A DNA stretch of 63,849 bases, the filler included, from Octopus bimaculoides (Eukaryota): the NCBI RefSeq assembly GCF_001194135.2. It is 6 parts of 6 records of this genome, joined end to end, with 100 filler letters (N's around TTAATTAATTAA, not from the genome) between each part and the next. Parts side by side here need not be neighbours in the genome. Positions count along the whole stretch, not along the records: positions 31,457 to 51,246 come from NC_069001.1; 5 more parts are not named here. One strand, 5' to 3'. Below are positions 1 through 63,849 of the stretch, piece after piece (within the stretch, counting starts at the first letter, position 1; each line of letters starts with the position of its first letter). The notes below the pieces were generated by a model that was not told where the DNA came from, did no database searches, and saw nothing but the letters and a program-made list of their open reading frames with translations. A program made the position numbers and the translations under genes.

Positions 1-57
<57 letters not shown>

Positions 58-261
58 CTGAAATAATAGGTATTTGTTTCGCTCTCCTCCAACATTTATA
101 TATATATATATATCAGTTAGAGACAGTTGCTCTCTATATAGAATACACTTCGAAGTGCTCAAGAGATTTGAACTTCAGCCGGTAGATGAATAAATGTAAT
201 GACAAGCAAGTTAGGCAAGTCTATTTACACAGAATATGAAATACATTTAATAGAAACAATA

Positions 262-690
262 TACGTGTATGAACATAAAATAGTGCGACTCACAGAATAT
301 AAATTATATCAGGAGTTAAATGGGTAGAGCTTTACGAGTCCATCAGCTGTTTCTGGAAGCTTGATGGACCGGAATAACGATAGTTACTTGGATCCATTTT
401 CCGATAAAACCACCACCGTCTTCAGGGGAGTATTTTACATATGAGGTTTTGACAGGGTGGAGTTTAAGTTCCAGCCTGTCAAAACCTCATATGTAAAATT
501 CTCCAATGTAAAATACTCCCCTGAAGACGGTGGTAGTTTTATCGAAAATGGATCCAAGTAGCTATCATTATTCCAGACGACCAAGCTCCCAGAAACAGAT
601 GTTGGACTCGTAAAACTTTACTCATTTAACTCCTGATATCATTTATATTCTGTAAGTCGGACTATCTTGTATCTATACACATATACATTT
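262..690. repeat. Near-perfect, essentially spacerless palindrome (foldback element) centred on TTAA at 464-467
   Basis: Left arm (e.g. 301-460 aaattatatcaggagttaaatggg...gacagggtgg) is the reverse complement of the right arm (471-644) with scattered substitutions. The right arm carries an extra ~16 bp local duplication. Confidence 0.9.
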
Positions 691-1363
691 GATTGTATCA
701 CAGTCAATGTAAAAAGTGGGGAACAGATTAGGTTTATCTGTGGAGAGAAAAGCCTACGGAAAAGACCACAGTCACCTCAGGCAGTTTTTTAAGAGAGAGA
801 GAGAGAGAGATAGCGGCATCTGTATGTATGTGGATATACCTTCTGTCGTTTATCATTTATTTGCTTGTGTTATTAGACTGAAATCTGAAGGGTTTTGGTC
901 GAACGCATCGACACCACAAATTATCTTTTTAAAGTCTGGTACTTAATATATCAGTGAGGTTTGCCGAATAACTAAGCTACAGGAATATGAGGAGACCAAC
1001 ACTGGCTGTCAAGCGACGGTAAACACCGCTGATTTCCACACAACTTTCTTCGTCTTTTGGTGAACCCTGGCCTGTGGAAGTCAGCCAGACTGAACGCAAA
1101 ACGAAGCGAATTCAAAGCGAGCTTCTTACCTGCGTATGTATACACATACACGCGAGCAAGCAAGCAAGCAAGCAAGCAAGCAAGTGTGTGTGTGTGTGTG
1201 TNNNNNNNNNNNNNNNNNNNNNNNNNNNNNNNNNNNNNNNNNNNNNNNNNNNNNNNNNNNNNNNNNNNNNNNNNNNNNNNNNNNNNNNNNNNNNNNNNNN
1301 NNNNNNNNNNNNNNNNNNNNNNNNNNNNNNNNNNNNNNNNNNNNNNNNNNNNNNNNNNNNNNN

Positions 1364-1646
1364 AAGACAGGGGGTCCGCAAGGACAAGACAGGGGGTCCG
1401 CAAGGACAAGACAGGGGGTCCGTAGACAGCAAATACTTTTTATGGGCAATTTGATTTTATATATGTTTTTTAATCGAAATCTTTTAATTGACAATAAACC
1501 TATTTGTTAAATACTGTTAAATAAATAAATGTAAAAATATATGTTATTTTAAGCAAATATTTATGTATAAATTTCATAAGCGTTTACCCTAAGGTAAAGC
1601 CTGAAATATAAAGGGGTCCGCAAGTCAAAAAGTTTGAAAACCCCTG
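1364..1646. mobile_element. Right part of a hAT-like MITE with an internal 22-bp tandem repeat
   Basis: Ends in aaaagtttgaaaacccctg (reverse complement CAGGGGTTTTCAAACTTTT, a hAT-type TIR). aggacaagacagggggtccgca is repeated ~2.5 times next to the gap. Confidence 0.55.
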
Positions 1647-1884
1647 CCTTAGACGTTTTACGCTACTAACTTTCACTCAGATGACATTGATCAATGGAGA
1701 ATTATAGTAGAAGATACTTGGTTACGCCGCCACAGCGGGATCGAACTCGAAACTCAAAATCATGTGAAACGATACGTCTAAACCACCTGCCTACATGGGT
1801 GCATGTGCGCGCGCGTATGGTTCCGTCCGCGCGCGTGCGTGCGTGCGTGCGTGCGTGTGTGTGTGTGTTGAGAATTGCAAACAT

Positions 1885-2175
1885 TTTTACTAAATCCTGT
1901 AACTCGGTAAGCAATTCTTTCATGCTTTTGTAATATTCTTTATGAATAATGTGTCTTTGTGTTTGAGTGAATGACAATTTCAAGGCCGAAAATGGGAAAC
2001 GAAAAGCTGGGAGTGACAGAAACTGACTCACATAACTTTACCTCGTCGCTAAACTCTTGTTATCGATTAGTGAAGAATGGGTTACAGATAGACACGTAAG
2101 TTTATAAACACATTTTTATCTTTCACGAGTAGATATTCTACAGATGCATGGCGTGGCTGTGTGGTATGAAGATTG
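1885..2175 (+). repeat. Copy 1 of a local ~290-bp direct duplication (partner 4598-4895)
   Basis: ttttactaaatcctgtaac...gtggctgtgtggta aligns co-linearly with 4598-4895, with scattered substitutions and including the following SINE head. Confidence 0.9.
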
Positions 2176-2243
2176 CTTCCCAACCACATGGGTCCGGATT
2201 CAGTCCCACTGTGTGAAACCTTGGGTAAGCGTCTTGTACAATG

Positions 2244-2568
2244 CAGTGGTTCCCAAAGTGGGCGGTACTGCCCCCTTGATGGCGGTGGAAAGTTCCAGAG
2301 GGGCGTTGAAGAAAAGCGGGGCGATAATTGGGTAGCGATTCATGTAAAAAGTGGGGTGATAATGGTGGGGGGCGATTCATGTAAAAACAACAAAATAATG
2401 GGTTCATTAGATTAAGTTTTATTTGTGGAATATAGTTGCTTTGAATTTGCCTCAGAAAGAGGTCTATGTTTGTGATGGTTAGAGGTCTATGTTTGTGATG
2501 GTTAGATGGTAAGTTGGCGCTAGTTATGTGGCCTAGGGCGGCAGCCCGAAAAAGTTTGGGGACCATTG
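2244..2568. mobile_element. hAT-like MITE nested in SINE
   Basis: TIRs CAGTGGTTCCCAAA / TTTGGGGACCATTG. A decayed TSD is possible (tacaatg vs tactatag). Confidence 0.7.
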
Positions 2569-2617
2569 TACTATAGAATCGAACCGACCATAGGCGGTAA
2601 CTGAAAGAAGCCCGTCA

Positions 2618-2772
2618 CAGGCGCGGTCCCATGAATTTTTCGAAGGAAAGGTACAAGGTCAGAAGGAAATTCAATTCTAGGAGAAAAGGACTTAATACCA
2701 CTATTTAGAAGGACGCATTTTTTCTCTTGAGGGGAACACGTGCCCCTCAGCACCCCCTTGGGTCCACCCCTG
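2618..2772. mobile_element. Small hAT-like MITE nested in SINE
   Basis: Imperfect TIRs CAGGCGCGGTCCC / GGGTCCACCCCTG. Confidence 0.5.
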
Positions 2773-3149
2773 GGTGGTATGTACGTATGTGTGGGTGTGT
2801 GTGTGAGTGTGCGTATGTGGCTTTGTGTTTCTGTCTCGCATCATTGCTTGATAACCAGTGTTGGCGTGTTTTCGTCCCCGTAACTTAGCGGTTTAGCATA
2901 AGAGCCGATAGAATAAGTACTAGTCCTGGGGGCGATTTGTTCGACTAAAACCTCTCGAGGCTGTGCTCCAGCATGGCCGCAGTCAAATGACTAAATCAAG
3001 TTAATGATAAAGTATAGTCTATGTATTTATAAAACCATATATCTGTGGACCATTGGTGAAGAAAAATTCGATTAAATAGCTGGTGTATATGTATATACAC
3101 ACACACACACACACGTGGAGTGTGTATGTTTGTATATACTGGTTTCAAA

Positions 3150-3352
3150 TTTTAGTACAACGCCAGCAATTTGGTAAGAGGGGGTAAGTCGGTTACATAA
3201 ACCCCTGTGCTCGACTTGCAATTATTTTAACCACGACGAAAGGATAAAAGGCAGAGTCGACCTTGACAGAAGTTGAACTCAGAACATGAAAACTTATGGA
3301 ACGCGATAAGCGCTTTATCCGGCGTGCTAACGATTCAGCCAGTTCGTCGCCC
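3150..3352 (-). mobile_element. tRNA-derived SINE family A
   Basis: Reverse complement of the ggcgagctggcagaatcgttagcacgcc...gagttcaa...gtcgactttgcctttcatcc consensus seen repeatedly in the window. Confidence 0.7.
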
Positions 3353-3759
3353 TTTATGTATGCATGTGTTATGTATGTATATGTGTGTGTGTGCGTGTGC
3401 GTGTGCGCGCGTGTGCGTGTGCGTGTGTGTGTGTGTGTACGCGTGCAAACTAGCTTATAAGCGCCGCGTATGTCGTCATTCTACAGAAAATAATTCCTTT
3501 TTCTGTGCAATACCGATACATGCAGCGCATATTAAGTTCGTTTGCAAAATGTCCTCACATTCCAAAAGTTACTACTTAGCTCTATAAAAAGACGATAGCT
3601 ATTGTCGGTAGTTTCTTAATTCAACCAGAATTCGAGAGGTGCAGGGTTCGGTTCTATGTGGAGGTTGGTCAGCTTCTCCGTTTTCTAAAGGGTATTTTAG
3701 TAGAGTAATTTTTGACCGGTCACCTATATGGCTGTAAGATTGTGAAAGAAAGCATCTTT

Positions 3760-4265
3760 TAACTACCAGTCTTTAAACCTTACGAAGGTCTTGCAGACTT
3801 TTCAGTCCCAGATATAGTTATCCTCCATTGCGTATGATTTGCCTTCTCTCCCCAATGGTCCATAGATATCCACTTTCTCTTCTATTTTTCTAACCACATT
3901 GGGGTCGAAGGCAGCTGAACATATCTTTTCGTTGCAGTTCCACACGACAATATCTGACCGGTTACGTTTTCAACTGGCGGCTGTTTTAATTTCAAAGTTC
4001 AACCAACATATTTTTTACCCTTCGGTCTCAACATGGTCAGCTACGTCTGTCGGTGTTTTGCTTTTTGTTATCCTGTTCCAGATCATTCTGGCCGCCGCAT
4101 CACGACTCATGGGAAGATAAAATCTGGAAGACACTCTTTCGCAGTTGGCAATATTTCGGTTGATGTCTTCAGTCTCGGTTTTGCACGACCGACACTTGTT
4201 GTCTGCCAACGTTTTTGCCTTGTATGCTGTAGATACTTGGTGAAGATTTCTTTTCTTGGATTATT
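3760..4265 (-). mobile_element. Decayed 3' fragment of an RLE-type non-LTR retrotransposon (R4/Dong-like)
   Basis: Minus translation EIFTKYL...DNKCRSCKTETEDINRNIANC..SSRFYLP (zinc knuckle), then KRNRSDIVVWN (RLE PD motif), with stops and frameshifts. Confidence 0.7.
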
Positions 4266-4269
4266 CTAT

Positions 4270-4380
4270 CGGCCACTTTTACCGAACCGCTAAGTTACGA
4301 AGACATGAGGAACCCCCAACACCGGGTGTCAAGTGGTGGGCAGGGGAAAACACAGACACAGATACAAACACACAAATATT

Positions 4381-4426
<46 letters not shown>

Positions 4427-4590
4427 CACACATATACATATATATATACATATATGCATGTATACGAGGGCTTCTTTCAGTTTCCGTCAACCAAATTCAC
4501 TCATGAGGCTTTGGCCGGTCTGAGGCTATTGTAAAAGACACTTGCTCAAGGCGCCACGCAGTGGGAATGAACCCAGAATCATACAGCCAC
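4270..4590 (-). mobile_element. SINE family B
   Basis: Reverse complement of family B head and body with an internal (TA)n tract. Confidence 0.75.
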
Positions 4591-4597
4591 GCGTGTG

Positions 4598-4895
4598 AAT
4601 TTCAAATCTTTTACTAAATCCTGTAACACAGTAAGCAATTCTTTCATGCTTTTGTAATATACGTTAAGAATAATGTGTCTTTGTGTTTGAGTGAATGACA
4701 ATTTCAAGGTCGAAAATGGAAAACAAAAAGCTGGGAGTGACAGAAACTGACTCACATAACTTTACCTCGTCGCTAAAATCTTGTTATCGATTAGTGTAGA
4801 ATGGGGTACAGATAGACACGTGAGTTTATAAACACATTTTTATCTTTCACGAGTAGATATTCAACAGGTGCAGGCGTAGCTGTGTGGTAAGAAGT
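4598..4895 (+). repeat. Copy 2 of the local ~290-bp direct duplication (partner 1885-2175)
   Basis: Co-linear alignment with 1885-2175. Confidence 0.9.
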
Positions 4896-4914
4896 TCGCT
4901 TCCCGCTTCCGTGC

Positions 4915-5035
4915 GGCGTTACCTGTTCGTGACAAGCTGTCAAGGCAAGGAGGTGCCGTCTCGCCTACATACCCGAGATGTGGGCAAGATAGGGAAACCG
5001 TCTTGCACGCATTCGTGGAGTGATTGCAGTCCTTG
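4915..5035 (+). mobile_element. C-terminal fragment of an L1/Tx1-like LINE ORF2
   Basis: LPVRDKLSRQG, then (frameshifted) PTYPRCGQDRETVLHAFVE*: a decayed CCHC knuckle typical of L1/Tx1 ORF2 ends. Confidence 0.5.
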
Positions 5036-5119
5036 ATTGCAGAAAGTTTATTAAATATAACTGGTTTAGAACAAAATAACAGAAAATAGGTTTAAAGCCT
5101 GCAGGACAGCACCTCAATG

Positions 5120-5268
5120 CGAGCGGGTGGTACCCAGTATTTCGATAAAAGAAATTTGTCCATGTGTCTACACCTGCTAAAAATTTCAGCTTTCTAATTA
5201 AGCAGTGTGTTGGGATTACTGGATTTAAGAAGAATATGAGATCTTTCTGCTACGCATAGAGCCTGAAA
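5120..5268 (-). mobile_element. 3' end of a Penelope-like element ORF (after GIY-YIG)
   Basis: FQALCVAERSHILLKSSNPNTLLN*KAEIFSRCRHMDKFLL resembles the LCxxEKxxI...LLNKRSExxSxCRHxxK terminus of C-terminal-EN PLEs. Confidence 0.6.
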
Positions 5269-6439
5269 NNNNNNNNNNNNNNNNNNNNNNNNNNNNNNNN
5301 NNNNNNNNNNNNNNNNNNNNNNNNNNNNNNNNNNNNNNNNNNNNNNNNNNNNNNNNNNNNNNNNNNNNNNNNNNNNNNNNNNNNNNNNNNNNNNNNNNNN
5401 NNNNNNNNNNNNNNNNNNNNNNNNNNNNNNNNNNNNNNNNNNNNNNNNNNNNNNNNNNNNNNNNNNNNNNNNNNNNNNNNNNNNNNNNNNNNNNNNNNNN
5501 NNNNNNNNNNNNNNNCCACAGCAAAACCGTTGTGCTACACTTTGACAAGTTTAATATCTTGTCATCTGAAACAGTTGGAGATACGATAGTTTGACGAAAA
5601 GAACCGGTTATTGCAAGCAAAAATGAATATTGAAAAAAAATACATTTGACCAAATTTGGACATATGATAGTTTAACATAACAGCAACGAGATATAATCTA
5701 AAATTTAACAAAAACACAAAAAAAGGAAAATTCTACAAAAACAAACAGCGAATTCGTAGCTAATTCCTTATCAGTTGACGACCAAGAGCTCATTACAATA
5801 TCGCGGCCTTGGCATTGAAATTGTTTCCTTTTGGTGGCGCCAGTAGGAAAAACCCACTGGGAATAGCTAAAGAACTTGTAGGACTCTGACGAAATGAAAC
5901 ACGACAAAATAAAATATATATTATGAAAACAAAGCCCAGCCCTTAAAGTTACGGGTACAATATTCACCGACGATTTTCCGAACATATTTCAACTAGTAAA
6001 TTTTATTCATATCAATTCGATATCATAGAGAGCGGGTCGATTGTTTTAGACAACACCATCTTATTTTTCTATAAATTCGAATGTAGAACTTTAAAGCAAC
6101 ACTAATCCAACAAATGTCGGACATGTCGAAGTCGTCTATTTAAAATCTTACCTGTAATAAGGTTTTATCTCATGATGATGGTGGTTTATGTTACGATGAT
6201 ATCTTTCACGACTACATTAAATAAAACTCTAGCAAAACAGCCGTCGTAAATTTTAAACGCCATTCGCGTTTATTATGTCATATATGTATGTATGCATATT
6301 ATTATTCGTTTTGTTCATCATGTGCAAGTACGTGTGTATTCATCATTATTTTATCTTATTCAATTTTAGGAAAACGGAGCTTGTTTTTGACAATTCCGTA
6401 AAGTACTGAACTTATTTTGTGTGTGGCTTTTGGGCCATC

Positions 6440-6440
<1 letters not shown>

Positions 6441-6512
<72 letters not shown>

Positions 6513-6522
6513 GAGAGAGATG

Positions 6523-6562
<40 letters not shown>

Positions 6563-6611
6563 TAGATATAGATATATGTATATATATATAGAGAGAAAGA
6601 GAGAGAGAAAG

Positions 6612-6662
<51 letters not shown>

Positions 6663-6885
6663 GGTATTTATGTCTATCCACACATATGTATTCATGTGCG
6701 CATGTGCTAGTGCATATGTTTGAGTGTGTATACATGCGTACGCGCGTAAAATGTGTGTATGTGATAAAAAAATAGTAAGTTTTTAAATACACACATACGA
6801 GTATACGCATTACAAATATAAAATGCACGTATATGGCTCCAGGGACGCATATATTTGCGTGGTTGTGTCCGTGTCCGTGTCCGTG

Positions 6886-6975
<90 letters not shown>
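6441..6975. repeat. Compound microsatellites (TG)n/(GA)n/(TA)n and (GTGTCC)n(GT)n
   Basis: Directly visible. Confidence 0.95.
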
Positions 6976-6979
<4 letters not shown>

Positions 6980-7385
6980 CATGTATTTGTATATGTGGCT
7001 GTGTATGTATGAGTGTGCGTTCGTATTAACAATGGAATGTATACATATAAAGCAATTATGACTTAAGCCGTATCTTTTAAAAACCAGTTTTGCAACTTGT
7101 ACAAAAATTTTAAATAGTTGTGACGTAAGTAGTGGGAAATACCAATATCCGGGTCTTCTGGCTTGTATCCAATAGGAAGTGGAGCCACAAGGAGTCGAGT
7201 CATCAGTGGAAAGTGGACGAAGTGAATGCATAGCGGGAAGTGAATGCATACTCGGAGAAGAAACCGTTGAGTGAAGGAGTTATTGGTCAACTAGTTTTAT
7301 AGTTTGGGGTTCAAAATGTAATGCATGTATTTCGTTTTGTATACTTAGCTAAGTGAAGGCACAGAGTCCAGTGGTGAGAGTAGAG

Positions 7386-7611
7386 GGCGGCGAACTGGCA
7401 GAAACGTTATCACGCCGGGCGAAATGCTTAGCGGTATTTCGCCTGCCACTGCGTTCTGAGTTCAAATTCCGCCGAGGTCGACTTTGCCTTTCATCCTTTC
7501 GGAGTCGATAAATTAAGTACCAGTTACGCACTGGGGTCGATATAATCGACTTAATCCGTTTGTCTGTTCTTGTTTGTCCCCTCTGTGTGTAGCCCCTTGT
7601 GGGCAGTAAAG
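7386..7611 (+). mobile_element. SINE family A, near full length
   Basis: A-box-like TGGCAGAAACG, B-box-like GAGTTCAAATTCC, conserved body gtcgactttgcctttcatcc...aagtaccagtt. Confidence 0.85.
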
Positions 7612-8243
7612 NNNNNNNNNNNNNNNNNNNNNNNNNNNNNNNNNNNNNNNNNNNNNNNNNNNNNNNNNNNNNNNNNNNNNNNNNNNNNNNNNNNNNNNNN
7701 NNNNNNNNNNNNNNNNNNNNNNNNNNNNNNNNNNNNNNNNNNNNNNNNNNNNNNNNNNNNNNNNNNNNNNNNNNNNNNNNNNNNNNNNNNNNNNNNNNNN
7801 NNNNNNNNNNNNNNNNNNNNNNNNNNNNNNNNNNNNNNNNNNNNNNNNNNNNNNNNNNNNNNNNNNNNNNNNNNNNNNNNNNNNNNNNNNNNNNNNNNNN
7901 NNNNNNNNNNNNNNNNNNNNNNNNNNNNNNNNNNNNNNNNNNNNNNNNNNNNNNNNNNNNNNNNNNNNNNNNNNNNNNNNNNNNNNNNNNNNNNNNNNNN
8001 NNNNNNNNNNNNNNNNNNNNNNNNNNNNNNNNNNNNNNNNNNNNNNNNNNNNNNNNNNNNNNNNNNNNNNNNNNNNNNNNNNNNNNNNNNNNNNNNNNNN
8101 NNNNNNNNNNNNNNNNNNNNNNNNNNNNNNNNNNNNNNNNNNNNNNNNNNNNNNNNNNNNNNNNNNNNNNNNNNNNNNNNNNNNNNNNNNNNNNNNNNNN
8201 NNNNNNNNNNNNNNNNNNNNNNNNNNNNNNNNNNNNNNNNNNN

Positions 8244-8297
<54 letters not shown>

Positions 8298-8304
8298 AAG
8301 AACC

Positions 8305-8622
8305 GGCATTCCGTCAGTTACGACAACGATTGTCCCGACTGATTCTATCAACCAAATAGCCTACCCGTGAAATCAACGTGCAAGTGGCTGAGCACTCCAC
8401 AGACACGTGTACCCTTAACGTAGTTCTCAGGGAGATTCAACGTGACACAGAGTGTGACAAAGCCGGCCCTTTGAATTACAGGTACAACTAATTTTTTGCC
8501 AGCTGAATGGACTGGAGCAACGAGAAATACAATGTCTTGCTGAATGACACAACACACTGACGGGAATCGAACTCACGACCTTACGATCGTGAGAAAATGC
8601 TCTAACCACTTAGCCACTCGCC
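8305..8622 (-). mobile_element. tRNA-derived SINE (family C)
   Basis: Minus strand gtggctaagtggttagagc...gtcgtgagttcgattcccg head (A and B boxes), followed by a ttgctccagtccattcagctgg body. Confidence 0.75.
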
Positions 8623-9241
8623 TTCACAGTAGCAAGTATTAAAATTATATGAAAACTTTTGTTCCGGGACTTCAATATCTATAATACATTTTCTAGATTA
8701 CATGATATACTTAACTGACTTTACAAACATATTTATGTAAGCCATAATTTTATCGACGCGTAATTTAAAACCTGTTATTTTATTTCATGCTTCATTTACT
8801 ATCAGTTTTTATGTCCGTGTTTTCACAATAAACATAGCACTACTTTTTTAAACTGGGACAGCTCGACTCTTATGTTGATACGTAGGAAATAAAGAACACC
8901 AACGTGTATAAAGTTGTTATTATAATTTCGACACATCCTTATTTTCTACATATTATTGCCTGATCTTTTTAGTTACTGCAGCATACCTTCAGCCGTCACA
9001 TATTTCTATACAAAGGTTTTGCAGCTGAAACAGTGCAAGCTTTCTCTAAAACATTGGCCATTTCAAGAACTGTATACTTTCATTTGCACAATTTCTATCT
9101 TCGTTCTCACACTAAGAACTAAGAGAAGTGCATAGGCATCATAATGCTGAGTTTTCCCTATGCATCTCTGCACACAGATTTTACTAACAGTTATATGCTT
9201 TACGCATTGTTAATAAAGTTATTATAATGTATATCGAGTGA

Positions 9242-9540
9242 TGGTGCATGTCTCAGTGGTTAGAGCGTTGAGCTCACAATCATGAGGTAATGAGTTCGAT
9301 TCCCGGACCAGGCTGTGTTGTGCTCTTGAGCAACACACTATATTTCACGTTGCTCCATTTCACTCAGCTGTAGAAATGAGTTGCGACGTCACTGGTGCCA
9401 GGATGTATCGGCCATTGTCTTTCCCTTGAATAACATCGGTGACTGCTGACCTTCCACAAACAACTTTGCCCGGACTTGTGCCTCGGAGGAAAACTTTCTA
9501 GGTGCAATCCCATCGTCATTCATGACCAAAGGGGATTGTT
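9242..9540 (+). mobile_element. tRNA-derived SINE (family C-related)
   Basis: tctcagtggttagagcg...gagttcgattcccgg head and a tttcacgttgctcca...cactcagctg body. Confidence 0.75.
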
Positions 9541-9802
9541 ACTCTTTTATCCATTTACTTTAATTACAAATAGGTTTTTTTTTTATGAATAATAGTCCCT
9601 GACCGAGCAGGACGACAGATAATGAGATTATTAGAAAGATATTATAAAATATCTACTGTATCCGTTCATATCACTAAACTCAATTCGAAAGAACAAATGT
9701 GTGATTTTTTAAAAAATAAAACAACTTTTGGCTGATCAGCGTTCATAGACAAAATGACCTTGGAATAGGTTACGTCTTCTAATATATGAATTCATGAGAA
9801 GG

Positions 9803-9995
9803 CAGCGAGGAGACAGAATCGTTAACACACCGAGCAAAATGCTTAGCGACATTTCGTCCCGTTTTGACGTTCTGGGTTCGACTTTTCCTTTCATTTCGGG
9901 GGTCAACAAACTAAAATTACTGCTGAGCACTGGGATCGATGTAATCGACTAACTCCCTGCCCTGAACTTACTGAACTTGTGCCAAAGTTTAAAAG
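9803..9995 (+). mobile_element. SINE family A, diverged
   Basis: cagaatcgttaacacaccgagcaaaatgcttagc...gacttttcctttcat. Confidence 0.65.
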
Positions 9996-10029
9996 CAATA
10001 TATGAAATCACATAAAATTGTCATTTGTT

Positions 10030-10595
10030 CTGTTAACTTTTTGATCTTGGTCGAAGTTTTTCTCATTTGAGAAAAACCAAATCAAATCTTCTGCTGGATT
10101 GTTCAGTTTGTTTAAGAGCCTTTCAGATCTGGTGTCGTGATTTTATTTCGTTTTTTCTGACAAATTGACCGTTCCTCATTATCTTTGACTGTTCCTTCTG
10201 ACACATGAAGATCTGCAATTGACCACATGGACTTTCTGGGATGATTGTAATCAATGATTTGTTGAACTTGGTGGATAAATTCAGATGTTCTGATGATTTC
10301 AGAGTATTTAGAATGCTTTTTATGCTTTGATACTGGTGACACGTTTCGATCTTCAGTCTCTGGCTCCTTATAAACTTTGTAGACGAATGATCTGGCAACT
10401 TTTAAAAATCGAGATATTTCTAAATCGCTATGCTCAGCCGTTATGACAACAATAACAGCATGCTTCTTCCTTTCCTCAGTAAGCTGAGGGTCTGCCATTA
10501 TTATATTCTGGAACAAAGATTACACAGAGTTAGCAAAAAATGCAGCAGTGACCCAAAAAAAGGTATGTCCTCTCAAATACCTTACGCACCCAGTA
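10030..10595 (-). mobile_element. Tc1/mariner-superfamily transposase 5' remnant (HTH region)
   Basis: KHAVIVVITAEHSDLEISRFLKVARSFVYKV...IRTSEFIHQVQQII...KSMWSIADLHVSEGTV resembles a paired-like HTH. The element starts next to (TA)n. Confidence 0.6.
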
Positions 10596-10614
10596 TATAT
10601 ATATATATATAATT

Positions 10615-10768
10615 TTTTTTCTCTCCTTGTTTCTTTCTGTGTTCCTTTCTGTTGAAGAGCGTAGGCTCGAAACGTTAAAGACTTTCTCCTATTCCCGAGC
10701 GTTATACTAATACATCTGTTTGTTGTTTACACGACCTGTCTTCGTCTGTTGTTTTTTAGTGAATTCTC

Positions 10769-10772
<4 letters not shown>
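10615..10772 (+). mobile_element. Short (TA)n-flanked repeat with a hammerhead-ribozyme-like motif (copy 1)
   Basis: CTGTTGAA-GAGC-GTAG-GCTC-GAAAC-GTT-AAAGAC at 10649-10682. Homologous to 53640-53795 (-) and partly to 16080-16137. Confidence 0.55.
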
Positions 10773-10812
<40 letters not shown>

Positions 10813-11146
10813 GACGGGTTTCTTTCAGTTTCCGTCTACCAAATCCACTCGAAATGCCTATATATAAACCAATTCAACATTAGAATGAAAGATTACTCGG
10901 TGTCTGACGAAAGCGAGCAACCCGAAACTTTGTTATTCCTTTCGACCTTTACTTTCTGGGTGTATGTGTATTTATGGGCCTCTGAGTATGATCGTATATT
11001 AGTCTATGTTGTGTACGTTGTATCCCTACATCTCTGTAACTTAGCAGCAGTTCGGAAACCAGTGACAAGATTGAATGTCTACTAGGATCATCATGAACGA
11101 CTAAATTCCTTGAAAGCGATTCCTTCTTATGACTTAAACTAGTAAC

Positions 11147-11187
<41 letters not shown>

Positions 11188-11384
11188 CATTTCTTTTATT
11201 AGCCACACAGGGCTCAACAAAGATGGGACAAATACAATGTAGAGCTTTACTTTTTGGGAGGGGGAAGGAAAAATAGTAGGGGTGTGTCGATCAAAAGGGA
11301 TCGTAGGAAAGAAAAAGGGGGTAGTTGGATCAAAAGGGATCGGGAAAAAAAAGCGATCAATAGGGATCGTGTATCACGGTAGAG

Positions 11385-11385
<1 letters not shown>
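11188..11385 (-). mobile_element. LINE-like 3' UTR inserted in a (GATA)n microsatellite
   Basis: Minus strand ends ...ttgtcccatctttgttgagccctgtgtggctaataaaagaaat, with (GATA)n on both sides. The same 3' end recurs at ~30966-31010 (+). Confidence 0.55.
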
Positions 11386-11431
<46 letters not shown>

Positions 11432-11815
11432 GAAACAGAGAAACAGACAGACAGGCAGACGGACAGATAGCTAGCTAGATAGTGTGAGAGAGACGGAAAG
11501 GTCTTTGGTATCCACGGTATTTTTGTTTTAATTCAAACGTAATTGGTAATTGTTACATCTGTTCTTTCTCGTTTTGTGCGTGCCATTGTTGCTGATGTTG
11601 CTGTTGTTGTCGATGTAGATGTTACTGTTGTAGTAATTGTTGTTGTTGTTCTTGCTGCTGTTGTGTAATTTACACGTTTTGTTTAATTATTCAATCCAGA
11701 GACAGGTGAGTCAGCACTTCATCTCAAGTACTCAACTTTCATTGTTGTTCTGAATATATGTATATATGTACCGTCCTTATCTGTAAATCATTAAATAAAA
11801 TACACACACAGGCAC

Positions 11816-11879
<64 letters not shown>

Positions 11880-12057
11880 ATATATACGTATGTTTATGTG
11901 AGTATATATACATACAGTATATATATATGTGTGTGTGTGTAGATATATAGTATACATACATACATACATACATATATACACATACATATTTACATATATA
12001 TATATATACATACAAATATGCATACATAAATATATACATACAAATATGCATACATAA

Positions 12058-12088
<31 letters not shown>

Positions 12089-12210
12089 CATGTATATTGG
12101 GTTAAGAGGTGCTAGTATATATTTACAGATACACACAAACACTTATCTACGTGTATAGATTTACATGTATGTGTGTATAAATATGAATGTATACATAGCA
12201 TACATAAGTC

Positions 12211-12321
<111 letters not shown>

Positions 12322-12717
12322 AAGAAAGATACTGGAAGCGTTGAAACACCTGCAATCTCAAGAGGATGACAACACAAACAATCAAATATTTTGCAGTGAA
12401 GATATTCATCTTTCAGAAACTTATCGTTTCTCTTGTTTTTATATTTCTTCTTGTTTTATCCAACCGCCAGCTGTTGCCTTAACTCCAGGTCACCTATTAC
12501 TCAGAAAGTCTATGATCAAAAGTCATTCTAGTCATGACCATTGCTTCTTCTCCCGCTTTTAGGACATTGCATACCCAAGGTTGTTCTATGCAATGACGCC
12601 TTACGTTTGCAAGATGAGAGGTTGATGAAGGCCCACTACGCCTAACCACGCAGAGGTCCCTTTGCAGGGCAACATTTTAACATCGATGTAGTTCGTAGAG
12701 ATTGTTGAGGATATAAT

Positions 12718-13035
12718 CAGGCGTGGCTGTGTGGTAAGAATTTCGATTCCCAACCACATGGTTATGGGTTCAGTCTCACTACGAGGCACCTTGGGCAAGT
12801 GTCTTCTACTATAGCCTTGGGCATTGTGAGTGGATTTCGTCTGTGTTTAACGCCCACCACCGTTTGACAACTGGTGTTGGTGTGTTTAACTCCCTGTAAC
12901 TTAGCGGTTCAGCAACAGTTTTCGATAGAATAACTCCCAGGCTAAAATAAAAAAGCACCGGAGTTGATTCTTCGACTAAAATTCTTCAAGGCAGTGCCCC
13001 AGCATGGCCACTGTCTAATGACCGAAGCAAGTACG
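12718..13035 (+). mobile_element. SINE family B
   Basis: caggcgtggctgtgtggtaagaa...caccttgggcaagtgtcttctactatagc...cagcatggccac. Confidence 0.8.
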
Positions 13036-13372
13036 AGAAAAGAACATCTAGACATTACTGTTTCGAATCCTAGGAGTCAAACGACTGGTTACCTGGTTTC
13101 CATGGCGATTAATTGGTTGAGACAATGTTCGCCCCGAACATGACGCCAGAGATAATCTCCGTCGCAGAGATACTGATTTACAACTGAGTATCCACATACA
13201 GCTTGATAACCTGTGTTGGTTTGTTTATGTCTATATAAGCTGGTGATTCGTCAAAAGAACTCCTAGAATAAGTACCAGACTTTAAAATCTTAAGTATTGG
13301 GATTATTTAAAACCATGTCTGCAAGTCGGTGTTTCAAGTATGGGTGAAACCCAGAGACTGTAATAAATATAA

Positions 13373-13425
<53 letters not shown>

Positions 13426-13809
13426 NNNNNNNNNNNNNNNNNNNNNNNNNNNNNNNNNNNNNNNNNNNNNNNNNNNNNNNNNNNNNNNNNNNNNNNNNNN
13501 NNNNNNNNNNNNNNNNNNNNNNNNNNNNNNNNNNNNNNNNNNNNNNNNNNNNNNNNNNNNNNNNNNNNNNNNNNNNNNNNNNNNNNNNNNNNNNNNNNNN
13601 NNNNNNNNNNNNNNNNNNNNNNNNNNNNNNNNNNNNNNNNNNNNNNNNNNNNNNNNNNNNNNNNNNNNNNNNNNNNNNNNNNNNNNNNNNNNNNNNNNNN
13701 NNNNNNNNNNNNNNNNNNNNNNNNNNNNNNNNNNNNNNNNNNNNNNNNNNNNNNNNNNNNNNNNNNNNNNNNNNNNNNNNNNNNNNNNNNNNNNNNNNNN
13801 NNNNNNNNN

Positions 13810-13860
<51 letters not shown>

Positions 13861-14369
13861 GTACATGTGTAGGTATCTGTGTATGTGCATATGTGTGTTT
13901 GTGTTTGCCCCCACCACCATCACCACAACCTCACATTTATGTTGGTTTGTTTACGTCCTCGTAACTTCGTAGTTAGGCAAAAAAAAAGGTCCAAGGTCGT
14001 GAGAATAAGTACCAGACTTTAAAATGAGTACTGGGGTGGATTTGTTTTTTCCTTTACACTCATCAATCCGATACCCTAGAGTGGCCACAGTCTAATGACT
14101 GAAGCCATTAAAAGATACACACGCATATATATACTTATATATGCCTATATATGTACATATATGCATGTATGTGTGTATATGTATGTATATACATACATGC
14201 ATGCATACAGACTCACATAGACATATCTGCAAATAGACTACATAACTACATAAACGCATACATATTTATATACACACACATACGAATATACACATGTATG
14301 TATGCATGTATGTATGTATGTACGTATGTACGCACATGCGTACCTATGTGTGTATTATTGTGTGGATAT

Positions 14370-15690
14370 GTCATTGTTCAGTTTTATTCCAAGATTTCTT
14401 ACCAATAGAGAAAGAGCCGGTTTCTAACCTAGATCCAAGGCTCCTTCACTGGAATTTCAACATCAACAGGGTATTTTTCTATGTGTGTATGTATGTATGT
14501 ATGTATGTATGTATGTATGTATATGTACAGATTTGTATGTCTTGTTTTATGTATGCATTCTCATGCATATAGTTGCATGTCTAGACATGCTCATATATAT
14601 TTAAATGATAAACTTCTGGAAAATTTTACAGAATTTTACAGTTCCATTGATGGACTGGATCTGTAATCTTTGAATCAGCTTTCTTCATTCCGGTTTTGAG
14701 AGGCCTAATTTCTCAAGACTGATATTTAGGCAGTGTGTTGCATGTGTAGGCAGGGCCTCAATAATTACAGGTATAAACTTGAACTTGTAATCTGGATAGA
14801 GTAACTGCAGATTTCCCAATAATTCAGCGTAGGTGTTCTCTTTTTCGCTGATCTTCAGCTTTATGTTAACATCATGTTAATTTCCTCAACTGTGCACAGT
14901 TTCTCTTCTCTATCCCAAATCATTATATCAGGTCTGTTTTGCTTACATTTTATTGAGGTCTTCACTGGGACATTCCACCAGTACTCCTTTTTATTATGAA
15001 TGGCTATGGCTTCTACCATTCTTTGGGTTCTTATTTCTTTGTCCTCTGAGCTCTCCTTCCGATGGATTTCATTATTAGACTGTCCTAGCTACAACATCAC
15101 GTCTCATCAGTAGATAATACCGTGATGACATATTCGGAAAACTGCTTATGATGTGGGTGATATCTTCGGTGTTAACCCCACAAAGTCCGCATCGGTTGTC
15201 TTATTTTACTGCTTTTTCTGCATCTCTATCATTTATGTGCATCAGGTATTCGGTTCATATTTCCTGTTCCTGGATTGCAAACGCATACCCTTCAAAGTGA
15301 GAAGTGGTAATTCGGCTATTGGTCCATAATAGACTGCTTTGATGATCAATGTTACTATCATCTCGGAGTTTTCTACTAACATATCCATGCGTAGTCTTCT
15401 GCTCATAGAGGCTCATCCTTTCATCTGATGATACGTTACGGTAGAGTCGTGCGACTTCTTTGAGCATGATATTCTATGTTAACAGACAAGAATGTTGCTT
15501 GAGGAGCTGCCTTCCAAGTCTTATGATGCTATCAGCCTCATGTATGCAAACTTGGTCAAGCGATGCACTTCGACACTTGGTGGTTAAAAGATGTTGCCGG
15601 ATGTATATATGATATTCAAAGGCATTTTGTATCTATGTTAAGCCTCTACCGCCTTGTTTTCGTTTAAGATAAAAGCAGTCTATGTCACTG
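14370..15690 (-). mobile_element. 5'-truncated RLE-type non-LTR retrotransposon (R4/Dong-like) in a (TATG)n tract
   Basis: FYLKRKQGGRGL (thumb), HFEGYAFAIQEQEI, KCKQNRPDIMIWD (RLE), LYPDYKFKFIPVI...IQSINGTVKF terminus and a 3' UTR. Multiple stops. Confidence 0.85.
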
Positions 15691-16540
15691 TTTGTTTGTT
15701 TATATGTATGTATATGTAATAATGTATGTATGTATGTATGTATGTAATAATGTATGTATGTATGTAATAATGTATGTATGTAATAATGTATGTATGTAAT
15801 AATGTATGTATGTAATAATGTATGTGCAGACATATATTATCGTCATCACCATCGCTATATTTGTTGTCATTAATCTCGTCTTCAAAGCTATCGCCATTGT
15901 CAGTTTCTGCTGAAACAGTAAAAACGAGATGAAGGGTTTGGCTGCTTTTACAAGACAAACACTGGACAAGACAAACACTGGAGAAGTGCATTGCACATAC
16001 GTACATGCACACAGGCACACACACATACGCACACCACCCTCGCAATTTATAAAGGTGTATGCATGTATACTAATATATACTTTTGTTATTTACACCACCT
16101 GTCCTCGTCTGTTGTTATTTTTTGTATATTCTCCCATATATATATATCTGTGTGTGCATTGTGTGCGTGTATTTCTACGCCTGTGTAGACTTTACGACAC
16201 GAGAACGGCGTAGAGTAAATATTTATGCATTGTGATTCTGCGAACATTTTCTGTTATTACACATCACTCATAGTTCCGTCAAAAGCCCCGAAAGCGATCA
16301 AACGTTAAACCAGATACTCTGAGGGGAAACAGGGAATGATCTCATATCTGCAACATCTGTGTGCATGTATGCATGGGTGTATGGAAAGTTATATGTGCAT
16401 ATATCAATATATATATATGTGTGTGTGTGTGTGCGTGGGTGGGTGTCGGTTTGTTGTTATTTATGTGTATATGTATATATATATGAACATATATGTGAAG
16501 ATGCGTGTGCACGCGCGCGCGCGTGTGCGTGCGTGCGTGC

Positions 16541-16580
<40 letters not shown>

Positions 16581-16623
16581 GCGTGTGCGTGTGCGTGTGC
16601 GTGTGCGTGTGTGTGTGTGTGTG

Positions 16624-16690
16624 TGGAAGCGCGATGGCCCAGTGGTTAGGGCAGCGGGCTCGCGGTCGTAGGATTTCGGTTTCGATTCCC
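16624..16690 (+). mobile_element. tRNA-like SINE head, truncated at the B box
   Basis: TGGCCCAGTGGTTAGG (A box) ... GGTTTCGATTCCC (B box). No acceptor-stem 3' half or SINE body follows. Confidence 0.75.
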
Positions 16691-17637
16691 ATTTACAAAG
16701 ATAATGCCCAAGCCTTAACTGCAAATACTAATGGACCAGCGCAGGATCGGTTTAGGAAGGGCATTATCCATTTGATGAAAACTTTCAGTCTTAGCATAAC
16801 TACAGATACCAACCTGACGGTTGTCAACTTCCTAGATGTATCCTTAGATCTAAATAAGAATATTTATAAACCTTATAGGAAGCCTAACGATAGACTTAGT
16901 TATATTAATGTGGGTTCCTGCCATCCCCCCATAGTGTTTAAAAATTTAGTTAAAAACATTAGCAAAAGAATTTCTAGCTTCTCCGATAGGGACATTTTTA
17001 ATAGTGTTGCCCCAGTATATAATAAGGCTCTAAAAGATAGTGGATTTAGCGAGGAAATAACCTATACACCTGCCACCAGTCCAGTAATAAAGAAAAGAAA
17101 GCATAGAAATAGGAAAACTATCTGGTTCACACCCCGCTACTCACCCGGAGTGACCTTTAATATAGGCAGATATTTCTTAGCACTGATAAATAGACATTTT
17201 CCAATCAACCATAGATACAGAAAGCTCTTCAACAGATATAACTTAAAAATCAGTCTCAGCTCAACTACCAATTTTAAAAATATAATCGCACACAACACAC
17301 AAAAACCACAATATGAGACCAGCTATTCATGCAGGGTTAAAAATTTGTGCCCGCTAAATGGGGCTTGCATGTCCGAGATAATCATTTATGAAGCCACCGT
17401 GGACTCTATATCCACTAAGGACACAGTCTCGACGAAGAAATTCGTAGGCCTTACAGAGAGTAGTTTCAAGACCAGGTTCAATAATCACACCTTGAGCTTC
17501 AGGCACTGGGATAAAAGGAAAACGATCAAATTATCCAGTCATATATGATCTTTAAAAGATAAAGGTGTCAGTTACAACATGCATTGGAAGATCTTAGCCA
17601 AGTGTAAGCCCTACACCAACGGCAGTGGAAAGTGCGG
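16691..17637 (+). mobile_element. Penelope-like element 3' half: RT palm/thumb, Cys linker and GIY-YIG endonuclease (Hydra-clade-like)
   Basis: IYKDN (decayed YxDD), VNFLDVSLDL, YKPYRKPN, RKTIWFTP, (Y)SCRVKNLCPLNGAC, IIYEA...FVGLTE...FKTRFNNH. One TGA at a conserved Trp (17546-17548), then SLKDKG...WKIL...GSGKC. Confidence 0.9.
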
Positions 17638-17744
17638 TCGTCATCATTACCATCATCATCATCATCATCATCATCGCCGCTGTCATTGCCGTCGTCTTTG
17701 TCGTCATCATCATCATCCTCATCATCATCGTCGTCAGCAAGTTC

Positions 17745-18165
17745 GGAAGTGGGGTTCAGTCGATTACATTGACCCCCTCAGTCCTCAACTGGCGCTTATT
17801 TTGTCGACCCAAAAAGGATAAAAGACAAAGTCAGTTTCGGCGGCATTTGAACCCAAGATAGTAAAGACAGACGAAATGTCGCTAAGTAATTTGCCCGGTG
17901 CGATGACAATTCTGCCAGTTCGTCGCCTTTAACAAGAATAATTCTGGTCTCAAATTTTGGCACAAGACCAAAAAGCTTGGAAGAGGGGTTAAGTCAATTA
18001 CATCGACCCCCAGTGTTCAATTGGCGCTTATTTTGTCGATTCGAAAGGATGAAAGGCAAAGTCGACCTCGGTGGAATTTGAACCCAAGATCGTAAAGCAA
18101 AACGCAATGCCGTTAAGCAATTTTCTCAGCGCGATAACGATTCAGCCAGCTCGCTGCCTTTAACA
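17745..18165 (-). mobile_element. Two tandem SINE family A copies
   Basis: Two reverse-complement family A bodies (17745-17930, 17975-18165). Confidence 0.7.
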
Positions 18166-18194
18166 ACAGTAACATTATCTCTAGCATCACCATC

Positions 18195-18590
18195 AACATC
18201 ACTCTGGTTAACAGCGGCAGCAGCAGCACCGTGCCTACCACTAGCAATACTGCTAACATTATACCCATCATCATCATCATCCTCATCATTGTCGTTGTCA
18301 TCAGCATCATCGTCATCGTAGTCGTCGCCGTCATCATCATCATCTTTATCATCGTCATCATCATCATCGTCGTCATCACCATCATCATCATCATCACCTT
18401 TGTCGTTGTCATCATCATCATCTTTGTTATCATCATCGTTATCATCATCGTCATCATCATCATCACCTTTGTCGTCGTCGTCATCATCGTCATCATCATC
18501 ACCTTTGTCGTCGTCATCATCATCATCATCGTCGTCGTCATCTTCCCCATCACTATCATCACCATCTGCATCACCGTTATTGCCCTGATA
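18195..18590. repeat. Degenerate (CAT/CGT)n trinucleotide array
   Basis: Directly visible, with a recurring atcatcatcacctttgtcgtc subunit. Confidence 0.9.
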
Positions 18591-19917
18591 ATGTTCATTA
18601 CGACTCGTACAACCTCTCCCGGTACATGACCATGCAGAAAGAATATTTAGTTTCCGTAGGAGGAACTACAAAGCAAAAAAGAGAAAAGGGGGTGACCAAG
18701 GTAAGCAGAGAGAAAGAGAGGGGGGGGAGAAAAGAGAAAGAGAAAATATCGACAAAGTGGGAGGCGAATATGAGCGAATTTGAATTGGAATATGGGTACA
18801 TATATGTAAGTGTGTGTCTACATATCAACCTGCTTATGCATGTTTGTACTTTAGAGTAAAAAGCAGAAGGGAAAAAAAACGGGAAAATGAGAGAGAGGGG
18901 GGGGAGGGACAGACGGACAAAAAGAGAAGAGGGGAAGAGGGAGAGGAAAAGGAAGAGAGAAAGAGAGAGAGAAAGACTGAATTAGATAAACACTCAGAAA
19001 CAAAGACAGACATGTAAAGAAAATAGAAACGGACAGTAACTTGTGAAGAACACATCCGCCGTTTGAATGGATGAGAAAAAGAGAAAGAGACAGAGAGAGA
19101 GACAGACAGACAGACAGTGAGTATTTGTGTGTGTGTGTATGCGTCCATATATGCGTGTGTATATGTGTGTGTATCTGCAAATGGTTTTGTTTAAAGCTGA
19201 AGATAAAAGCAAATTATTATATTTACATTGTCTGTCGTCTGCAAAGTTTTAAGACAACTAGCTGGTAAGTCGTCTGCTCTTTCCAAACTTTATCATTGTT
19301 ATTTGCATTCTATTTCGTCCTTTCTGTTGTATGGTCTACAAAAAATGGTGGCCATTAGTTTTGTAGCAGTTGTTTTCCATTGTCCGTTTTTGTTGCTGCT
19401 ATTGCCTATTGTTGAATATATAAATATATATATATGTTAGTATAATTATTCCTTGAACATGATGGATAGCAGAGTCACTAGATCGTCGAACTCAATGTAA
19501 TGTAGTATTCAAATGCATTACTTTACGTTCTGTGTTCAAGTTCAACCGGAGTCGAATTTATTTTAGCATTCGTCCTTCTTGGGATCGTTTCCGAGGCGAT
19601 TTAATCGATTGGTTTCTTGTTCTCTCCTTAAAAGGAGATGTTGGAAATCATTTTTGTGGAAGGAACTTTGCTTTGACAGAGAGGGCTTCATTTTGAGTAC
19701 GCTGGTTAGCCTTAGGTGACTGTCTGTTAGGACATTTTCATTTTATTGTAAATTTACAGTATTGATATTTTTGTTTTCGTGTCTGTTTCTCTCAAACTAT
19801 ATATTATTTTCTCATATACGATGCAAAAAAAAAAAAACTACCTGCTTTGTAAATGTCGTTTTAAGTGCCTCCCAATCTTGTGCACTTGTATCAAAATAAA
19901 ATCATCATCATCATCAA

Positions 19918-20100
19918 ACTGGCAGAATCATTAGCACGCCCCGGACAAAATGCTTAGTAGCATGTGTTCCGGCTTGACGTGCTGAGTTCAAATTCCGCTG
20001 AGGTCAACTTTGCCTTTCATCCTTTCGTGGACGATTAAATAAGTACCAGTTACGCACTGGGGTCGATGTAATCGACTTAATCCCTTCCCGAAGGTGCCTT
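19918..20100 (+). mobile_element. SINE family A
   Basis: ctggcagaatcattagcacgcc...gagttcaaattccgctgaggtcaactttgcctttcatcc. Confidence 0.8.
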
Positions 20101-20278
20101 TGTAGCAAAAACTTTAAAATCATCATCTTCATTATTATTATAGGTTGTTTACATTTTTAGTTCAAATAAAGCCGTGGTCATCTCTGATTTTCATTTTTTT
20201 CAAGGCCGATAAAATAAAGTACTTCTGAAATTCTATGGTCGATGTAATCGACTAACTCTCTCCACCTAAAACTTGACT

Positions 20279-20378
20279 NNNNNNNNNNNNNNNNNNNNNN
20301 NNNNNNNNNNNNNNNNNNNNNNTTAATTAATTAANNNNNNNNNNNNNNNNNNNNNNNNNNNNNNNNNNNNNNNNNNNN
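20279..20378. other. Artificial scaffold linker 44N-TTAATTAATTAA-44N
   Basis: Exact 100-bp construct, identical at five sites. Confidence 0.95.
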
Positions 20379-20441
20379 AAAATCCCACGAAGGCCAGCCA
20401 GGCGGTACTGGCAACGGCCACGCTCAAACTGGTGCATTTTG

Positions 20442-22030
20442 TGCAGTGAGAAAAAGAAAAGGAAACATCATTATCAATAATGCAGAAAGTGGAGTGGTTT
20501 CAGAGACTTGATCGTGGTGTGTCTGTGTGGTGGCTTGGTGAAGAATATGGTTGCGGAACTAGCATTGTGTATGACTTAAAGAAACAGAAAAACAAATTAC
20601 TGAAGTTTTATAGTGAGAGTGATTATTACAATCTAAGGGAAAATAGGAAAATACTAGATAGGGCAAAAAAAAAAATGAAGATCTTGACTGTCTGGTGATA
20701 GAATGGATTCAACAACGAAGAAGGAAACATATGCCATTGGATGGTTTGTTGGTCGTGAAACAAGTTAGAATATATCATAAAGGCGAAGACTTATTGGAGC
20801 AAGCGAAAGTGAAAGTGAAATTGTGATGGCACCTGTGCCCAGCGACGCCTTTCTGGCACTTGTGCCCGTGACATGTGTAAGGACTTTCGAGCGAGATCGT
20901 TGCCAGCGCCCATGGACCGGCTCTTGTGCGGGTGGCACATAAAATACACCATTTTGAGCATGGTCGTTGCCAGTACCTCCTGTCTGGCCTTCGTAGGATT
21001 TTCGAGCGAGATCGTTGCCAGCGCCCCTGGACTGGCTCTTGTGCGGGTGGCACATAAAATACACCAGTTTGAGCGTGGCCGTTGCCAGTACCGCCTGACT
21101 GGCCTTCGTAGGATTTTAGAGCGAGATCGTTGCCAGTGCCCCTGGACCGGCTCTTGTGCGGGTGGCACATAAAATACACCATTTTGAGCATGGCCGTTGC
21201 CAGTACCGCCTGACTGGCCTTCGTGCGGGTGACACGTAAAAGCACCCACTACACTCTCTGAGTGGTTGGCGTTAGGANNNNNNNNNNNNNNNNNNNNNNN
21301 NNNNNNNNNNNNNNNNNNNNNNNNNNNNNNNNNNNNNNNNNNNNNNNNNNNNNNNNNNNNNNNNNNNNNNNNNNNNNNNNNNNNNNNNNNNATGGACCGG
21401 CTCTTGTGCGGGTGGCACATAAAATACACCATTTTGAGCATGGCCGTTGCCAGTACCGCCTGACTGGCCTTCGTGCGGGTGACACGTAAAAGCACCCACT
21501 ACACTCTCTGAGTGGTTGGCGTTAGGAATGGCATCCAGCTGTAGAAACTCTGCCAAATCAGATTGGAGCCTGTTGTAGCCATCTGGTTTCACCAGTCCTC
21601 AGCCAAATCGTCCAACCCATGCTAGCATGGAAAGCGGATGTTAAACGACGACGATGATGATGATGATGATGAATTGAACATTGAAGGAGAGTGTTAATAT
21701 TCAGAAGTTTGTCATGGTGTAAAATATCTGAAAATCTGTGGTGAAAAAGCTTCTACTGATTATGAAACTACGGAAAATTACGTAGATGAATTTGCCAAGA
21801 TCGTATCTGATGAAAACCTTTCTCCCGAACAAATTTATAATGCTGGTGAAACAGCTTTGTACAGGCGCTATGTCCCAAGAAAAACTGTAACAACGGCAGA
21901 TGAGACAGCACCAGCAGGTTTTTAAGGATGCTAAGGATAGGTTAACTATTCTTGGGTGTGTTAATGGAGCAGGCACACACAAAGTGAAGTTGGCAGTGAT
22001 TGGGAAAAAGCCAACATTCAACATATCTGA
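20442..22030 (+). mobile_element. Tigger/pogo (CENP-B/Jerky-like) transposase fossil split by an insertion at ~20789-21670
   Basis: MQKVEWFQRLDRGVSV...GTSIVYDLKKQKNKLLKFYSESD (HTH) and EWIQQRR...MPLDG before the insert. ELNIEGEC...LKICGEK...LSPEQIYNAGETAL...[25 protein letters not shown] (DDE) after it. Confidence 0.85.
20789..21670 (+). mobile_element. Non-autonomous retroposon with an internal 115-bp tandem array and a (GAT)n tail (family D)
   Basis: gagcgagatcg recurs at 20889, 21004 and 21119 (period 115). The 3' end ggcgttagga...cccatgctagcatggaaagcgg...(GAT)n is shared with the copies at 30651, 31631 and 52609. Confidence 0.75.
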
Positions 22031-22152
22031 TTGGCGTAGTTAATTCACTTGTGGATTATTACGCAAATGCCTGGTACAGAATTTGGCCAATAACGGTTTG
22101 ATGAAAAGAATCCAAAAGATAACGAGTTTGGAAGATTTCATGTCATTAACCC

Positions 22153-22216
22153 ATCGAAACCGCGATCCTATGACCGCGAGTCCGCTGCCCTAACCACTGG
22201 GCCATTGCGCCTCCAC
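22153..22216 (-). mobile_element. tRNA-like SINE head, truncated at the B box
   Basis: Reverse complement gtggaggcgcaatggcccagtggttagggcagcggactcgcggtcataggatcgcggtttcgat, the same head as 16624-16690. Confidence 0.75.
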
Positions 22217-23076
22217 TCTCTATAGAAATATTATGGTAATATGTATCCCTGTAATTGTGGATCATGTATTCTTGTTATTTGTGATGTTAATTATCTCATT
22301 ATTTCTTTTCCCATTATATTACTCTACAAGTGGANNNNNNNNNNNNNNNNNNNNNNNNNNNNNNNNNNNNNNNNNNNNNNNNNNNNNNNNNNNNNNNNNN
22401 NNNNNNNNNNNNNNNNNNNNNNNNNNNNNNNNNNNNNNNNNNNNNNNNNNNNNNNNNNNNNNNNNNNNNNNNNNNNNNNNNNNNNNNNNNNNNNNNNNNN
22501 NNNNNNNNNNNNNNNNNNNNNNNNNNNNNNNNNNNNNNNNNNNNNNNNNNNNNNNNNNNNNNNNNNNNNNNNNNNNNNNNNNNNNNNNNNNNNNNNNNNN
22601 NNNNNNNNNNNNNNNNNNNNNNNNNNNNNNNNNNNNNNNNNNNNNNNNNNNNNNNNNNNNNNNNNNNNNNNNNNNNNNNNNNNNNNNNNNNNNNNNNNNN
22701 NNNNNNNNNNNNNNNNNNNNNNNNNNNNNNNNNNNNNNNNNNNNNNNNNNNNNNNNNNNNNNNNNNNNNNNNNNNNNNNNNNNNNNNNNNNNNNNNNNNN
22801 NNNNNNNNNNNNNNNNNNNNNNNNNNNNNNNNNNNNNNNNNNNNNNNNNNNNNNNNNNNNNNNNNNNNNNNNNNNNNNNNNNNNNNNNNNNNNNNNNNNN
22901 NNNNNNNNNNNNNNNNNNNNNNNGTCCATATAAGATTTCACAGAAAAATTCAATGAGATATTTAAATATCCTTGTATTGTGCATAGTGTTGGCAATCTTG
23001 ATGATGAAAATTTGCAGGTAGCAAAGGAATATAGTCAGATTGGAGCTGCTTTGTGTGTGTGTGTGAAGGGAGTTCA

Positions 23077-26000
23077 TTACGAATAGGGGATTATTAATGT
23101 TAGGATGAACCGGTTGGCATTGTTTTGGTTAGATTCTTCACACACACGTGGATAACTGGGCCTGGGTTGGTCTGTAGTCCGGGCTGTCCCAAATGGACAT
23201 CGAATTTCATGTTGGGAGTCAGTCAAGTGTGGAGGGTCAACGTCTGTTACTAATTCGGAATCGGAGACGTGTCCATGGTCATCCCGTGTTTCAGCTCGGG
23301 GATTGAATGGGTGTTGATGGTTGACGTCGTCAGTTTTGAACTGGGGCCGAGAGATGTGTTGATGGTCAGTTTGCGCTACACTACAGGAGTCGTCCTTGGT
23401 CTTGCACTGAGGCAAATATTGGACCGTACCACATTGACGGTCAGTCTGGGTTTCTGACATGAGATTCGACATATTCCAATGCTCGGTGTCTCTTCCAGCG
23501 AGAAGTTCAGTAAATAGATGAGAACTGGGCACAGATTCAATCTGGAAATCGGACATACAGTGTGGCTGTAGCTTAACCGTATGCTGATGGTCAGTTTTAC
23601 CTTTCTGCTCAAGTTCAGCGTTGGCCTCTTCAGATTGCTTAGTTTCATTCTTGACCTGGCATGTGGTCACACTACCACATGGCCTAGACTCTACTTCAGG
23701 CCGGAGGCTCACTGCATGCTGGTGCTTAGTTTCACCCCCACCCCCACATTCTTTGTCAGTCTTCTCAAACTGGAGCTTGGCCAGAGATGGGTACCTAATC
23801 CCGATTTGAGGAGCTCTCTTAAACAGATATTCTCTCCCAGGCTTGCACTCACTCTCAAGCTCATACTCGCTCTCAAACTCGTACTCAGTTTCCGTGTCAA
23901 ACTGAAGTTCAGCCAGGGTTTCACACCAAGTCTTGGTCTCAACATGATACGATGCCTCAGACTCAGTATCCGTCTCAAACTGAAGCTCAGCCATGAGTTG
24001 ATCACTGCTCTCAGTATCTGATTTGCACATGTACTGAGTCGTGTATTCTGGCCTAATGCAGCCCTCAACCAGAGCCACATGCTCGTCTTTGCACTCAGTC
24101 CCAATCTGGAGTCCGGTCGCGTGCAGGTCACTCTTTACCGTTTTGAGCCAACTCTCACTGCCATGCTCACACTTCCTCTCAGGTATGTATCGATGCTGAG
24201 TATGTTGCCGAAGAAGGGTCTCGGAGGCGTGCCACTGAGGCTTAGCTGCAGTCCGGTTATACTTCAGTTTGTGGGCGTGCCAGAGTTCAGGCTCAGACTG
24301 GTACACACTATCTCTTCCAAGCTCAATCTTGGTTATGTGATCACACACAGCATAAGACTTAAATTTAAGGTGGATGTCAGTGTCCGAATCAGCCTCATGC
24401 TGGTGCTCACGCATGCGCAGAAGCTCAGCTTCAAGATCATGTTCGTGATGATGAGGTTCGGGCTCATGCAGTTGGTCAATGTCAGTCTTCGGCTCATACT
24501 TGGTTATGGTCACGTTATTATACTCAGGCTCAGAAGAATGTCGAGACTCAGGCTCAGTCTTGTGCTGAAAGTCAGGTTTGGCTTCATGCGATTGTGGTGG
24601 AGTCACATTCTTGAGCTGGACTTCAGTCACGTGGCGGTGGTCAGTGCTGGTCATGTGTTTGTGTTTGGTTTCGGTTACAATCTGCAGCTTGGTCAAGTGC
24701 TGAGACACAAACTCAAGCTGGAGGTCCGTCACGTGCTCACAGTCAGTCTCAAGTTGGAATTCGCTCAAACGCTGACATGCTGTCTTCAGCTGGAGTTCGG
24801 TCACATGCTGATGCTCAGCGTCAGTTGCAAGCTGGAGTTTGGTCACATGATGGTGCCCAAGCTCAAATTCAAGTTCAACATCGGTCTGAGTCTCCATCTC
24901 AGTCTGCAGTTTGGCCTCTGGTTCAGACACTTTATGTGGCAGCTCAAGGTCAGGCTCAGACCGAGGTTTCATTTCAATCTCATATTGAGTCTCAGGTTCA
25001 GTCTCAACAGGCTTAAGCTCTGGTTGAACCACAGGCTCAAGCTTAGGCTGGAGAACAGGCTGAGGCTGAGACTGGAGAACAGGCTCAGGCTCAGGTTGAA
25101 GATCAGGTTCGTGTTCAAGAATAGGCTCAGATACTGGTTCTAGCTTAGGCTCAGATACTGGTTCTAGCTTAGGCTCAGATACTGGTTCTAGCTTAGGCTC
25201 AGATACTGGTTCTAGCTTAGGCTCAGATACTGGTTCTAGCTTAGGCTTAAATTGGCGTTTTACCACAGTCTTTTTTGGGTCCTTGCTCACAAGCTGGGGC
25301 TCAGACACAGGTTGAGGTTCAGCACTGGTCCCCTGTTGAGGCTGGGGCTGGGTCACGGGTGTATCTGGGGCTGGTGGCATTTCATACTCAATCTCAGGCT
25401 GAAAATACATCTTGGGTCCTTGTTCAGGTTCAAGATCAGGCTTAACCACAGTTTTCTTTTTGTCCTTGATCTCAAGCTGAGGTTTATTAGGTACAGGCTG
25501 AGCTTCAGCACCAGTCCCCTGTTGAGGCTGGGCCAGGGGTTCATCTGGAGCCGGTGGCATATCATACTCAATTTCAGGCTGAAAATACATCTTGGGTGCG
25601 AGTTCTTGTGGTTTAGTATCATGCTGTATGGGCTCAGGTGAGGGAATTCTGTGGTGCCGGAGCTCAGGTGTGGACTTGCCGCTATGCTGGATCTCTGGCC
25701 TAGGCTCACTGTATTCACTATCAGGTTCAGACTGGTATTTGATTTTGGTCTCTGGCTTCTGAGGGAGCTCACTGCTAGATGGGAACTCTAGCTCAGGATA
25801 AGCCTCAACATCAGGTTCTAAATAGTATGAAATCTTGGATTCAGGCTTACGTGGGGGTGAGCCAGGCTCACAGTATTCAATATCAGGTTGAGACTGGTAT
25901 TCGATCTTGCTCTCTGGCTCCAGTGGGGGCTCACTGCTAGACGGGAAGCCTATCTGCGGATAAGCCTCAACATCAGGTTCTAAATAGTATGTGATCTTGG

Positions 26001-28098
26001 ATTCAGGCTTATGTGGGGGTAAGCCATCACGCTGTATCTCTGGCCCAGGCTCATGGTATTGAACATCAGGTTGAGACTGGTATTTGATCTTGGTCTCTGG
26101 CTCCAGTGGGGGCTCACTGCTAGATGGGAATGCTAGTTCAGGATAAGCTTCAACATTAGGTTCTAAGCTGTATGTAATCTTAGGGTCAGGCTTAAGTGGG
26201 GGTAAGCCATTTCGCTGGACCTCTGGCTCAGGCTGACGGTATTGAATATCAGGTTGAGACTGGTATTTGATCTTGGATTCTGGCTTTTGTGGCGGCTCAC
26301 TGCTAGATGGGAATGTTAGTTCAGGATAAGCTTCAACATCAGGTTCTAAGGTGTATGTAATCTTAGGGTCAGGCTTACGTGGGTGTAGGCCATTTCGCTG
26401 GACCTCTGGCTCAGGCTCACGGTATTGAACATCAGGTTGAGACTGGTATTTGATCTTGGATTCTGGCTCTAGTGGGAGCTCACTGCTAGATGGGAATGCT
26501 ATCTCAGGATAAGCTTCAACATCAGGTTCTAAGGTGTATGTAATCTTAGGGTCAGGCTTACGTGGGGGTAGGCCATTTTGATGGACCTCTGGCCCAGGTT
26601 CCCGGTATTCAATATCAGGTTGAGATTGGTATTTGATCTTGGTCTCTGGCTCCAGTGGGGACTCACTGCTAGATGGGAATGCTATCTCAGGATAAACTTC
26701 AAGATTAGAATCTAAATAGTATGTAATCTTGGATTCAGGCTTACGTTGGGGTGGGCCATATCGCTGGACCTCTGGCCCAGGCTTACGGTATTCAATATCA
26801 GGTTGAGACTGGTATTTGATCTTGGTCTCTGTCTCCAGTGGGGGCTCACTGCTAGACGGGAAGCCTATCTCAGGATAAGCCTCAACATCAGGTTCTAAAG
26901 TGTATGTAATCTTGGATTCAGGCTTATATGGGGAACGCCCATCACGTTGGATCTCTGGCTCCTGTTGGGGCTCACTGCTAGAGGGGAACTCTATTTCAGG
27001 AAGAGCCTCAACATTAGGTTCTAAGTAGTATGTAATCTTAGACTCAGACTTATGTGGAGGTGTGCTGGTACGCTGGATCTCTGGCCAATCTGGGAGTGGG
27101 CCATTGGGCTGGATCTCTAGCTCCCGTTGGGGCTCACTGCTAGATGGGAACTCTAGCTCAGGAAAAGCGCTAACATCAGGTTCTAAGTGGTATGTAATCT
27201 TAGATTCAGACTTATGTAAGAGTGGGCCATTTCGCTGTATCTCTGGCCCAGGCTCACGGTATTCAATATCAGGTTGAGACTGGTATTTGATTTTGGTCTC
27301 TGACTCCGGTAGGGGCTCACTGCTAGACGGGAAGCCTATCTGCGGATAAGCCTCAACATTAGATTCTAAATAGTATGTAATCTTGGATTCAGGCTTGGAT
27401 TCAGGTGGGCCATTTCGTTGGATCTCCAGCTCCTGTTGTTGGGGATCAATGCTAGATGGGAACTCCAGTTCTGGATAAGCTTGAACATTAGTTTCTAAGT
27501 AGTATGTAATCTTAGGTTCAGGCCTTTGTGGAGGTGGGCTATTTCGCTGAACAGGTGGTGGTGGGCTATTTCGCTGAACAGGTAGAGGTGGGCTATTTCG
27601 CTGAACAGGTGGAGACGTGCTTTGGCGCTCGGTGCTGGTGTAGTGAATGTTTGATGGAAACTGATACTTAACTTTGGTCATGGGATCAGGTAAAGGTTTC
27701 CTGCCTTGTGGAGTTTTGGCTTCCGGGTAGTATGTTATGTCAGATTTCTGGTTGTAATACTCCACACCAAACTCAGGCGGAAGTTCACTGTATTTCTGAT
27801 ATTCCTTGGTAACCAGTTTCGACTTTAGCAACAGCTTTATCATATTCAACACGTCCTTTTTCGTGTAATCACCATCACGCTTTTGTTTCTTCTTGCGACG
27901 AGGACGTCTGCGACGAGACTTGCCTTTCGCAGTCTTCTCCTCAGACTCGCTGTCATAAATATAATTCATCAGGTTTACTTGGTGTGACGAGTCTGCTGCT
28001 TCCCCAACACATTTTGCGAACACATGGTAAAACAAATACAGGAACAACACAATTCCGAAAACATCAAACTCTAAGCTGTTTAACACATACATGTCCAT
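23077..28098 (-). CDS. Uncharacterised 1673-aa Pro/Glu/Tyr-rich tandem-repeat protein, single long ORF
   Basis: 5022-bp stop-free frame with an in-frame stop 10 codons upstream of the ATG. N-terminal hydrophobic segment, Arg/Lys cluster, 11 copies of a ~61-aa repeat whose length variants all preserve frame, a 60-aa duplication, (PVSEPKLE)x5 and a His/Thr/Glu-rich C-terminus. Confidence 0.8.
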   Translation of the reverse strand: MDMYVLNSLEFDVFGIVLFLYLFYHVFAKCVGEAADSSHQVNLMNYIYDSESEEKTAKGKSRRRRPRRKKKQKRDGDYTKKDVLNMIKLLLKSKLVTKEYQKYSELPPEFGVEYYNQKSDITYYPEAKTPQGRKPLPDPMTKVKYQFPSNIHYTSTERQSTSPPVQRNSPPLPVQRNSPPPPVQRNSPPPQRPEPKITYYLETNVQAYPELEFPSSIDPQQQELEIQRNGPPESKPESKITYYLESNVEAYPQIGFPSSSEPLPESETKIKYQSQPDIEYREPGPEIQRNGPLLHKSESKITYHLEPDVSAFPELEFPSSSEPQRELEIQPNGPLPDWPEIQRTSTPPHKSESKITYYLEPNVEALPEIEFPSSSEPQQEPEIQRDGRSPYKPESKITYTLEPDVEAYPEIGFPSSSEPPLETETKIKYQSQPDIEYRKPGPEVQRYGPPQRKPESKITYYLDSNLEVYPEIAFPSSSESPLEPETKIKYQSQPDIEYREPGPEVHQNGLPPRKPDPKITYTLEPDVEAYPEIAFPSSSELPLEPESKIKYQSQPDVQYREPEPEVQRNGLHPRKPDPKITYTLEPDVEAYPELTFPSSSEPPQKPESKIKYQSQPDIQYRQPEPEVQRNGLPPLKPDPKITYSLEPNVEAYPELAFPSSSEPPLEPETKIKYQSQPDVQYHEPGPEIQRDGLPPHKPESKITYYLEPDVEAYPQIGFPSSSEPPLEPESKIEYQSQPDIEYCEPGSPPRKPESKISYYLEPDVEAYPELEFPSSSELPQKPETKIKYQSEPDSEYSEPRPEIQHSGKSTPELRHHRIPSPEPIQHDTKPQELAPKMYFQPEIEYDMPPAPDEPLAQPQQGTGAEAQPVPNKPQLEIKDKKKTVVKPDLEPEQGPKMYFQPEIEYEMPPAPDTPVTQPQPQQGTSAEPQPVSEPQLVSKDPKKTVVKRQFKPKLEPVSEPKLEPVSEPKLEPVSEPKLEPVSEPKLEPVSEPILEHEPDLQPEPEPVLQSQPQPVLQPKLEPVVQPELKPVETEPETQYEIEMKPRSEPDLELPHKVSEPEAKLQTEMETQTDVELEFELGHHHVTKLQLATDAEHQHVTELQLKTACQRLSEFQLETDCEHVTDLQLEFVSQHLTKLQIVTETKHKHMTSTDHRHVTEVQLKNVTPPQSHEAKPDFQHKTEPESRHSSEPEYNNVTITKYEPKTDIDQLHEPEPHHHEHDLEAELLRMREHQHEADSDTDIHLKFKSYAVCDHITKIELGRDSVYQSEPELWHAHKLKYNRTAAKPQWHASETLLRQHTQHRYIPERKCEHGSESWLKTVKSDLHATGLQIGTECKDEHVALVEGCIRPEYTTQYMCKSDTESSDQLMAELQFETDTESEASYHVETKTWCETLAELQFDTETEYEFESEYELESECKPGREYLFKRAPQIGIRYPSLAKLQFEKTDKECGGGGETKHQHAVSLRPEVESRPCGSVTTCQVKNETKQSEEANAELEQKGKTDHQHTVKLQPHCMSDFQIESVPSSHLFTELLAGRDTEHWNMSNLMSETQTDRQCGTVQYLPQCKTKDDSCSVAQTDHQHISRPQFKTDDVNHQHPFNPRAETRDDHGHVSDSELVTDVDPPHLTDSQHEIRCPFGTARTTDQPRPSYPRVCEESNQNNANRFILTLIIPYS

Positions 28099-28360
28099 AC
28101 ACGCACAAATACAAAATGAAAATATTCATAAATTATTTAGACACTTTACAGTGCAATCTAGAATTGTACGTTTGTTTCTCTTCTTCTATTCCTCTTCTGG
28201 TCTTCTGCAATTATTTGTTTTATTTTCCTTCTTTCTGTCTGGTTGTACTCTTTTTACCTTGTCTATTCCTATCTTAATTTCTCCTCCTCTTAAATTCCTT
28301 TCCTATTTTCTTCAGTCCTGTTTTTTTATTCACCTTTTTCCCTCTGAATTTATTTTTTCT

Positions 28361-29100
28361 TCCTCTTCAATTCCTCCAGACTTCTTTTCCTTTCCTCTTC
28401 AATTTCTCTGGTCTAATTTTCCCCTAGTTTTCCCTTTCTCTTCAATTCCTCCAGCCTTCTTTTCCCTTCCTCTTCAATTCCTCCAGACTTCTTTTCCCTT
28501 CCTCTTCAATTTCTCTGGTCTAATTTTCCCCTTCTCTTCAATTGCTCCAGCCTTCTTTTCCCTTTCTCTTCAATTCCTCCAGCCTTCTTTTCCCTTCCTC
28601 TTCAATTCCTCCAGACTTCTTTTTCCCTTCCTCTTCAATTTCTCTGGTCTAATTTTCCCTTTCTCTTCAATTCCTCCAGCCTTCTTTTCCCTTTCTCTTC
28701 AATTCCTCCAGCCTTCTTTTCCCTTCCTCTTCAATTCCTCCAGCCTTATTTTATCCTTCCTCTTCAATTCCTCCAGTTTAATTTCTTCTTCCTCCAATCT
28801 AATTTTGTCCCAGTCTTTTCAATTCCTCCAGTTTAATTTCTTCTTCCTCCAATCTAATTTTGTCCCAGTCTTTTCAATTCCTCCAGTTTAATNNNNNNNN
28901 NNCTTCAATTCCTCCAGTTTAATTTCTTCTTCCTCCAATCTAATTTTGTCCCAGTCTTTTCAATTCCTCCAGTTTAATTTCTTCTTCCACCAATCTAATT
29001 TTGTCCCAGCCTTTTCAATTCCTCCAGTTTAATTTCTTCTTCCTCCAATCTAATTTTGTCCCAGCCTTTTCAATTCCTCCAGTTTAATTTCTTCCTCTTC
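28361..29100. repeat. Pyrimidine/purine-skewed minisatellite: ~12 x 32-bp units followed by 55-bp units
   Basis: Unit aattcctccagccttcttttcccttcctcttc (32 bp). aatttcttct recurs at 28921 and 28976 (55 bp). Confidence 0.9.
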
Positions 29101-30650
29101 AGTTCTTCCAATCTTATGCCTCCTTTCTCTTCAGTTCCCCAAGTCTTATCTTTCCTTCTATCCTTCTTATTTCGTTCGTTTCTGTTTCCTCGGTTTTGCG
29201 TTTCTTTTACTTTTCCTTCTTGTTCAAAATTTCGATGTTTTGCCCTCCCCAATCCAACTCTCCTGTCTTTTAGTCTAACCTTTCTTCTCTTTCGTATACA
29301 TTTCTTTTTCCCCTGTTTTCCCGTCTTTTCTTTCTTACCCTCCACTTAACTCAGTACCGACATCATCACCCCTATGTCGGTAGCTCACTCTCTATCACTT
29401 TATATATATATATATATATATATATACCTTCTTATCTCTTTATATTTACGATAATATATATGTAGTATATTTGATACTTTTTCCTCAATTTTTGTGAGGA
29501 AAAAAATAGCGAAAACAAAAATTAATGAATACGAAAAACGATAAAAATAATTCACCCCCGGGTCGATCTTACTTCTTTTTCTTTTTCATTTCAATCCAGA
29601 AAAATAAAGAAAATCTTTAAATCCACAATTCCAGGNNNNNNNNNNNNNNNNNNNNNNNNNNNNNNNNNNNNNNNNNNNNNNNNNNNNNNNNNNNNNNNNN
29701 NNNNNNNNNNNNNNNNNNNNNNNNNNNNNNNNNNNNNNNNNNNNNNNNNNNNNNNNNNNNNNNNNNNNNNNNNNNNNNNNNNNNNNNNNNNNNNNNNNNN
29801 NNNNNNNNNNNNNNNNNNNNNNNNNNNNNNNNNNNNNNNNNNNNNNNNNNNNNNNNNNNNNNNNNNNNNNNNNNNNNNNNNNNNNNNNNNNNNNNNNNNN
29901 NNNNNNNNNNNNNNNNNNNNNNNNNNNNNNNNNNNNNNNNNNNNNNNNNNNNNNNNNNNNNNNNNNNNNNNNNNNNNNNNNNNNNNNNNNNNNNNNNNNN
30001 NNNNNNNNNNNNNNNNNNNNNNNNNNNNNNNNNNNNNNNNNNNNNNNNNNNNNNNNNNNNNNNNNNNNNNNNNNNNNNNNNNNNNNNNNNNNNNNNNNNN
30101 NNNNNNNNNNNNNNNNNNNNNNNNNNNNNNNNNNNNNNNNNNNNNNNNNNNNNNNNNNNNNNNNNNNNNNNNNNNNNNNNNNNNNNNNNNNNNNNNNNNN
30201 NNNNNNNNNNNNNNNNNNNNNNNNNNNNNNNNNNNNNNNNNNNNNNNNNNNNNNNNNNNNNNNNNNNNNNNNNNNNNNNNNNNNNNNNNNNNNNNNNNNN
30301 NNNNNNNNNNNNNNNNNNNNNNNNNNNNNNNNNNNNNNNNNNNNNNNNNNNNNNNNNNNNNNNNNNNNNNNNNNNNNNNNNNNNNNNNNNNNNNNNNNNN
30401 NNNNNNNNNNNNNNNNNNNNNNNNNNNNNNNNNNNNNNNNNNNNNNNNNNNNNNNNNNNNNNNNNNNNNNNNNNNNNNNNNNNNNNNNNNNNNNNNNNNN
30501 NNNNNNNNNNNNNNNNNNNNNNNNNNNNNNNNNNNNNNNNNNNNNNNNNNNNNNTCAAAATCGGACTCCAACGCCCTAACATCATGGTTCACCTATATCT
30601 ACCCCACATCTATTCCATCAACATTTGAAATACTCCACTCTAGTCCCATC

Positions 30651-30795
30651 ATCATCATCATTTAACGTCCGTTTTCCATGCTGGCATGGGTTGGACGGTT
30701 CGACTGAAAACTGGTAAGCCGGATGGGGCTGCACCAGGTTCCGTTCTTGTTTTGGCAAGTTTTCTACGGTTGAATGCCCTTCCTAATGCCGACCA
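30651..30795 (-). mobile_element. Family D retroposon 3' end with (GAT)n tail
   Basis: Reverse complement of ...ccaacccatgccagcatggaaaacggacgttaaatgatgatgat. Confidence 0.65.
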
Positions 30796-31356
30796 CTCCA
30801 AGAGTGTAGTGGGTGTCATTGACCTGACATTAGCATCCATCATTACTATGGTCTCACTTGGCTTGACAGGTCTACACAAGCATGGCATATCGCCAAAGGT
30901 CTCGGTCACCTGTTACTGCCTCCATGGGGTCCAACACTTGAACAGCGCCTTTTACNNNNNNNNNNTTGTCCCATCTTCGTTGAGCCCTGTGTGGCTAATA
31001 AAAGAAATGTATATTGTACCAAACAGATAGTCTAGAGCCCTCTCCCCAATTTCTTTCTGTTCTTAGTATTTAAAATGCTCCCAAGGCTTTGAAGTATTGA
31101 GAAAAAAAAAAAATTGTCTACGATCACCAAAACAGCACAACATTTAACAGAAGTCAACAAATGCGGTACGCTATTCTCTAAATAGACCTCTATATTGTAC
31201 TTGAAGCCCTACTTTTCAAAATCGGACTCCAACGCCCTAACATCATGGTTCACCTATATCTACCCCACATCTATTCCATCAACATTTGAAATACTCCACT
31301 CTAGTCCCATCATCATCATCATTTAACGTCCGTTTTCCATGCTGGCATGGGTTGGA

Positions 31357-31456
31357 NNNNNNNNNNNNNNNNNNNNNNNNNNNNNNNNNNNNNNNNNNNN
31401 TTAATTAATTAANNNNNNNNNNNNNNNNNNNNNNNNNNNNNNNNNNNNNNNNNNNN
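31357..31456. other. Artificial scaffold linker 44N-TTAATTAATTAA-44N
   Basis: Exact 100-bp construct. Confidence 0.95.
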
Positions 31457-31630
31457 CTGACTTTAAGAGTATTGCAAAGGGCCTGATTGGAGGCCCAACC
31501 TTCAGAATTCTTTTAAAGGACCACTGCAATGAGTGTGTGAATCTGAGAGGGGAATATGTTGAATAAAATCATAACTGATCCTCCTGTATTTTCTTTTACC
31601 CAAAGCCAGGAACTTTCCAGCACCCCTTGT

Positions 31631-31790
31631 CATCGTCGTCATCGTCGTTTAACGTCTGCTTTCCATGCTAACATGGGTTGGACGATTTGACTGAGGACTG
31701 GTGAAACCAGATGGCTACACCAGGCTCCAATCTGATTTGGCAGAGTTTCTACAGCTGGATGCCCTTCCTAACGCCAACCACTCCGAGAGT
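31631..31790 (-). mobile_element. Family D retroposon 3' end
   Basis: Reverse complement of ggcgttaggaagggcatccagctgtagaaactctgccaaatcagattggagcc...cagtcaaatcgtccaacccatg. Confidence 0.75.
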
Positions 31791-32444
31791 ATGGCTACTC
31801 ACATTTTACAAGCTGGATGAAAATGCTTGAATGGAACCAGAGGGCAATATTCTTTTGGGGTTTTTGCTTATTGCAGCTCATTCCCAATAGCATGTTTGCT
31901 TCTTCTGGCCTCAATTATATTTCATTTTGTGATGTCTTCCCATTCTTGTGTTGCTGTATTATTTAAACATTCCTTTGTTACAGCAATTAATTCATTTATT
32001 TTGTGAGGTTTTCTACGACCCATATTTTCTCACAGAGGTTTTCCACTTTTCTCTGTCCTTGCCAGACTCTCTACTTGTGCTAATATTATTTTCTTATTTA
32101 ATCCCCTGTAAAGACTTTGTTTATCCTCTCAAAACATTTGATTTTGTTTGAATCATACTATATATTTACTAAATCTTGTATTCTCCATGCATTATCTTTC
32201 ATCTGTTGAATTAATATTTGTACAGAATCTTCTTTTATGGGGGGGTGCGGAATATATATGTGAACCTGTTTTGGATTTTATTTATTCTATATCATATCTC
32301 TTACTGTCTCTCTCTCACTCAGTCTTTTGTTTCCAAACAGGATCTCTTTTATATTTTCTACTTTTTTTCCTTTATTTCAATGCCAGCTGCTCTGGTTGCT
32401 AAGCAGACTGTGGCTTACATTATTCCTTTTAACATCATCAAGCA

Positions 32445-32955
32445 CAGGTGTGGCTGTGTGGTAAGAAGCTTTCTTCCCAACCACATGGTTCCAGGTTCAG
32501 TTCCACCGCATGGAACCTTGAGCAAGTGTCTTTTACTTTAGCCTTAGGTTGACCAAAGCCTTGTGAGTGGATTCGGTACATAGAAACTGCTTGACAAGGC
32601 GAGCTGGCAGAAACGTTAGCACGCCGGGCGAAATGCTTAGTGGTATTTCGTCTGCCGCTACGTTCTGAGTTCAAATTCCTCCAAGGCCGACTTTGCCTTT
32701 CATCCTTTTGGGGTCGATAAATTAAGTACCAGTTACACACTGGGGTTGATATTATCGACTTAACCCCTTTGTCTGTCCTTGTTTCTCCCCTCAATGTTTA
32801 GCCTCTTGTGGGCAATAAAAAAAAAATAAGAAACTGCTTGACAAGCAGTGTTGGTGTGTTTACATACCCCGTAACTTAGCGGTTCAGCAAAAAACACAAT
32901 AGAATAAGTACTAAGCTTAAAAAAAAAGTCCTGAAGTCGATTTGTTTAACTAAAA
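32445..32955 (+). mobile_element. SINE family B with a SINE family A nested inside (32597-32822)
   Basis: Family B head and body interrupted by a full family A copy, with agaaactgcttgacaag duplicated on both sides of it. Confidence 0.75.
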
Positions 32956-33392
32956 CNNNNNNNNNNNNNNNNNNNNNNNNNNNNNNNNNNNNNNNNNNNN
33001 NNNNNNNNNNNNNNNNNNNNNNNNNNNNNNNNNNNNNNNNNNNNNNNNNNNNNNNNNNNNNNNNNNNNNNNNNNNNNNNNNNNNNNNNNNNNNNNNNNNN
33101 NNNNNNNNNNNNNNNNNNNNNNNNNNNNNNNNNNNNNNNNNNNNNNNNNNNNNNNNNNNNNNNNNNNNNNNNNNNNNNNNNNNNNNNNNNNNNNNNNNNN
33201 NNNNNNNNNNNNNNNNNNNNNNNNNNNNNNNNNNNNNNNNNNNNNNNNNNNNNNNNNNNNNNNNNNNNNNNNNNNNNNNNNNNNNNNNNNNNNNNNNNNN
33301 NNNNNNNNNNNNNNNNNNNNNNNNNNNNNNNNNNNNNNNNNNNNNNNNNNNNNNNNNNNNNNNNNNNNNNNNNNNNNNNNNNNNNNNNNNNC

Positions 33393-33605
33393 AAGGCGAG
33401 CTGGCAGAAACGTTAGCACGCCGGGCGAAATGCTTAGTGGTATTTCGTCTGCCGCTACGTTCTGAGTTCAAATTCCACTAAGGTCAACTTTGCCCTTCAT
33501 CCTTTTGGGGGTCTATAAATTAAGTATCGGTGAAAGACTGTGGTTGATGTAATCGACTAGTCCTCTCCCCCCAATTTCAGGCCTTGTGCCTATAATAGAA
33601 AAGAT
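33393..33605 (+). mobile_element. SINE family A
   Basis: aaggcgagctggcagaaacgttagcacgccggg...aggccttgtgcctataatagaaaagattatt. Confidence 0.8.
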
Positions 33606-33610
33606 TATTA

Positions 33611-34664
33611 TTACCTCCGCTTTAGCGAAGGCAGAGGTATTGTTTTCAGTCATGTTTGTTTGTTTGTTTGTCCATGGACAGGATATCTCAAGAACTGCTA
33701 GATGGATTCAGATGAAACTTTCATGGATGTTTGGCCTTGTGACTGGCACAAACTGATTATATTTTGGGATCGGTCTGGTACCGGACAAGGATTATGGATT
33801 ATTTGTTATATTTACTTTGCATGAAGTACTACGATCTTACAGACTTTCAAGTCTTTCTCTGATTATCTCCCTTGAAAGCACATTCATGGTTTCCACATAA
33901 GTTATGGTGGTGTTACTGTTTCCAAAGTTTTATTTTCATTTCCCTATTATTAATTTTACTCGTGTCTCTATTTTAGTAGAAACTAATGGATAAAGAAATC
34001 AAACTGCATAAACAAACGTCAGGGAAATCGTTTAGAAATTAAGTAACACTAACATATTTAGCAACAATAATAGATTTAATTTATCCTCGACAATTTTTGG
34101 TTTTACCAATTTTTAGTATATCACTCCTGCTTAAAACCTCTTACCCACTTGACAATTGCATTTATAGCTTTGCCTTGAAGGAAGTTTTACTTCTTGGACT
34201 TATATTTTTGTGTGCAACAATGTTGTTAACCCTCCGTTAACAGCACCGCATGCAGGTCCTTTCCGTTTTCTTTCACGCACAGATAAATTTTTCTCTATAG
34301 ACCTTAATGGTCAGAAAGACACTATATCAGTGGATAGACTGAAAAAGGCCTTCATAGAGAAAACTGTCTCTGTTACCACTGCAGATGACACACATACAGC
34401 ATTACAAACATGGCCCACATACCCACCTTCACATTCCATGACTACCATTGGGATTGATCAGGTACTGGACAAGGATTCTGGATTATTTTACCATTTTTTA
34501 AACTTAATTTTTGAGAGCAGTCAGGTTCATTTTTAGTATTCTCATTTGCAAGAGCAGTTGAGTTTATTTCAGATATTCCCATTTTAAAAATCATTTCCAG
34601 CTAATTGCTGAGAGGACGTTGGTGTTGCCTTTGCAGAGGTTTGCGCTCTCTGAGTGCTCTTGTT
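33611..34664 (+). mobile_element. DINE-1/HINE-like non-autonomous Helentron element carrying a Gypsy integrase fragment (copy 1)
   Basis: 5' ACCTCCGC(33613-20)/GCAGAGGT(33631-38) stem, (GTTT)n, 3' subTIR GCAGAGGT (34633-40), 3' hairpin GCGCTC-TCT-GAGTGC, inserted in a TT-rich tract. Internal SWTYIFVCNNVVNPPLTAPHAGPFRFLSRTDKFFSIDLNGQKDTISVDRLKKAF (34192-34359). Confidence 0.75.
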
Positions 34665-34781
34665 ATCATTATTATTGAGAGCAAAGAAAAAACTGCATAT
34701 GATTGACTAGCATGGAACTTCTTACCAAAATACTCCAGCTTCTTGCTCACAGTGATATCACCTGCTTTTTTTCTCTGTTTT

Positions 34782-34832
<51 letters not shown>

Positions 34833-35228
34833 AGAGACTGCTGTTCTTTGGAGCTGGTTTGTGTCATGTAACTCCACCCTGGCTCATCTAACTTATTTGT
34901 TTCATCTCTTCCCATCCCCCATATAGGATTCATTACCATATCCTTCCCAGGCCTTACACTAACCAACATTTCCAATTCTTCCATCACAAAACCTCATCCC
35001 TCTGGAAATGTTTCTTCACTGGCATCATTTTGTAGTTATTCATCAATCACATCAACTTCAGCTGTGTTGGAAGGGACTGTGAAAGAAATGGGCTCAACCT
35101 TTCCCTTCAGAGGACCAACAGCATCAACAAACACTTTAAGGCAATCTTTCCTGCTAAAACAGAAGTTAGCCATGTGGGCCCTATGATAACGTACTCCATT
35201 TTTCACTATCCTCTATATCAGTTGTTTC

Positions 35229-35453
35229 CAGCTGGGGTCCATATAAGATTTTGTTGTTAAAATCTGTGCAATAAATTGGTTATACTTCTACAATACACAA
35301 AATGTTTTGTTTTTTTTCTTACAATTCTTAATAATATTTAATTACAAAAATATAAGAATAGGATTTTTTTAAACATTGAATGGCTATGAGGGTTCACCCA
35401 TGTAAAATAGGAATCAAAGGGATCCATAGGCAAAAAATGGTTGGGAACCACTG
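35229..35453. mobile_element. hAT-like MITE (partial)
   Basis: Ends aaaaatggttgggaaccactg. The body ggggtccata...aaagggatccatagg is shared with 56407-56627. Confidence 0.6.
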
Positions 35454-35455
35454 TT

Positions 35456-35690
35456 CTACATCCTTCCCCCGCTAATACCCTTTGCCCTCATTTCTTCCTC
35501 CATCTTTAGCCATGTCTTTCTTAGCCTCTGTCTATTTCTTCCCACATCCATTTCTATCACTCCCCTCCCGCAGTATCTTACATCTTTCTTCACCACATGA
35601 CTTAGCCACTTCATCCCATTTCTTTTCACAACAGCCATCACTGGCTTGATTTGCATCATTCTCTGCAATTCCTTATTTGGCTTCCTCCAA
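35456..35690 (-). mobile_element. RTE-like LINE C-terminal fragment
   Basis: MKWLSHVVKKD...GRNRQRLRKTW resembles the RLRWFGHV...RGRPRKTW terminus of RTE-clade ORFs. Confidence 0.5.
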
Positions 35691-35705
35691 ATTGAACTAT
35701 TCTAA

Positions 35706-35869
35706 GTGCAGGAGTGACTGTGTGGTAAATAGCTTGCTTACCAACCACATAGTTCTGGGTTCAGTCCCACTGCGTGGCACCTTGGGCAAGTGTCTTCTAC
35801 TACAGCTTCGGGCTGACCAAAGCCTTGTGAGTGGATTTGGTAGACGGAAACTGAAAGAAGTCCTTCGTA

Positions 35870-35918
<49 letters not shown>

Positions 35919-36112
35919 TTGTCCACCCAACATTGCTTGACAACCGATGCTGGTGTGTTTAGGTCTGCGTAACTTAGCGGTTCAGCAAAGAGACCGATAG
36001 AATAAGTACTAGGCTTACAAAGAATAAGTCCTGGGGTCGATTTGCTCAACTAAAGGCGGTGCTCCAGCATGGCTGCAGTCAAATGACTGAAACAAGTAAA
36101 AGAGTAAAAGAG
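35706..36112 (+). mobile_element. SINE family B, full length
   Basis: tRNA-like head (tgtgtggt...gggttcagtcccactg), internal (TA/TG)n, tail aaacaagtaaaagagtaaaagag. Confidence 0.85.
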
Positions 36113-36765
36113 TATCAAAATAAAAGCAAAAAAACAATTGAGCTGTAAAGAAAGTTAAAACCAGAACATTACTGTTACAATACGTTTATTACAATAAACA
36201 TAAGGAAATGTTTTGACCCTTTAGCATTCAGTTTACTCTGTCAGATATAATGCTTATCTATTCACATGGTTTTTGGAATTAATCATGCATTATTTTATAG
36301 CTTAAAGATTTTGATGATCTGACTTTATTTTTTAGAACAATAGAGGCTGAATCTGGCCTGTTGAACACAAAACAGAATATTTGGGATGGATGATGGACTC
36401 TCCTGTTGAAGACAACGTATGAACATTCAGTTTTTGTCAAATGACCTGCACCAATGATTTGTTTATAGTGATCAAATGTATGTGCTGTACATTATCTCAC
36501 TCCCTCCATCAACTCAACGTGGCCTGAACATGTGTATGGTGTACCACATGTCAGGTGTCGAAGAGATCACAGGGCAACATGATATGAAGTGTTTTACACA
36601 AGAACACAACACACCACCTTGTCTAGGAATTGAAACCACAATCTTGCAATCATGAGTGCAACACTCTAACCACCTTCATGAATATAACTAGTTTAAATGC
36701 TAAAGGATTAAGAATTGTCTAAAAGTAAAAACATAAAAAGGAATTTCTGTTCGCTTCTTTTGCAG

Positions 36766-36912
36766 GCTTGTGACTTTAAGAAACAACTTGACTTTAAAGA
36801 TAAACAAACTAATGGCAGACATCCGGAAAATTTTGAGGGAATATCGATCTGATTTTGACCAAGACTTACAGAAAGTGAAAGATTCTAATGCAATATTAAT
36901 GAAGAGTTTCAA
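36766..36912 (+). CDS. CCDC180: CCDC180 (CFAP76) internal exon a
   Basis: ttttgcag|...TTCAA|gtatgt; 147 bp, phase 2-2; LVTLRNN...DLQKVKDSNAILMKSF(K) splices in frame to the next exon. Confidence 0.7.
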
Positions 36913-37509
36913 GTATGTAACATCATTCTACTTTCTCTATCCTACTGCTACATATACACACACACAAACACGTATGTCTCTCTGTGTGTGCGTACATATA
37001 TCTTGCAGTAATAGTAGTATGGGGGCATGCGCTGTAGCGGTGCATCACTGCATCCTCCATTTGTTAGTGATTCCTTACTCCTCGCAAATGAAACCTTTGC
37101 ACCACTCAGGCGACAACCCTCCAACCCATGGGTCTGTTTAGGTAGTCATTGCTGGTGTAGGTTTTACAAGGTCAGAATGCAAATCCTACCCCAACCTCTT
37201 TAAGTCGTCTTTTTCAACGTTGGGTCAATTCTTTGGCATGCCAGTCCCCACACAGCACTTGAGCAATGAGAAACTAAGTGTTTTTCCCAAGAACACAACA
37301 CATCACCTGATCCAGGAATTGAACCCACAATCTGGCCATCATGAGTGCAACATCTTAACTAGGTCATCCATCTTCACACGCACACACACATATGTGTGTG
37401 TGTGTGTGTGACCTACAATAATTGTGACACATCTTGTTGATGGATTCTGAGTAAATTCTATATAGATGTGTATTTGTGTATATGTATAGTTTGAGTGTGT
37501 GTGTGTGTG

Positions 37510-37790
37510 TTCTGTTTTTAGTTATTTGAAATCTTCCTCTGAGGAAGGGGCTGGTTCCATCATTGGAATGTAGATGACAATAACAAATTCACATTTTAAA
37601 CTTGAGAAAGGTCTTGCATATTTTTACTGTTCCACTTATTACAGATTGTATTTGTAATGTGCAAATTAGCTGGTTGATTTCTTTTTCTGAACAGCCTAGC
37701 CTGACAAGATTGTCACTTAGGCATTTACTCACAAAACCAAGTGCACCAGTTATCATTGATATAAATGTGAATTTATAACCCAGGAATGTG
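37510..37790 (-). mobile_element. RLE-type LINE extreme 3' end (same family as 14370-15690)
   Basis: GYKFTFISMITGALGFV...LQIQSVISGTVKICKTFLKF*. Confidence 0.7.
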
Positions 37791-38176
37791 TGTGTGTGTG
37801 TGCATGTGTGTATGTATGTATTAATTATAGTCATTTGTTATACATCCATTGTTTTCCATGTTGACATGGGTTAGGTGAGTATATTACTGAGGTATAGTTT
37901 TACAACTGGATGTCCTTCCTGTTGCTAACCATTACCTATTTTTTTCAGGGAAGAAATCTGTCGTATGTCTTTGTCTTTGAAGGCACAATGTGAGTAGAAG
38001 ATTTGTTGACAGGAAAAATAACATTGCTTCCATTTCAGGGGATTTGTAAAAGAAGAATGGATAAAAACTTCAGGACTTATTTGTATGTTGGAGTTAGTGG
38101 AGTTCAGTTTGCTTTATGAGACATGAAAGATGATAAGGTTGTATTTTAATTTAACTATTGACTCCTTATTTGGCAG

Positions 38177-38353
38177 ACCATTCTCTGAGATGGGTAATTT
38201 TTGCCCTGAAGAGATTCAGCAATACCAGAAGATTATTGACAAATTTGGCAACAAAGTGGACCAATTTGAAGGAAAGATTCTGTCTGAAATGGAAGGGATG
38301 GAATCAGCTCGCTATGATCAAGCTAATAAAATCACTCTGCAGTTTGAAGAAAG
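38177..38353 (+). CDS. CCDC180: CCDC180 internal exon b
   Basis: ttggcag|A...GAAAG|gtattc; 177 bp, phase 2-2; PFSEMGNFCPEEI...EGMESARYDQANKITLQFEE(R) resembles vertebrate CCDC180 LFSEGGNFSPKEI...YLDQANDVINKFE (recalled). Confidence 0.8.
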
Positions 38354-38762
38354 GTATTCTAAATATATTACCACGTCCACCACCACCACCACCATCTTCT
38401 TATCTTCCTTGTTTGTTGTTGGTTTTGTTCTTCTTTTTCTATTACTACAGCTACTACTCTTACTATTACTGCTTCTACTACTTCTACTTCTATTAGTTCT
38501 TGCCATTTTTCTTTTTGCAAGAATTACTGGAATAACTCTATGTTGAATCAATTACCATTTCAGGGTCAATAAAATANNNNNNNNNNTCTTGCCATTTTTC
38601 TTTTTGCAAGAATTACTGGAATAACTCTATGTTGAATCAATTACCATTTCAGGGTCAATAAAATAAGTACCAGTTGAACACTAGCACCCTCTCCCTAAAA
38701 TTGTAGGCCTTGTGCCAAACTTTGAAATCATCATCATCATCATCATTATTATTGTTATTGTT

Positions 38763-38809
<47 letters not shown>

Positions 38810-38810
<1 letters not shown>

Positions 38811-39482
38811 TAAGATGTTGCACAGTATCCAATATCATGATGTTGTTGATGGAAGATATTGTGTCTATCAGGGGTTTGTACTGTCTCTCAAGTCATAACA
38901 AGGACCTCAGACAGACAATATTTTATGCAATATGCATGCAGTTACAAGTAATGTCGATTTTTTGCAATACACCTAGATTGTTTCCAGATGTTTCTTCAGG
39001 CTGGGTGGTATTGAACCCAATACTCCGATGACAATAGAGACAACCATTATATTTGACTCGCGTAACTGCCATATCTTAGCAATCTCAATTCTTAGGTCTC
39101 CATATTTATCAACCTTTTCTCTTTCTTTCATGATAATATGTTGATCTCCTAGTACTGCCACGTCGATTATTAGGCACTCTTGTTTGTCCATTTTAAAGTT
39201 TACTATATCTGGCCTTTGGTGCTCTGACACTTGTCTGTCTGGAAGTCAAAGTAGCCAGAGGATTTTTGCCTTCCCCCTTTTCATCTATTACTTTTTCCAG
39301 TGTATGCTGGTACCAAGCACCCGTTACCTCATATCCATACTTCTGGCATAGTAACCAGTGGAGGTTTTGCACTACCTTGTTGTGTCTGTGCTTGTAATCT
39401 TCCTGTGCAATACTTTCACAAGCACTAACAATGTGAGTCACACCTTCGACCTTCTTCCCACACATTCTGCAGGGGTTCATTT
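38810..39482 (-). mobile_element. RLE-type LINE 3' fragment (R4/Dong-like) with (TAA)n tail
   Basis: CRMCGKKVEGVTHIVSAC...HRHNKV (CCHC), HQRPDIV...LIIDVAV...EKVDKYGDL (PD-D/ExK). Confidence 0.85.
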
Positions 39483-39499
39483 CCCTTTTCTTTTATTAT

Positions 39500-40915
39500 T
39501 TTTAAGACAGCAAGCTGATAGAATCATTAGCAAGCAAGGCAAAATGCTTGGCAGCATTTCATGCATCTTTACATTCTGAGTTCAAATTCTTCCAAAGTCG
39601 ACTTTACCTTTCATCCTTTTAGAGTCAATAAATTAAGTACCAGTGAAACACTGGGGTCAATGTAATTGACTAGTCCCCTGCAGTCAAATCTCAGGCCTCA
39701 GCCCTTCAGTAGAAAAGATTATTATTATTTTTTGTTTGACTTTTGTTTTGCATTTGTACAAAATATTATTATTATAAAGGTGGCGAGCTGGCAGAATCAT
39801 TAACGCACTGGGAAAAATGCTTAGTGGTATTTCGCCCACCACTATGTTCTTAGTTCAAATTCTGCCAAGGTTGACTTTGCCTTTCTTCCTTTCATCCTGT
39901 CGATGAAATAAGTACCAGTTACGCACTGGAGGTGGGGTCAATGTAATTGACTCATCCCCTCCCCAAAAATTGTGCTGCCCTTGTGGAAAAATTTGAAAGC
40001 ATCATTATTATTATTATTTTAACTGGATGATACCCTACTTGCATCCTCTTGCTAATTCTTCAAGAATGAGGAGAGTTTAGAAGAGAAACCTATCTCTTCT
40101 TCGGTCAGGTAAGGTACAACCAAAGACTTGTTCCTTTAGTGTTAACATATTTTAAGGCAAAGAAACATAGAGAAGCTTATTAGAAAAAAGAAAATTATGC
40201 AACTAGACAGAGATGGAGGGAGGCAAGGGATGGGCAAAACTTGAAGTCCCAATTAAAATTGATTTTATAATAAATTTCACTATTGAGTTTCCTACCCCTG
40301 TTGGCAAATGTTCTGTTGGTATTCTTTAAAAAATTTTCAAAATATCAACTTAAAAATGTAATTTAATATTTAAATAGAAATACTGCTGGGGTAAGTTAAT
40401 AGTAACATAGGTAGAGTAACTTAGTGGTAACATAGGTATGTTGGTGGTCAAATAGTTAGGTAAGTTGGTGGTAGAACAGCTAAGTGTGTTGCTAGGTTAC
40501 TTGGGTGTAACCTTGCTGGATAAGTCAAGAGTAACATAGCTAGGTAAGCTGATAGTAACATAGTTAGATAAGGCGGGGAGCTGGCAGAAGGCGGGGAGCT
40601 GGCAGAAGGTGGGGAGCTGGCAGAAACGTTAGCATGCCGGACGACATGCTTAGCAGTATTTCATCTGCCGTTACGTNNNNNNNNNNGGGAGCTGGCAGAA
40701 ACGTTAGCATGCCGGACGACATGCTTAGCAGTATTTCATCTGCCGTTACGTTCTGAGTTCAAATTCTGCTGAGGTCGACTTTGCCTTTCATCCTTTTGGG
40801 GTTGATAAATTAAGTACCAGTTAGGCGCTGGGGTCGATGTAATCGACTTAATCCCTTTGTCTGTCCTTGTTTGTCCCCTCTATGTTTAGCCCCTTGTGGG
40901 CAATAAAGAAATAAG
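39500..40915 (+). mobile_element. Three SINE family A copies (~39500, ~39777, ~40571), the last with a triplicated 19-bp head
   Basis: Family A consensus recognisable at each start. ggcggggagctggcagaa(g) occurs 3 times at 40571-40627. Confidence 0.7.
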
Positions 40916-41119
40916 TAACATAGTTAGATAAGATGATGGTAACATTGGTATTGGTAGTTAGATAAATAGGTAAGTTGGTGATGCCAACGGTATGTTTGTG
41001 GCAACCTAGTTAAGTAAGCTAGTGATAACATATTTAATGAAAAGGGGACAACAGAATTCTTATAAAATTGTTTCTTTTGACATCATTTACCTCCTTCATT
41101 TATTATTTGACCATTTCAG

Positions 41120-41303
41120 ATTTAAGAACCATGTCTTTGATCTTCAGTTCATAGAACTAATAGCACGATGGTTTACAAATACTCAGGTGAAGATAAAATC
41201 TGATGTGGCTAAAAGCAACAGCCAAGGAAAGAATATTTGCGACATTCTACAAAAGCTTGAGAAGAAAATCGATTACCTAACAGAACCTCATCCTGATAAA
41301 TTG
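41120..41303 (+). CDS. CCDC180: CCDC180 internal exon c
   Basis: atttcag|A...AAATTG|gtaaag; 184 bp, phase 2-0; FKNHVFDLQFIELIARWFTNTQVKIKSDVAKSNSQ resembles vertebrate [29 protein letters not shown] (recalled). Confidence 0.85.
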
Positions 41304-41411
41304 GTAAAGTACCTGGTGCCACTACAAATCTATAGAAATATTTGTGCACAACCTGATTTTCTTTAATGTTTTTCATTCTTGATGGTCTTTGTCAGTTTGT
41401 TTTGTATTTAT

Positions 41412-41697
41412 AAACAATTGCAGCGTGGAAGGTGTTTATAAGCCATTTAAAATAACACACAAAAACCGTTAGATTCACTTCAACATTTAAATTTAATTTG
41501 CCAAAATATTTCCATCGCTTTGAGACCGCGACCTATTCACTGACAAAATGCTGCACAGAATTTTGTTAGTGAACAGGTCGCGGTCTCAAAGCGACGAAAA
41601 TATTTTGACAAATTAAATTTAAATGTTGATGTGAATCTAACGGTTTTTGTGTGTTATTTTAAATGGCTTATAAATACCTTCCATGCTGCAATTGTTT
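41412..41697. repeat. Near-perfect 286-bp palindrome (foldback element)
   Basis: aaacaattgcagc...caaaat arm is the reverse complement of attttg...gctgcaattgttt; centre near 41554. Confidence 0.92.
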
Positions 41698-42149
41698 TCG
41701 TTCCAGCATACGATCTCAGATCAGGTCACTTGCTATGCAAGTACATCTCCGCAATTTGTATTTATATTTTTGTGCAAAGAGTTTTGATTCATTTGTTTGG
41801 AATTTATTTTTAAATAACACAAAAATACAAATATAAACATACAGACAAGATGTTTGAGCTATGTTAGACATTTTATGTCTCTCTTTTTTTTTTTTTAAGA
41901 ATAGCTTGATGTATTGGTGGCCTGTCAACAGCATTGAAGAGCATAAAGATTAAAGTTGTAGTTGACCAAAAGTTAGCTGGCTTGGAGGACTGGCAGCCAG
42001 GTGAATATTGGAAAAGAGTTATCTGTATCCTGATGATTTGCACCTGGTATCAAAATGCCAACATCATGATTGCTACTCATTACACTTTAAAGGCTATAAG
42101 ACATGACACGGACAACAACAACAGAGACATAGCTTTGACAGCTGGAACA

Positions 42150-42700
42150 AACACAGAAGGTGTTCTGAGGGTGTGCCAGCCCTCATCTTAGAACAGGGCC
42201 TAAGCTCAATTCAGAGGGCTGTGTGAAATTGCTGGAGAGAGTTGCTGCCGGAAGGCCATATGTGTGGCAGTAGGATTCAGTTCCTTGCCATACTTCCAGA
42301 AGGAGTCAGAAATGGTTGTCGAAGAATTTCTGATTTCCCCAGCCCCAATTTCTGGCCTCCTAATTCACCCAATTGTAACTCCATTGATTTGTATATGTAG
42401 GATGCAGTTAAAAAAGGTACCAACTGCTCTGCCTGCAACACACCAAGGCCAAGCTGATGGGCAAGCTCTAGGAGATGTTCAAAGATCTTCCCAGGACACA
42501 GTGAAGAACGCATGCATCAGGTTCCAGAACTGTCTTGAGACCGTGATGGAATCTGAGGCTGGCTACTTTGAGTAAACTGTTATCTCCCAGTCATAGTCTA
42601 GCTGATAGTTTTTGGTATTTTAAAATACTTTTATATTTGGATGGGATATTGAGCTTTTCTTTTCCTTTTACACAAATTGTCAAATTTAGACCAAACACCT

Positions 42701-42703
<3 letters not shown>
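42150..42703 (+). mobile_element. Tc1/mariner-superfamily transposase 3' remnant
   Basis: GRPYVWQ*DSVPCHTSRRSQKWL...WPPNSPNCNSID...KNACIRFQNCLETVMESEAGYFE*: catalytic QQDxAPCH and WPPNSPDLNP motifs, decayed. Confidence 0.75.
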
Positions 42704-42783
<80 letters not shown>

Positions 42784-42946
42784 TTAAAATGTTAAAATAA
42801 AAACAGAACACAAAGGATTCTGTTTTTATTTTTACATTTTTAATTTATTCTTTTACTCCGGCCACGATCTGGCATATACAGGTGCTTACAATTATCAAGT
42901 ATTACCTCTAACATTTACTTTACCTATATATATATATATATATATA

Positions 42947-43335
42947 TCAAAAAGTTTGCAGACTAGTTATGTTTAATAAAAAAAAAAATAACTTATTTAC
43001 CTAAGTTTTAATATCATCTCCTTCGAAATAGTTACCTTGCACAGCAATACACCAGTCTCAGTGTTCCTGCCACTTTTGGAATCTGATCTGGGAGTCATTT
43101 TCTGTAAGTGAGTTGTGGACCTTCTACAATTTGCTCTTGATCTCGACAATGGCATTAAAATGGTGACCTTTGAGCTGCATTTTTATCTTGTGGAAGTGAT
43201 GGAAGTCTGCAGGTGCCAAATCTGGTGAACAGAGCAAGTGCAGAAGTGATACCATGTTTTTTATTTGCGAGAAACTCAGAAGTGAGGAGAGCTTGATGAC
43301 AGGGTACATTGTTGTCATGAAGAATCCAATTTCTC
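42947..43335 (-). mobile_element. Mariner transposase 3' remnant
   Basis: ILHDNNVPCHQAL and SPDLAPADFHHFHKIKMQLKGHHF (HDNARPH / YSPDLAPxDF motifs). Truncated by a family B SINE at ~43350-43510. Confidence 0.75.
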
Positions 43336-44273
43336 GTGCTCCACCACACCAGTTGTCAAGCGGTGGTGGGGGGACAAACACAGACAGAAAGATAAACACA
43401 TACACATACATATATATATGTACACACAACAGGCTTCTTTCAGTTTCTGTCTACTGAATCTACTCACAAAGCTCTGGTTGGCTGGTGGCTTTAGTAGAAG
43501 ACACTTGCCCATTATATTATACGTGATAAAACTAGTAATGGTTATAAAAATAAAATTAGAGCTAAGTAGTGTGCTGCTATTTCTAGCAGGTTGAGCAACT
43601 GTGTAGAATCTACACATTTGCTCAACCTGATATAGAAAATTTAGCTAGACCTCATCGGACACAGGGAAGTCATTTACTTGCCATGTATAAAGTAAATTTA
43701 CAACTTTTGTCTGTATTAATTTTTTTCATCATTTCACTGTTATAAGCTCATATAATCCTTTTTTTTTTGGAGTAAAATTCATTAATTATTATCCATGTTA
43801 ATTTAGTTTAGTCATGATACCTTCCTCACCACTTAGGTGGGTCCTAGACATAATAACTACTTAAAAAGAGGCGCAACCAAAACAAAAGGTTAAGAACCAC
43901 TTTTCTAAAGTATCCTACATGTAAATGGAATTATAATAGAAGACTGGCATTCCACTACTGATCTCTGTGTTATTTTATTTCTGTGTTGTTTTAATGTATC
44001 TTGTATTACATTATTCCATGATTAAATCATCTCAATTTCCTCTTTTTTCTTAAATCTGTAGAATGATTTCCAAGAGCTTTGACTGCTATTTTTAGCAGGT
44101 CAGATGACCACATAAAGGCTCCATGTTGGTTCAAGTTTAACATTCTTCGTTTTGTTTACCTTTTTTTTTGTTTTTGTTTTTATAATATTTGATAAATTTA
44201 TATAAATCTAGCTTTTCTTAATAATAACATTTTATTTATATAATAGTTAATGTTCTAAATATTTCTTTGACAG

Positions 44274-44376
44274 AAATGTTCCCCATCAGAACTGACAGTA
44301 GATTTGGCAGATGCTTTAACACAATTTTGTTCCCGGGCCATATATTTAATTAGTCCAAAGAGCGGTAGAGAGTCAT
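44274..44376 (+). CDS. CCDC180: CCDC180 internal exon d
   Basis: ttctttgacag|AAA...TCAT|gtaagt; 103 bp, phase 0-1, compatible with both neighbours; KCSPSELTVDLADALTQFCSRAIYLISPK. Confidence 0.6.
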
Positions 44377-44649
44377 GTAAGTATTATCATTAAGGCAGTG
44401 AGCTGGCAGAGTCATTAGCATGCTGGGTAAAATGCTTAGTAGCATTTTTGCCAGTCTTCTCATTCTGAGTTCAAATTCCATTGAAGTTGACTTTGCCTTT
44501 CATCCTTTTGAAGTCAAATAAAAATAAGTACCAGTTGAGTACTGGGGTCAATGTAATTAACTTATACTCACCTCCCTCGGACTTGTTGGCCTTGTGCCAA
44601 AATTTGAAATCATCATTATCATCATCATCATCATTATTATTGTTATTTT

Positions 44650-45140
44650 TATCTCAAGTTTTGATGTAACTCCTGGAGTCTTGCATGCAAAGCAGGCTGA
44701 TGCAGCCTACAGCACCATGCTATCTGTTCTTTTCAACTAATACTTTCCTGATTATTTTGGCCATGCCAAGGAGACAGACCCTTTGCAACAGTTCTATTGG
44801 GCACTCTGTTCCGATTCCCTTTATATTCCTCTTGATGCCTTTTGATACTGTCCCCAAGGACCCAACAATAATTGACACTATCTTCACCTTCTTCATTTTC
44901 CATAGCCGGGCTATTTTTGTATTTAAAAGGATCGTATATATATCTATTTTTTTGCCTTCTTTCTTGACTATTCATGCGTCAAAAGGGCATGCAACATCAA
45001 CTATATATCACATGTGGTGCATCTTGTCCACCACCACTAGGTCTGGTCTGTTATGCTCTAGCACCTGGTCTGTTTGGATTGGGAAATCCCAGAGGATTTT
45101 GCAGGTCTCCAACTCCACCACTCTCTGCTGTTTGTGTACA
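44650..45140 (-). mobile_element. RLE-type LINE 3' fragment
   Basis: VELETCKILWDFPIQTDQVLEHNRPDLVVVDK (RLE). Confidence 0.75.
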
Positions 45141-45394
45141 TTATTAATATTATTATTACTAAGGAAACAAGCTGGCAAAATCGTTAGCTTACAAGGCAAA
45201 ATGCTTAGTGGCATTTTGTCCATATGTAGGTTCTGATTTCAAATGCTGTCAAGGACAACTTACCATTTCATTCTTGTAAAGATAAATAAAATATGTACTA
45301 ATTGATCTCTGGGGTCAAGGTAATCAACTTATGCTCTCCTTCAAAATTGCTGGCCTTGTAAAAAGATTATTATTATTATTATTATTATTATTAT

Positions 45395-46065
45395 TGCCTT
45401 TGCACAGCTTCTGACACTGGAGATTTACTATGGTGTCAGCTGTTCACTACCAGTGAACTAAGGTAACACCTCTTATTTTTCGAGCACCTTCCGGAGTATT
45501 CGAGCGGTTCCAAGCAGTGCTGTTTTCTGCAAATGCTCCACCCTTATCGCAGCACCTATTTGTTCCACATACTTCTCAAGATCTTTATTCACTGTTCCCA
45601 GGGCTCTGACAATTATTGGTACTACCGCTACCTTTTTCATCGACCACAACTGCTTAACTTCCCAAGCTAACCTGCCATATCTCTCGACTTTTCTTTCTTC
45701 CTTATCGCATACCTTGTTGTCAGCTGGGCATACTATGTCTATGATCCAGCATAGTTTGTTTTCTTTCTCAATAAAGACTATGTCTGGTTTCCTATTCTTT
45801 ATCTCATGGTCGCACTGAATAATAAAATCCCACAGGATCTTTGCATTTCTATTTTCGACGATGGCTTCAGGTTTGTGGTCGTACCAATTTTTTGCTCTGT
45901 CAAGTCCATACTTGTCACAAAGTGTCCAATGGACAAGCCTGGCTATATTGTCGTGGCATCTCTAATATTCCTTCTGGGCTAGTGGCGTACATTGGCTGGT
46001 AATATGCCATACGGTTTCACTGTTTTGTCCACAGATTCTGCACTTATCACTTTCTGCTGTGTTGT
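45395..46065 (-). mobile_element. RLE-type LINE 3' fragment with (TAA)n tail
   Basis: HDNIARLVHWTLCDKYGL...NWYDHKPE...KILWDFIIQCDHEIKNRKPDIV...WIIDIVCP...LGTARILRKVLEK*. Confidence 0.85.
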
Positions 46066-46541
46066 CTCTTCTGTATTATTATTATTATTATTATTATTGT
46101 TATTGTTATTGTTAAAGCAGTGAGCTGGCAGAATTGTTACTGTGCCTGACAAAATGCTTAGTAGCATTTCTTCTGACTTTACATTCTGAGTTCAAATCCT
46201 TTCAGGGTTGATAAAATAAATACTAGTTATGCACATGAGTCAACATAACCAACTATCCCCATCCCCACAAAATTTCAGGCCTTGTGCTTATAATAGAAAG
46301 GCTTATTATTATTTTTACCCTTAAAGTGGAGACCTAGCAGAGCTATTACCACACCAGACAAAATACTCAACAGCAATTCTTCTGGCTTTTAGGTTCTCAG
46401 ATCAAATTCTGCCAAAGTCAACTTTGCCTCTCATCTTTTTGGGGGTTGATTAAATAAATACCAGTTGAGTACTGGGGTTGATATAATCAACTAATCCCCC
46501 CTCCCACCAAAATTTCAGGCCTTGTGCTTACAGTTGGCAGG

Positions 46542-46592
<51 letters not shown>

Positions 46593-47070
46593 GAGGCAGC
46601 AAGCTGGCAGAATCATTAGCACAATGGACAAAATGCTTAGCAGTATTTTGTTTGTCATTACATTCTGAGTTCAAATTCCGCCAAGGTTGACTTTGCCTTT
46701 CATCCTTTCGGAGACAATTAAATAAACACCAGTTGAGTACTGGAGGTTGATGTAATTGACTTAATCCTGTCTCCTGAATTTTAGGTTTTGTGCCTACAGT
46801 AGAAAGTATTATTATTATCATTATTATTATTATTTAAGGTGGTGAGTTAGCAGTGTCATTAGCATGCTGGGAAAAATACATAGGAACTTTACGTCCATCT
46901 TTATGTTTTGAGCTCAAATTCCACTGAGGTCAACTTTACCTTTCGTTCTTTCGGGGTCGATGAAATAAGTACTAGTTGAGCCCTGGGGTCAATGAAACTT
47001 ATCCCCTTCCCCAAAATTGCTGGCCTTGCACCAAAATTTGGAATCATTATTATTATTATTGTTACTATTA

Positions 47071-48108
47071 TTACCTCCGCTTTGGTGAAGGCGGAGTTAT
47101 TGTTTTCGGTCATGTTTGTTTGTTTATCCGTGGACAAGATACACAAGAACCACTGGATGGATTTGGATGAAACTTTCAGGGGTGTTTGGCCTCGTGACTG
47201 GCACAAACTGATTATATTTTGGAATTGATCTGGTACTGGACAAGGATTCTGGCTTGTTTGTTATATTTACTTTACATGAATTCTTACGATCTTACATTGA
47301 CTTTCAAGTCTTTTTTCTGATTATCTCCCTTGAAAGCACACTTATGATTCCCACGTAAGTTATGGCAGCATTGCTGTTTCCAAAGTTTTATTTTTGTTTC
47401 TCTGTTATCAATTTTACTCATGTCTCTATCTTGGCAGAAACTGATGGCTATAGAACTACATAAACAAATGGCAGCAAAACTGTTCAGAAATGAAATAACA
47501 CTAACATATTCAGTAACAATAATAAATTTAATTTATCCTCAACAATTTTTAGTTTTACCAATTTTGAATATATCACTCCTGTTTAAAACCTCTTACCTAC
47601 TTGACAATTGCATTTCTAGATCTGCCTTGAAGGAAGCTTTACTTTTTGGACTCATGTTTTTGTGTGCAACGATGTTGTTAAACCTACATTAACAGCACCA
47701 TATGCAGGTCTTTTCCAATTTCTTTCATGCATGGATAAATTTTTCACTATAGACCTTAATGGTCGTAAAGACACTATATCAGTGGATAGACTAATAAAGC
47801 CTTCATAGAGAAAACTGTCCCTGTTCCAACTGCAAATGACACATACAGCATTACAAACACAGCCCACACACCCACCTTCACATTCCATGACTACCATTGT
47901 GATCAATCAGGTACTGGACAAGGATTCTGGATTATCTTTCCAGTTTTTTTACTTAATTCTTGAGAGCAGTCAGGTTCATTTTTAGTATTCTCGTTTGTGA
48001 GAGCAGTTGAGTTTATTTCAGATATTCCCATTTTAAAAATCATTTCCAGCTAATCGTTGAGGGGACGTTGGTGTTGCCTTGGCAGAGGTTTGTGTTCTCT
48101 GAGTACTC

Positions 48109-48112
<4 letters not shown>
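47071..48112 (+). mobile_element. DINE-1/HINE-like Helentron element with Gypsy integrase fragment (copy 2)
   Basis: Co-linear with 33611-34664 end to end; same subTIRs and hairpin; DVVKPTLTAPYAGLFQFLSCMDKFFTIDLNGRKDTISVDRL; flanks differ from copy 1. Confidence 0.75.
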
Positions 48113-48139
<27 letters not shown>

Positions 48140-48357
48140 ATTTGAAGGTGGCAAGCCAGCAGAATTGTTAGCACACTGGGCAAAATGCTTACCAACATTT
48201 CGTCTATCTTTACATTCTGAGTTCAAATTCCGCCAAGGTCAACTTAGGCTTTCATCCTTTCTGGATTGATAAATTAAGTACCAGTGAAACTCTGAGGTTG
48301 ATGTAATCAACTACTCCCCTCCCCCCAATTTCAGGCCTTGTACCTTTAGTAGATAGG

Positions 48358-48410
<53 letters not shown>

Positions 48411-48671
48411 AGTGGCGAAGTGGCAAAACCATTAGGTCATTGAACAAAATGCTTGTTGGCACTTCTTCCCACTCTTTTTGTCGCTTTATATGCTGAGCTG
48501 AAATCCTGCCAAGATCAACCATTGTAAAGAAAATTGATGAACAGTTGCAAAGATATTCAGTGATATTTGTTGAAGCCAAGTGACACAGACACTCCCTTAT
48601 CCTCTCACCATCATAAGGCAGCGAACCAGTGATTGAACTATTGAGGACTTGTGACCCATGTTTCTATTGAT

Positions 48672-48891
48672 CTTTTACTTGTTTCAGTCATGTGACTGCA
48701 GCCATGTTGGGTCACTGCTTTGAAGGGTTCAACCTCTCAAAGAATTCCACTCCAGGACTTATTCTCTTTAAGCCTAGTACTTATTCTATCAGTCACTTTT
48801 GCTAAACTGCTAAGTTACTAAGACATAAAAACACTCAACCACTGATTGTCAAGTGGGTGGGAAACAAACACAGACACAAAGACACACACAG

Positions 48892-48922
<31 letters not shown>

Positions 48923-49096
48923 CACACACACACACGTTAGGCTTCTTTCAGTTTTCCTCTACCAAATCCACTCACAAGGCTTTTGTCAGCTCGAGGCTAT
49001 AATAGAAGACACTTGCCCAAGGTGCCACACAGTGAGACTGAACTCAGAACCATGTGGTTGGAAGCAAGCTTCTTACCATACAATCATGCCTGTGCC
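48672..49096 (-). mobile_element. SINE family B, near full length
   Basis: Reverse complement of the family B head, body and tail. Confidence 0.8.
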
Positions 49097-49232
49097 TATG
49101 ATATATAATATATATAAATATAAATACAGGAGGTAGGTTCATCTAATTTTACCTTCTCTCCTAAAACTTGTGAAAAATGATTGACTTATACTGATGAATT
49201 TTTTTTTTTTTTTTTTTTTTTTTCTTTTTCAG

Positions 49233-49344
49233 CAGCTTTCAAGTCAGGTTTTCTGAATGTCCCAAGTGAAGTACCTCCTACTTCCAAAGCCGGAAAAATA
49301 TGGACTGACGATGTTTCTATCTTTGTTGCTAAAAACATTCTTCG
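49233..49344 (+). CDS. CCDC180: CCDC180 internal exon e
   Basis: Long poly-T tract, then cag|CA (NAGNAG)...CTTCG|gtaaat; 112 bp, phase 1-2; PPTSKAGKIWTDDVSIFVAKNIL(R) resembles vertebrate [21 protein letters not shown] (recalled). Confidence 0.7.
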
Positions 49345-49948
49345 GTAAATTAATCTCACATTATTAATCTTTCACTTCCTGGAGACACACAGGCCTGCAT
49401 CAGCCAGCCTAGTTCTCAAAAACGCATGATATCACAAAAATTATAGTAACTTTATTTACATTCAACTTGTAGGAAAGCGTAAGTGAGATAGATAAGTCTG
49501 ATCCCTTCTTTCTCTCATTTTTCATAACATAACAGAACTGATCATATGATATTTCTAGCCTTGGTTGTGACTAATTTGTGTTATAATGAAGACAATATTA
49601 CACAGGACTACATGTACTAACCTTGTTTACCTTCAACTTGTAGGAAAATGAGGAACTCTCTAATATAAGGGAGTTAAGTCTGATCCCTTCTTTCTCTCAT
49701 TTTTCCATAACAGGACTGATCATGTGATATTTCTATTCAAACCAATCAGAAGAATATTGAAGTGGTCTATGCTATTACTAGCCTTGTTTGTGATTATTTT
49801 GTGTTATGATGAAGTGATATATGATATGACTAGACTCTCAGGATGTTGTGTATGATATAAAGTTTTGTGGCTATTTTAAAAATGAATACTACAGATTCAG
49901 TGGGGGATATTCTTCTAATCCCATTTTATGTTACTTTTTTTTTTGCAG

Positions 49949-49995
49949 GACTAACAAATTACTAAACAGTTCAGACGGGAGTCTGTTACCAAAAG
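49949..49995 (+). CDS. CCDC180: CCDC180 internal exon f (short)
   Basis: ttttttgcag|G...AAAAG|gtaaaa; 47 bp, phase 2-1, in frame with exon e. Confidence 0.55.
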
Positions 49996-51199
49996 GTAAA
50001 ACCCCTAAACATTTTAACTTAATTTATGAATTTATTAATTAGCTTTGAGCCTGATTTTAAACCAATCAGCATAATTTATGGCAATACCATACTAAGAACA
50101 CTGAGTGTAGTTAAGTAGCTTCCAGCCCCATTAGTGTTTTTTTTTTATCTATAGACCCCTTTGACTACTATTTTATTCTGGTGGACTCTCATAGCCATTC
50201 AATGTTTAAAAACTAGTTTTATAGAAACCTCTTTCAAAATTCCTGTTTTGTTTTTCACACATTAACTTATCAATGTTGAACTATGTAGAATGTTAGAGAA
50301 AGGAACCTACCTGTTTCTTGAAATACATACCAATACATCAGGGACATGCCTACCCTGAATGAAATAGATCGATAGTAACATTTTCCTTTTATGGCAACAT
50401 ATGCACCTAATTCAATAAAGGTTACTCTGATTATTATAAATAAAATGCAAAATATTTGATGTTTTTGTAGATTAGGTAGGCATAATTCACTCCTGCCTTT
50501 CAATCTCAGTATTAAAACTACACATTGCACTGCTGTAGCACATGTGCTGCGTACATTCCCACAACAATGCTTTCTTTATGAACTATAAAGGCAGAAGTAA
50601 AACTGCATCCAACTCAGATTTTGTGTGTTTTAACTGCATAAATGTCACCAACTGCCTACCCAGTTTATCAATTTACTATTTTGGTGTGTGGACTCCCAAA
50701 ACTCTTATGTGGATCCTCTAGGGCCACATAGATCCCGGTTGAGAGCCTCTGGTTTAGATGGTGGCTGCTTGGCAAGCCTATGTGCTGTAATCATCTTTAT
50801 GGTACATGGTACAAGTATAGCTGTGTAGTTTAAGAAGCTCACCTTGCAACCACAAGGATTCAAGTTAAATCTCATTGCAGAGCACCATGGGAAAGTGGTT
50901 TGAACCATAGCTTTAGGTGACCATGAGTGTGCGAGTTGAAATTTGATAGACTGAAATTGTGCAGAAGCCCATTGTGTGTGTGTGTGTATTAATGATGATA
51001 TGTGTGTATATATATAATATTTTTATTTTGGTTGAGTCAGTCTTTTACAGCTGTGGTTCATGGGGTCTTCAGGCAAGTTCTGATTAAGTAATATGTCTGA
51101 AGACTCTGTACTCAATGGGACTGACTCAACCAAAATAAAAATATAATAAATTTCTACTTTGGTATTGAGTACTCTTTTTTCTGGCAATGACCACTTAAT

Positions 51200-51246
<47 letters not shown>

Positions 51247-51346
51247 NNNNNNNNNNNNNNNNNNNNNNNNNNNNNNNNNNNNNNNNNNNNTTAATTAATT
51301 AANNNNNNNNNNNNNNNNNNNNNNNNNNNNNNNNNNNNNNNNNNNN
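51247..51346. other. Artificial scaffold linker 44N-TTAATTAATTAA-44N
   Basis: Exact 100-bp construct. Confidence 0.95.
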
Positions 51347-51392
<46 letters not shown>

Positions 51393-52573
51393 ATATATAT
51401 ATACATAAATATATATACACACACATCATGCGTATAAGCTATATAGATACACATGCTTATATGCATATATGTACATGTTATATATATGCATACTTACATA
51501 TATGTATACATTAGAAGAAAATATACCTAATATGCTTATTACATACATTTAGTATATATATATATATATATATATATACTTTTGAGGGAGTGAACAAATA
51601 AAAAACTTGCTTGGAGGTATATTTATTTAATAACAATTTGACTCAGCTTCACAGAAAATTTTGTCAGTGTGGAGGAAGTGTCAAACTTGTCTGATGATAT
51701 TGCTTCAAACATCACAAGCTAAAATAATTGCATTAATTCTAATCAGGTCCTCTACCATTCTAGACCCAACATGTAACTGATGAAATCTTATCAACGGTCC
51801 ACTGGGAGGATTCTGCTTTTGAATATTGTAGACCATTGAGCCACCCTAATACCATCTGATGGCATCATAATACATCACAGAGGCATGAGATCCAATAGCT
51901 TTAAGAGAAGATATAAACAGATGCACTCCTTCAGATGTAGGGATAGGAAAAACTCTACCTATCAAGTGTATTCCCTTTGATGAAGGGGAAGGCAGTTTGA
52001 TGCCCTTGGAATCTTCAGATAAGGGTGGGAAAGAAAGGTAGAGTTTTTCCTATCCCTACACTAGAAGGTGTTATTGACAACTCCTCCTTCATGAGAAACT
52101 GTACATACTCCAGCCCATAGTTTCCATGAATGGGAAGAAAAATCTATCCTAGTCGTGCTCAAGTCTCTGGATGCCACTACCTTAGATATACAACACTAGA
52201 AGCCATTTTGAATTTCTTTCAAAATCTCTACACGGTCTTATGGGATGGATGTGTCAGACAAGCCCATGAAACCTTATGTAATGTGAAGCTGAATCAAATT
52301 ATGTGTGTATGGTTGATCAGTTCACATTACTCCATACGGAGTATAGCATCAGTTTCCTGGTATCTGTGTTGTATATATTCCTCCATTGACAGGATGCCAC
52401 TCCATATCAGGATTACTCGACTTTATCAGCTGAGTGGACTGTAGCAACATGAAATGAAGATTTTGGCTCAAAAACACAATGCATCACCTGGTCCAAGAAT
52501 GAAGACCACAATCTTAAAATCATGAGTCCAACACCCTGACGATAAAGTCCTGTCCTTCTGCATGCACACACAT

Positions 52574-52608
<35 letters not shown>

Positions 52609-52611
<3 letters not shown>

Positions 52612-52738
52612 CGTTAGGAAGGGCATCCAGCTGTAGAAACTCTGCCAAATTAGATTGGAGCCTGGTGTAGCCATCCGGTTGCACCAGTCCTCAGTCAAAT
52701 CGTCCAACCCATGCTAGCATGGAAAGCGGACGTTAATC

Positions 52739-52775
<37 letters not shown>
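52609..52775 (+). mobile_element. Family D retroposon 3' end with (GAT)n tail
   Basis: ggcgttaggaagggcatccagctgtagaaac...ggaaagcggacgttaatcgatgatgat. Confidence 0.8.
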
Positions 52776-52779
52776 ATGA

Positions 52780-52816
<37 letters not shown>

Positions 52817-52851
52817 TACACACACATATATATCTCGAAAATGTCTTCCAG

Positions 52852-52922
52852 ATACAAGTGTTACCAGTCAAAAGCTCAGCATAGCAAATCATAACAACCT
52901 TACAGAATCATCAGAAGAGAAT
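52852..52922 (+). CDS. Possible further CCDC180 exon
   Basis: cttccag|AT...AAT|gtgggc; a phase 1 start fits exon f, but the donor is weak, the peptide is low complexity and a linker lies between them. Confidence 0.3.
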
Positions 52923-53133
52923 GTGGGCACTTTTTGGGTCTTCCTCTTGATTGCATTATTACACACCAGCTTCACTCACTGAGTTAAGGGCCTACTTGCT
53001 ACATCAACTGGTTACAAGGATTTGTTCAATAATCTCCTACCTATTACTCATCAACATTTTTTAACCACATCGTATGTCTATCAATCTATCTATGTGTGTA
53101 TTATATATGTATATATTATACATTATATATCTT

Positions 53134-53174
<41 letters not shown>

Positions 53175-53385
53175 TATATATTTTATATCACACATATATT
53201 AAATATACTTTATATATATATATGCACATACGTTATATATAATATATAAATATATACATACATTATATATAATATGATTACATTATATATATATATAAAA
53301 AAGTATAAATATATACATATAAATACATTATATATATACATAGATACATTATATATATACATAAACACAGTATATATACACATAA

Positions 53386-53430
<45 letters not shown>

Positions 53431-53517
53431 CACTACAAATATAAATATATATGTATATATACGTACATTATATATATATGCATACATATACATTTTAAAT
53501 ATAAATATATATATATA

Positions 53518-53617
53518 NNNNNNNNNNNNNNNNNNNNNNNNNNNNNNNNNNNNNNNNNNNNTTAATTAATTAANNNNNNNNNNNNNNNNNNNNNNNNNNN
53601 NNNNNNNNNNNNNNNNN
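53518..53617. other. Artificial scaffold linker 44N-TTAATTAATTAA-44N
   Basis: Exact 100-bp construct. Confidence 0.95.
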
Positions 53618-53639
53618 ATATGTATGTATATATATACAC

Positions 53640-53795
53640 TGAGACAGGTGAGGGAACAACAGGCACGTGTATTAGTTTGGCGCTGGAGAAGAATGGAAAA
53701 GTCTTTGACGTTTCGAGCCTACGCTCTCCCACAGACACGGTTGAGCGGAAAAAAGGGGAAAGAGAACGAAGGAAAAACGGACAAAGAAAAATGTG
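53640..53795 (-). mobile_element. Short repeat with a hammerhead-ribozyme-like motif (copy 2)
   Basis: Minus strand CTGTGGGA-GAGC-GTAG-GCTC-GAAAC-GTC-AAAGAC (53734-53701). Downstream ctaatacac...tgttgttc...cacctgtc is homologous to copy 1. Confidence 0.55.
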
Positions 53796-53835
53796 TAGGG
53801 ATTAACGGTTCAGCATGATGAAAATAAATATGTAT

Positions 53836-53869
<34 letters not shown>

Positions 53870-53972
53870 CCATCCATCCATCCGTCCGTCCGTCCGTCCG
53901 CCCGTCTGTCCGTCTGTTTGTCTGTATGAATGCATGTATTACATTCCGTTTTTTTTACTCTTTGTTCTCCAG

Positions 53973-54114
53973 AACATGTCGCGATTTCGCTGAACTGTTT
54001 CTCCGTGTGAATGTCACATGTGAACCTTACGAATGTTCTTTACTCTGGTTCCTCAACTATGTACAGAAGTGTGGTGGTACCAACCGAATTTTCAGTACGA
54101 CTAACGGTGGCCAG
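53973..54114 (+). CDS. MAO: Flavin monoamine oxidase (MAO-A/B-like) internal exon 1
   Basis: ttctccag|A...GGCCAG|gtactt; 142 bp; [47 protein letters not shown] matches the MAO motif [35 protein letters not shown]. Confidence 0.92.
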
Positions 54115-54626
54115 GTACTTATTTACTGATCAATGTTGATGTGTCCTTCCTCTAGGAGGTACCATGTTTTCCTGAGTATGCTTAAAGTAGTATATAGTAT
54201 AAACATGTAGTGTAGACTTTCAAACATCGTCTTCCGACGCTCGAACAATTCTGCCACTCTCCGCATTTCACCTCAACCCTGTTGAACAAAGGCCCACCAC
54301 CCCACTCTCACCTAGCAGCAGCAGCAGCAGCACCACCACCACAGCTTTGGTTGTTTGTTTTTGATAATACCAACCCTTTCACTAGGGCGGGAACAAGAGA
54401 CAGAAAGGTGAAAATATAATATAATTAGCTGAGTCGCCCGTTGCTGTCGGGCAATTTTCACAGTAGAATGCCTCTATTTCAATTTTTTTTCCTATTCTGT
54501 GTCTGACCATATCTTCCAGATGCATATACCTCTCGATCAAGACGGATTTCTGCATTTTTATGGTGCAATTTATAATGTGTTGGCAAATTATGTTTTTTGC
54601 TTTTGCCATTTTAAAGCCTCACAATG

Positions 54627-54663
<37 letters not shown>

Positions 54664-54764
54664 NNNNNNNNNNNNNNNNNNNNNNNNNNNNNNNNNNNNN
54701 NNNNNNNNNNNNNNNNNNNNNNNNNNNNNNNNNNNNNNNNATATATATAGATATATATGTATGT

Positions 54765-55160
54765 ATTGTTGCTTCTTCATGCAATCAATTTGAACTAAAG
54801 CATCGAGAGGTGTATGCAAAAGATAGATCGTAATTCAAGGCTGCATTCAACCACACTTTCTTGGTATAGGTGCATCTCATATATCAGCTAGACTGATTCT
54901 CATGTTTCTCAGCCTGTGCTCCTTTTGCTGTGGAGTCTCCACTGTTCTTATGGTGGAAGCTCTTGTCCGTTTATCACGTAATCGATGCATCCTTGTCTCG
55001 GCTGTCTTATGAGTCCGTGCGACGGAGATTCATATTCGCATATCTTGAAGTCGGCTCATCCTATGCTCGGCTAACACCTGAGTCCGTGCGACGGACTTTC
55101 ATGTCTCATGAACGAAATACTTTTCGATGTTTGTTTTGCATTTTGTTACAGACACTCCCT
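54765..55160 (-). mobile_element. Helitron RepHel N-terminal fossil
   Basis: RMHRLRDKRTRASTIRTVETPQQKEHRLRNMR...WLNAALNYD...VQIDCMKK: ETxxQxxxRL repeats followed by the AFxYD...IGxM segment that precedes the Helitron zinc finger. Confidence 0.55.
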
Positions 55161-55254
55161 TGTTAGTCATGGTACGGAAAATACTGCGACCCAGTTATTG
55201 GGTTTATTGTTTGAAAACCTATAACCATCGACGCTATTGTTTACAAACAAATAT

Positions 55255-55660
55255 GATATTCTTGTGTAAAAAAGTTTGCTTTCCAACCATATAGTCTTTG
55301 GTTCGGTCGTTTTGTGCGGCACCTTGGGCAAGTGTCCTTTATTTTCCCGAGTCAAGCAATAACTTGTGAGCGGATTTGGTATATAGAAACTCTGGGGAAT
55401 CCCATCACCTGCGCGCGTACACGCATTAAAAGAAATAATAATAATCATTGATAATTTGGGTAAGGTGGCGAGTTGGCAGTATCGTTAGCAAGCCGAGCAA
55501 AATGCTTAGCGGCATTTCGTCCGACTTTATGTTCGAGGTCGACTTTGGCTTTCATCCTTCCAGGGTCGATAAAATAAGTACCACTTGAGTACTGGGATCG
55601 ATGTAATCGACTTAACCCCTTCCCTGAAATAGCTTGCCTTCTGCCCCAATTTGAAACCAT
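55255..55660 (+). mobile_element. SINE family B head followed by a SINE family A copy
   Basis: ccaaccatatag...caccttgggcaagtgtc, then aaggtggcgagttggcag...gtcgactttggctttcatcc. Confidence 0.65.
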
Positions 55661-55724
55661 TTGTTATTTAATGCTGTTCATTACAATATTCATCTTAATT
55701 ACATTTTACCTTTCTTTTTTCCAG

Positions 55725-55785
55725 GAAAGGAAATTCGTTGGTGGTTCTCAACAGGTCAGCAAAGCTATAGCAAAATATCTCGGGG
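55725..55785 (+). CDS. MAO: MAO-like internal exon 2
   Basis: ttttttccag|GAA...GGGG|gtaagt; 61 bp, phase 0-1; [20 protein letters not shown] matches MAO [20 protein letters not shown]. Confidence 0.92.
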
Positions 55786-56406
55786 GTAAGTTTTTATTTT
55801 TCATTTTAATAAAATCGTTCCGATTAAGGAGTAGTACGATGACAAGCGCGTCAGTCATAATCATCTCATGATTTATTTCTTTTCAGCCAATACGCTGTGA
55901 CTTACACAGACATCCTGGACCTCATCTACAGAGTAGCCACTCGATTGATTGCCAATCAATCACTAACAGACATAATGTTCCTAGATGTCTGTCTGTTATA
56001 CCATTACCGTAACATACTCATAATTAGTATTCCACCGTACGTCTTACTAGAACTTTGTAAGTCGGTGTATTGGTGGAGTCGCCACAATGTCGTGTGGTAT
56101 TAGTTTCAGTTCTTTGTTCAATGTTTTCGAATAACACTGAGGTCAACTTTATTTTCCTCATTTTGGACTCAATAAATAAAGTAATGAGGGATATTATTCT
56201 CTCTCTCTCTCTCTCCCTCTCCCTCTCCCTCATTTCCTCCCCCTCTCTCCATCCGCTCCTCTCTTTCTGTTTCTTTAGACTGAAAGTACTTGTAATTACA
56301 AGATCCAGTCTCTCTGAGTAGCTTGGCGAATCACGTTAGAAATTCAATTACTTGAATAACTGAATGCTCATCGCCGGAGAATCTATCACTAGAAATTTGT
56401 ATAGAG

Positions 56407-56627
56407 TAGTGGTTCTCAATCGGGGTCCATATGATCCTTGTGCTTAAATTGGTTATACTGCTACAATAGCACAAAGTATTTTAACATTTAAAAAAATTCA
56501 ATCCCTAATAATATTTAACTAAAAAATATAATAGGATTTTCTTTAAAACACCAGATAGCAATGAAGATCCTGTAGAGTAAAATAGTAATCAAAGGGATCC
56601 ATAGGAAAAAAATAGTCGAGAATCAGT
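56407..56627. mobile_element. hAT-like MITE
   Basis: TIR-like ends tagtggttctcaa / tcgagaatcagtg; body shared with 35229-35453. Confidence 0.6.
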
Positions 56628-56769
56628 GGTGTAAAGGATTAAAAGTAATCTGATGAGGGCTGAGATAGCTCTTGGAATTAATGTGGTGTCCTAGTTTAAG
56701 ACAGTGTTGACAAGTTTTCTATTTAACGATAACGAAATGATATTGTATTGACTTTTCGTTCTGTTTCAG

Positions 56770-56858
56770 ATAAAGTTTTACTCGAACATCCTGTGGTCAG
56801 TATTGATCAATCAGGTAACCACGTTGTCATTCGAGATTTGAAAGGCCGAGAATTCCAT
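56770..56858 (+). CDS. MAO: MAO-like internal exon 3
   Basis: ctgtttcag|AT...CAT|gtaagt; 89 bp, phase 1-0; (D)KVLLEHPVVSIDQSGNHVVIRDLKGREFH matches MAO DRVKLERPVIYIDQ...VLVETLNHEMYE. Confidence 0.88.
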
Positions 56859-59524
56859 GTAAGTGTTCTGTTATTTAACTCTTTGTCTGTCTAAAGCATT
56901 TGCATGAGCTTGTCCTAAACATTCATGCTTGCTTTCAGATATTTAACCCTTGTTTCATACGTTCTGAATAATATAAAGCTTTTTACTCTTGAACTTGCAG
57001 TAAAAAAAAAAAAATGAATATGTATTATCTCTGATGCATGGTGCGCATATGGCTTCATAATTAGGGTGATGCACCCATGATCGTAAGACTGTGGTTTCGA
57101 TTCTTGAATCGGGTGATGTGTTGTGTTTTTGAGTAAAAAACTTCATTTTACATTGCTCCAGTCCATTCAACTGGTTACGATGAATAATTATGTGACAAAC
57201 CGGCGTCCCGTGCAGGGAGGAATATATATACGCTACAGGAAACCAGCCATAGGCTCCTTAAGGAGTAACGTGTACTAACTAACCATATATAATGTATGGA
57301 CATCAAGAAATATATTCCGTCTATCACATGTGATATGTAGGGCAGGAAAAAGTTTAATAGTTGCTGATACTGTTGTTTTTAATCAAAATCTTTGTGGTGT
57401 TGAATTTGCGTTCAATTCTTCCGGGGGTTGGTAAAATGGTTATCGGCTGTGCATTGGTTTCGATGTAGTGAACTGTGTCCATGGCCCTCAAAATTAATCT
57501 GCTTTTATATTATAAACCATAGTCGAAGTGCAGGCAGTGGGAGACTCGGTGGAGTGGCGCTAGTATGTTGTGTATAAATGCGGTCTTCACAATCTAGATT
57601 ACCGGATCAGTTTTAGTAAGAAGAAAGAAAAAAAGTGCGACTGTTATAAAGCAACCAAGAACGAAAATTTTGCTAGTAAATTCAATATCTATGAATATAT
57701 TTCTGTATAATACATTCTCTCTCTTCCCTTCTCTTTCTCACCTTTTCTATTTCTCTCTTCCTCTTTCTCTCTCTCTCCTTGCCCCTCTTTCTCCCTCTCT
57801 CTCTCTCCTCCTGAAGGCATCTCATCAAAGCATCTGAATTAGATGCCTTGATGGGGTTAATTAGCGAGCATTCATATCGCAGTACAACTCATCGTTTCCC
57901 CACTGTTTTGTGGAATGTATACAAGCCAACGAGGGAGCCTCTACGTGGTCAGCCAGCCTGCTAGAAATGGCAGACAACTCCCCTTTAAATCACACTCTAC
58001 CACTTTAAAAGAAAATCACTATATTCCTAGATGTCCATAAAAGACACGATGGATGTAGCTGAAATGCTGTCAATCACATGACTGATTAACCAATGTTTGT
58101 CTGGGGTTAAGCAAGAATAACAATATCTATTATCTCCATAATGTATAAGTAATTATACACAAACGAGACAACACTTATTGTCATTGTTTAACATCTAGTC
58201 GCAGCAGCTCGTTCCTTAAGGGACATAAGAAAACCGTAGGCTAGAATTATGTCCCTTGAGATTCATTATATTTTTTTTCTTTCATAGAAAATTTGAGGGA
58301 GACAACTCTGAGTCCGTATCTTGCCAGGAGCGTTACGTACATGAATACGTCAACTTAGGTTTGGAATTAGTTCCAAAATAAGGGATTTAACATGAAAATG
58401 ATGTAACAGAATAAAAGTCATAAAAAAAAACATATTAGCTTATATCTGTTTTAAATAACGGTTTGTACATAGTTTCACAAGTATTTCATTTGAGTTTCCG
58501 CTTCAATAGTAGATTTTATGAGACCGACGTAAAATCAGATAAAACGACTGAAGCTGAGGTTTACTTAAAAAAAAAAGCCCAACGTAAATTCGAAAAACAT
58601 ATGACTCGAAACGACTTAAGTTGAGGTATATTTAACATTTACCGTGGACTCCTGTAGGGCACAAATTACTGAGCGGTTAAGGCATTATTTGGACTAGTAG
58701 GCAACAGTGTCTCGAGCCTCGGAATGCCTAAATCAGTGATTGATTGGTTTGGAATCTGTTACAAGTTCCGATCAAGATGGTTCTGGATTATACCTCACTG
58801 TCCGCAAGATTTTGGACAATGTATGTATGTATGTATGTATGTATGTATGTATGTATGTGTGTGTGTATGTGTGTGTGTGTATGCACTCAAAGCCTGGGTG
58901 CTGCACTCAGGAGCGTAAGTTTGTGGTTTCAATTTCCGACCAGAGCGGTGCGCTTTATGTTTGAGCAAAACAATTCATTTACCATTGCTCCAGACCACCC
59001 CGCGCCAAACTGGTCGCGGTAATTTTTATGCTATGGAAACCGGGTAGCTAGTCTTAGGACTCAGGAGAATATATATATAATATATATATAACTGAAAAAA
59101 TTGGTGTCAACAAGAAGGAGTACGGTTGATATTTATTTTTTAATCACTGCAATTGTTTCCTCGCGACGTAGTTCTCCAGGTGTGCAGGTACTTGATTATG
59201 CAACCGCTTCCCTGCATTATGTGATATGCAAATATTGTCTCCATAAGTTCAAATTCTCGGCTTCAAGAACATCATCTCTGTCTGTCGTGGCCTGAATTTA
59301 GTAGCAGTCACTGAGTTCATCAGGGTATGTTGTTGCTGAAGGAGCGTTGGCAAACTGCTTTGAATGTGTAGATGTAGTGTGAATGTGATTCCGCTATTGT
59401 TAAAATGTTTGCCGTTTAAAAGGGATTGGTATTTGATTTCTTTGTTCTGTTGATTTGTTCTTCATGGCTGGTTACACATGCGATTATCCTTAGCCAACCC
59501 TTAAAATACGTACACATACATATT

Positions 59525-60466
59525 GGTTTTAAATAATTTGTGTAGTTTTTTTTCTGTATCTCTCTATTTCTACCTTAGTACAATTATCTATTATGAAAAG
59601 GACATCATCTCTGTATAGACACCCCGCTATTTGTGGAAACTAGGATTTGATGCGAAATAAGATGCAAATTCCTACGATATCTGTGACCTGAGCTGAGTCG
59701 CTCGAACCCATTGGTGTATCGAACGAATTCGTTCTATCTGATCTCGACCACAGTTTGTTGTCATAATTAATAACGGTTTGTCGTGTTGTTAATATTATGT
59801 CAGCATCTGACTTAGATAAGCTAGAATTTTTCATTGCAAATACAAGTGCTTTATTGAGTATTGTAGGATTAATTGTGGAGTAGTAATCTATATATTATTG
59901 TATAAATTTGGAGATTTTTGCTTTTTCTATTTTCTTAAACCATCCTATTTCCTCCTGACCATATGGAAAGTCCAATCTTAGTTTTGAGTTCGGGCATTAT
60001 TTTATCTATGATGTTTTTGCTTATACGTCCTATGTCCGATTTCAATGGACATATTTGTCTGACTTTAGGGCCGCTATCAATGTTATTTTTGTGGTCTTTG
60101 AGGTTTATTCTAGGTTTTCTTGAGACATATGGTTCCGTCGTATCGCCATCTCTAGTCTTTTTACTATTTCAAATCCTTTGTTGTTTATATTAGTTAAGGT
60201 GTTGTTTGGTGTATGTTTGTATTTACTAAGTATTTCTTTTCTAATTAAATTATTACATAGTGTGTTATATACAATATAAAAGTTACCGGTTTTCTCCGCA
60301 GGTACTAGTATTTCGTTTGCGTTTTTAAAAACCTCCAGTATTTTTTTCAATTTCTGTTGGTGTTCGTTGTTCCTTCTTGGGTATTTCCTGAATTCGACGT
60401 TCTTTATTATTTTGTATAGTTCTTCTTCGAATTGCGTCAAGTGTTGATTTGTTGGTGGGTTTGTCA
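59525..60466 (-). mobile_element. Penelope-like element RT fragment (N-terminal RT to YRDD; Hydra-clade-like)
   Basis: LTQFEEELYKIIKNVEFR, LVPAEKTGNFY, FDTPMGSSDSAQVTDIVG, GCLYRDDVL...ERYRKKLHKLFK; stops and frameshifts. Confidence 0.85.
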
Positions 60467-61300
60467 GGGTGTTCCAGCAACTCTAAACCCAATTTCTCTA
60501 TGGTTTCAGTGGTATGGACATCCGTATATGGGTGTGCATTGTCGTGCAACAATAACGTATGATTTAACAATAAGCCTAGGCGTTTAGTGCGGATTGCCGG
60601 TTTCGTGCGTTGGCCAGCATTGCACTGTAGCCTACAACTTTTCCAGATAACGTTCCAATATAAATCCCTTTTGCATTTCCAAAAACGGTTAGCATTACTT
60701 TTTCTGCGGAAGGTTGAGTCTTGAATTTCTTTTTCGCTGGAGATTCCAGGTGTTTCCACTCCATGCTCTATCATTTGGACTATAGCGTAAAGGGAGGGAC
60801 CCAGATCTCATCATTTGTGACTACTCTCTCCAAAAGAAAGCACCAGCTCCATTGTTGCAGCAGTTCAGTAAGCGTTGACAGATCTCCACACACGATTACG
60901 CTTATGCACTTCGGTAAACTCTCTTGGCATCCATCTTGGACACACTTAACAGAAGCGGAGCTTGTGCTGGATAATTTCTTATACAAAAACTACATTAATT
61001 TGGAGAGAACATGGCACCTAATCGGTGGTCATTCGTCGGCTCGCTAGATTCATCTGTAGGGCTTTTGAATATTCGTGTCAGTAGTGGCGGTTGATGGGTG
61101 TCCTGCTCCCTCTTCGTGCTTCACGCTTGTCCGGCCATTTTAAAACTTCTCGATTCAATTGTAGACATTTCTACGCGCTGTCACCGTTTTGTACTGAAAG
61201 CATGCGATAAATTTCAACCCCTGATACACCTTAAGAGAAATCGGATCTCTGATCCCTGTTTTTTCTAGGTGCACACTGCCAGCGACCGTGTTTAATCTGT
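60467..61300 (-). mobile_element. Mariner transposase fossil truncated at (E)HP
   Basis: VVTNDEIWV, MEWKHLESPAKKKFKTQPSAEKVMLTVF, LLLHDNAHPYT...LGLELLEHP. Confidence 0.85.
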
Positions 61301-61366
61301 AAAAGGAAATATGGAGCGGTCAAAGTCAAATCTCGGTTATGTAACCACAAGAATACTACCCTTTAG

Positions 61367-61466
61367 NNNNNNNNNNNNNNNNNNNNNNNNNNNNNNNNNN
61401 NNNNNNNNNNTTAATTAATTAANNNNNNNNNNNNNNNNNNNNNNNNNNNNNNNNNNNNNNNNNNNN
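61367..61466. other. Artificial scaffold linker 44N-TTAATTAATTAA-44N
   Basis: Exact 100-bp construct. Confidence 0.95.
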
Positions 61467-61794
61467 ACGGACGAAAGAACAAACAAACGAACGAACGAAT
61501 GAATGTACGTACGTACGTTCGTTCATTCGTTCGATCTTTCGTACGTACTTACGTACGTTCGTTTCTTCGATCGTTCGTTCATTCGTTCTTTCGTTCGTAC
61601 CTACGTACACACTTACGTTCGTTCGTTCCTTCATTTGTTCTGTCTTTTGTTTGTTCGATCGTTAGTTCGTTCGTACTTACGTGCGAACGTACGTTCGTTC
61701 GTTCTTTCGTAGGTGCTTGCGAACGTACATCCGTACGTACGTTCGTTCGTTCATTTGTAGGTAAGTACGTTCGTTCGGTCATTCGTACGTACGT
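61467..61794. repeat. CpG-rich degenerate tetranucleotide array (ACGA/TTCG/GTAC)n
   Basis: Directly visible; the strand sense flips near 61505. Confidence 0.9.
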
Positions 61795-62271
61795 ACAAGA
61801 GAAATTGGTTTTAATTTTAAACTTTGTTCCTCGTTTGAAGGTAAATTCAGAGCCTTCAAGTAGGTAGGGGCAGGTACCACAATTATATATATGTATGTGT
61901 GTATTTGAAAACATTATTAACCAATTCCAAACTACATACACCACTTCCACCCCCATCAGTTAAAAAATGTGCACGCCCTAATTGTGGTACCCTAATTAAA
62001 ACCAATTTCTCTTGTTCCTCTGGTAACCTCATTTATGTCCTCACTTGCGCAGGTTGCCAAAACTTCTATATCGGACAGACGAGCCTCCCATTGCGTAGAA
62101 GAGTAGCTGTCCATAAGGAACAAATAAACCTCCCTCAATACCGCCAAATTCCACTCAGTGGCCACATAGACTCTTGCGCCAGAAACAAAAACCCTAAATT
62201 CATTATATTCCCTTTCTATCAATGTAAAGACAGAATCTCCACACAAGAAAGAATCAACAAGGAGAATCTTT
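61795..62271 (+). mobile_element. Penelope-like GIY-YIG endonuclease fragment (Neptune-like) with an upstream inverted piece
   Basis: LKTLLTNSKL...KKCARPNCGT..IKTNFSCSSGNLIYVLTCAGCQNFYIGQT...LRRRVAVH (61904-62271). Minus-strand piece NCGTCPYLLEGSEFTFKRGTKFKIKTNFSC at 61795-61885. Confidence 0.88.
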
Positions 62272-63104
62272 NNNNNNNNNNNNNNNNNNNNNNNNNNNNN
62301 NNNNNNNNNNNNNNNNNNNNNNNNNNNNNNNNNNNNNNNNNNNNNNNNNNNNNNNNNNNNNNNNNNNNNNNNNNNNNNNNNNNNNNNNNNNNNNNNNNNN
62401 NNNNNNNNNNNNNNNNNNNNNNNNNNNNNNNNNNNNNNNNNNNNNNNNNNNNNNNNNNNNNNNNNNNNNNNNNNNNNNNNNNNNNNNNNNNNNNNNNNNN
62501 NNNNNNNNNNNNNNNNNNNNNNNNNNNNNNNNNNNNNNNNNNNNNNNNNNNNNNNNNNNNNNNNNNNNNNNNNNNNNNNNNNNNNNNNNNNNNNNNNNNN
62601 NNNNNNNNNNNNNNNNNNNNNNNNNNNNNNNNNNNNNNNNNNNNNNNNNNNNNNNNNNNNNNNNNNNNNNNNNNNNNNNNNNNNNNNNNNNNNNNNNNNN
62701 NNNNNNNNNNNNNNNNNNNNNNNNNNNNNNNNNNNNNNNNNNNNNNNNNNNNNNNNNNNNNNNNNNNNNNNNNNNNNNNNNNNNNNNNNNNNNNNNNNNN
62801 NNNNNNNNNNNNNNNNNNNNNNNNNNNNNNNNNNNNNNNNNNNNNNNNNNNNNNNNNNNNNNNNNNNNNNNNNNNNNNNNNNNNNNNNNNNNNNNNNNNN
62901 NNNNNNNNNNNNNNNNNNNNNNNNNNNNNNNNNNNNNNNNNNNNNNNNNNNNNNNNNNNNNNNNNNNNNNNNNNNNNNNNNNNNNNNNNNNNNNNNNNNN
63001 NNNNNNNNNNNNNNNNNNNNNNNNNNNNNNNNNNNNNNNNNNNNNNNNNNNNNNNNNNNNNNNNNNNNNNNNNNNNNNNNNNNNNNNNNNNNNNNNNNNN
63101 NNNN

Positions 63105-63105
<1 letters not shown>

Positions 63106-63145
<40 letters not shown>

Positions 63146-63570
63146 ATATGTATATTTATACATATATATATATATATAATACATAGACAGAGCCTGAAAG
63201 ATTGCTTTAAGTTAGATAACATATTTTATAAATATGCCTATTCAAGTATCATGAAAGCATGAAACTATTAGTATCTCCTTCGGTTCTATATTCAATTTGA
63301 TACATAACACACGCGCACACGAGCGCGCACACGCACACACTCACACACACCACGCACACACAAGTGTGTGTGAATATATATATGCATCTGCACAGCAGAC
63401 ATTGCACGCCCAGTCAACCAGTCAGTCACATGAATCAGAAAGTAAACTTGTACAAATAAATGATTATCTTTATCGATAATATAAACATACATATGTACTT
63501 ATAGTCACCATTCACCATATATACCTTTATATAAATATATATACACACATACATATATACATACACAGAT

Positions 63571-63625
<55 letters not shown>

Positions 63626-63691
63626 NNNNNNNNNNATATATATATATATATAGATATCTGTGTATGTATATATGTATGTGTGAGTGCGTGT

Positions 63692-63731
<40 letters not shown>

Positions 63732-63830
63732 ACACGCACTCGCATATATATACACACACGCACACATATATAAGTATGTAATGCGTATGTTCATATATCC
63801 ATTACAACAACAACACACACACACACACAG
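63106..63830. repeat. (TA)n/(CA)n/(TG)n microsatellite-rich tract
   Basis: Directly visible. Confidence 0.9.
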
Positions 63831-63849
63831 TATCTTCAGATGTCAGCCA

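What the first reader, a model, noticed from the sequence alone, without database searches (positions are those of the whole stretch)
23077..28098. Orphan 1673-aa intronless tandem-repeat protein in a TE desert island
Seen: 5 kb with no stop, no microsatellite and no TE insertion, in a window otherwise saturated with them. It has a modular build: hydrophobic N-terminus, basic cluster, (PVQRNSPP)x3, 11 x ~61-aa units, 2 x 60-aa units, 5 x 8-aa units and a His/Thr/Glu-rich tail. A shared submotif K[IM]xYxx[EQ]P[DE][IV]EY runs through several modules. I recognise no known family: it is not Gly-rich like suckerins or beak His-rich proteins, and lacks the reflectin Met/Asp motif. Inference: a lineage-specific, largely disordered structural or scaffold protein (e.g. 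gamete, egg-case or extracellular material), possibly the most novel gene here.
Basis: partly seen in the sequence, partly recalled or inferred. Interest (0 to 1): 0.8.

Follow-up and report, generated by a model that had tools for sequence, protein, structure and literature searches.

The report
Octopus-only repetitive disordered protein gene
This is a real, single-exon Octopus gene for a 1673-residue, acidic, proline/glutamate/tyrosine-rich repeat protein, found at high depth in only one organism-A RNA run, with no detectable relatives outside close octopus species; databases already hold it under the misleading name "titin-like", and its function is still unknown.

Summary
It is a real gene. 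One RNA run of the same species (X12) holds it colinear with the genome at word depth 350-1300. 12 other indexed RNA runs of that species hold 0-3% of its words, and three raw-read runs laid on its ends give near-zero depth. A close congener (organism B) expresses an orthologue. All 12 listed indels inside its CDS are multiples of 3; the 1-nt indels lie in the 5'UTR. Selection is purifying but uneven: 11 synonymous to 2 non-synonymous changes in the N-terminal 86 codons, 25:15 and 13:27 in two parts of the tail.

It matches no Pfam family and no PDB chain. In 1.84 billion representative proteins, residues 474-1673 match only their own cluster plus low-complexity noise. It is not unannotated: RefSeq calls it "titin-like isoform X1/X2". 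That name reflects PEVK-like composition only. "Isoform X2" is a genomic allele with a 48-nt deletion, not a splice form.

My best reading is a lineage-restricted, largely disordered modular scaffold or matrix protein, targeted by a conserved N-terminal hydrophobic segment. The expressing tissue could not be decoded, so the gamete/egg-case idea is untested. Interest is moderate.

The parts
23077..28098 (-). Complete CDS, 1673 codons including ATG and TAA. Single exon.
27841..28098 (-). Conserved N-terminal 86 codons: acidic n-region, hydrophobic segment (aa 13-28), then the polybasic cluster KGKSRRRRPRRKKKQKR (aa 58-74).
   Evidence: Against organism B there are 11 synonymous and 2 non-synonymous changes plus one 1-codon insertion. 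The ATG is kept. This is the only hydrophobic window in the protein.
27528..27614 (-). 27-nt x3.2 coding repeat (PVQRNSPPx).
   Evidence: Organism B is 54 nt (2 units) shorter here.
25675..27534 (-). Array of 11 units (aa 189-808). Seven are full 61-aa (183-nt) units, each made of two ~30-aa half-units.
   Evidence: Pooled pN/pS between units is 0.63.
25237..25596 (-). Two 60-aa units (aa 835-954) containing PKMYFQPEIEY.
25122..25247 (-). 24-nt x5.2 perfect coding repeat (KLEPVSEP x5), followed downstream in the protein by a degenerate PE/VLQP stretch. This is the PEVK-like segment (61% P+E+V+K over aa 955-1075).
   Evidence: Organism B is 96 nt (4 units) shorter. This segment drew all 155 low-complexity hits.
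23080..24873 (-). C-terminal tail (aa 1076-1673): His 8%, Thr 10%, Glu 12%, 18 Cys, and about 12 copies of the [H]x[VL][TA][EK]LQ[LFI]xT[DE] motif.
   Evidence: Against organism B: 25 synonymous to 15 non-synonymous (codons 1118-1298) and 13 to 27 (codons 1320-1665). AF2 mean pLDDT 33.8.
24226..24273 (-). 48-nt in-frame indel polymorphism between 9-nt direct repeats. Its absence gives RefSeq 'isoform X2'.
   Evidence: No GT..AG in any of the 10 possible registers. The deletion is present in DNA run X8 and in RNA run X12, with linked SNPs at 23567 and 23576. Organism B has the long form.
22994..23076 (-). 3'UTR of at least 83 nt. It begins with a short (CA)n.
   Evidence: The X12 RNA contig ends at 22994, while DNA contigs run on past it.
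28099..29425 (-). Probable long 5'UTR. It is colinear to 28388, then runs through a purine-rich 32/55-nt satellite (28360-29158) to a unique stretch (29076-29425) that ends at (TA)13.
   Evidence: X12 pieces have depth 328-357, like the CDS. There are 4 uATGs in 1327 nt. Continuity across the satellite is inferred, not shown.

Best explanation
A genuine, single-exon gene restricted to a narrow octopus lineage. The piece is the whole 10,978-bp contig LGKD02103066.1 of Octopus bimaculoides, and the RefSeq model is named 'titin-like'. It encodes a 1673-aa acidic modular protein that is mostly intrinsically disordered.

Shown:
- High word depth in one RNA run of the species, with 0-3% of its words in the 12 other indexed RNA runs listed and near-zero depth at the ORF's two ends in three raw-read runs.
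- An expressed orthologue in a close congener, with the reading frame preserved at every listed indel.
- Strong purifying selection on the N-terminal 86 residues and weaker, uneven constraint on the tail.
- Rapid gain and loss of short coding repeats.

Inferred mechanism:
- The conserved N-terminal hydrophobic segment takes the protein into the secretory pathway, as a cleaved signal (VFA|K or CVG|E satisfy the -3/-1 rule) or as an anchor.
- The conserved polybasic run that follows could be a furin-type processing site.
- The ~900-residue Pro/Glu/Ser/Tyr/Lys/Gln-rich arrays form an extended, hydrated, PEVK-like spacer or matrix. They are built from a ~30-aa module, PE[ST]KIxY..PD[VI]EY. The matrix could be cross-linked through its 79 Tyr (peroxidase) or its Gln/Lys (transglutaminase).
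- The His/Cys/Thr/Glu tail, with about 12 amphipathic HxHVTxLQLxTD strand-like motifs, would mediate self-association or metal binding.

The most plausible setting is a specialised secreted material of one organ. A reproductive one is possible but untested.
For: Real gene:
- ORF statistics.
- RNA run X12 word depth 350-1300, with zero depth over non-repeat flanks.
- The RNA listing shows 0-3% of the gene's words in 12 other organism-A runs. Three raw-read RNA runs (X27-29) give near-zero depth over the ORF's two ends, which is all that was laid for them.
- Organism B RNA word depth about 99 and 63.
- All 12 listed CDS indels are multiples of 3 (9, 6, 18, 6, 12, 6, 3, 3, 3, 45, 96, 54). The 1-nt indels fall at 28186 and 28217 in the 5'UTR. 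The chance of 12 in-frame out of 12 is about 2e-6.
- No sampled substitution creates a stop.

Selection: N-terminus 11 synonymous to 2 non-synonymous, omega about 0.05. Tail 38 to 42 over 80 sampled sites, omega about 0.3.

Lineage restriction: Pfam none; PDB only low-complexity hits; the exhaustive search of aa 474-1673 found only the self cluster plus hits confined to the KLEPVSEP/PE stretch, and the four inspected were unrelated repeats.

Disorder: 55-66% disorder-promoting residues in the arrays. AF2 pLDDT 41 with no secondary structure for four units, and 34 for the tail.

Targeting: a single hydrophobic window at the N-terminus, conserved in organism B.
Against: - The tissue of the expressing run is unknown.
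- No signal-peptide predictor was available. The n-region is net negative (D2, E10, D12), which is atypical for cleaved signal peptides and fits a signal anchor with a cytoplasmic C-terminus about equally well.
- The polybasic run is also a textbook nuclear localisation signal.
- AF2 without an alignment often gives low confidence even for folded proteins, so 'disordered' rests mainly on composition.
- N-glycosylation sequons are not enriched (5, against about 3-4 expected; my estimate from the tail's Asn, Ser and Thr content).
- The strand of transcription is inferred from the ORF, because contigs have no direction.
- Cross-linking and metal binding are pure inference from composition.
Confidence: 0.5

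Rival explanations
1. A membrane-tethered cytoplasmic spacer or tether. The N-terminal segment is an uncleaved signal anchor with the N-terminus outside and the C-terminus in the cytosol, as in cytochrome P450 or synaptotagmin. The polybasic cluster sits on the cytosolic face, and the long acidic PEVK-like chain projects into the cytoplasm from an organelle or plasma membrane.
For: The n-region is net negative, and the downstream flank plus the aa 58-74 cluster is strongly positive. By the positive-inside / charge-difference rule (established knowledge), this favours a cytosolic C-terminus. The hydrophobic stretch is 16 uncharged residues. Both the hydrophobic stretch and the basic cluster are strongly conserved. 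Cys and His together in the tail would suit cytosolic zinc binding.
Against: Sixteen residues is short for a transmembrane helix. Good -3/-1 cleavage sites exist. There is no localisation evidence of any kind.
Confidence: 0.2
2. A soluble nuclear or perinuclear protein. The basic cluster acts as a nuclear localisation signal, and the hydrophobic N-terminus is not a targeting signal.
For: RRRRPRRKKKQKR matches classical NLS patterns and is conserved.
Against: The conserved, very hydrophobic Phe/Leu/Tyr-rich N-terminal segment would be unexplained. A net charge of about -120 over the rest of the protein is unlike chromatin-binding proteins.
Confidence: 0.07
3. A true member of the titin/connectin family, as the RefSeq name suggests: a muscle elastic filament protein.
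For: The RefSeq name. 61% P+E+V+K over aa 955-1075, and a module size (~30 aa) like the 28-aa PPAK module.
Against: There is no Ig, FN3, kinase or PPAK Pfam match even at E<=1. The only similarity in 1.84 billion proteins is low-complexity. A single exon of 5 kb and an N-terminal hydrophobic signal are both unlike titin. It is absent from most RNA runs, whereas muscle is present in most octopus tissue samples (the muscle point is inference).
Confidence: 0.02
4. An expressed satellite or lncRNA whose open frame is a by-product of tandem repetition.
For: More than half of the ORF is tandem repeats. The antisense and other frames also show 140-354-aa open stretches. pN/pS between units is only 0.63.
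Against: The 598-codon non-repetitive tail and the 188-codon N-terminus are open too (P about 1e-13 and 2e-5). 12 of 12 listed interspecies indels are in frame. There is a third-position excess of substitutions in the N-terminus and the proximal tail.
Confidence: 0.02

Closest known systems
Titin PEVK segment (PPAK modules and poly-E)
   Same: Pro/Glu/Val/Lys-rich composition, tandem ~28-30-aa modules, no predicted stable fold, and in-frame expansion and contraction of modules. This is the source of the RefSeq name 'titin-like'.
   Different: No Pfam PPAK, Ig, FN3 or kinase match. Tyr/Ser/Gln-rich rather than Val/Lys-rich in the main array (42% PEVK). Has an N-terminal hydrophobic targeting segment. 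Single exon. This is an analogy of composition, not homology.
Cross-linked repetitive matrix substrates (fish choriogenin Pro-Gln repeats, involucrin/SPRR, semenogelins, insect chorion proteins)
   Same: Single large exon, short Pro/Gln/Lys/Glu- or Tyr-rich tandem repeats, fast repeat turnover, and expression restricted to one tissue. These points about the known proteins come from my own knowledge and were not tested here.
   Different: No sequence similarity was detected. There is no ZP or other folded domain. Cross-linking is purely hypothetical here.
Cephalopod structural repeat proteins (suckerins, reflectins, His-rich beak proteins)
   Same: Cephalopod-restricted, modular and repetitive, with high tissue-specific expression.
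   Different: Gly 2.7% and Gly+Ala+His 9.6%. No reflectin [MF]D(X5)MD(X5)MD motif, and only one 'MD' dipeptide. The composition is acidic Pro/Glu/Tyr.
Taxonomically restricted ('orphan') genes in general
   Same: No detectable homologue beyond close congeners, a simple gene structure, disorder-rich sequence, and narrow expression.
   Different: It is unusually long (1673 aa). One part, the N-terminal 86 aa, is under strong purifying selection (omega about 0.05).

Membership tests
Titin/connectin | Ig (I-set) and fibronectin-III domains; C-terminal kinase | tested here: not met
   Pfam hmmscan of the whole protein at E<=1 gave 0 families.
Titin/connectin | PPAK/PEVK modules recognisable by profile | tested here: not met
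   No Pfam hit at all, so none to the PPAK model that I recall Pfam-A holding. The P+E+V+K fraction is 38% overall and 61% only in aa 955-1075.
Suckerin | Gly/Tyr/Leu-rich and Ala/His/Thr-rich alternating modules | tested here: not met
   Gly 2.7%, Ala 3.1%.
Reflectin | Repeated [MF]-D-X5-M-D-X5-M-D motif; Met-rich | tested here: not met
   The regex finds none. Met is 1.1%.
Histidine-rich beak proteins | Gly/Ala/His-dominated repeats | tested here: not met
   Gly+Ala+His is 9.6% overall and 15% in the tail.
Taxonomically restricted protein-coding gene | No homologue detectable outside a narrow lineage | tested here: met
   phmmer of aa 474-1673 against 1.84 billion representatives found only the self cluster plus low-complexity hits. 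Pfam and PDB gave nothing. Limit: aa 1-473 were searched only through the word-indexed tool, whose negatives are weak.
Taxonomically restricted protein-coding gene | Transcribed, with the frame conserved in a sister species | tested here: met
Secreted protein with cleavable signal peptide | N-terminal hydrophobic h-region with small residues at -3/-1 | tested here: met
   aa 13-28 VFGIVLFLYLFYHVFA, with VFA|K and CVG|E by inspection. The segment is conserved in organism B.
Secreted protein with cleavable signal peptide | Positively charged n-region; positive call by a trained predictor | tested here: not met
   The n-region MDMYVLNSLEFD is net negative. A predictor such as SignalP was not available, so that half of the feature could not be tested.
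Intrinsically disordered tandem-repeat protein | Low-complexity, disorder-promoting composition and no confident fold | tested here: met
   55-66% P/E/S/Q/K/R/G in the arrays. AF2 pLDDT 41 with no secondary structure for 4 units, and 34 for the tail. Single-sequence AF2 is weak evidence.

The most novel reading that the evidence does not exclude
The protein is the main building block of an octopus-specific extracellular material made by one organ, for example a spermatophore, egg-envelope or cuticle component. In that reading a lineage-born ~30-aa Pro/Glu/Tyr module acts as a PEVK-like entropic spring, and the His/Cys tail sets it by metal or oxidative cross-links. This would be a new class of elastomeric biomaterial protein with no relatives outside octopods.
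Probability: 0.2. Interest if true: 0.6.

Novelty: new member of a known kind. Interest (0 to 1): 0.36.

Why it matters
Three points make it useful.

1. It corrects an annotation. The RefSeq name 'titin-like' comes from composition only, and 'isoform X2' is an allele, not a splice form.

2. It is a clean example of a long, highly expressed, lineage-restricted gene with different selective regimes side by side. The targeting end is strongly constrained, the tail moderately constrained, and the short repeat arrays change copy number between sister species. That makes it a usable case for studying how repeat proteins are born and maintained in cephalopods.

3. If the expressing organ makes a special material, the protein would be a candidate new structural biopolymer.

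As it stands, it is an uncharacterised, already-modelled gene of a familiar general kind, not a new kind of system.

Tried and rejected
- Splice isoform for the 48-nt skip: rejected. No GT..AG in any register, and the same junction occurs in a DNA run.
- A 45-nt 'skip' in organism B RNA as an intron: rejected. Organism B's DNA contig carries the same junction.
- The look-up of encoding contigs for the 1657-aa form: not on record. The 1673-aa form gave only the same 11-kb contig, so no wider genomic context exists.
- The search for homologous proteins with the tail alone and with aa 1-190: nothing, not even the self protein, so these negatives are uninformative.
- dN/dS inside the 61-aa array against organism B: abandoned, because paralogous units cross-map.
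- Identifying the expressing tissue: six literature searches returned no mention of the gene and a seventh failed on a term limit. Five octopus transcriptome or proteome papers contain no 'titin'. The 2015 genome paper is not held. Run names are coded, and no marker-gene locus could be fetched with the allowed tools.
- 2026 raw-read RNA runs: near-zero depth at the ORF's two ends, so they give no strand or 5'-end information.
- Fold search was not run, because both models have pLDDT below 45.
- Rfam: no match on the piece.
Full report
**Observation.** The piece (20379-31356) is the whole 10,978-bp contig LGKD02103066.1 of the Octopus bimaculoides assembly GCA_001194135.2. On its minus strand an ORF runs from the ATG at 28098 to the TAA at 23077, 1673 codons. 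This is not chance:
- The non-repetitive 598-codon tail alone has P(open) about 1e-13 from its own base composition. 1000 shuffles never gave more than 235 open codons.
- The other five frames contain 46-259 stops.
- GC at codon positions 1/2/3 is 0.60/0.38/0.45.

**Modules.**
- A single hydrophobic window at aa 13-28.
- A polybasic run at aa 58-74.
- PVQRNSPPx x3.2 (27-nt period).
- 11 KI[TS]Y-anchored units. Seven are 61 aa (183 nt, 88% DNA identity in TRF). Four are shortened to 54, 54, 43 and 42 aa.
- Two 60-aa units.
- Five perfect KLEPVSEP units (24 nt, 100% identical).
- A His/Thr/Glu/Cys-rich tail.

Two things can be added. The 61-aa unit is itself two ~30-aa half-units sharing PE[ST]KI[TK]Y..PD[VI]E (shuffle p<0.0005), with degenerate copies at aa 107-153 (p about 0.004). 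The tail holds about 12 dispersed copies of a strand-like motif, HxHVTxLQLxTD.

**Is it a gene?** Yes.
- One RNA run of the same species (X12) holds 91% of the ORF's 31-mers at word depth 350-1300. Its contigs are colinear with the genome from 22994 to 25151 and from 27367 to 28388. Shorter pieces cover the internal array, where the assembly breaks on the repeats.
- Unique flanking DNA (20477-20770, 21751-22142) has zero depth in the same run, so this is RNA and not contaminating DNA.
- 12 other organism-A RNA runs in the listing (11 RNA-labelled plus X7, whose kind is unknown) hold 0-3% of the words. Three raw-read RNA runs of 2026 give near-zero depth over the ORF's two ends, the only parts laid for them. 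Expression is therefore strong and narrowly restricted.
- A second species (organism B; about 5% nucleotide divergence in the tail, and up to about 13% in the first array units) has RNA contigs of the orthologue at depth about 99 and 63.
- All 12 indel events listed inside the CDS are multiples of three: +9, -6, +18, +6, -12, -6, +3, +3, +3, -45, -96, -54. The 1-nt insertions lie at 28186 and 28217 in the 5'UTR. Eight further indel rows were not shown.
- None of the 93 sampled coding substitutions creates a stop.

**Selection is uneven.**
- N-terminal 86 codons: 11 synonymous and 2 non-synonymous changes (omega about 0.05). The ATG, the hydrophobic segment and the basic cluster are all kept. 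The adjacent 5'UTR has 10 substitutions in 162 nt.
- Tail codons 1118-1298: 25 synonymous to 15 non-synonymous, with codon positions 7/8/25.
- Tail codons 1320-1665: 13 to 27.
- Pooled over the tail, omega is about 0.3, using 377 synonymous and 1417 non-synonymous sites.
- Between the seven full units inside the gene, pN/pS is 0.63.
- A direct interspecies estimate in the array failed because paralogous units cross-map.

**Gene structure.**
- The only 'joint' in the RNA is a 48-nt skip (24226-24273). It has no GT..AG in any of its 10 equivalent registers and is flanked by a 9-nt direct repeat.
- The same junction, with the same two linked SNPs (Q1511L, V1508A), is present in a genomic DNA run (X8). 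It is absent from three others. Organism B has the long form.
- So RefSeq 'isoform X2' (XP_014789825.1 / XP_052834280.1, 1657 aa) is a derived deletion allele, not a splice variant. The CDS is intronless.
- The 45-nt difference in organism B is likewise genomic.
- Short arrays differ between the species by whole units: 4 KLEPVSEP units, 2 PVQRNSPPx units and one tail motif.
- Upstream of the ATG, X12 pieces with gene-like depth (328-357) continue through a purine-rich 32/55-nt satellite to 29425. This suggests a 5'UTR of at least 1.3 kb with only four uATGs. Continuity across the satellite is inferred.

**Relatives.**
- Pfam: no hit at E<=1.
- PDB sequences: only low-complexity matches, such as circumsporozoite protein at E 1e-3.
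- Exhaustive phmmer of aa 474-1673 against 1.84 billion representatives: the self cluster at E=0, plus 155 hits that all align only to aa ~949-1038, the KLEPVSEP/PE-rich stretch. The four I inspected are unrelated repeat proteins. Nothing matches the 61-aa array or the tail.
- The word-indexed search with the full protein found only the RefSeq 'titin-like' entry. With sub-fragments it did not even find the self protein, so those negatives carry no weight.
- The name 'titin-like' thus reflects PEVK-like composition (61% P+E+V+K in aa 955-1075, 38% overall), not homology.
- Composition and motif checks exclude suckerins, reflectins and His-rich beak proteins.

**Structure.** Single-sequence AlphaFold2 gave mean pLDDT 41.3 with no secondary structure for four units (aa 389-632), and 33.8 for the tail. 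With 55-66% disorder-promoting residues in the arrays, this fits an extended, disordered chain. AF2 without an alignment is weak evidence.

**Mechanism (inferred).** The part under the strongest constraint is the N-terminus: a hydrophobic segment followed about 30 residues later by RRRRPRRKKKQKR.
- The simplest reading is entry into the secretory pathway. VFA|K and CVG|E satisfy the -3/-1 rule, and the polybasic run could be a convertase site.
- The long acidic Pro/Glu/Tyr/Ser/Lys/Gln arrays would then act as an extended, hydrated, possibly elastic and cross-linkable matrix or spacer. The His/Cys-rich tail with amphipathic motifs would act as an assembly or metal-binding end.
- Against this, the n-region is net negative. 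By the charge-difference rule, that fits an uncleaved anchor with a cytoplasmic C-terminus about as well.
- The basic run is also a classical nuclear localisation signal. I keep both alternatives as rivals.

**What could not be settled.** The tissue of the expressing run is unknown. Run and sample names are coded, the literature searches found no mention of the gene, and five octopus transcriptome or proteome papers contain no 'titin'.

**Verdict.**
- The gene is already modelled in RefSeq, under a misleading name and with an allele mislabelled as an isoform.
- It belongs to a familiar general kind, the taxonomically restricted repetitive disordered protein.
- Interest is moderate. It would rise if the expressing organ turns out to build a special material from this protein.

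Noticed in passing
window 24226-24273, 23567, 23576: RefSeq 'titin-like isoform X2' is a genomic haplotype, not a splice isoform. It carries a 48-nt in-frame deletion between 9-nt direct repeats, plus Q1511L and V1508A. It is seen in one DNA run and in the RNA run. The congener has the long form.
   Followed up: yes
window 25122-25247, 27528-27614, 23311-23355: Short coding repeats differ by whole units between the two species: 96 nt is 4 KLEPVSEP units, 54 nt is 2 PVQRNSPPx units, and 45 nt is one tail motif. The KLEPVSEP units are 100% identical at DNA level, which suggests very recent expansion.
   Followed up: partly
window 28360-29158 (and on to 29425): A 32/55-nt satellite, purine-rich on the sense strand, lies just upstream of the ATG. 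It appears to be transcribed at gene-like depth in the expressing run. That would give a 5'UTR of at least 1.3 kb with only 4 uATGs. Its plus-strand 266-aa 'ORF' is an artefact of the CT-rich repeat.
   Followed up: partly
window 20967-21260, 21457-21652, 22143-22240, 30568-30800, 31264-31356: Flanking interspersed (SINE-like) repeats, including a 115-nt x3 tandem array, show very high depth in the four RNA runs laid on the flanks (up to about 67,000 word depth in X12) and many variant bases. They are multi-copy transcribed elements, unrelated to the gene.
   Followed up: no
organism B RNA contigs over window 23052-28400: In organism B the 3' part of the transcript has about 10 times the depth of the 5' part (99 against 10.5). 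In organism A the ratio is under 2. This could be 3' bias of the libraries or a shorter 3' isoform.
   Followed up: no
window 23077-24873 and 27529-28098 (queries): The word-indexed protein search did not return the query's own database entry when given sub-fragments, although it did with the full length. Negative results from that tool for fragments should not be trusted.
   Followed up: partly
window 21278-21391, 22335-22923, 28893-28902, 29636-30554, 30956-30965: Runs of N lie inside the piece. One starts 154 nt past the stop codon and another about 210 nt beyond the last transcribed piece at 29425. The true 3' end and the promoter region are therefore partly unreadable.
   Followed up: no

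What the first reader, a model, noticed from the sequence alone, without database searches (positions are those of the whole stretch)
33611..34664. Helentron-type non-autonomous element that captured a Gypsy integrase fragment and kept transposing
Seen: two ~1.05-kb co-linear copies (here, and 47071-48112) with different flanks. They have DINE-1/HINE architecture: a 5' subTIR stem, (GTTT)n, a 3' subTIR, a 3' hairpin and TT targets. Inside, a ~645-bp cargo lies between ~39-bp direct repeats of element sequence (33766-33804 and 34450-34488). The cargo includes the GPY/F-region C-terminus of a Gypsy integrase (TYIFV..N.V.PPL..P.AGPF...SRTDKFF.IDLNG.KDTISVDRLK.AF). Established: canonical Helitrons capture DNA; this is far less documented for Helentron/HINE. 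Inference: capture by template switch or repair with duplication, then amplification, i.e. cross-class TE shuffling.
Basis: partly seen in the sequence, partly recalled or inferred. Interest (0 to 1): 0.7.

Follow-up and report, generated by a model that had tools for sequence, protein, structure and literature searches.

The report
Octopus HINE transposon carrying a Gypsy fragment
Two decayed copies of a small non-autonomous rolling-circle-type transposon (HINE/DINE-1 kind) in an octopus-like genome carry the same 643-bp foreign insert, part of it a piece of a Gypsy retrotransposon integrase; this is a tidy but fairly ordinary case of one mobile element picking up a piece of another.

Summary
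Two co-linear copies, 33611-34664 and 47071-48113, are 88% identical (K2P 0.13), and their flanks are alike only at background level. Each sits inside the (ATT)n tail of a different SINE. Removing each copy restores an in-phase (ATT)n run, so each inserted within a TT with no target duplication.

The ends have full HINE/DINE-1 anatomy. They are also homologous to more than 120 elements found in animal-derived metagenome contigs; the complete ones are mostly 195-480 bp. In those relatives the core block occurs once.

In the octopus copies a 41-bp piece of that block is duplicated (33764-33804 and 34448-34488) around a 643-bp insert. The last 277 bp of the insert are a sense fragment of a Ty3/Gypsy integrase C-terminus (GPF motif; E 2e-26; 74% DNA identity to an Octopus bimaculoides Gypsy locus). 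The first 364 bp match nothing.

Backbone and insert diverged equally between the copies, and the two repeats differ by one shared substitution. The insert was therefore acquired once, and the element then moved at least once.

The capture mechanism (template switch or filler-DNA repair) is inferred. Not tested: the donor locus, insert-free octopus copies and the autonomous Helentron. Helentron capture is already documented, so this is a new member of a known kind. Interest is low to moderate.

The parts
33611..34664 (+). Copy 1 of the insert-bearing HINE (1054 bp), TTACCTCC...GAGTGCTCTTGTT
   Evidence: Alignment with copy 2. The 3' tail TCTTGTT is identical to that of 16 metagenome elements.
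47071..48113 (+). Copy 2 of the same element (1043 bp), 88% identical to copy 1
33613..33637 (+). 5' subTIR ACCTCCGC with its nearby complementary IR GGCAGAGGT (a palindromic 5' end), beginning 2 nt from the terminus. In copy 2: 47073-47097.
   Evidence: Folds as a hairpin, z -2.5 (copy 1) and -3.3 (copy 2). Aligns with TTACCTCCGCCAAGGAGGT of the metagenome elements.
33654..33671 (+). (GTTT)4.5 microsatellite. In copy 2: 47114-47125, one unit shorter.
   Evidence: The same position holds (GTYT)n in the relatives.
33672..33763 (+). Conserved HINE core (GATGAAACTTTCA...ATTTTGG)
   Evidence: 60-67% identity to about 40 metagenome elements. Co-linear alignment.
33764..33804 (+). Direct repeat 1: 41 nt of HINE core. 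In copy 2: 47219-47259.
33805..34168 (+). Insert segment A: 364 bp, AT-rich, non-coding, origin unknown. In copy 2: 47260-47620.
   Evidence: No match to the backbone, to other loci or to the rest of the piece.
34169..34447 (+). Insert segment B: sense fragment of a Ty3/Gypsy integrase C-terminus (about 90 codons, GPF motif at HAGPFRF). In copy 2: 47621-47896, broken by frameshifts and a stop.
   Evidence: 74% and 72% DNA identity to O. bimaculoides loci L001 and L123.
34448..34488 (+). Direct repeat 2: 41 nt. In copy 2: 47897-47937.
34489..34626 (+). 3' internal HINE region with two imperfect units of about 37 nt (central repeats)
   Evidence: copy 2 family D1: 47961-47996 / 47998-48033, 72%.
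34627..34640 (+). 3' subTIR GCCTTTGCAGAGGT. In copy 2: 48076-48089, GCCTTGGCAGAGGT.
34643..34657 (+). 3' palindrome GCGCTC-TCT-GAGTGC, 7 nt from the terminus. In copy 2: 48092-48106, GTGTTC-TCT-GAGTAC.
   Evidence: This motif was used to retrieve the relatives.
33604..33611 (+). Left half of the split (ATT)n SINE tail at the copy 1 target. The right half is 34664-34677. At copy 2 the halves are 47046-47071 and 48113-48138.
   Evidence: Joining the flanks restores in-phase (ATT)n at both sites.

Best explanation
These are two old, decayed insertions of one subfamily of a non-autonomous Helentron-type element (HINE / DINE-1-like) in an octopus-like genome.

The ancestor was a backbone of about 370 bp: 5' palindromic subTIR, (GTTT)n, conserved core, short central repeats, 3' subTIR, 3' hairpin and T-rich ends. 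In one event, a break or a replication/repair template switch inside the conserved core introduced 643 bp of foreign DNA. That DNA consists of 364 bp of unknown origin followed by 277 bp from the 3' end of a Ty3/Gypsy integrase gene. DNA synthesis resumed 41 nt upstream of the point where it had left the element, so a 41-bp piece of the core now brackets the insert.

Both termini stayed intact. A Helentron Rep/helicase supplied in trans could therefore still mobilise the enlarged element, and it inserted at least once more. Both visible copies sit precisely within a TT of the (ATT)n tail of two unrelated SINE copies. Since then both copies have decayed neutrally, and the integrase fragment has no function.

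Shown: the anatomy, homology of the ends and core to other HINE-like elements, the Gypsy origin of segment B, a single acquisition before the copies split, and independent precise insertions. Inferred: the template-switch / filler-DNA mechanism and mobilisation by a Helentron.
For: Anatomy and homology.
- The termini occur only twice in the window.
- The 3' end motif is found in more than 120 metagenome contigs of animal origin, judged from Mab-21, C2H2 zinc-finger and fn3 ORFs.
- 40 of these elements have both ends within 3 kb, and 32 of the 40 are 195-480 bp long.
- The octopus 5' part (positions 1-194, including repeat 1) aligns co-linearly with them. In them the repeat block occurs once and is followed within 30-90 bp by the 3' subTIR.
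- 33 of the 41 occurrences of the 5' subTIR motif that are not the reverse strand of a 3' subTIR are preceded by TT, and 90 of 118 3' ends finish in ...GTT.

Foreign insert.
- Segments A and B have no counterpart in those elements or in the backbone.
- Segment B matches Gypsy integrase C-termini: profile search with 143 hits at E<=1e-10, whose full-length members have RVT_1, RT_RNaseH_2, Integrase_H2C2 and rve.
- It has 55% amino-acid identity to P0003 and 74% DNA identity to its locus L001, and the homology stops exactly at the repeat 2 junction.

Single capture followed by transposition.
- All four segments are 87-91% identical between the copies, while the flanks are at background.
- The two repeats differ by 1 shared and 10 private substitutions.
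- Excision restores in-phase (ATT)n at both sites.

Literature.
- HINE defining features and Helentron capture of gene fragments: PMC4067079.
- An internal capture excludes end bypass and fits the filler-DNA model: PMC6544945.
Against: - No insert-free copy of this family from the same genome was available. None was found in 124 kb of O. bimaculoides / O. sinensis DNA or elsewhere in the piece. The ancestral 'empty' element is therefore inferred only from relatives in other animals.
- The donor locus is unknown, so microhomology at the junctions, which the filler-DNA model predicts, could not be checked.
- No autonomous Helentron sharing these termini was found.
- Only two copies are known, so 'amplification' rests on one or two transposition events.
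- The ssDNA fold of the repeat region shows no hairpin that could explain a breakpoint there.
Confidence: 0.75

Rival explanations
1. Composite (chimeric) transposition. Two separately truncated HINE copies in the same orientation flanked a stretch of genomic DNA that contained a dead Gypsy remnant. The transposase used the 5' end of the left copy and the 3' end of the right copy, so the whole unit became a new element.
For: Composite transposition between neighbouring elements is a proposed capture route for Helitrons and Helentrons (PMC4067079). The insert is itself composite, unknown DNA followed by a Gypsy fragment, as ordinary genomic DNA next to a truncated Gypsy would be.
Against: It needs two independent truncations whose end points fall within 41 bp of each other in the same conserved block. 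The two repeats were 40/41 identical when the copies split. That fits one duplication event better than two separate, diverged HINE copies.
Confidence: 0.12
2. Independent nested insertion. The 643 bp are another mobile element, or a retro-copied RNA, that integrated into a HINE and made a 41-bp target-site duplication. The composite was then mobilised.
For: The insert is bracketed by a direct duplication of the host element, which is formally what a target-site duplication looks like. Target-primed reverse transcription by LINEs can give long, variable duplications (general knowledge), and LINEs are abundant in octopus genomes (PMC13282606).
Against: - The insert has no terminal inverted repeats, no LTR-like TG...CA ends, and no poly(A) or microsatellite tail on either strand.
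- The Gypsy piece is an internal coding fragment that ends inside the ORF, not at a transcript end.
- No other copy of segment A exists in the piece or in 124 kb of octopus DNA.
- 41 bp is far outside the 4-6 bp made by LTR-element integrases (general knowledge).
Confidence: 0.06
3. The two copies arose by local segmental duplication or gene conversion rather than by transposition. They lie only 13.4 kb apart, and both follow a SINE.
For: Proximity on one scaffold. Both copies are preceded by a SINE and embedded in ATT repeats. A 435-N gap lies 220 bp upstream of copy 1.
Against: - The upstream SINEs are 74% identical, below the median for unrelated SINE pairs here (77%), whereas the element is 88% identical.
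- The downstream flanks are at random level.
- Identity drops exactly at the HINE termini.
- Both sites reconstitute an uninterrupted (ATT)n on excision.
Confidence: 0.03

Closest known systems
HINE / DINE-1-like non-autonomous Helentrons (Thomas, Vadnagara & Pritham 2014, PMC4067079)
   Same: - SubTIR 2 nt from the 5' end with a nearby complementary IR.
- Short microsatellite after it, and central repeats.
- 3' subTIR followed by a short palindrome near the 3' end.
- T-rich termini and insertion within TT.
- No coding capacity.
   Different: This element carries an extra 643-bp foreign segment bracketed by a 41-bp duplication of the core. The autonomous partner was not identified here.
Helentron-Cq-32A of Culex quinquefasciatus, carrying histone H4/H15 gene fragments (PMC4067079)
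   Same: A Helentron-type element that carries decayed fragments of foreign coding sequence and was amplified to several copies.
   Different: That element is an autonomous-type Helentron carrying host gene fragments. This one is a short non-autonomous element, and the identifiable cargo is a fragment of another transposable element (Ty3/Gypsy integrase). That paper found no coding fragments in the mite HINEs it screened.
Cg_HINE elements of the Pacific oyster (PMC7492417)
   Same: Mollusc HINEs with the same modular layout. The variable or foreign material lies between the 5' module (subTIR, IR, microsatellite) and the 60-bp 3' module.
   Different: The oyster elements carry arrays of satellite-like tandem repeats there, not a unique insert containing a retrotransposon fragment.
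Stepwise internal sequence acquisition in Helitrons explained by the filler-DNA model (Sfru_Hel1A, PMC6544945)
   Same: Foreign DNA lies inside an element whose two ends are intact. This excludes end bypass, and subfamilies are defined by the acquired segment.
   Different: Those are canonical Helitrons with identified source loci and 2-13 bp junction homologies. Here the sources are unknown, and the insert is flanked by a 41-bp duplication of the acceptor.

Membership tests
HINE / DINE-1-like (non-autonomous Helentron) | 12-15 bp subterminal inverted repeats, with the 5' one 2-4 nt from the terminus | tested here: met
   ACCTCCGC starts 2 nt from the 5' end. The 3' partner GC(A/G)GAGGT lies at 34633-34640 / 48082-48089. 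The match between arms is imperfect in octopus (8-9 nt core) but is a perfect 12 nt (ACCTCCGCCAAG / CTTGGCGGAGGT) in homologous elements.
HINE / DINE-1-like (non-autonomous Helentron) | Short IR or palindromic partner next to the 5' subTIR | tested here: met
   ACCTCCGC-N9-GGCAGAGGT folds as a hairpin, z -2.5 and -3.3.
HINE / DINE-1-like (non-autonomous Helentron) | Short microsatellite in the 5' module | tested here: met
   (GTTT)4.5 at 33654-33671 and (GTTT)3 at 47114-47125. Relatives have (GTYT)n in the same place.
HINE / DINE-1-like (non-autonomous Helentron) | Short palindrome (stem-loop) between the 3' subTIR and the 3' end | tested here: met
   GCGCTC-TCT-GAGTGC at 34643-34657, 7 nt from the end. 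The fold energy of the single sequence is not significant on its own (z -0.8). The motif is conserved in more than 120 elements, but it was the search pattern, so covariation could not be assessed.
HINE / DINE-1-like (non-autonomous Helentron) | Insertion within TT / T-rich DNA, T-rich boundaries, no target-site duplication | tested here: met
   Excising T-ACCTCC...CTCTT(G/A)-T restores an in-phase (ATT)n at both sites. Among relatives, 33 of the 41 true 5' subTIRs are preceded by TT and 90 of 118 3' ends finish in GTT. The one-base ambiguity is inherent to the repeat.
HINE / DINE-1-like (non-autonomous Helentron) | Sequence homology to other elements of this architecture | tested here: met
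   The 5' 194 nt are 60-67% identical to about 40 elements, and the 3' 38 nt are 89-95% identical. The alignment is co-linear.
HINE / DINE-1-like (non-autonomous Helentron) | An autonomous Helentron (Rep/helicase/endonuclease) in the genome that shares the terminal sequences | not testable with these tools
   No eukaryotic genome collection was searchable. No Rep/Hel ORF was found in 455 kb of metagenome loci. O. vulgaris is reported to have Helitron-order families (PMC13282606), but their termini were not compared.
Ty3/Gypsy integrase (segment B only) | Homology to the region C-terminal to the rve core in polyproteins ordered RT, RNase H, integrase | tested here: met
   In P0005, P0054, P0056, P0120, P0127 and P0146 the matching stretch lies downstream of the rve domain. 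These proteins have RVT_1, RT_RNaseH_2, Integrase_H2C2 and rve.
Ty3/Gypsy integrase (segment B only) | GPY/F motif of the integrase C-terminal module | tested here: met
   HAGPFRF in copy 1 aligns with YEGPFTV / YDGPFKV / YSGAFRV of the hits.
Ty3/Gypsy integrase (segment B only) | Zinc-binding H2C2 and catalytic rve core present (a complete, potentially functional integrase) | tested here: not met
   Only about 90 C-terminal codons are present. Pfam finds no domain. Homology to P0003 starts at its residue 99. Copy 2 is frameshifted.

The most novel reading that the evidence does not exclude
The 41-bp duplication of the conserved core around the insert may be a reproducible footprint of how Helentron-type elements acquire DNA. 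The event would be an internal template switch, or fill-in of a staggered break, at a preferred site just after the conserved core, in the same module where oyster HINEs carry their satellite arrays. If many HINE subfamilies across animals show inserts bracketed by such duplications at this site, it would define a capture mechanism distinct from end bypass and give a sequence-level handle on it.
Probability: 0.2. Interest if true: 0.45.

Novelty: new member of a known kind. Interest (0 to 1): 0.27.

Why it matters
It adds a clean, well-delimited example from a cephalopod of a short non-autonomous Helentron-type element that acquired foreign DNA internally and stayed mobile. The foreign DNA includes a piece of a class I element.

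The flanking 41-bp duplication argues against end bypass and for a repair or replication template switch. This bears on the still unsettled question of how rolling-circle elements capture sequence.

For annotation, such chimeras can make repeat annotators miscall HINE copies as Gypsy fragments, or the reverse.

There is no sign of function or selection on the captured piece. Helentron capture and TE-TE chimeras are already known, so the wider significance is modest.

Tried and rejected
- Word-indexed protein search with the integrase fragment found nothing. The exhaustive profile search was needed instead.
- Pfam on the fragment alone gave no domain.
- Word-indexed search with the translated HINE core, to fish out HINE-containing gene models, found nothing.
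- The 3' motif had 0 hits in viral contigs.
- Literature searches for the terminal sequences gave only linker noise or nothing. The supplements of the two HINE papers do not contain these termini.
- Six octopus loci (124 kb) fetched around Gypsy integrase genes contain no HINE copy. An insert-free octopus copy was therefore not obtained.
- Looking up a window ORF to identify the assembly found no record.
- A search for a Helentron Rep/Hel ORF among the metagenome loci found only host genes: Mab-21, C2H2 zinc finger, fn3.
- Segment A as a diverged duplicate of the backbone was rejected. The best local alignments are no better than shuffles.
- A duplication extending beyond 41 nt was rejected on inspection of the weak 65-nt hit.
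- A hairpin at the duplicated block as the cause of the break was not supported (z -0.3).
- Rfam found nothing in the piece.
- Coding constraint on the integrase fragment was rejected. Copy 2 has frameshifts and a stop. Amino-acid identity between the copies is 76% at 89.5% nucleotide identity, which I judge (not calculated) to be about what neutral decay gives.

Full report
WHAT IS THERE

The piece 31457-51246 is repeat-rich animal DNA. It is packed with tRNA-like SINE copies that end in (ATT)n tails. Its transposon-derived protein fragments are closest to proteins of Octopus bimaculoides and O. sinensis. I therefore treat it as an octopus or near-octopus genome. This is an inference; the exact assembly could not be identified.

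Two stretches, 33611-34664 and 47071-48113, align from end to end. They show 121 differences over 1039 aligned positions (p = 0.116, K2P = 0.129, transitions:transversions 3:1). The terminal motifs of these stretches occur exactly twice in the window, against zero expected by chance.

TRANSPOSITION, NOT DUPLICATION

Identity between the copies is even along the element:
- 5' part: 0.87
- first part of the insert: 0.87
- integrase-like part: 0.90
- 3' part: 0.91

Identity collapses exactly at the ends. The SINEs upstream of the two copies are only 74% alike, less than the median of all SINE pairs in the piece (77%). The downstream flanks score 0.736, against 0.744 +/- 0.055 for random windows under the same alignment scheme.

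Each copy splits an (ATT)n SINE tail. If the element is removed as T-ACCTCC...CTCTT(G/A)-T, the flanks join to G ATT ATT AT^T ATC ATT ATT ATT G at the first site. At the second site they join to ...ACT ATT AT^T ATT ATT ATT.... Both are in phase. That is an insertion between the two Ts of a TT dinucleotide, without a target-site duplication.

THE BACKBONE IS A HINE / DINE-1-TYPE ELEMENT

The features that Thomas et al. use to define these elements (PMC4067079) are all present:
- a subTIR beginning 2 nt from the 5' end (ACCTCCGC);
- a nearby complementary IR (GGCAGAGGT) that makes the 5' end palindromic (hairpin z -2.5 and -3.3);
- a (GTTT)n microsatellite;
- imperfect central repeats of about 37 nt;
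- a 3' subTIR (GC[A/G]GAGGT);
- a short palindrome GCGCTC-TCT-GAGTGC, 7 nt from a T-rich 3' end.

To go beyond resemblance, I scanned metagenome contigs for the 3' motif GGCRGAGGTYTGYGCTCTCYGAGTGC. More than 120 contigs carry it. They are animal DNA, judged from Mab-21, C2H2 zinc-finger and fibronectin-III ORFs.

In these contigs the motif ends short elements. Forty have both ends within 3 kb, and 32 of those are 195-480 bp long. Their layout is TT-ACCTCCGCCAAGGAGGT, (GTYT)n, core, CTTGGCGGAGGT, palindrome, then TCTTGTT or TTCTAGTT. Sixteen of them end in TCTTGTT, exactly as octopus copy 1 does. Of the 41 occurrences of the 5' subTIR motif that are not simply the reverse strand of a 3' subTIR, 33 are preceded by TT.

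The first 194 nt of the octopus element align co-linearly with about 40 of these elements at 60-67% identity, and the last 38 nt at 89-95%.

The one defining property I could not test is a Helentron with the same termini in the same genome. No eukaryotic genome collection was available, and no Rep/helicase ORF turned up in the 455 kb of fetched contigs.

THE INSERT

Inside both copies a 41-nt stretch of the conserved core is present twice:
- copy 1: 33764-33804 and 34448-34488, 88% identical;
- copy 2: 47219-47259 and 47897-47937.

The repeats bracket 643 bp. In the short relatives this core block occurs once and is followed within 30-90 nt by the 3' subTIR. The octopus arrangement is therefore an interruption of the family's normal layout.

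Neither half of the insert matches the backbone or any of the relatives.

The last 277 bp (34169-34447) are a sense-strand fragment of a Ty3/Gypsy integrase C-terminus:
- A two-sequence profile of the translated fragment found 2483 proteins at E<=1e-3 and 143 at E<=1e-10 among 1.8 billion representatives.
- In the long hits the matching stretch lies downstream of the rve core, in proteins with RVT_1, RT_RNaseH_2, Integrase_H2C2 and rve domains. That is the Ty3/Gypsy order and domain set.
- The closest protein is P0003, an uncharacterised O. bimaculoides protein. It aligns over residues 99-188 at 55% identity (E 2.5e-26).
- Its locus L001 is 74% identical at the DNA level, and a second locus, L123, is 72% identical.
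- The GPF of HAGPFRF aligns with the GPY/F motif of the hits.
- Homology begins at about 34170-34174 and stops at 34446-34447, the junction with the second repeat. Beyond that point the Gypsy loci continue differently.

The first 364 bp (33805-34168) are AT-rich, full of stops, and match nothing I could search. In real Gypsy loci the sequence upstream of the matching part encodes more integrase. The insert is therefore composite, or it comes from a locus where a truncated Gypsy remnant abutted other DNA.

ORDER OF EVENTS

Backbone and insert are equally diverged between the copies, so the insert was already present in their common ancestor. Of the 41 repeat positions, one differs between repeat 1 and repeat 2 in both copies, ten differ in a single sequence only, and several of those are CpG decays. 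The two repeats were therefore 40/41 identical when the copies separated. This fits a single duplication made together with the insertion, not long before the element moved.

The integrase fragment is not under coding constraint:
- Copy 1 happens to keep a 108-codon ORF that runs from the fragment into HINE sequence.
- Copy 2 has frameshifts and a stop.
- The copies are 76% identical in amino acids at 89.5% nucleotide identity, which I judge (not calculated) to be about what neutral decay gives.

MECHANISM

Both termini are intact and the foreign DNA is internal. Read-through of the 3' end (end bypass) therefore cannot explain it. The same argument was made for internal acquisitions in canonical Helitrons and favours the filler-DNA model (PMC6544945).

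I consider a single repair or replication event the most likely cause (confidence about 0.5 for the mechanism itself). A break or a stalled synthesis occurred just after the conserved core. One or two templates were copied elsewhere (unknown DNA, then a Gypsy remnant, or one locus containing both). Synthesis then returned to the element 41 nt upstream of the departure point. This would produce exactly the observed duplication.

Two alternatives remain possible:
- Composite transposition from two truncated neighbouring HINEs needs two coincident truncations and near-identical halves.
- Nested insertion of another element with a 41-bp target duplication is unlikely. The insert has no terminal repeats and no tail, it ends inside an ORF, and it has no other copies in what I could search.

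No hairpin in the duplicated block explains why the break would fall there.

COMPARISON WITH WHAT IS KNOWN

HINEs are known from molluscs (PMC4067079; oyster Cg_HINE, PMC7492417). In oyster the variable module between the 5' and 3' flanks carries satellite-like arrays. The octopus insert occupies the corresponding position.

Capture of coding fragments by Helentrons has been reported: histone fragments in a Culex Helentron, and a gene fragment in a Phytophthora proto-Helentron. The same study found none in seven mite families of Helentrons and HINEs, and called the frequency low.

O. vulgaris is reported to have Helitron-order families with an expansion at a Jukes-Cantor distance of about 0.09 (PMC13282606). 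This is of the same order as the roughly 0.065 per-lineage divergence seen here.

VERDICT

- only part of the cargo is Gypsy;
- the mechanism is inferred;
- only two copies are documented;
- no insert-free octopus copy or donor locus was examined;
- the Helentron partner was not tested.

It is a new member of a known kind: neat, mechanistically suggestive, but not surprising to a specialist. Interest is about 0.27.

Noticed in passing
window 32957-33391, 38577-38586, 40677-40686: Runs of N (435, 10 and 10 nt) mark assembly gaps. The first lies only 220 bp upstream of copy 1. It is bordered by two SINE copies (32595- and 33392-) that are 96% identical over their first 119 nt. The third lies between two 100% identical 65-nt SINE heads (40612-40676 / 40687-40751). 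These look like scaffolding or assembly artefacts rather than biology.
   Followed up: partly
window 41412-41697: A near-perfect foldback: two 142-nt arms, 94% complementary, only 2 nt apart. It could be a hairpin-forming inverted duplication, a foldback-type element or an assembly artefact. It was not identified.
   Followed up: no
window 34160-34175 (copy 2: 47612-47627): Integrase homology starts directly after a splice-acceptor-like motif (TTTATAG|C in copy 1, TTTCTAG|A in copy 2). The captured DNA could be an intron-exon junction of an integrase-derived gene rather than a bare Gypsy remnant. This may be coincidence.
   Followed up: no
L003-L122 (metagenome contigs) compared with window 34627-34664: The last 38 nt of the octopus element are 89-95% identical to HINE-like elements in contigs from other, unidentified animal hosts. 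Sixteen of those share the exact terminal TCTTGTT. This is strong cross-taxon conservation of the 3' end, from cis-constraint or horizontal spread.
   Followed up: partly
window 32440-32589, 35704-35931, 43363-43511, 48853-49061: Another interspersed repeat family is present in both orientations (82-86% identity). It is associated with (TA)n/(TG)n microsatellites and a recurring pseudo-ORF (...IHSQGFGQPEA..EDTCPRCHAVGLN...). It was not classified.
   Followed up: no
window 39193-39480 (-): A 95-codon ORF (MNPCRMCGKKVEGVTHIVSACE...) resembles, from memory, the zinc-knuckle C-terminal region of LINE reverse-transcriptase proteins. Pfam gave no hit.
   Followed up: partly
window 48092-48106 compared with 34643-34657: In the 3' hairpin of copy 2, the second stem pair changed on both sides (C-G to T-A) relative to copy 1, which keeps the pair. 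It is a single event and too little to count as covariation.
   Followed up: no
L093 compared with L072 (metagenome elements): Two closely related short HINE-like elements differ by an extra or replaced segment of about 100 bp immediately after the same conserved core block where the octopus insert sits. This suggests the position is a general site of sequence turnover in the family.
   Followed up: partly
window 34782-34832: A perfect (TAC)17 microsatellite lies 118 bp downstream of copy 1.
   Followed up: no
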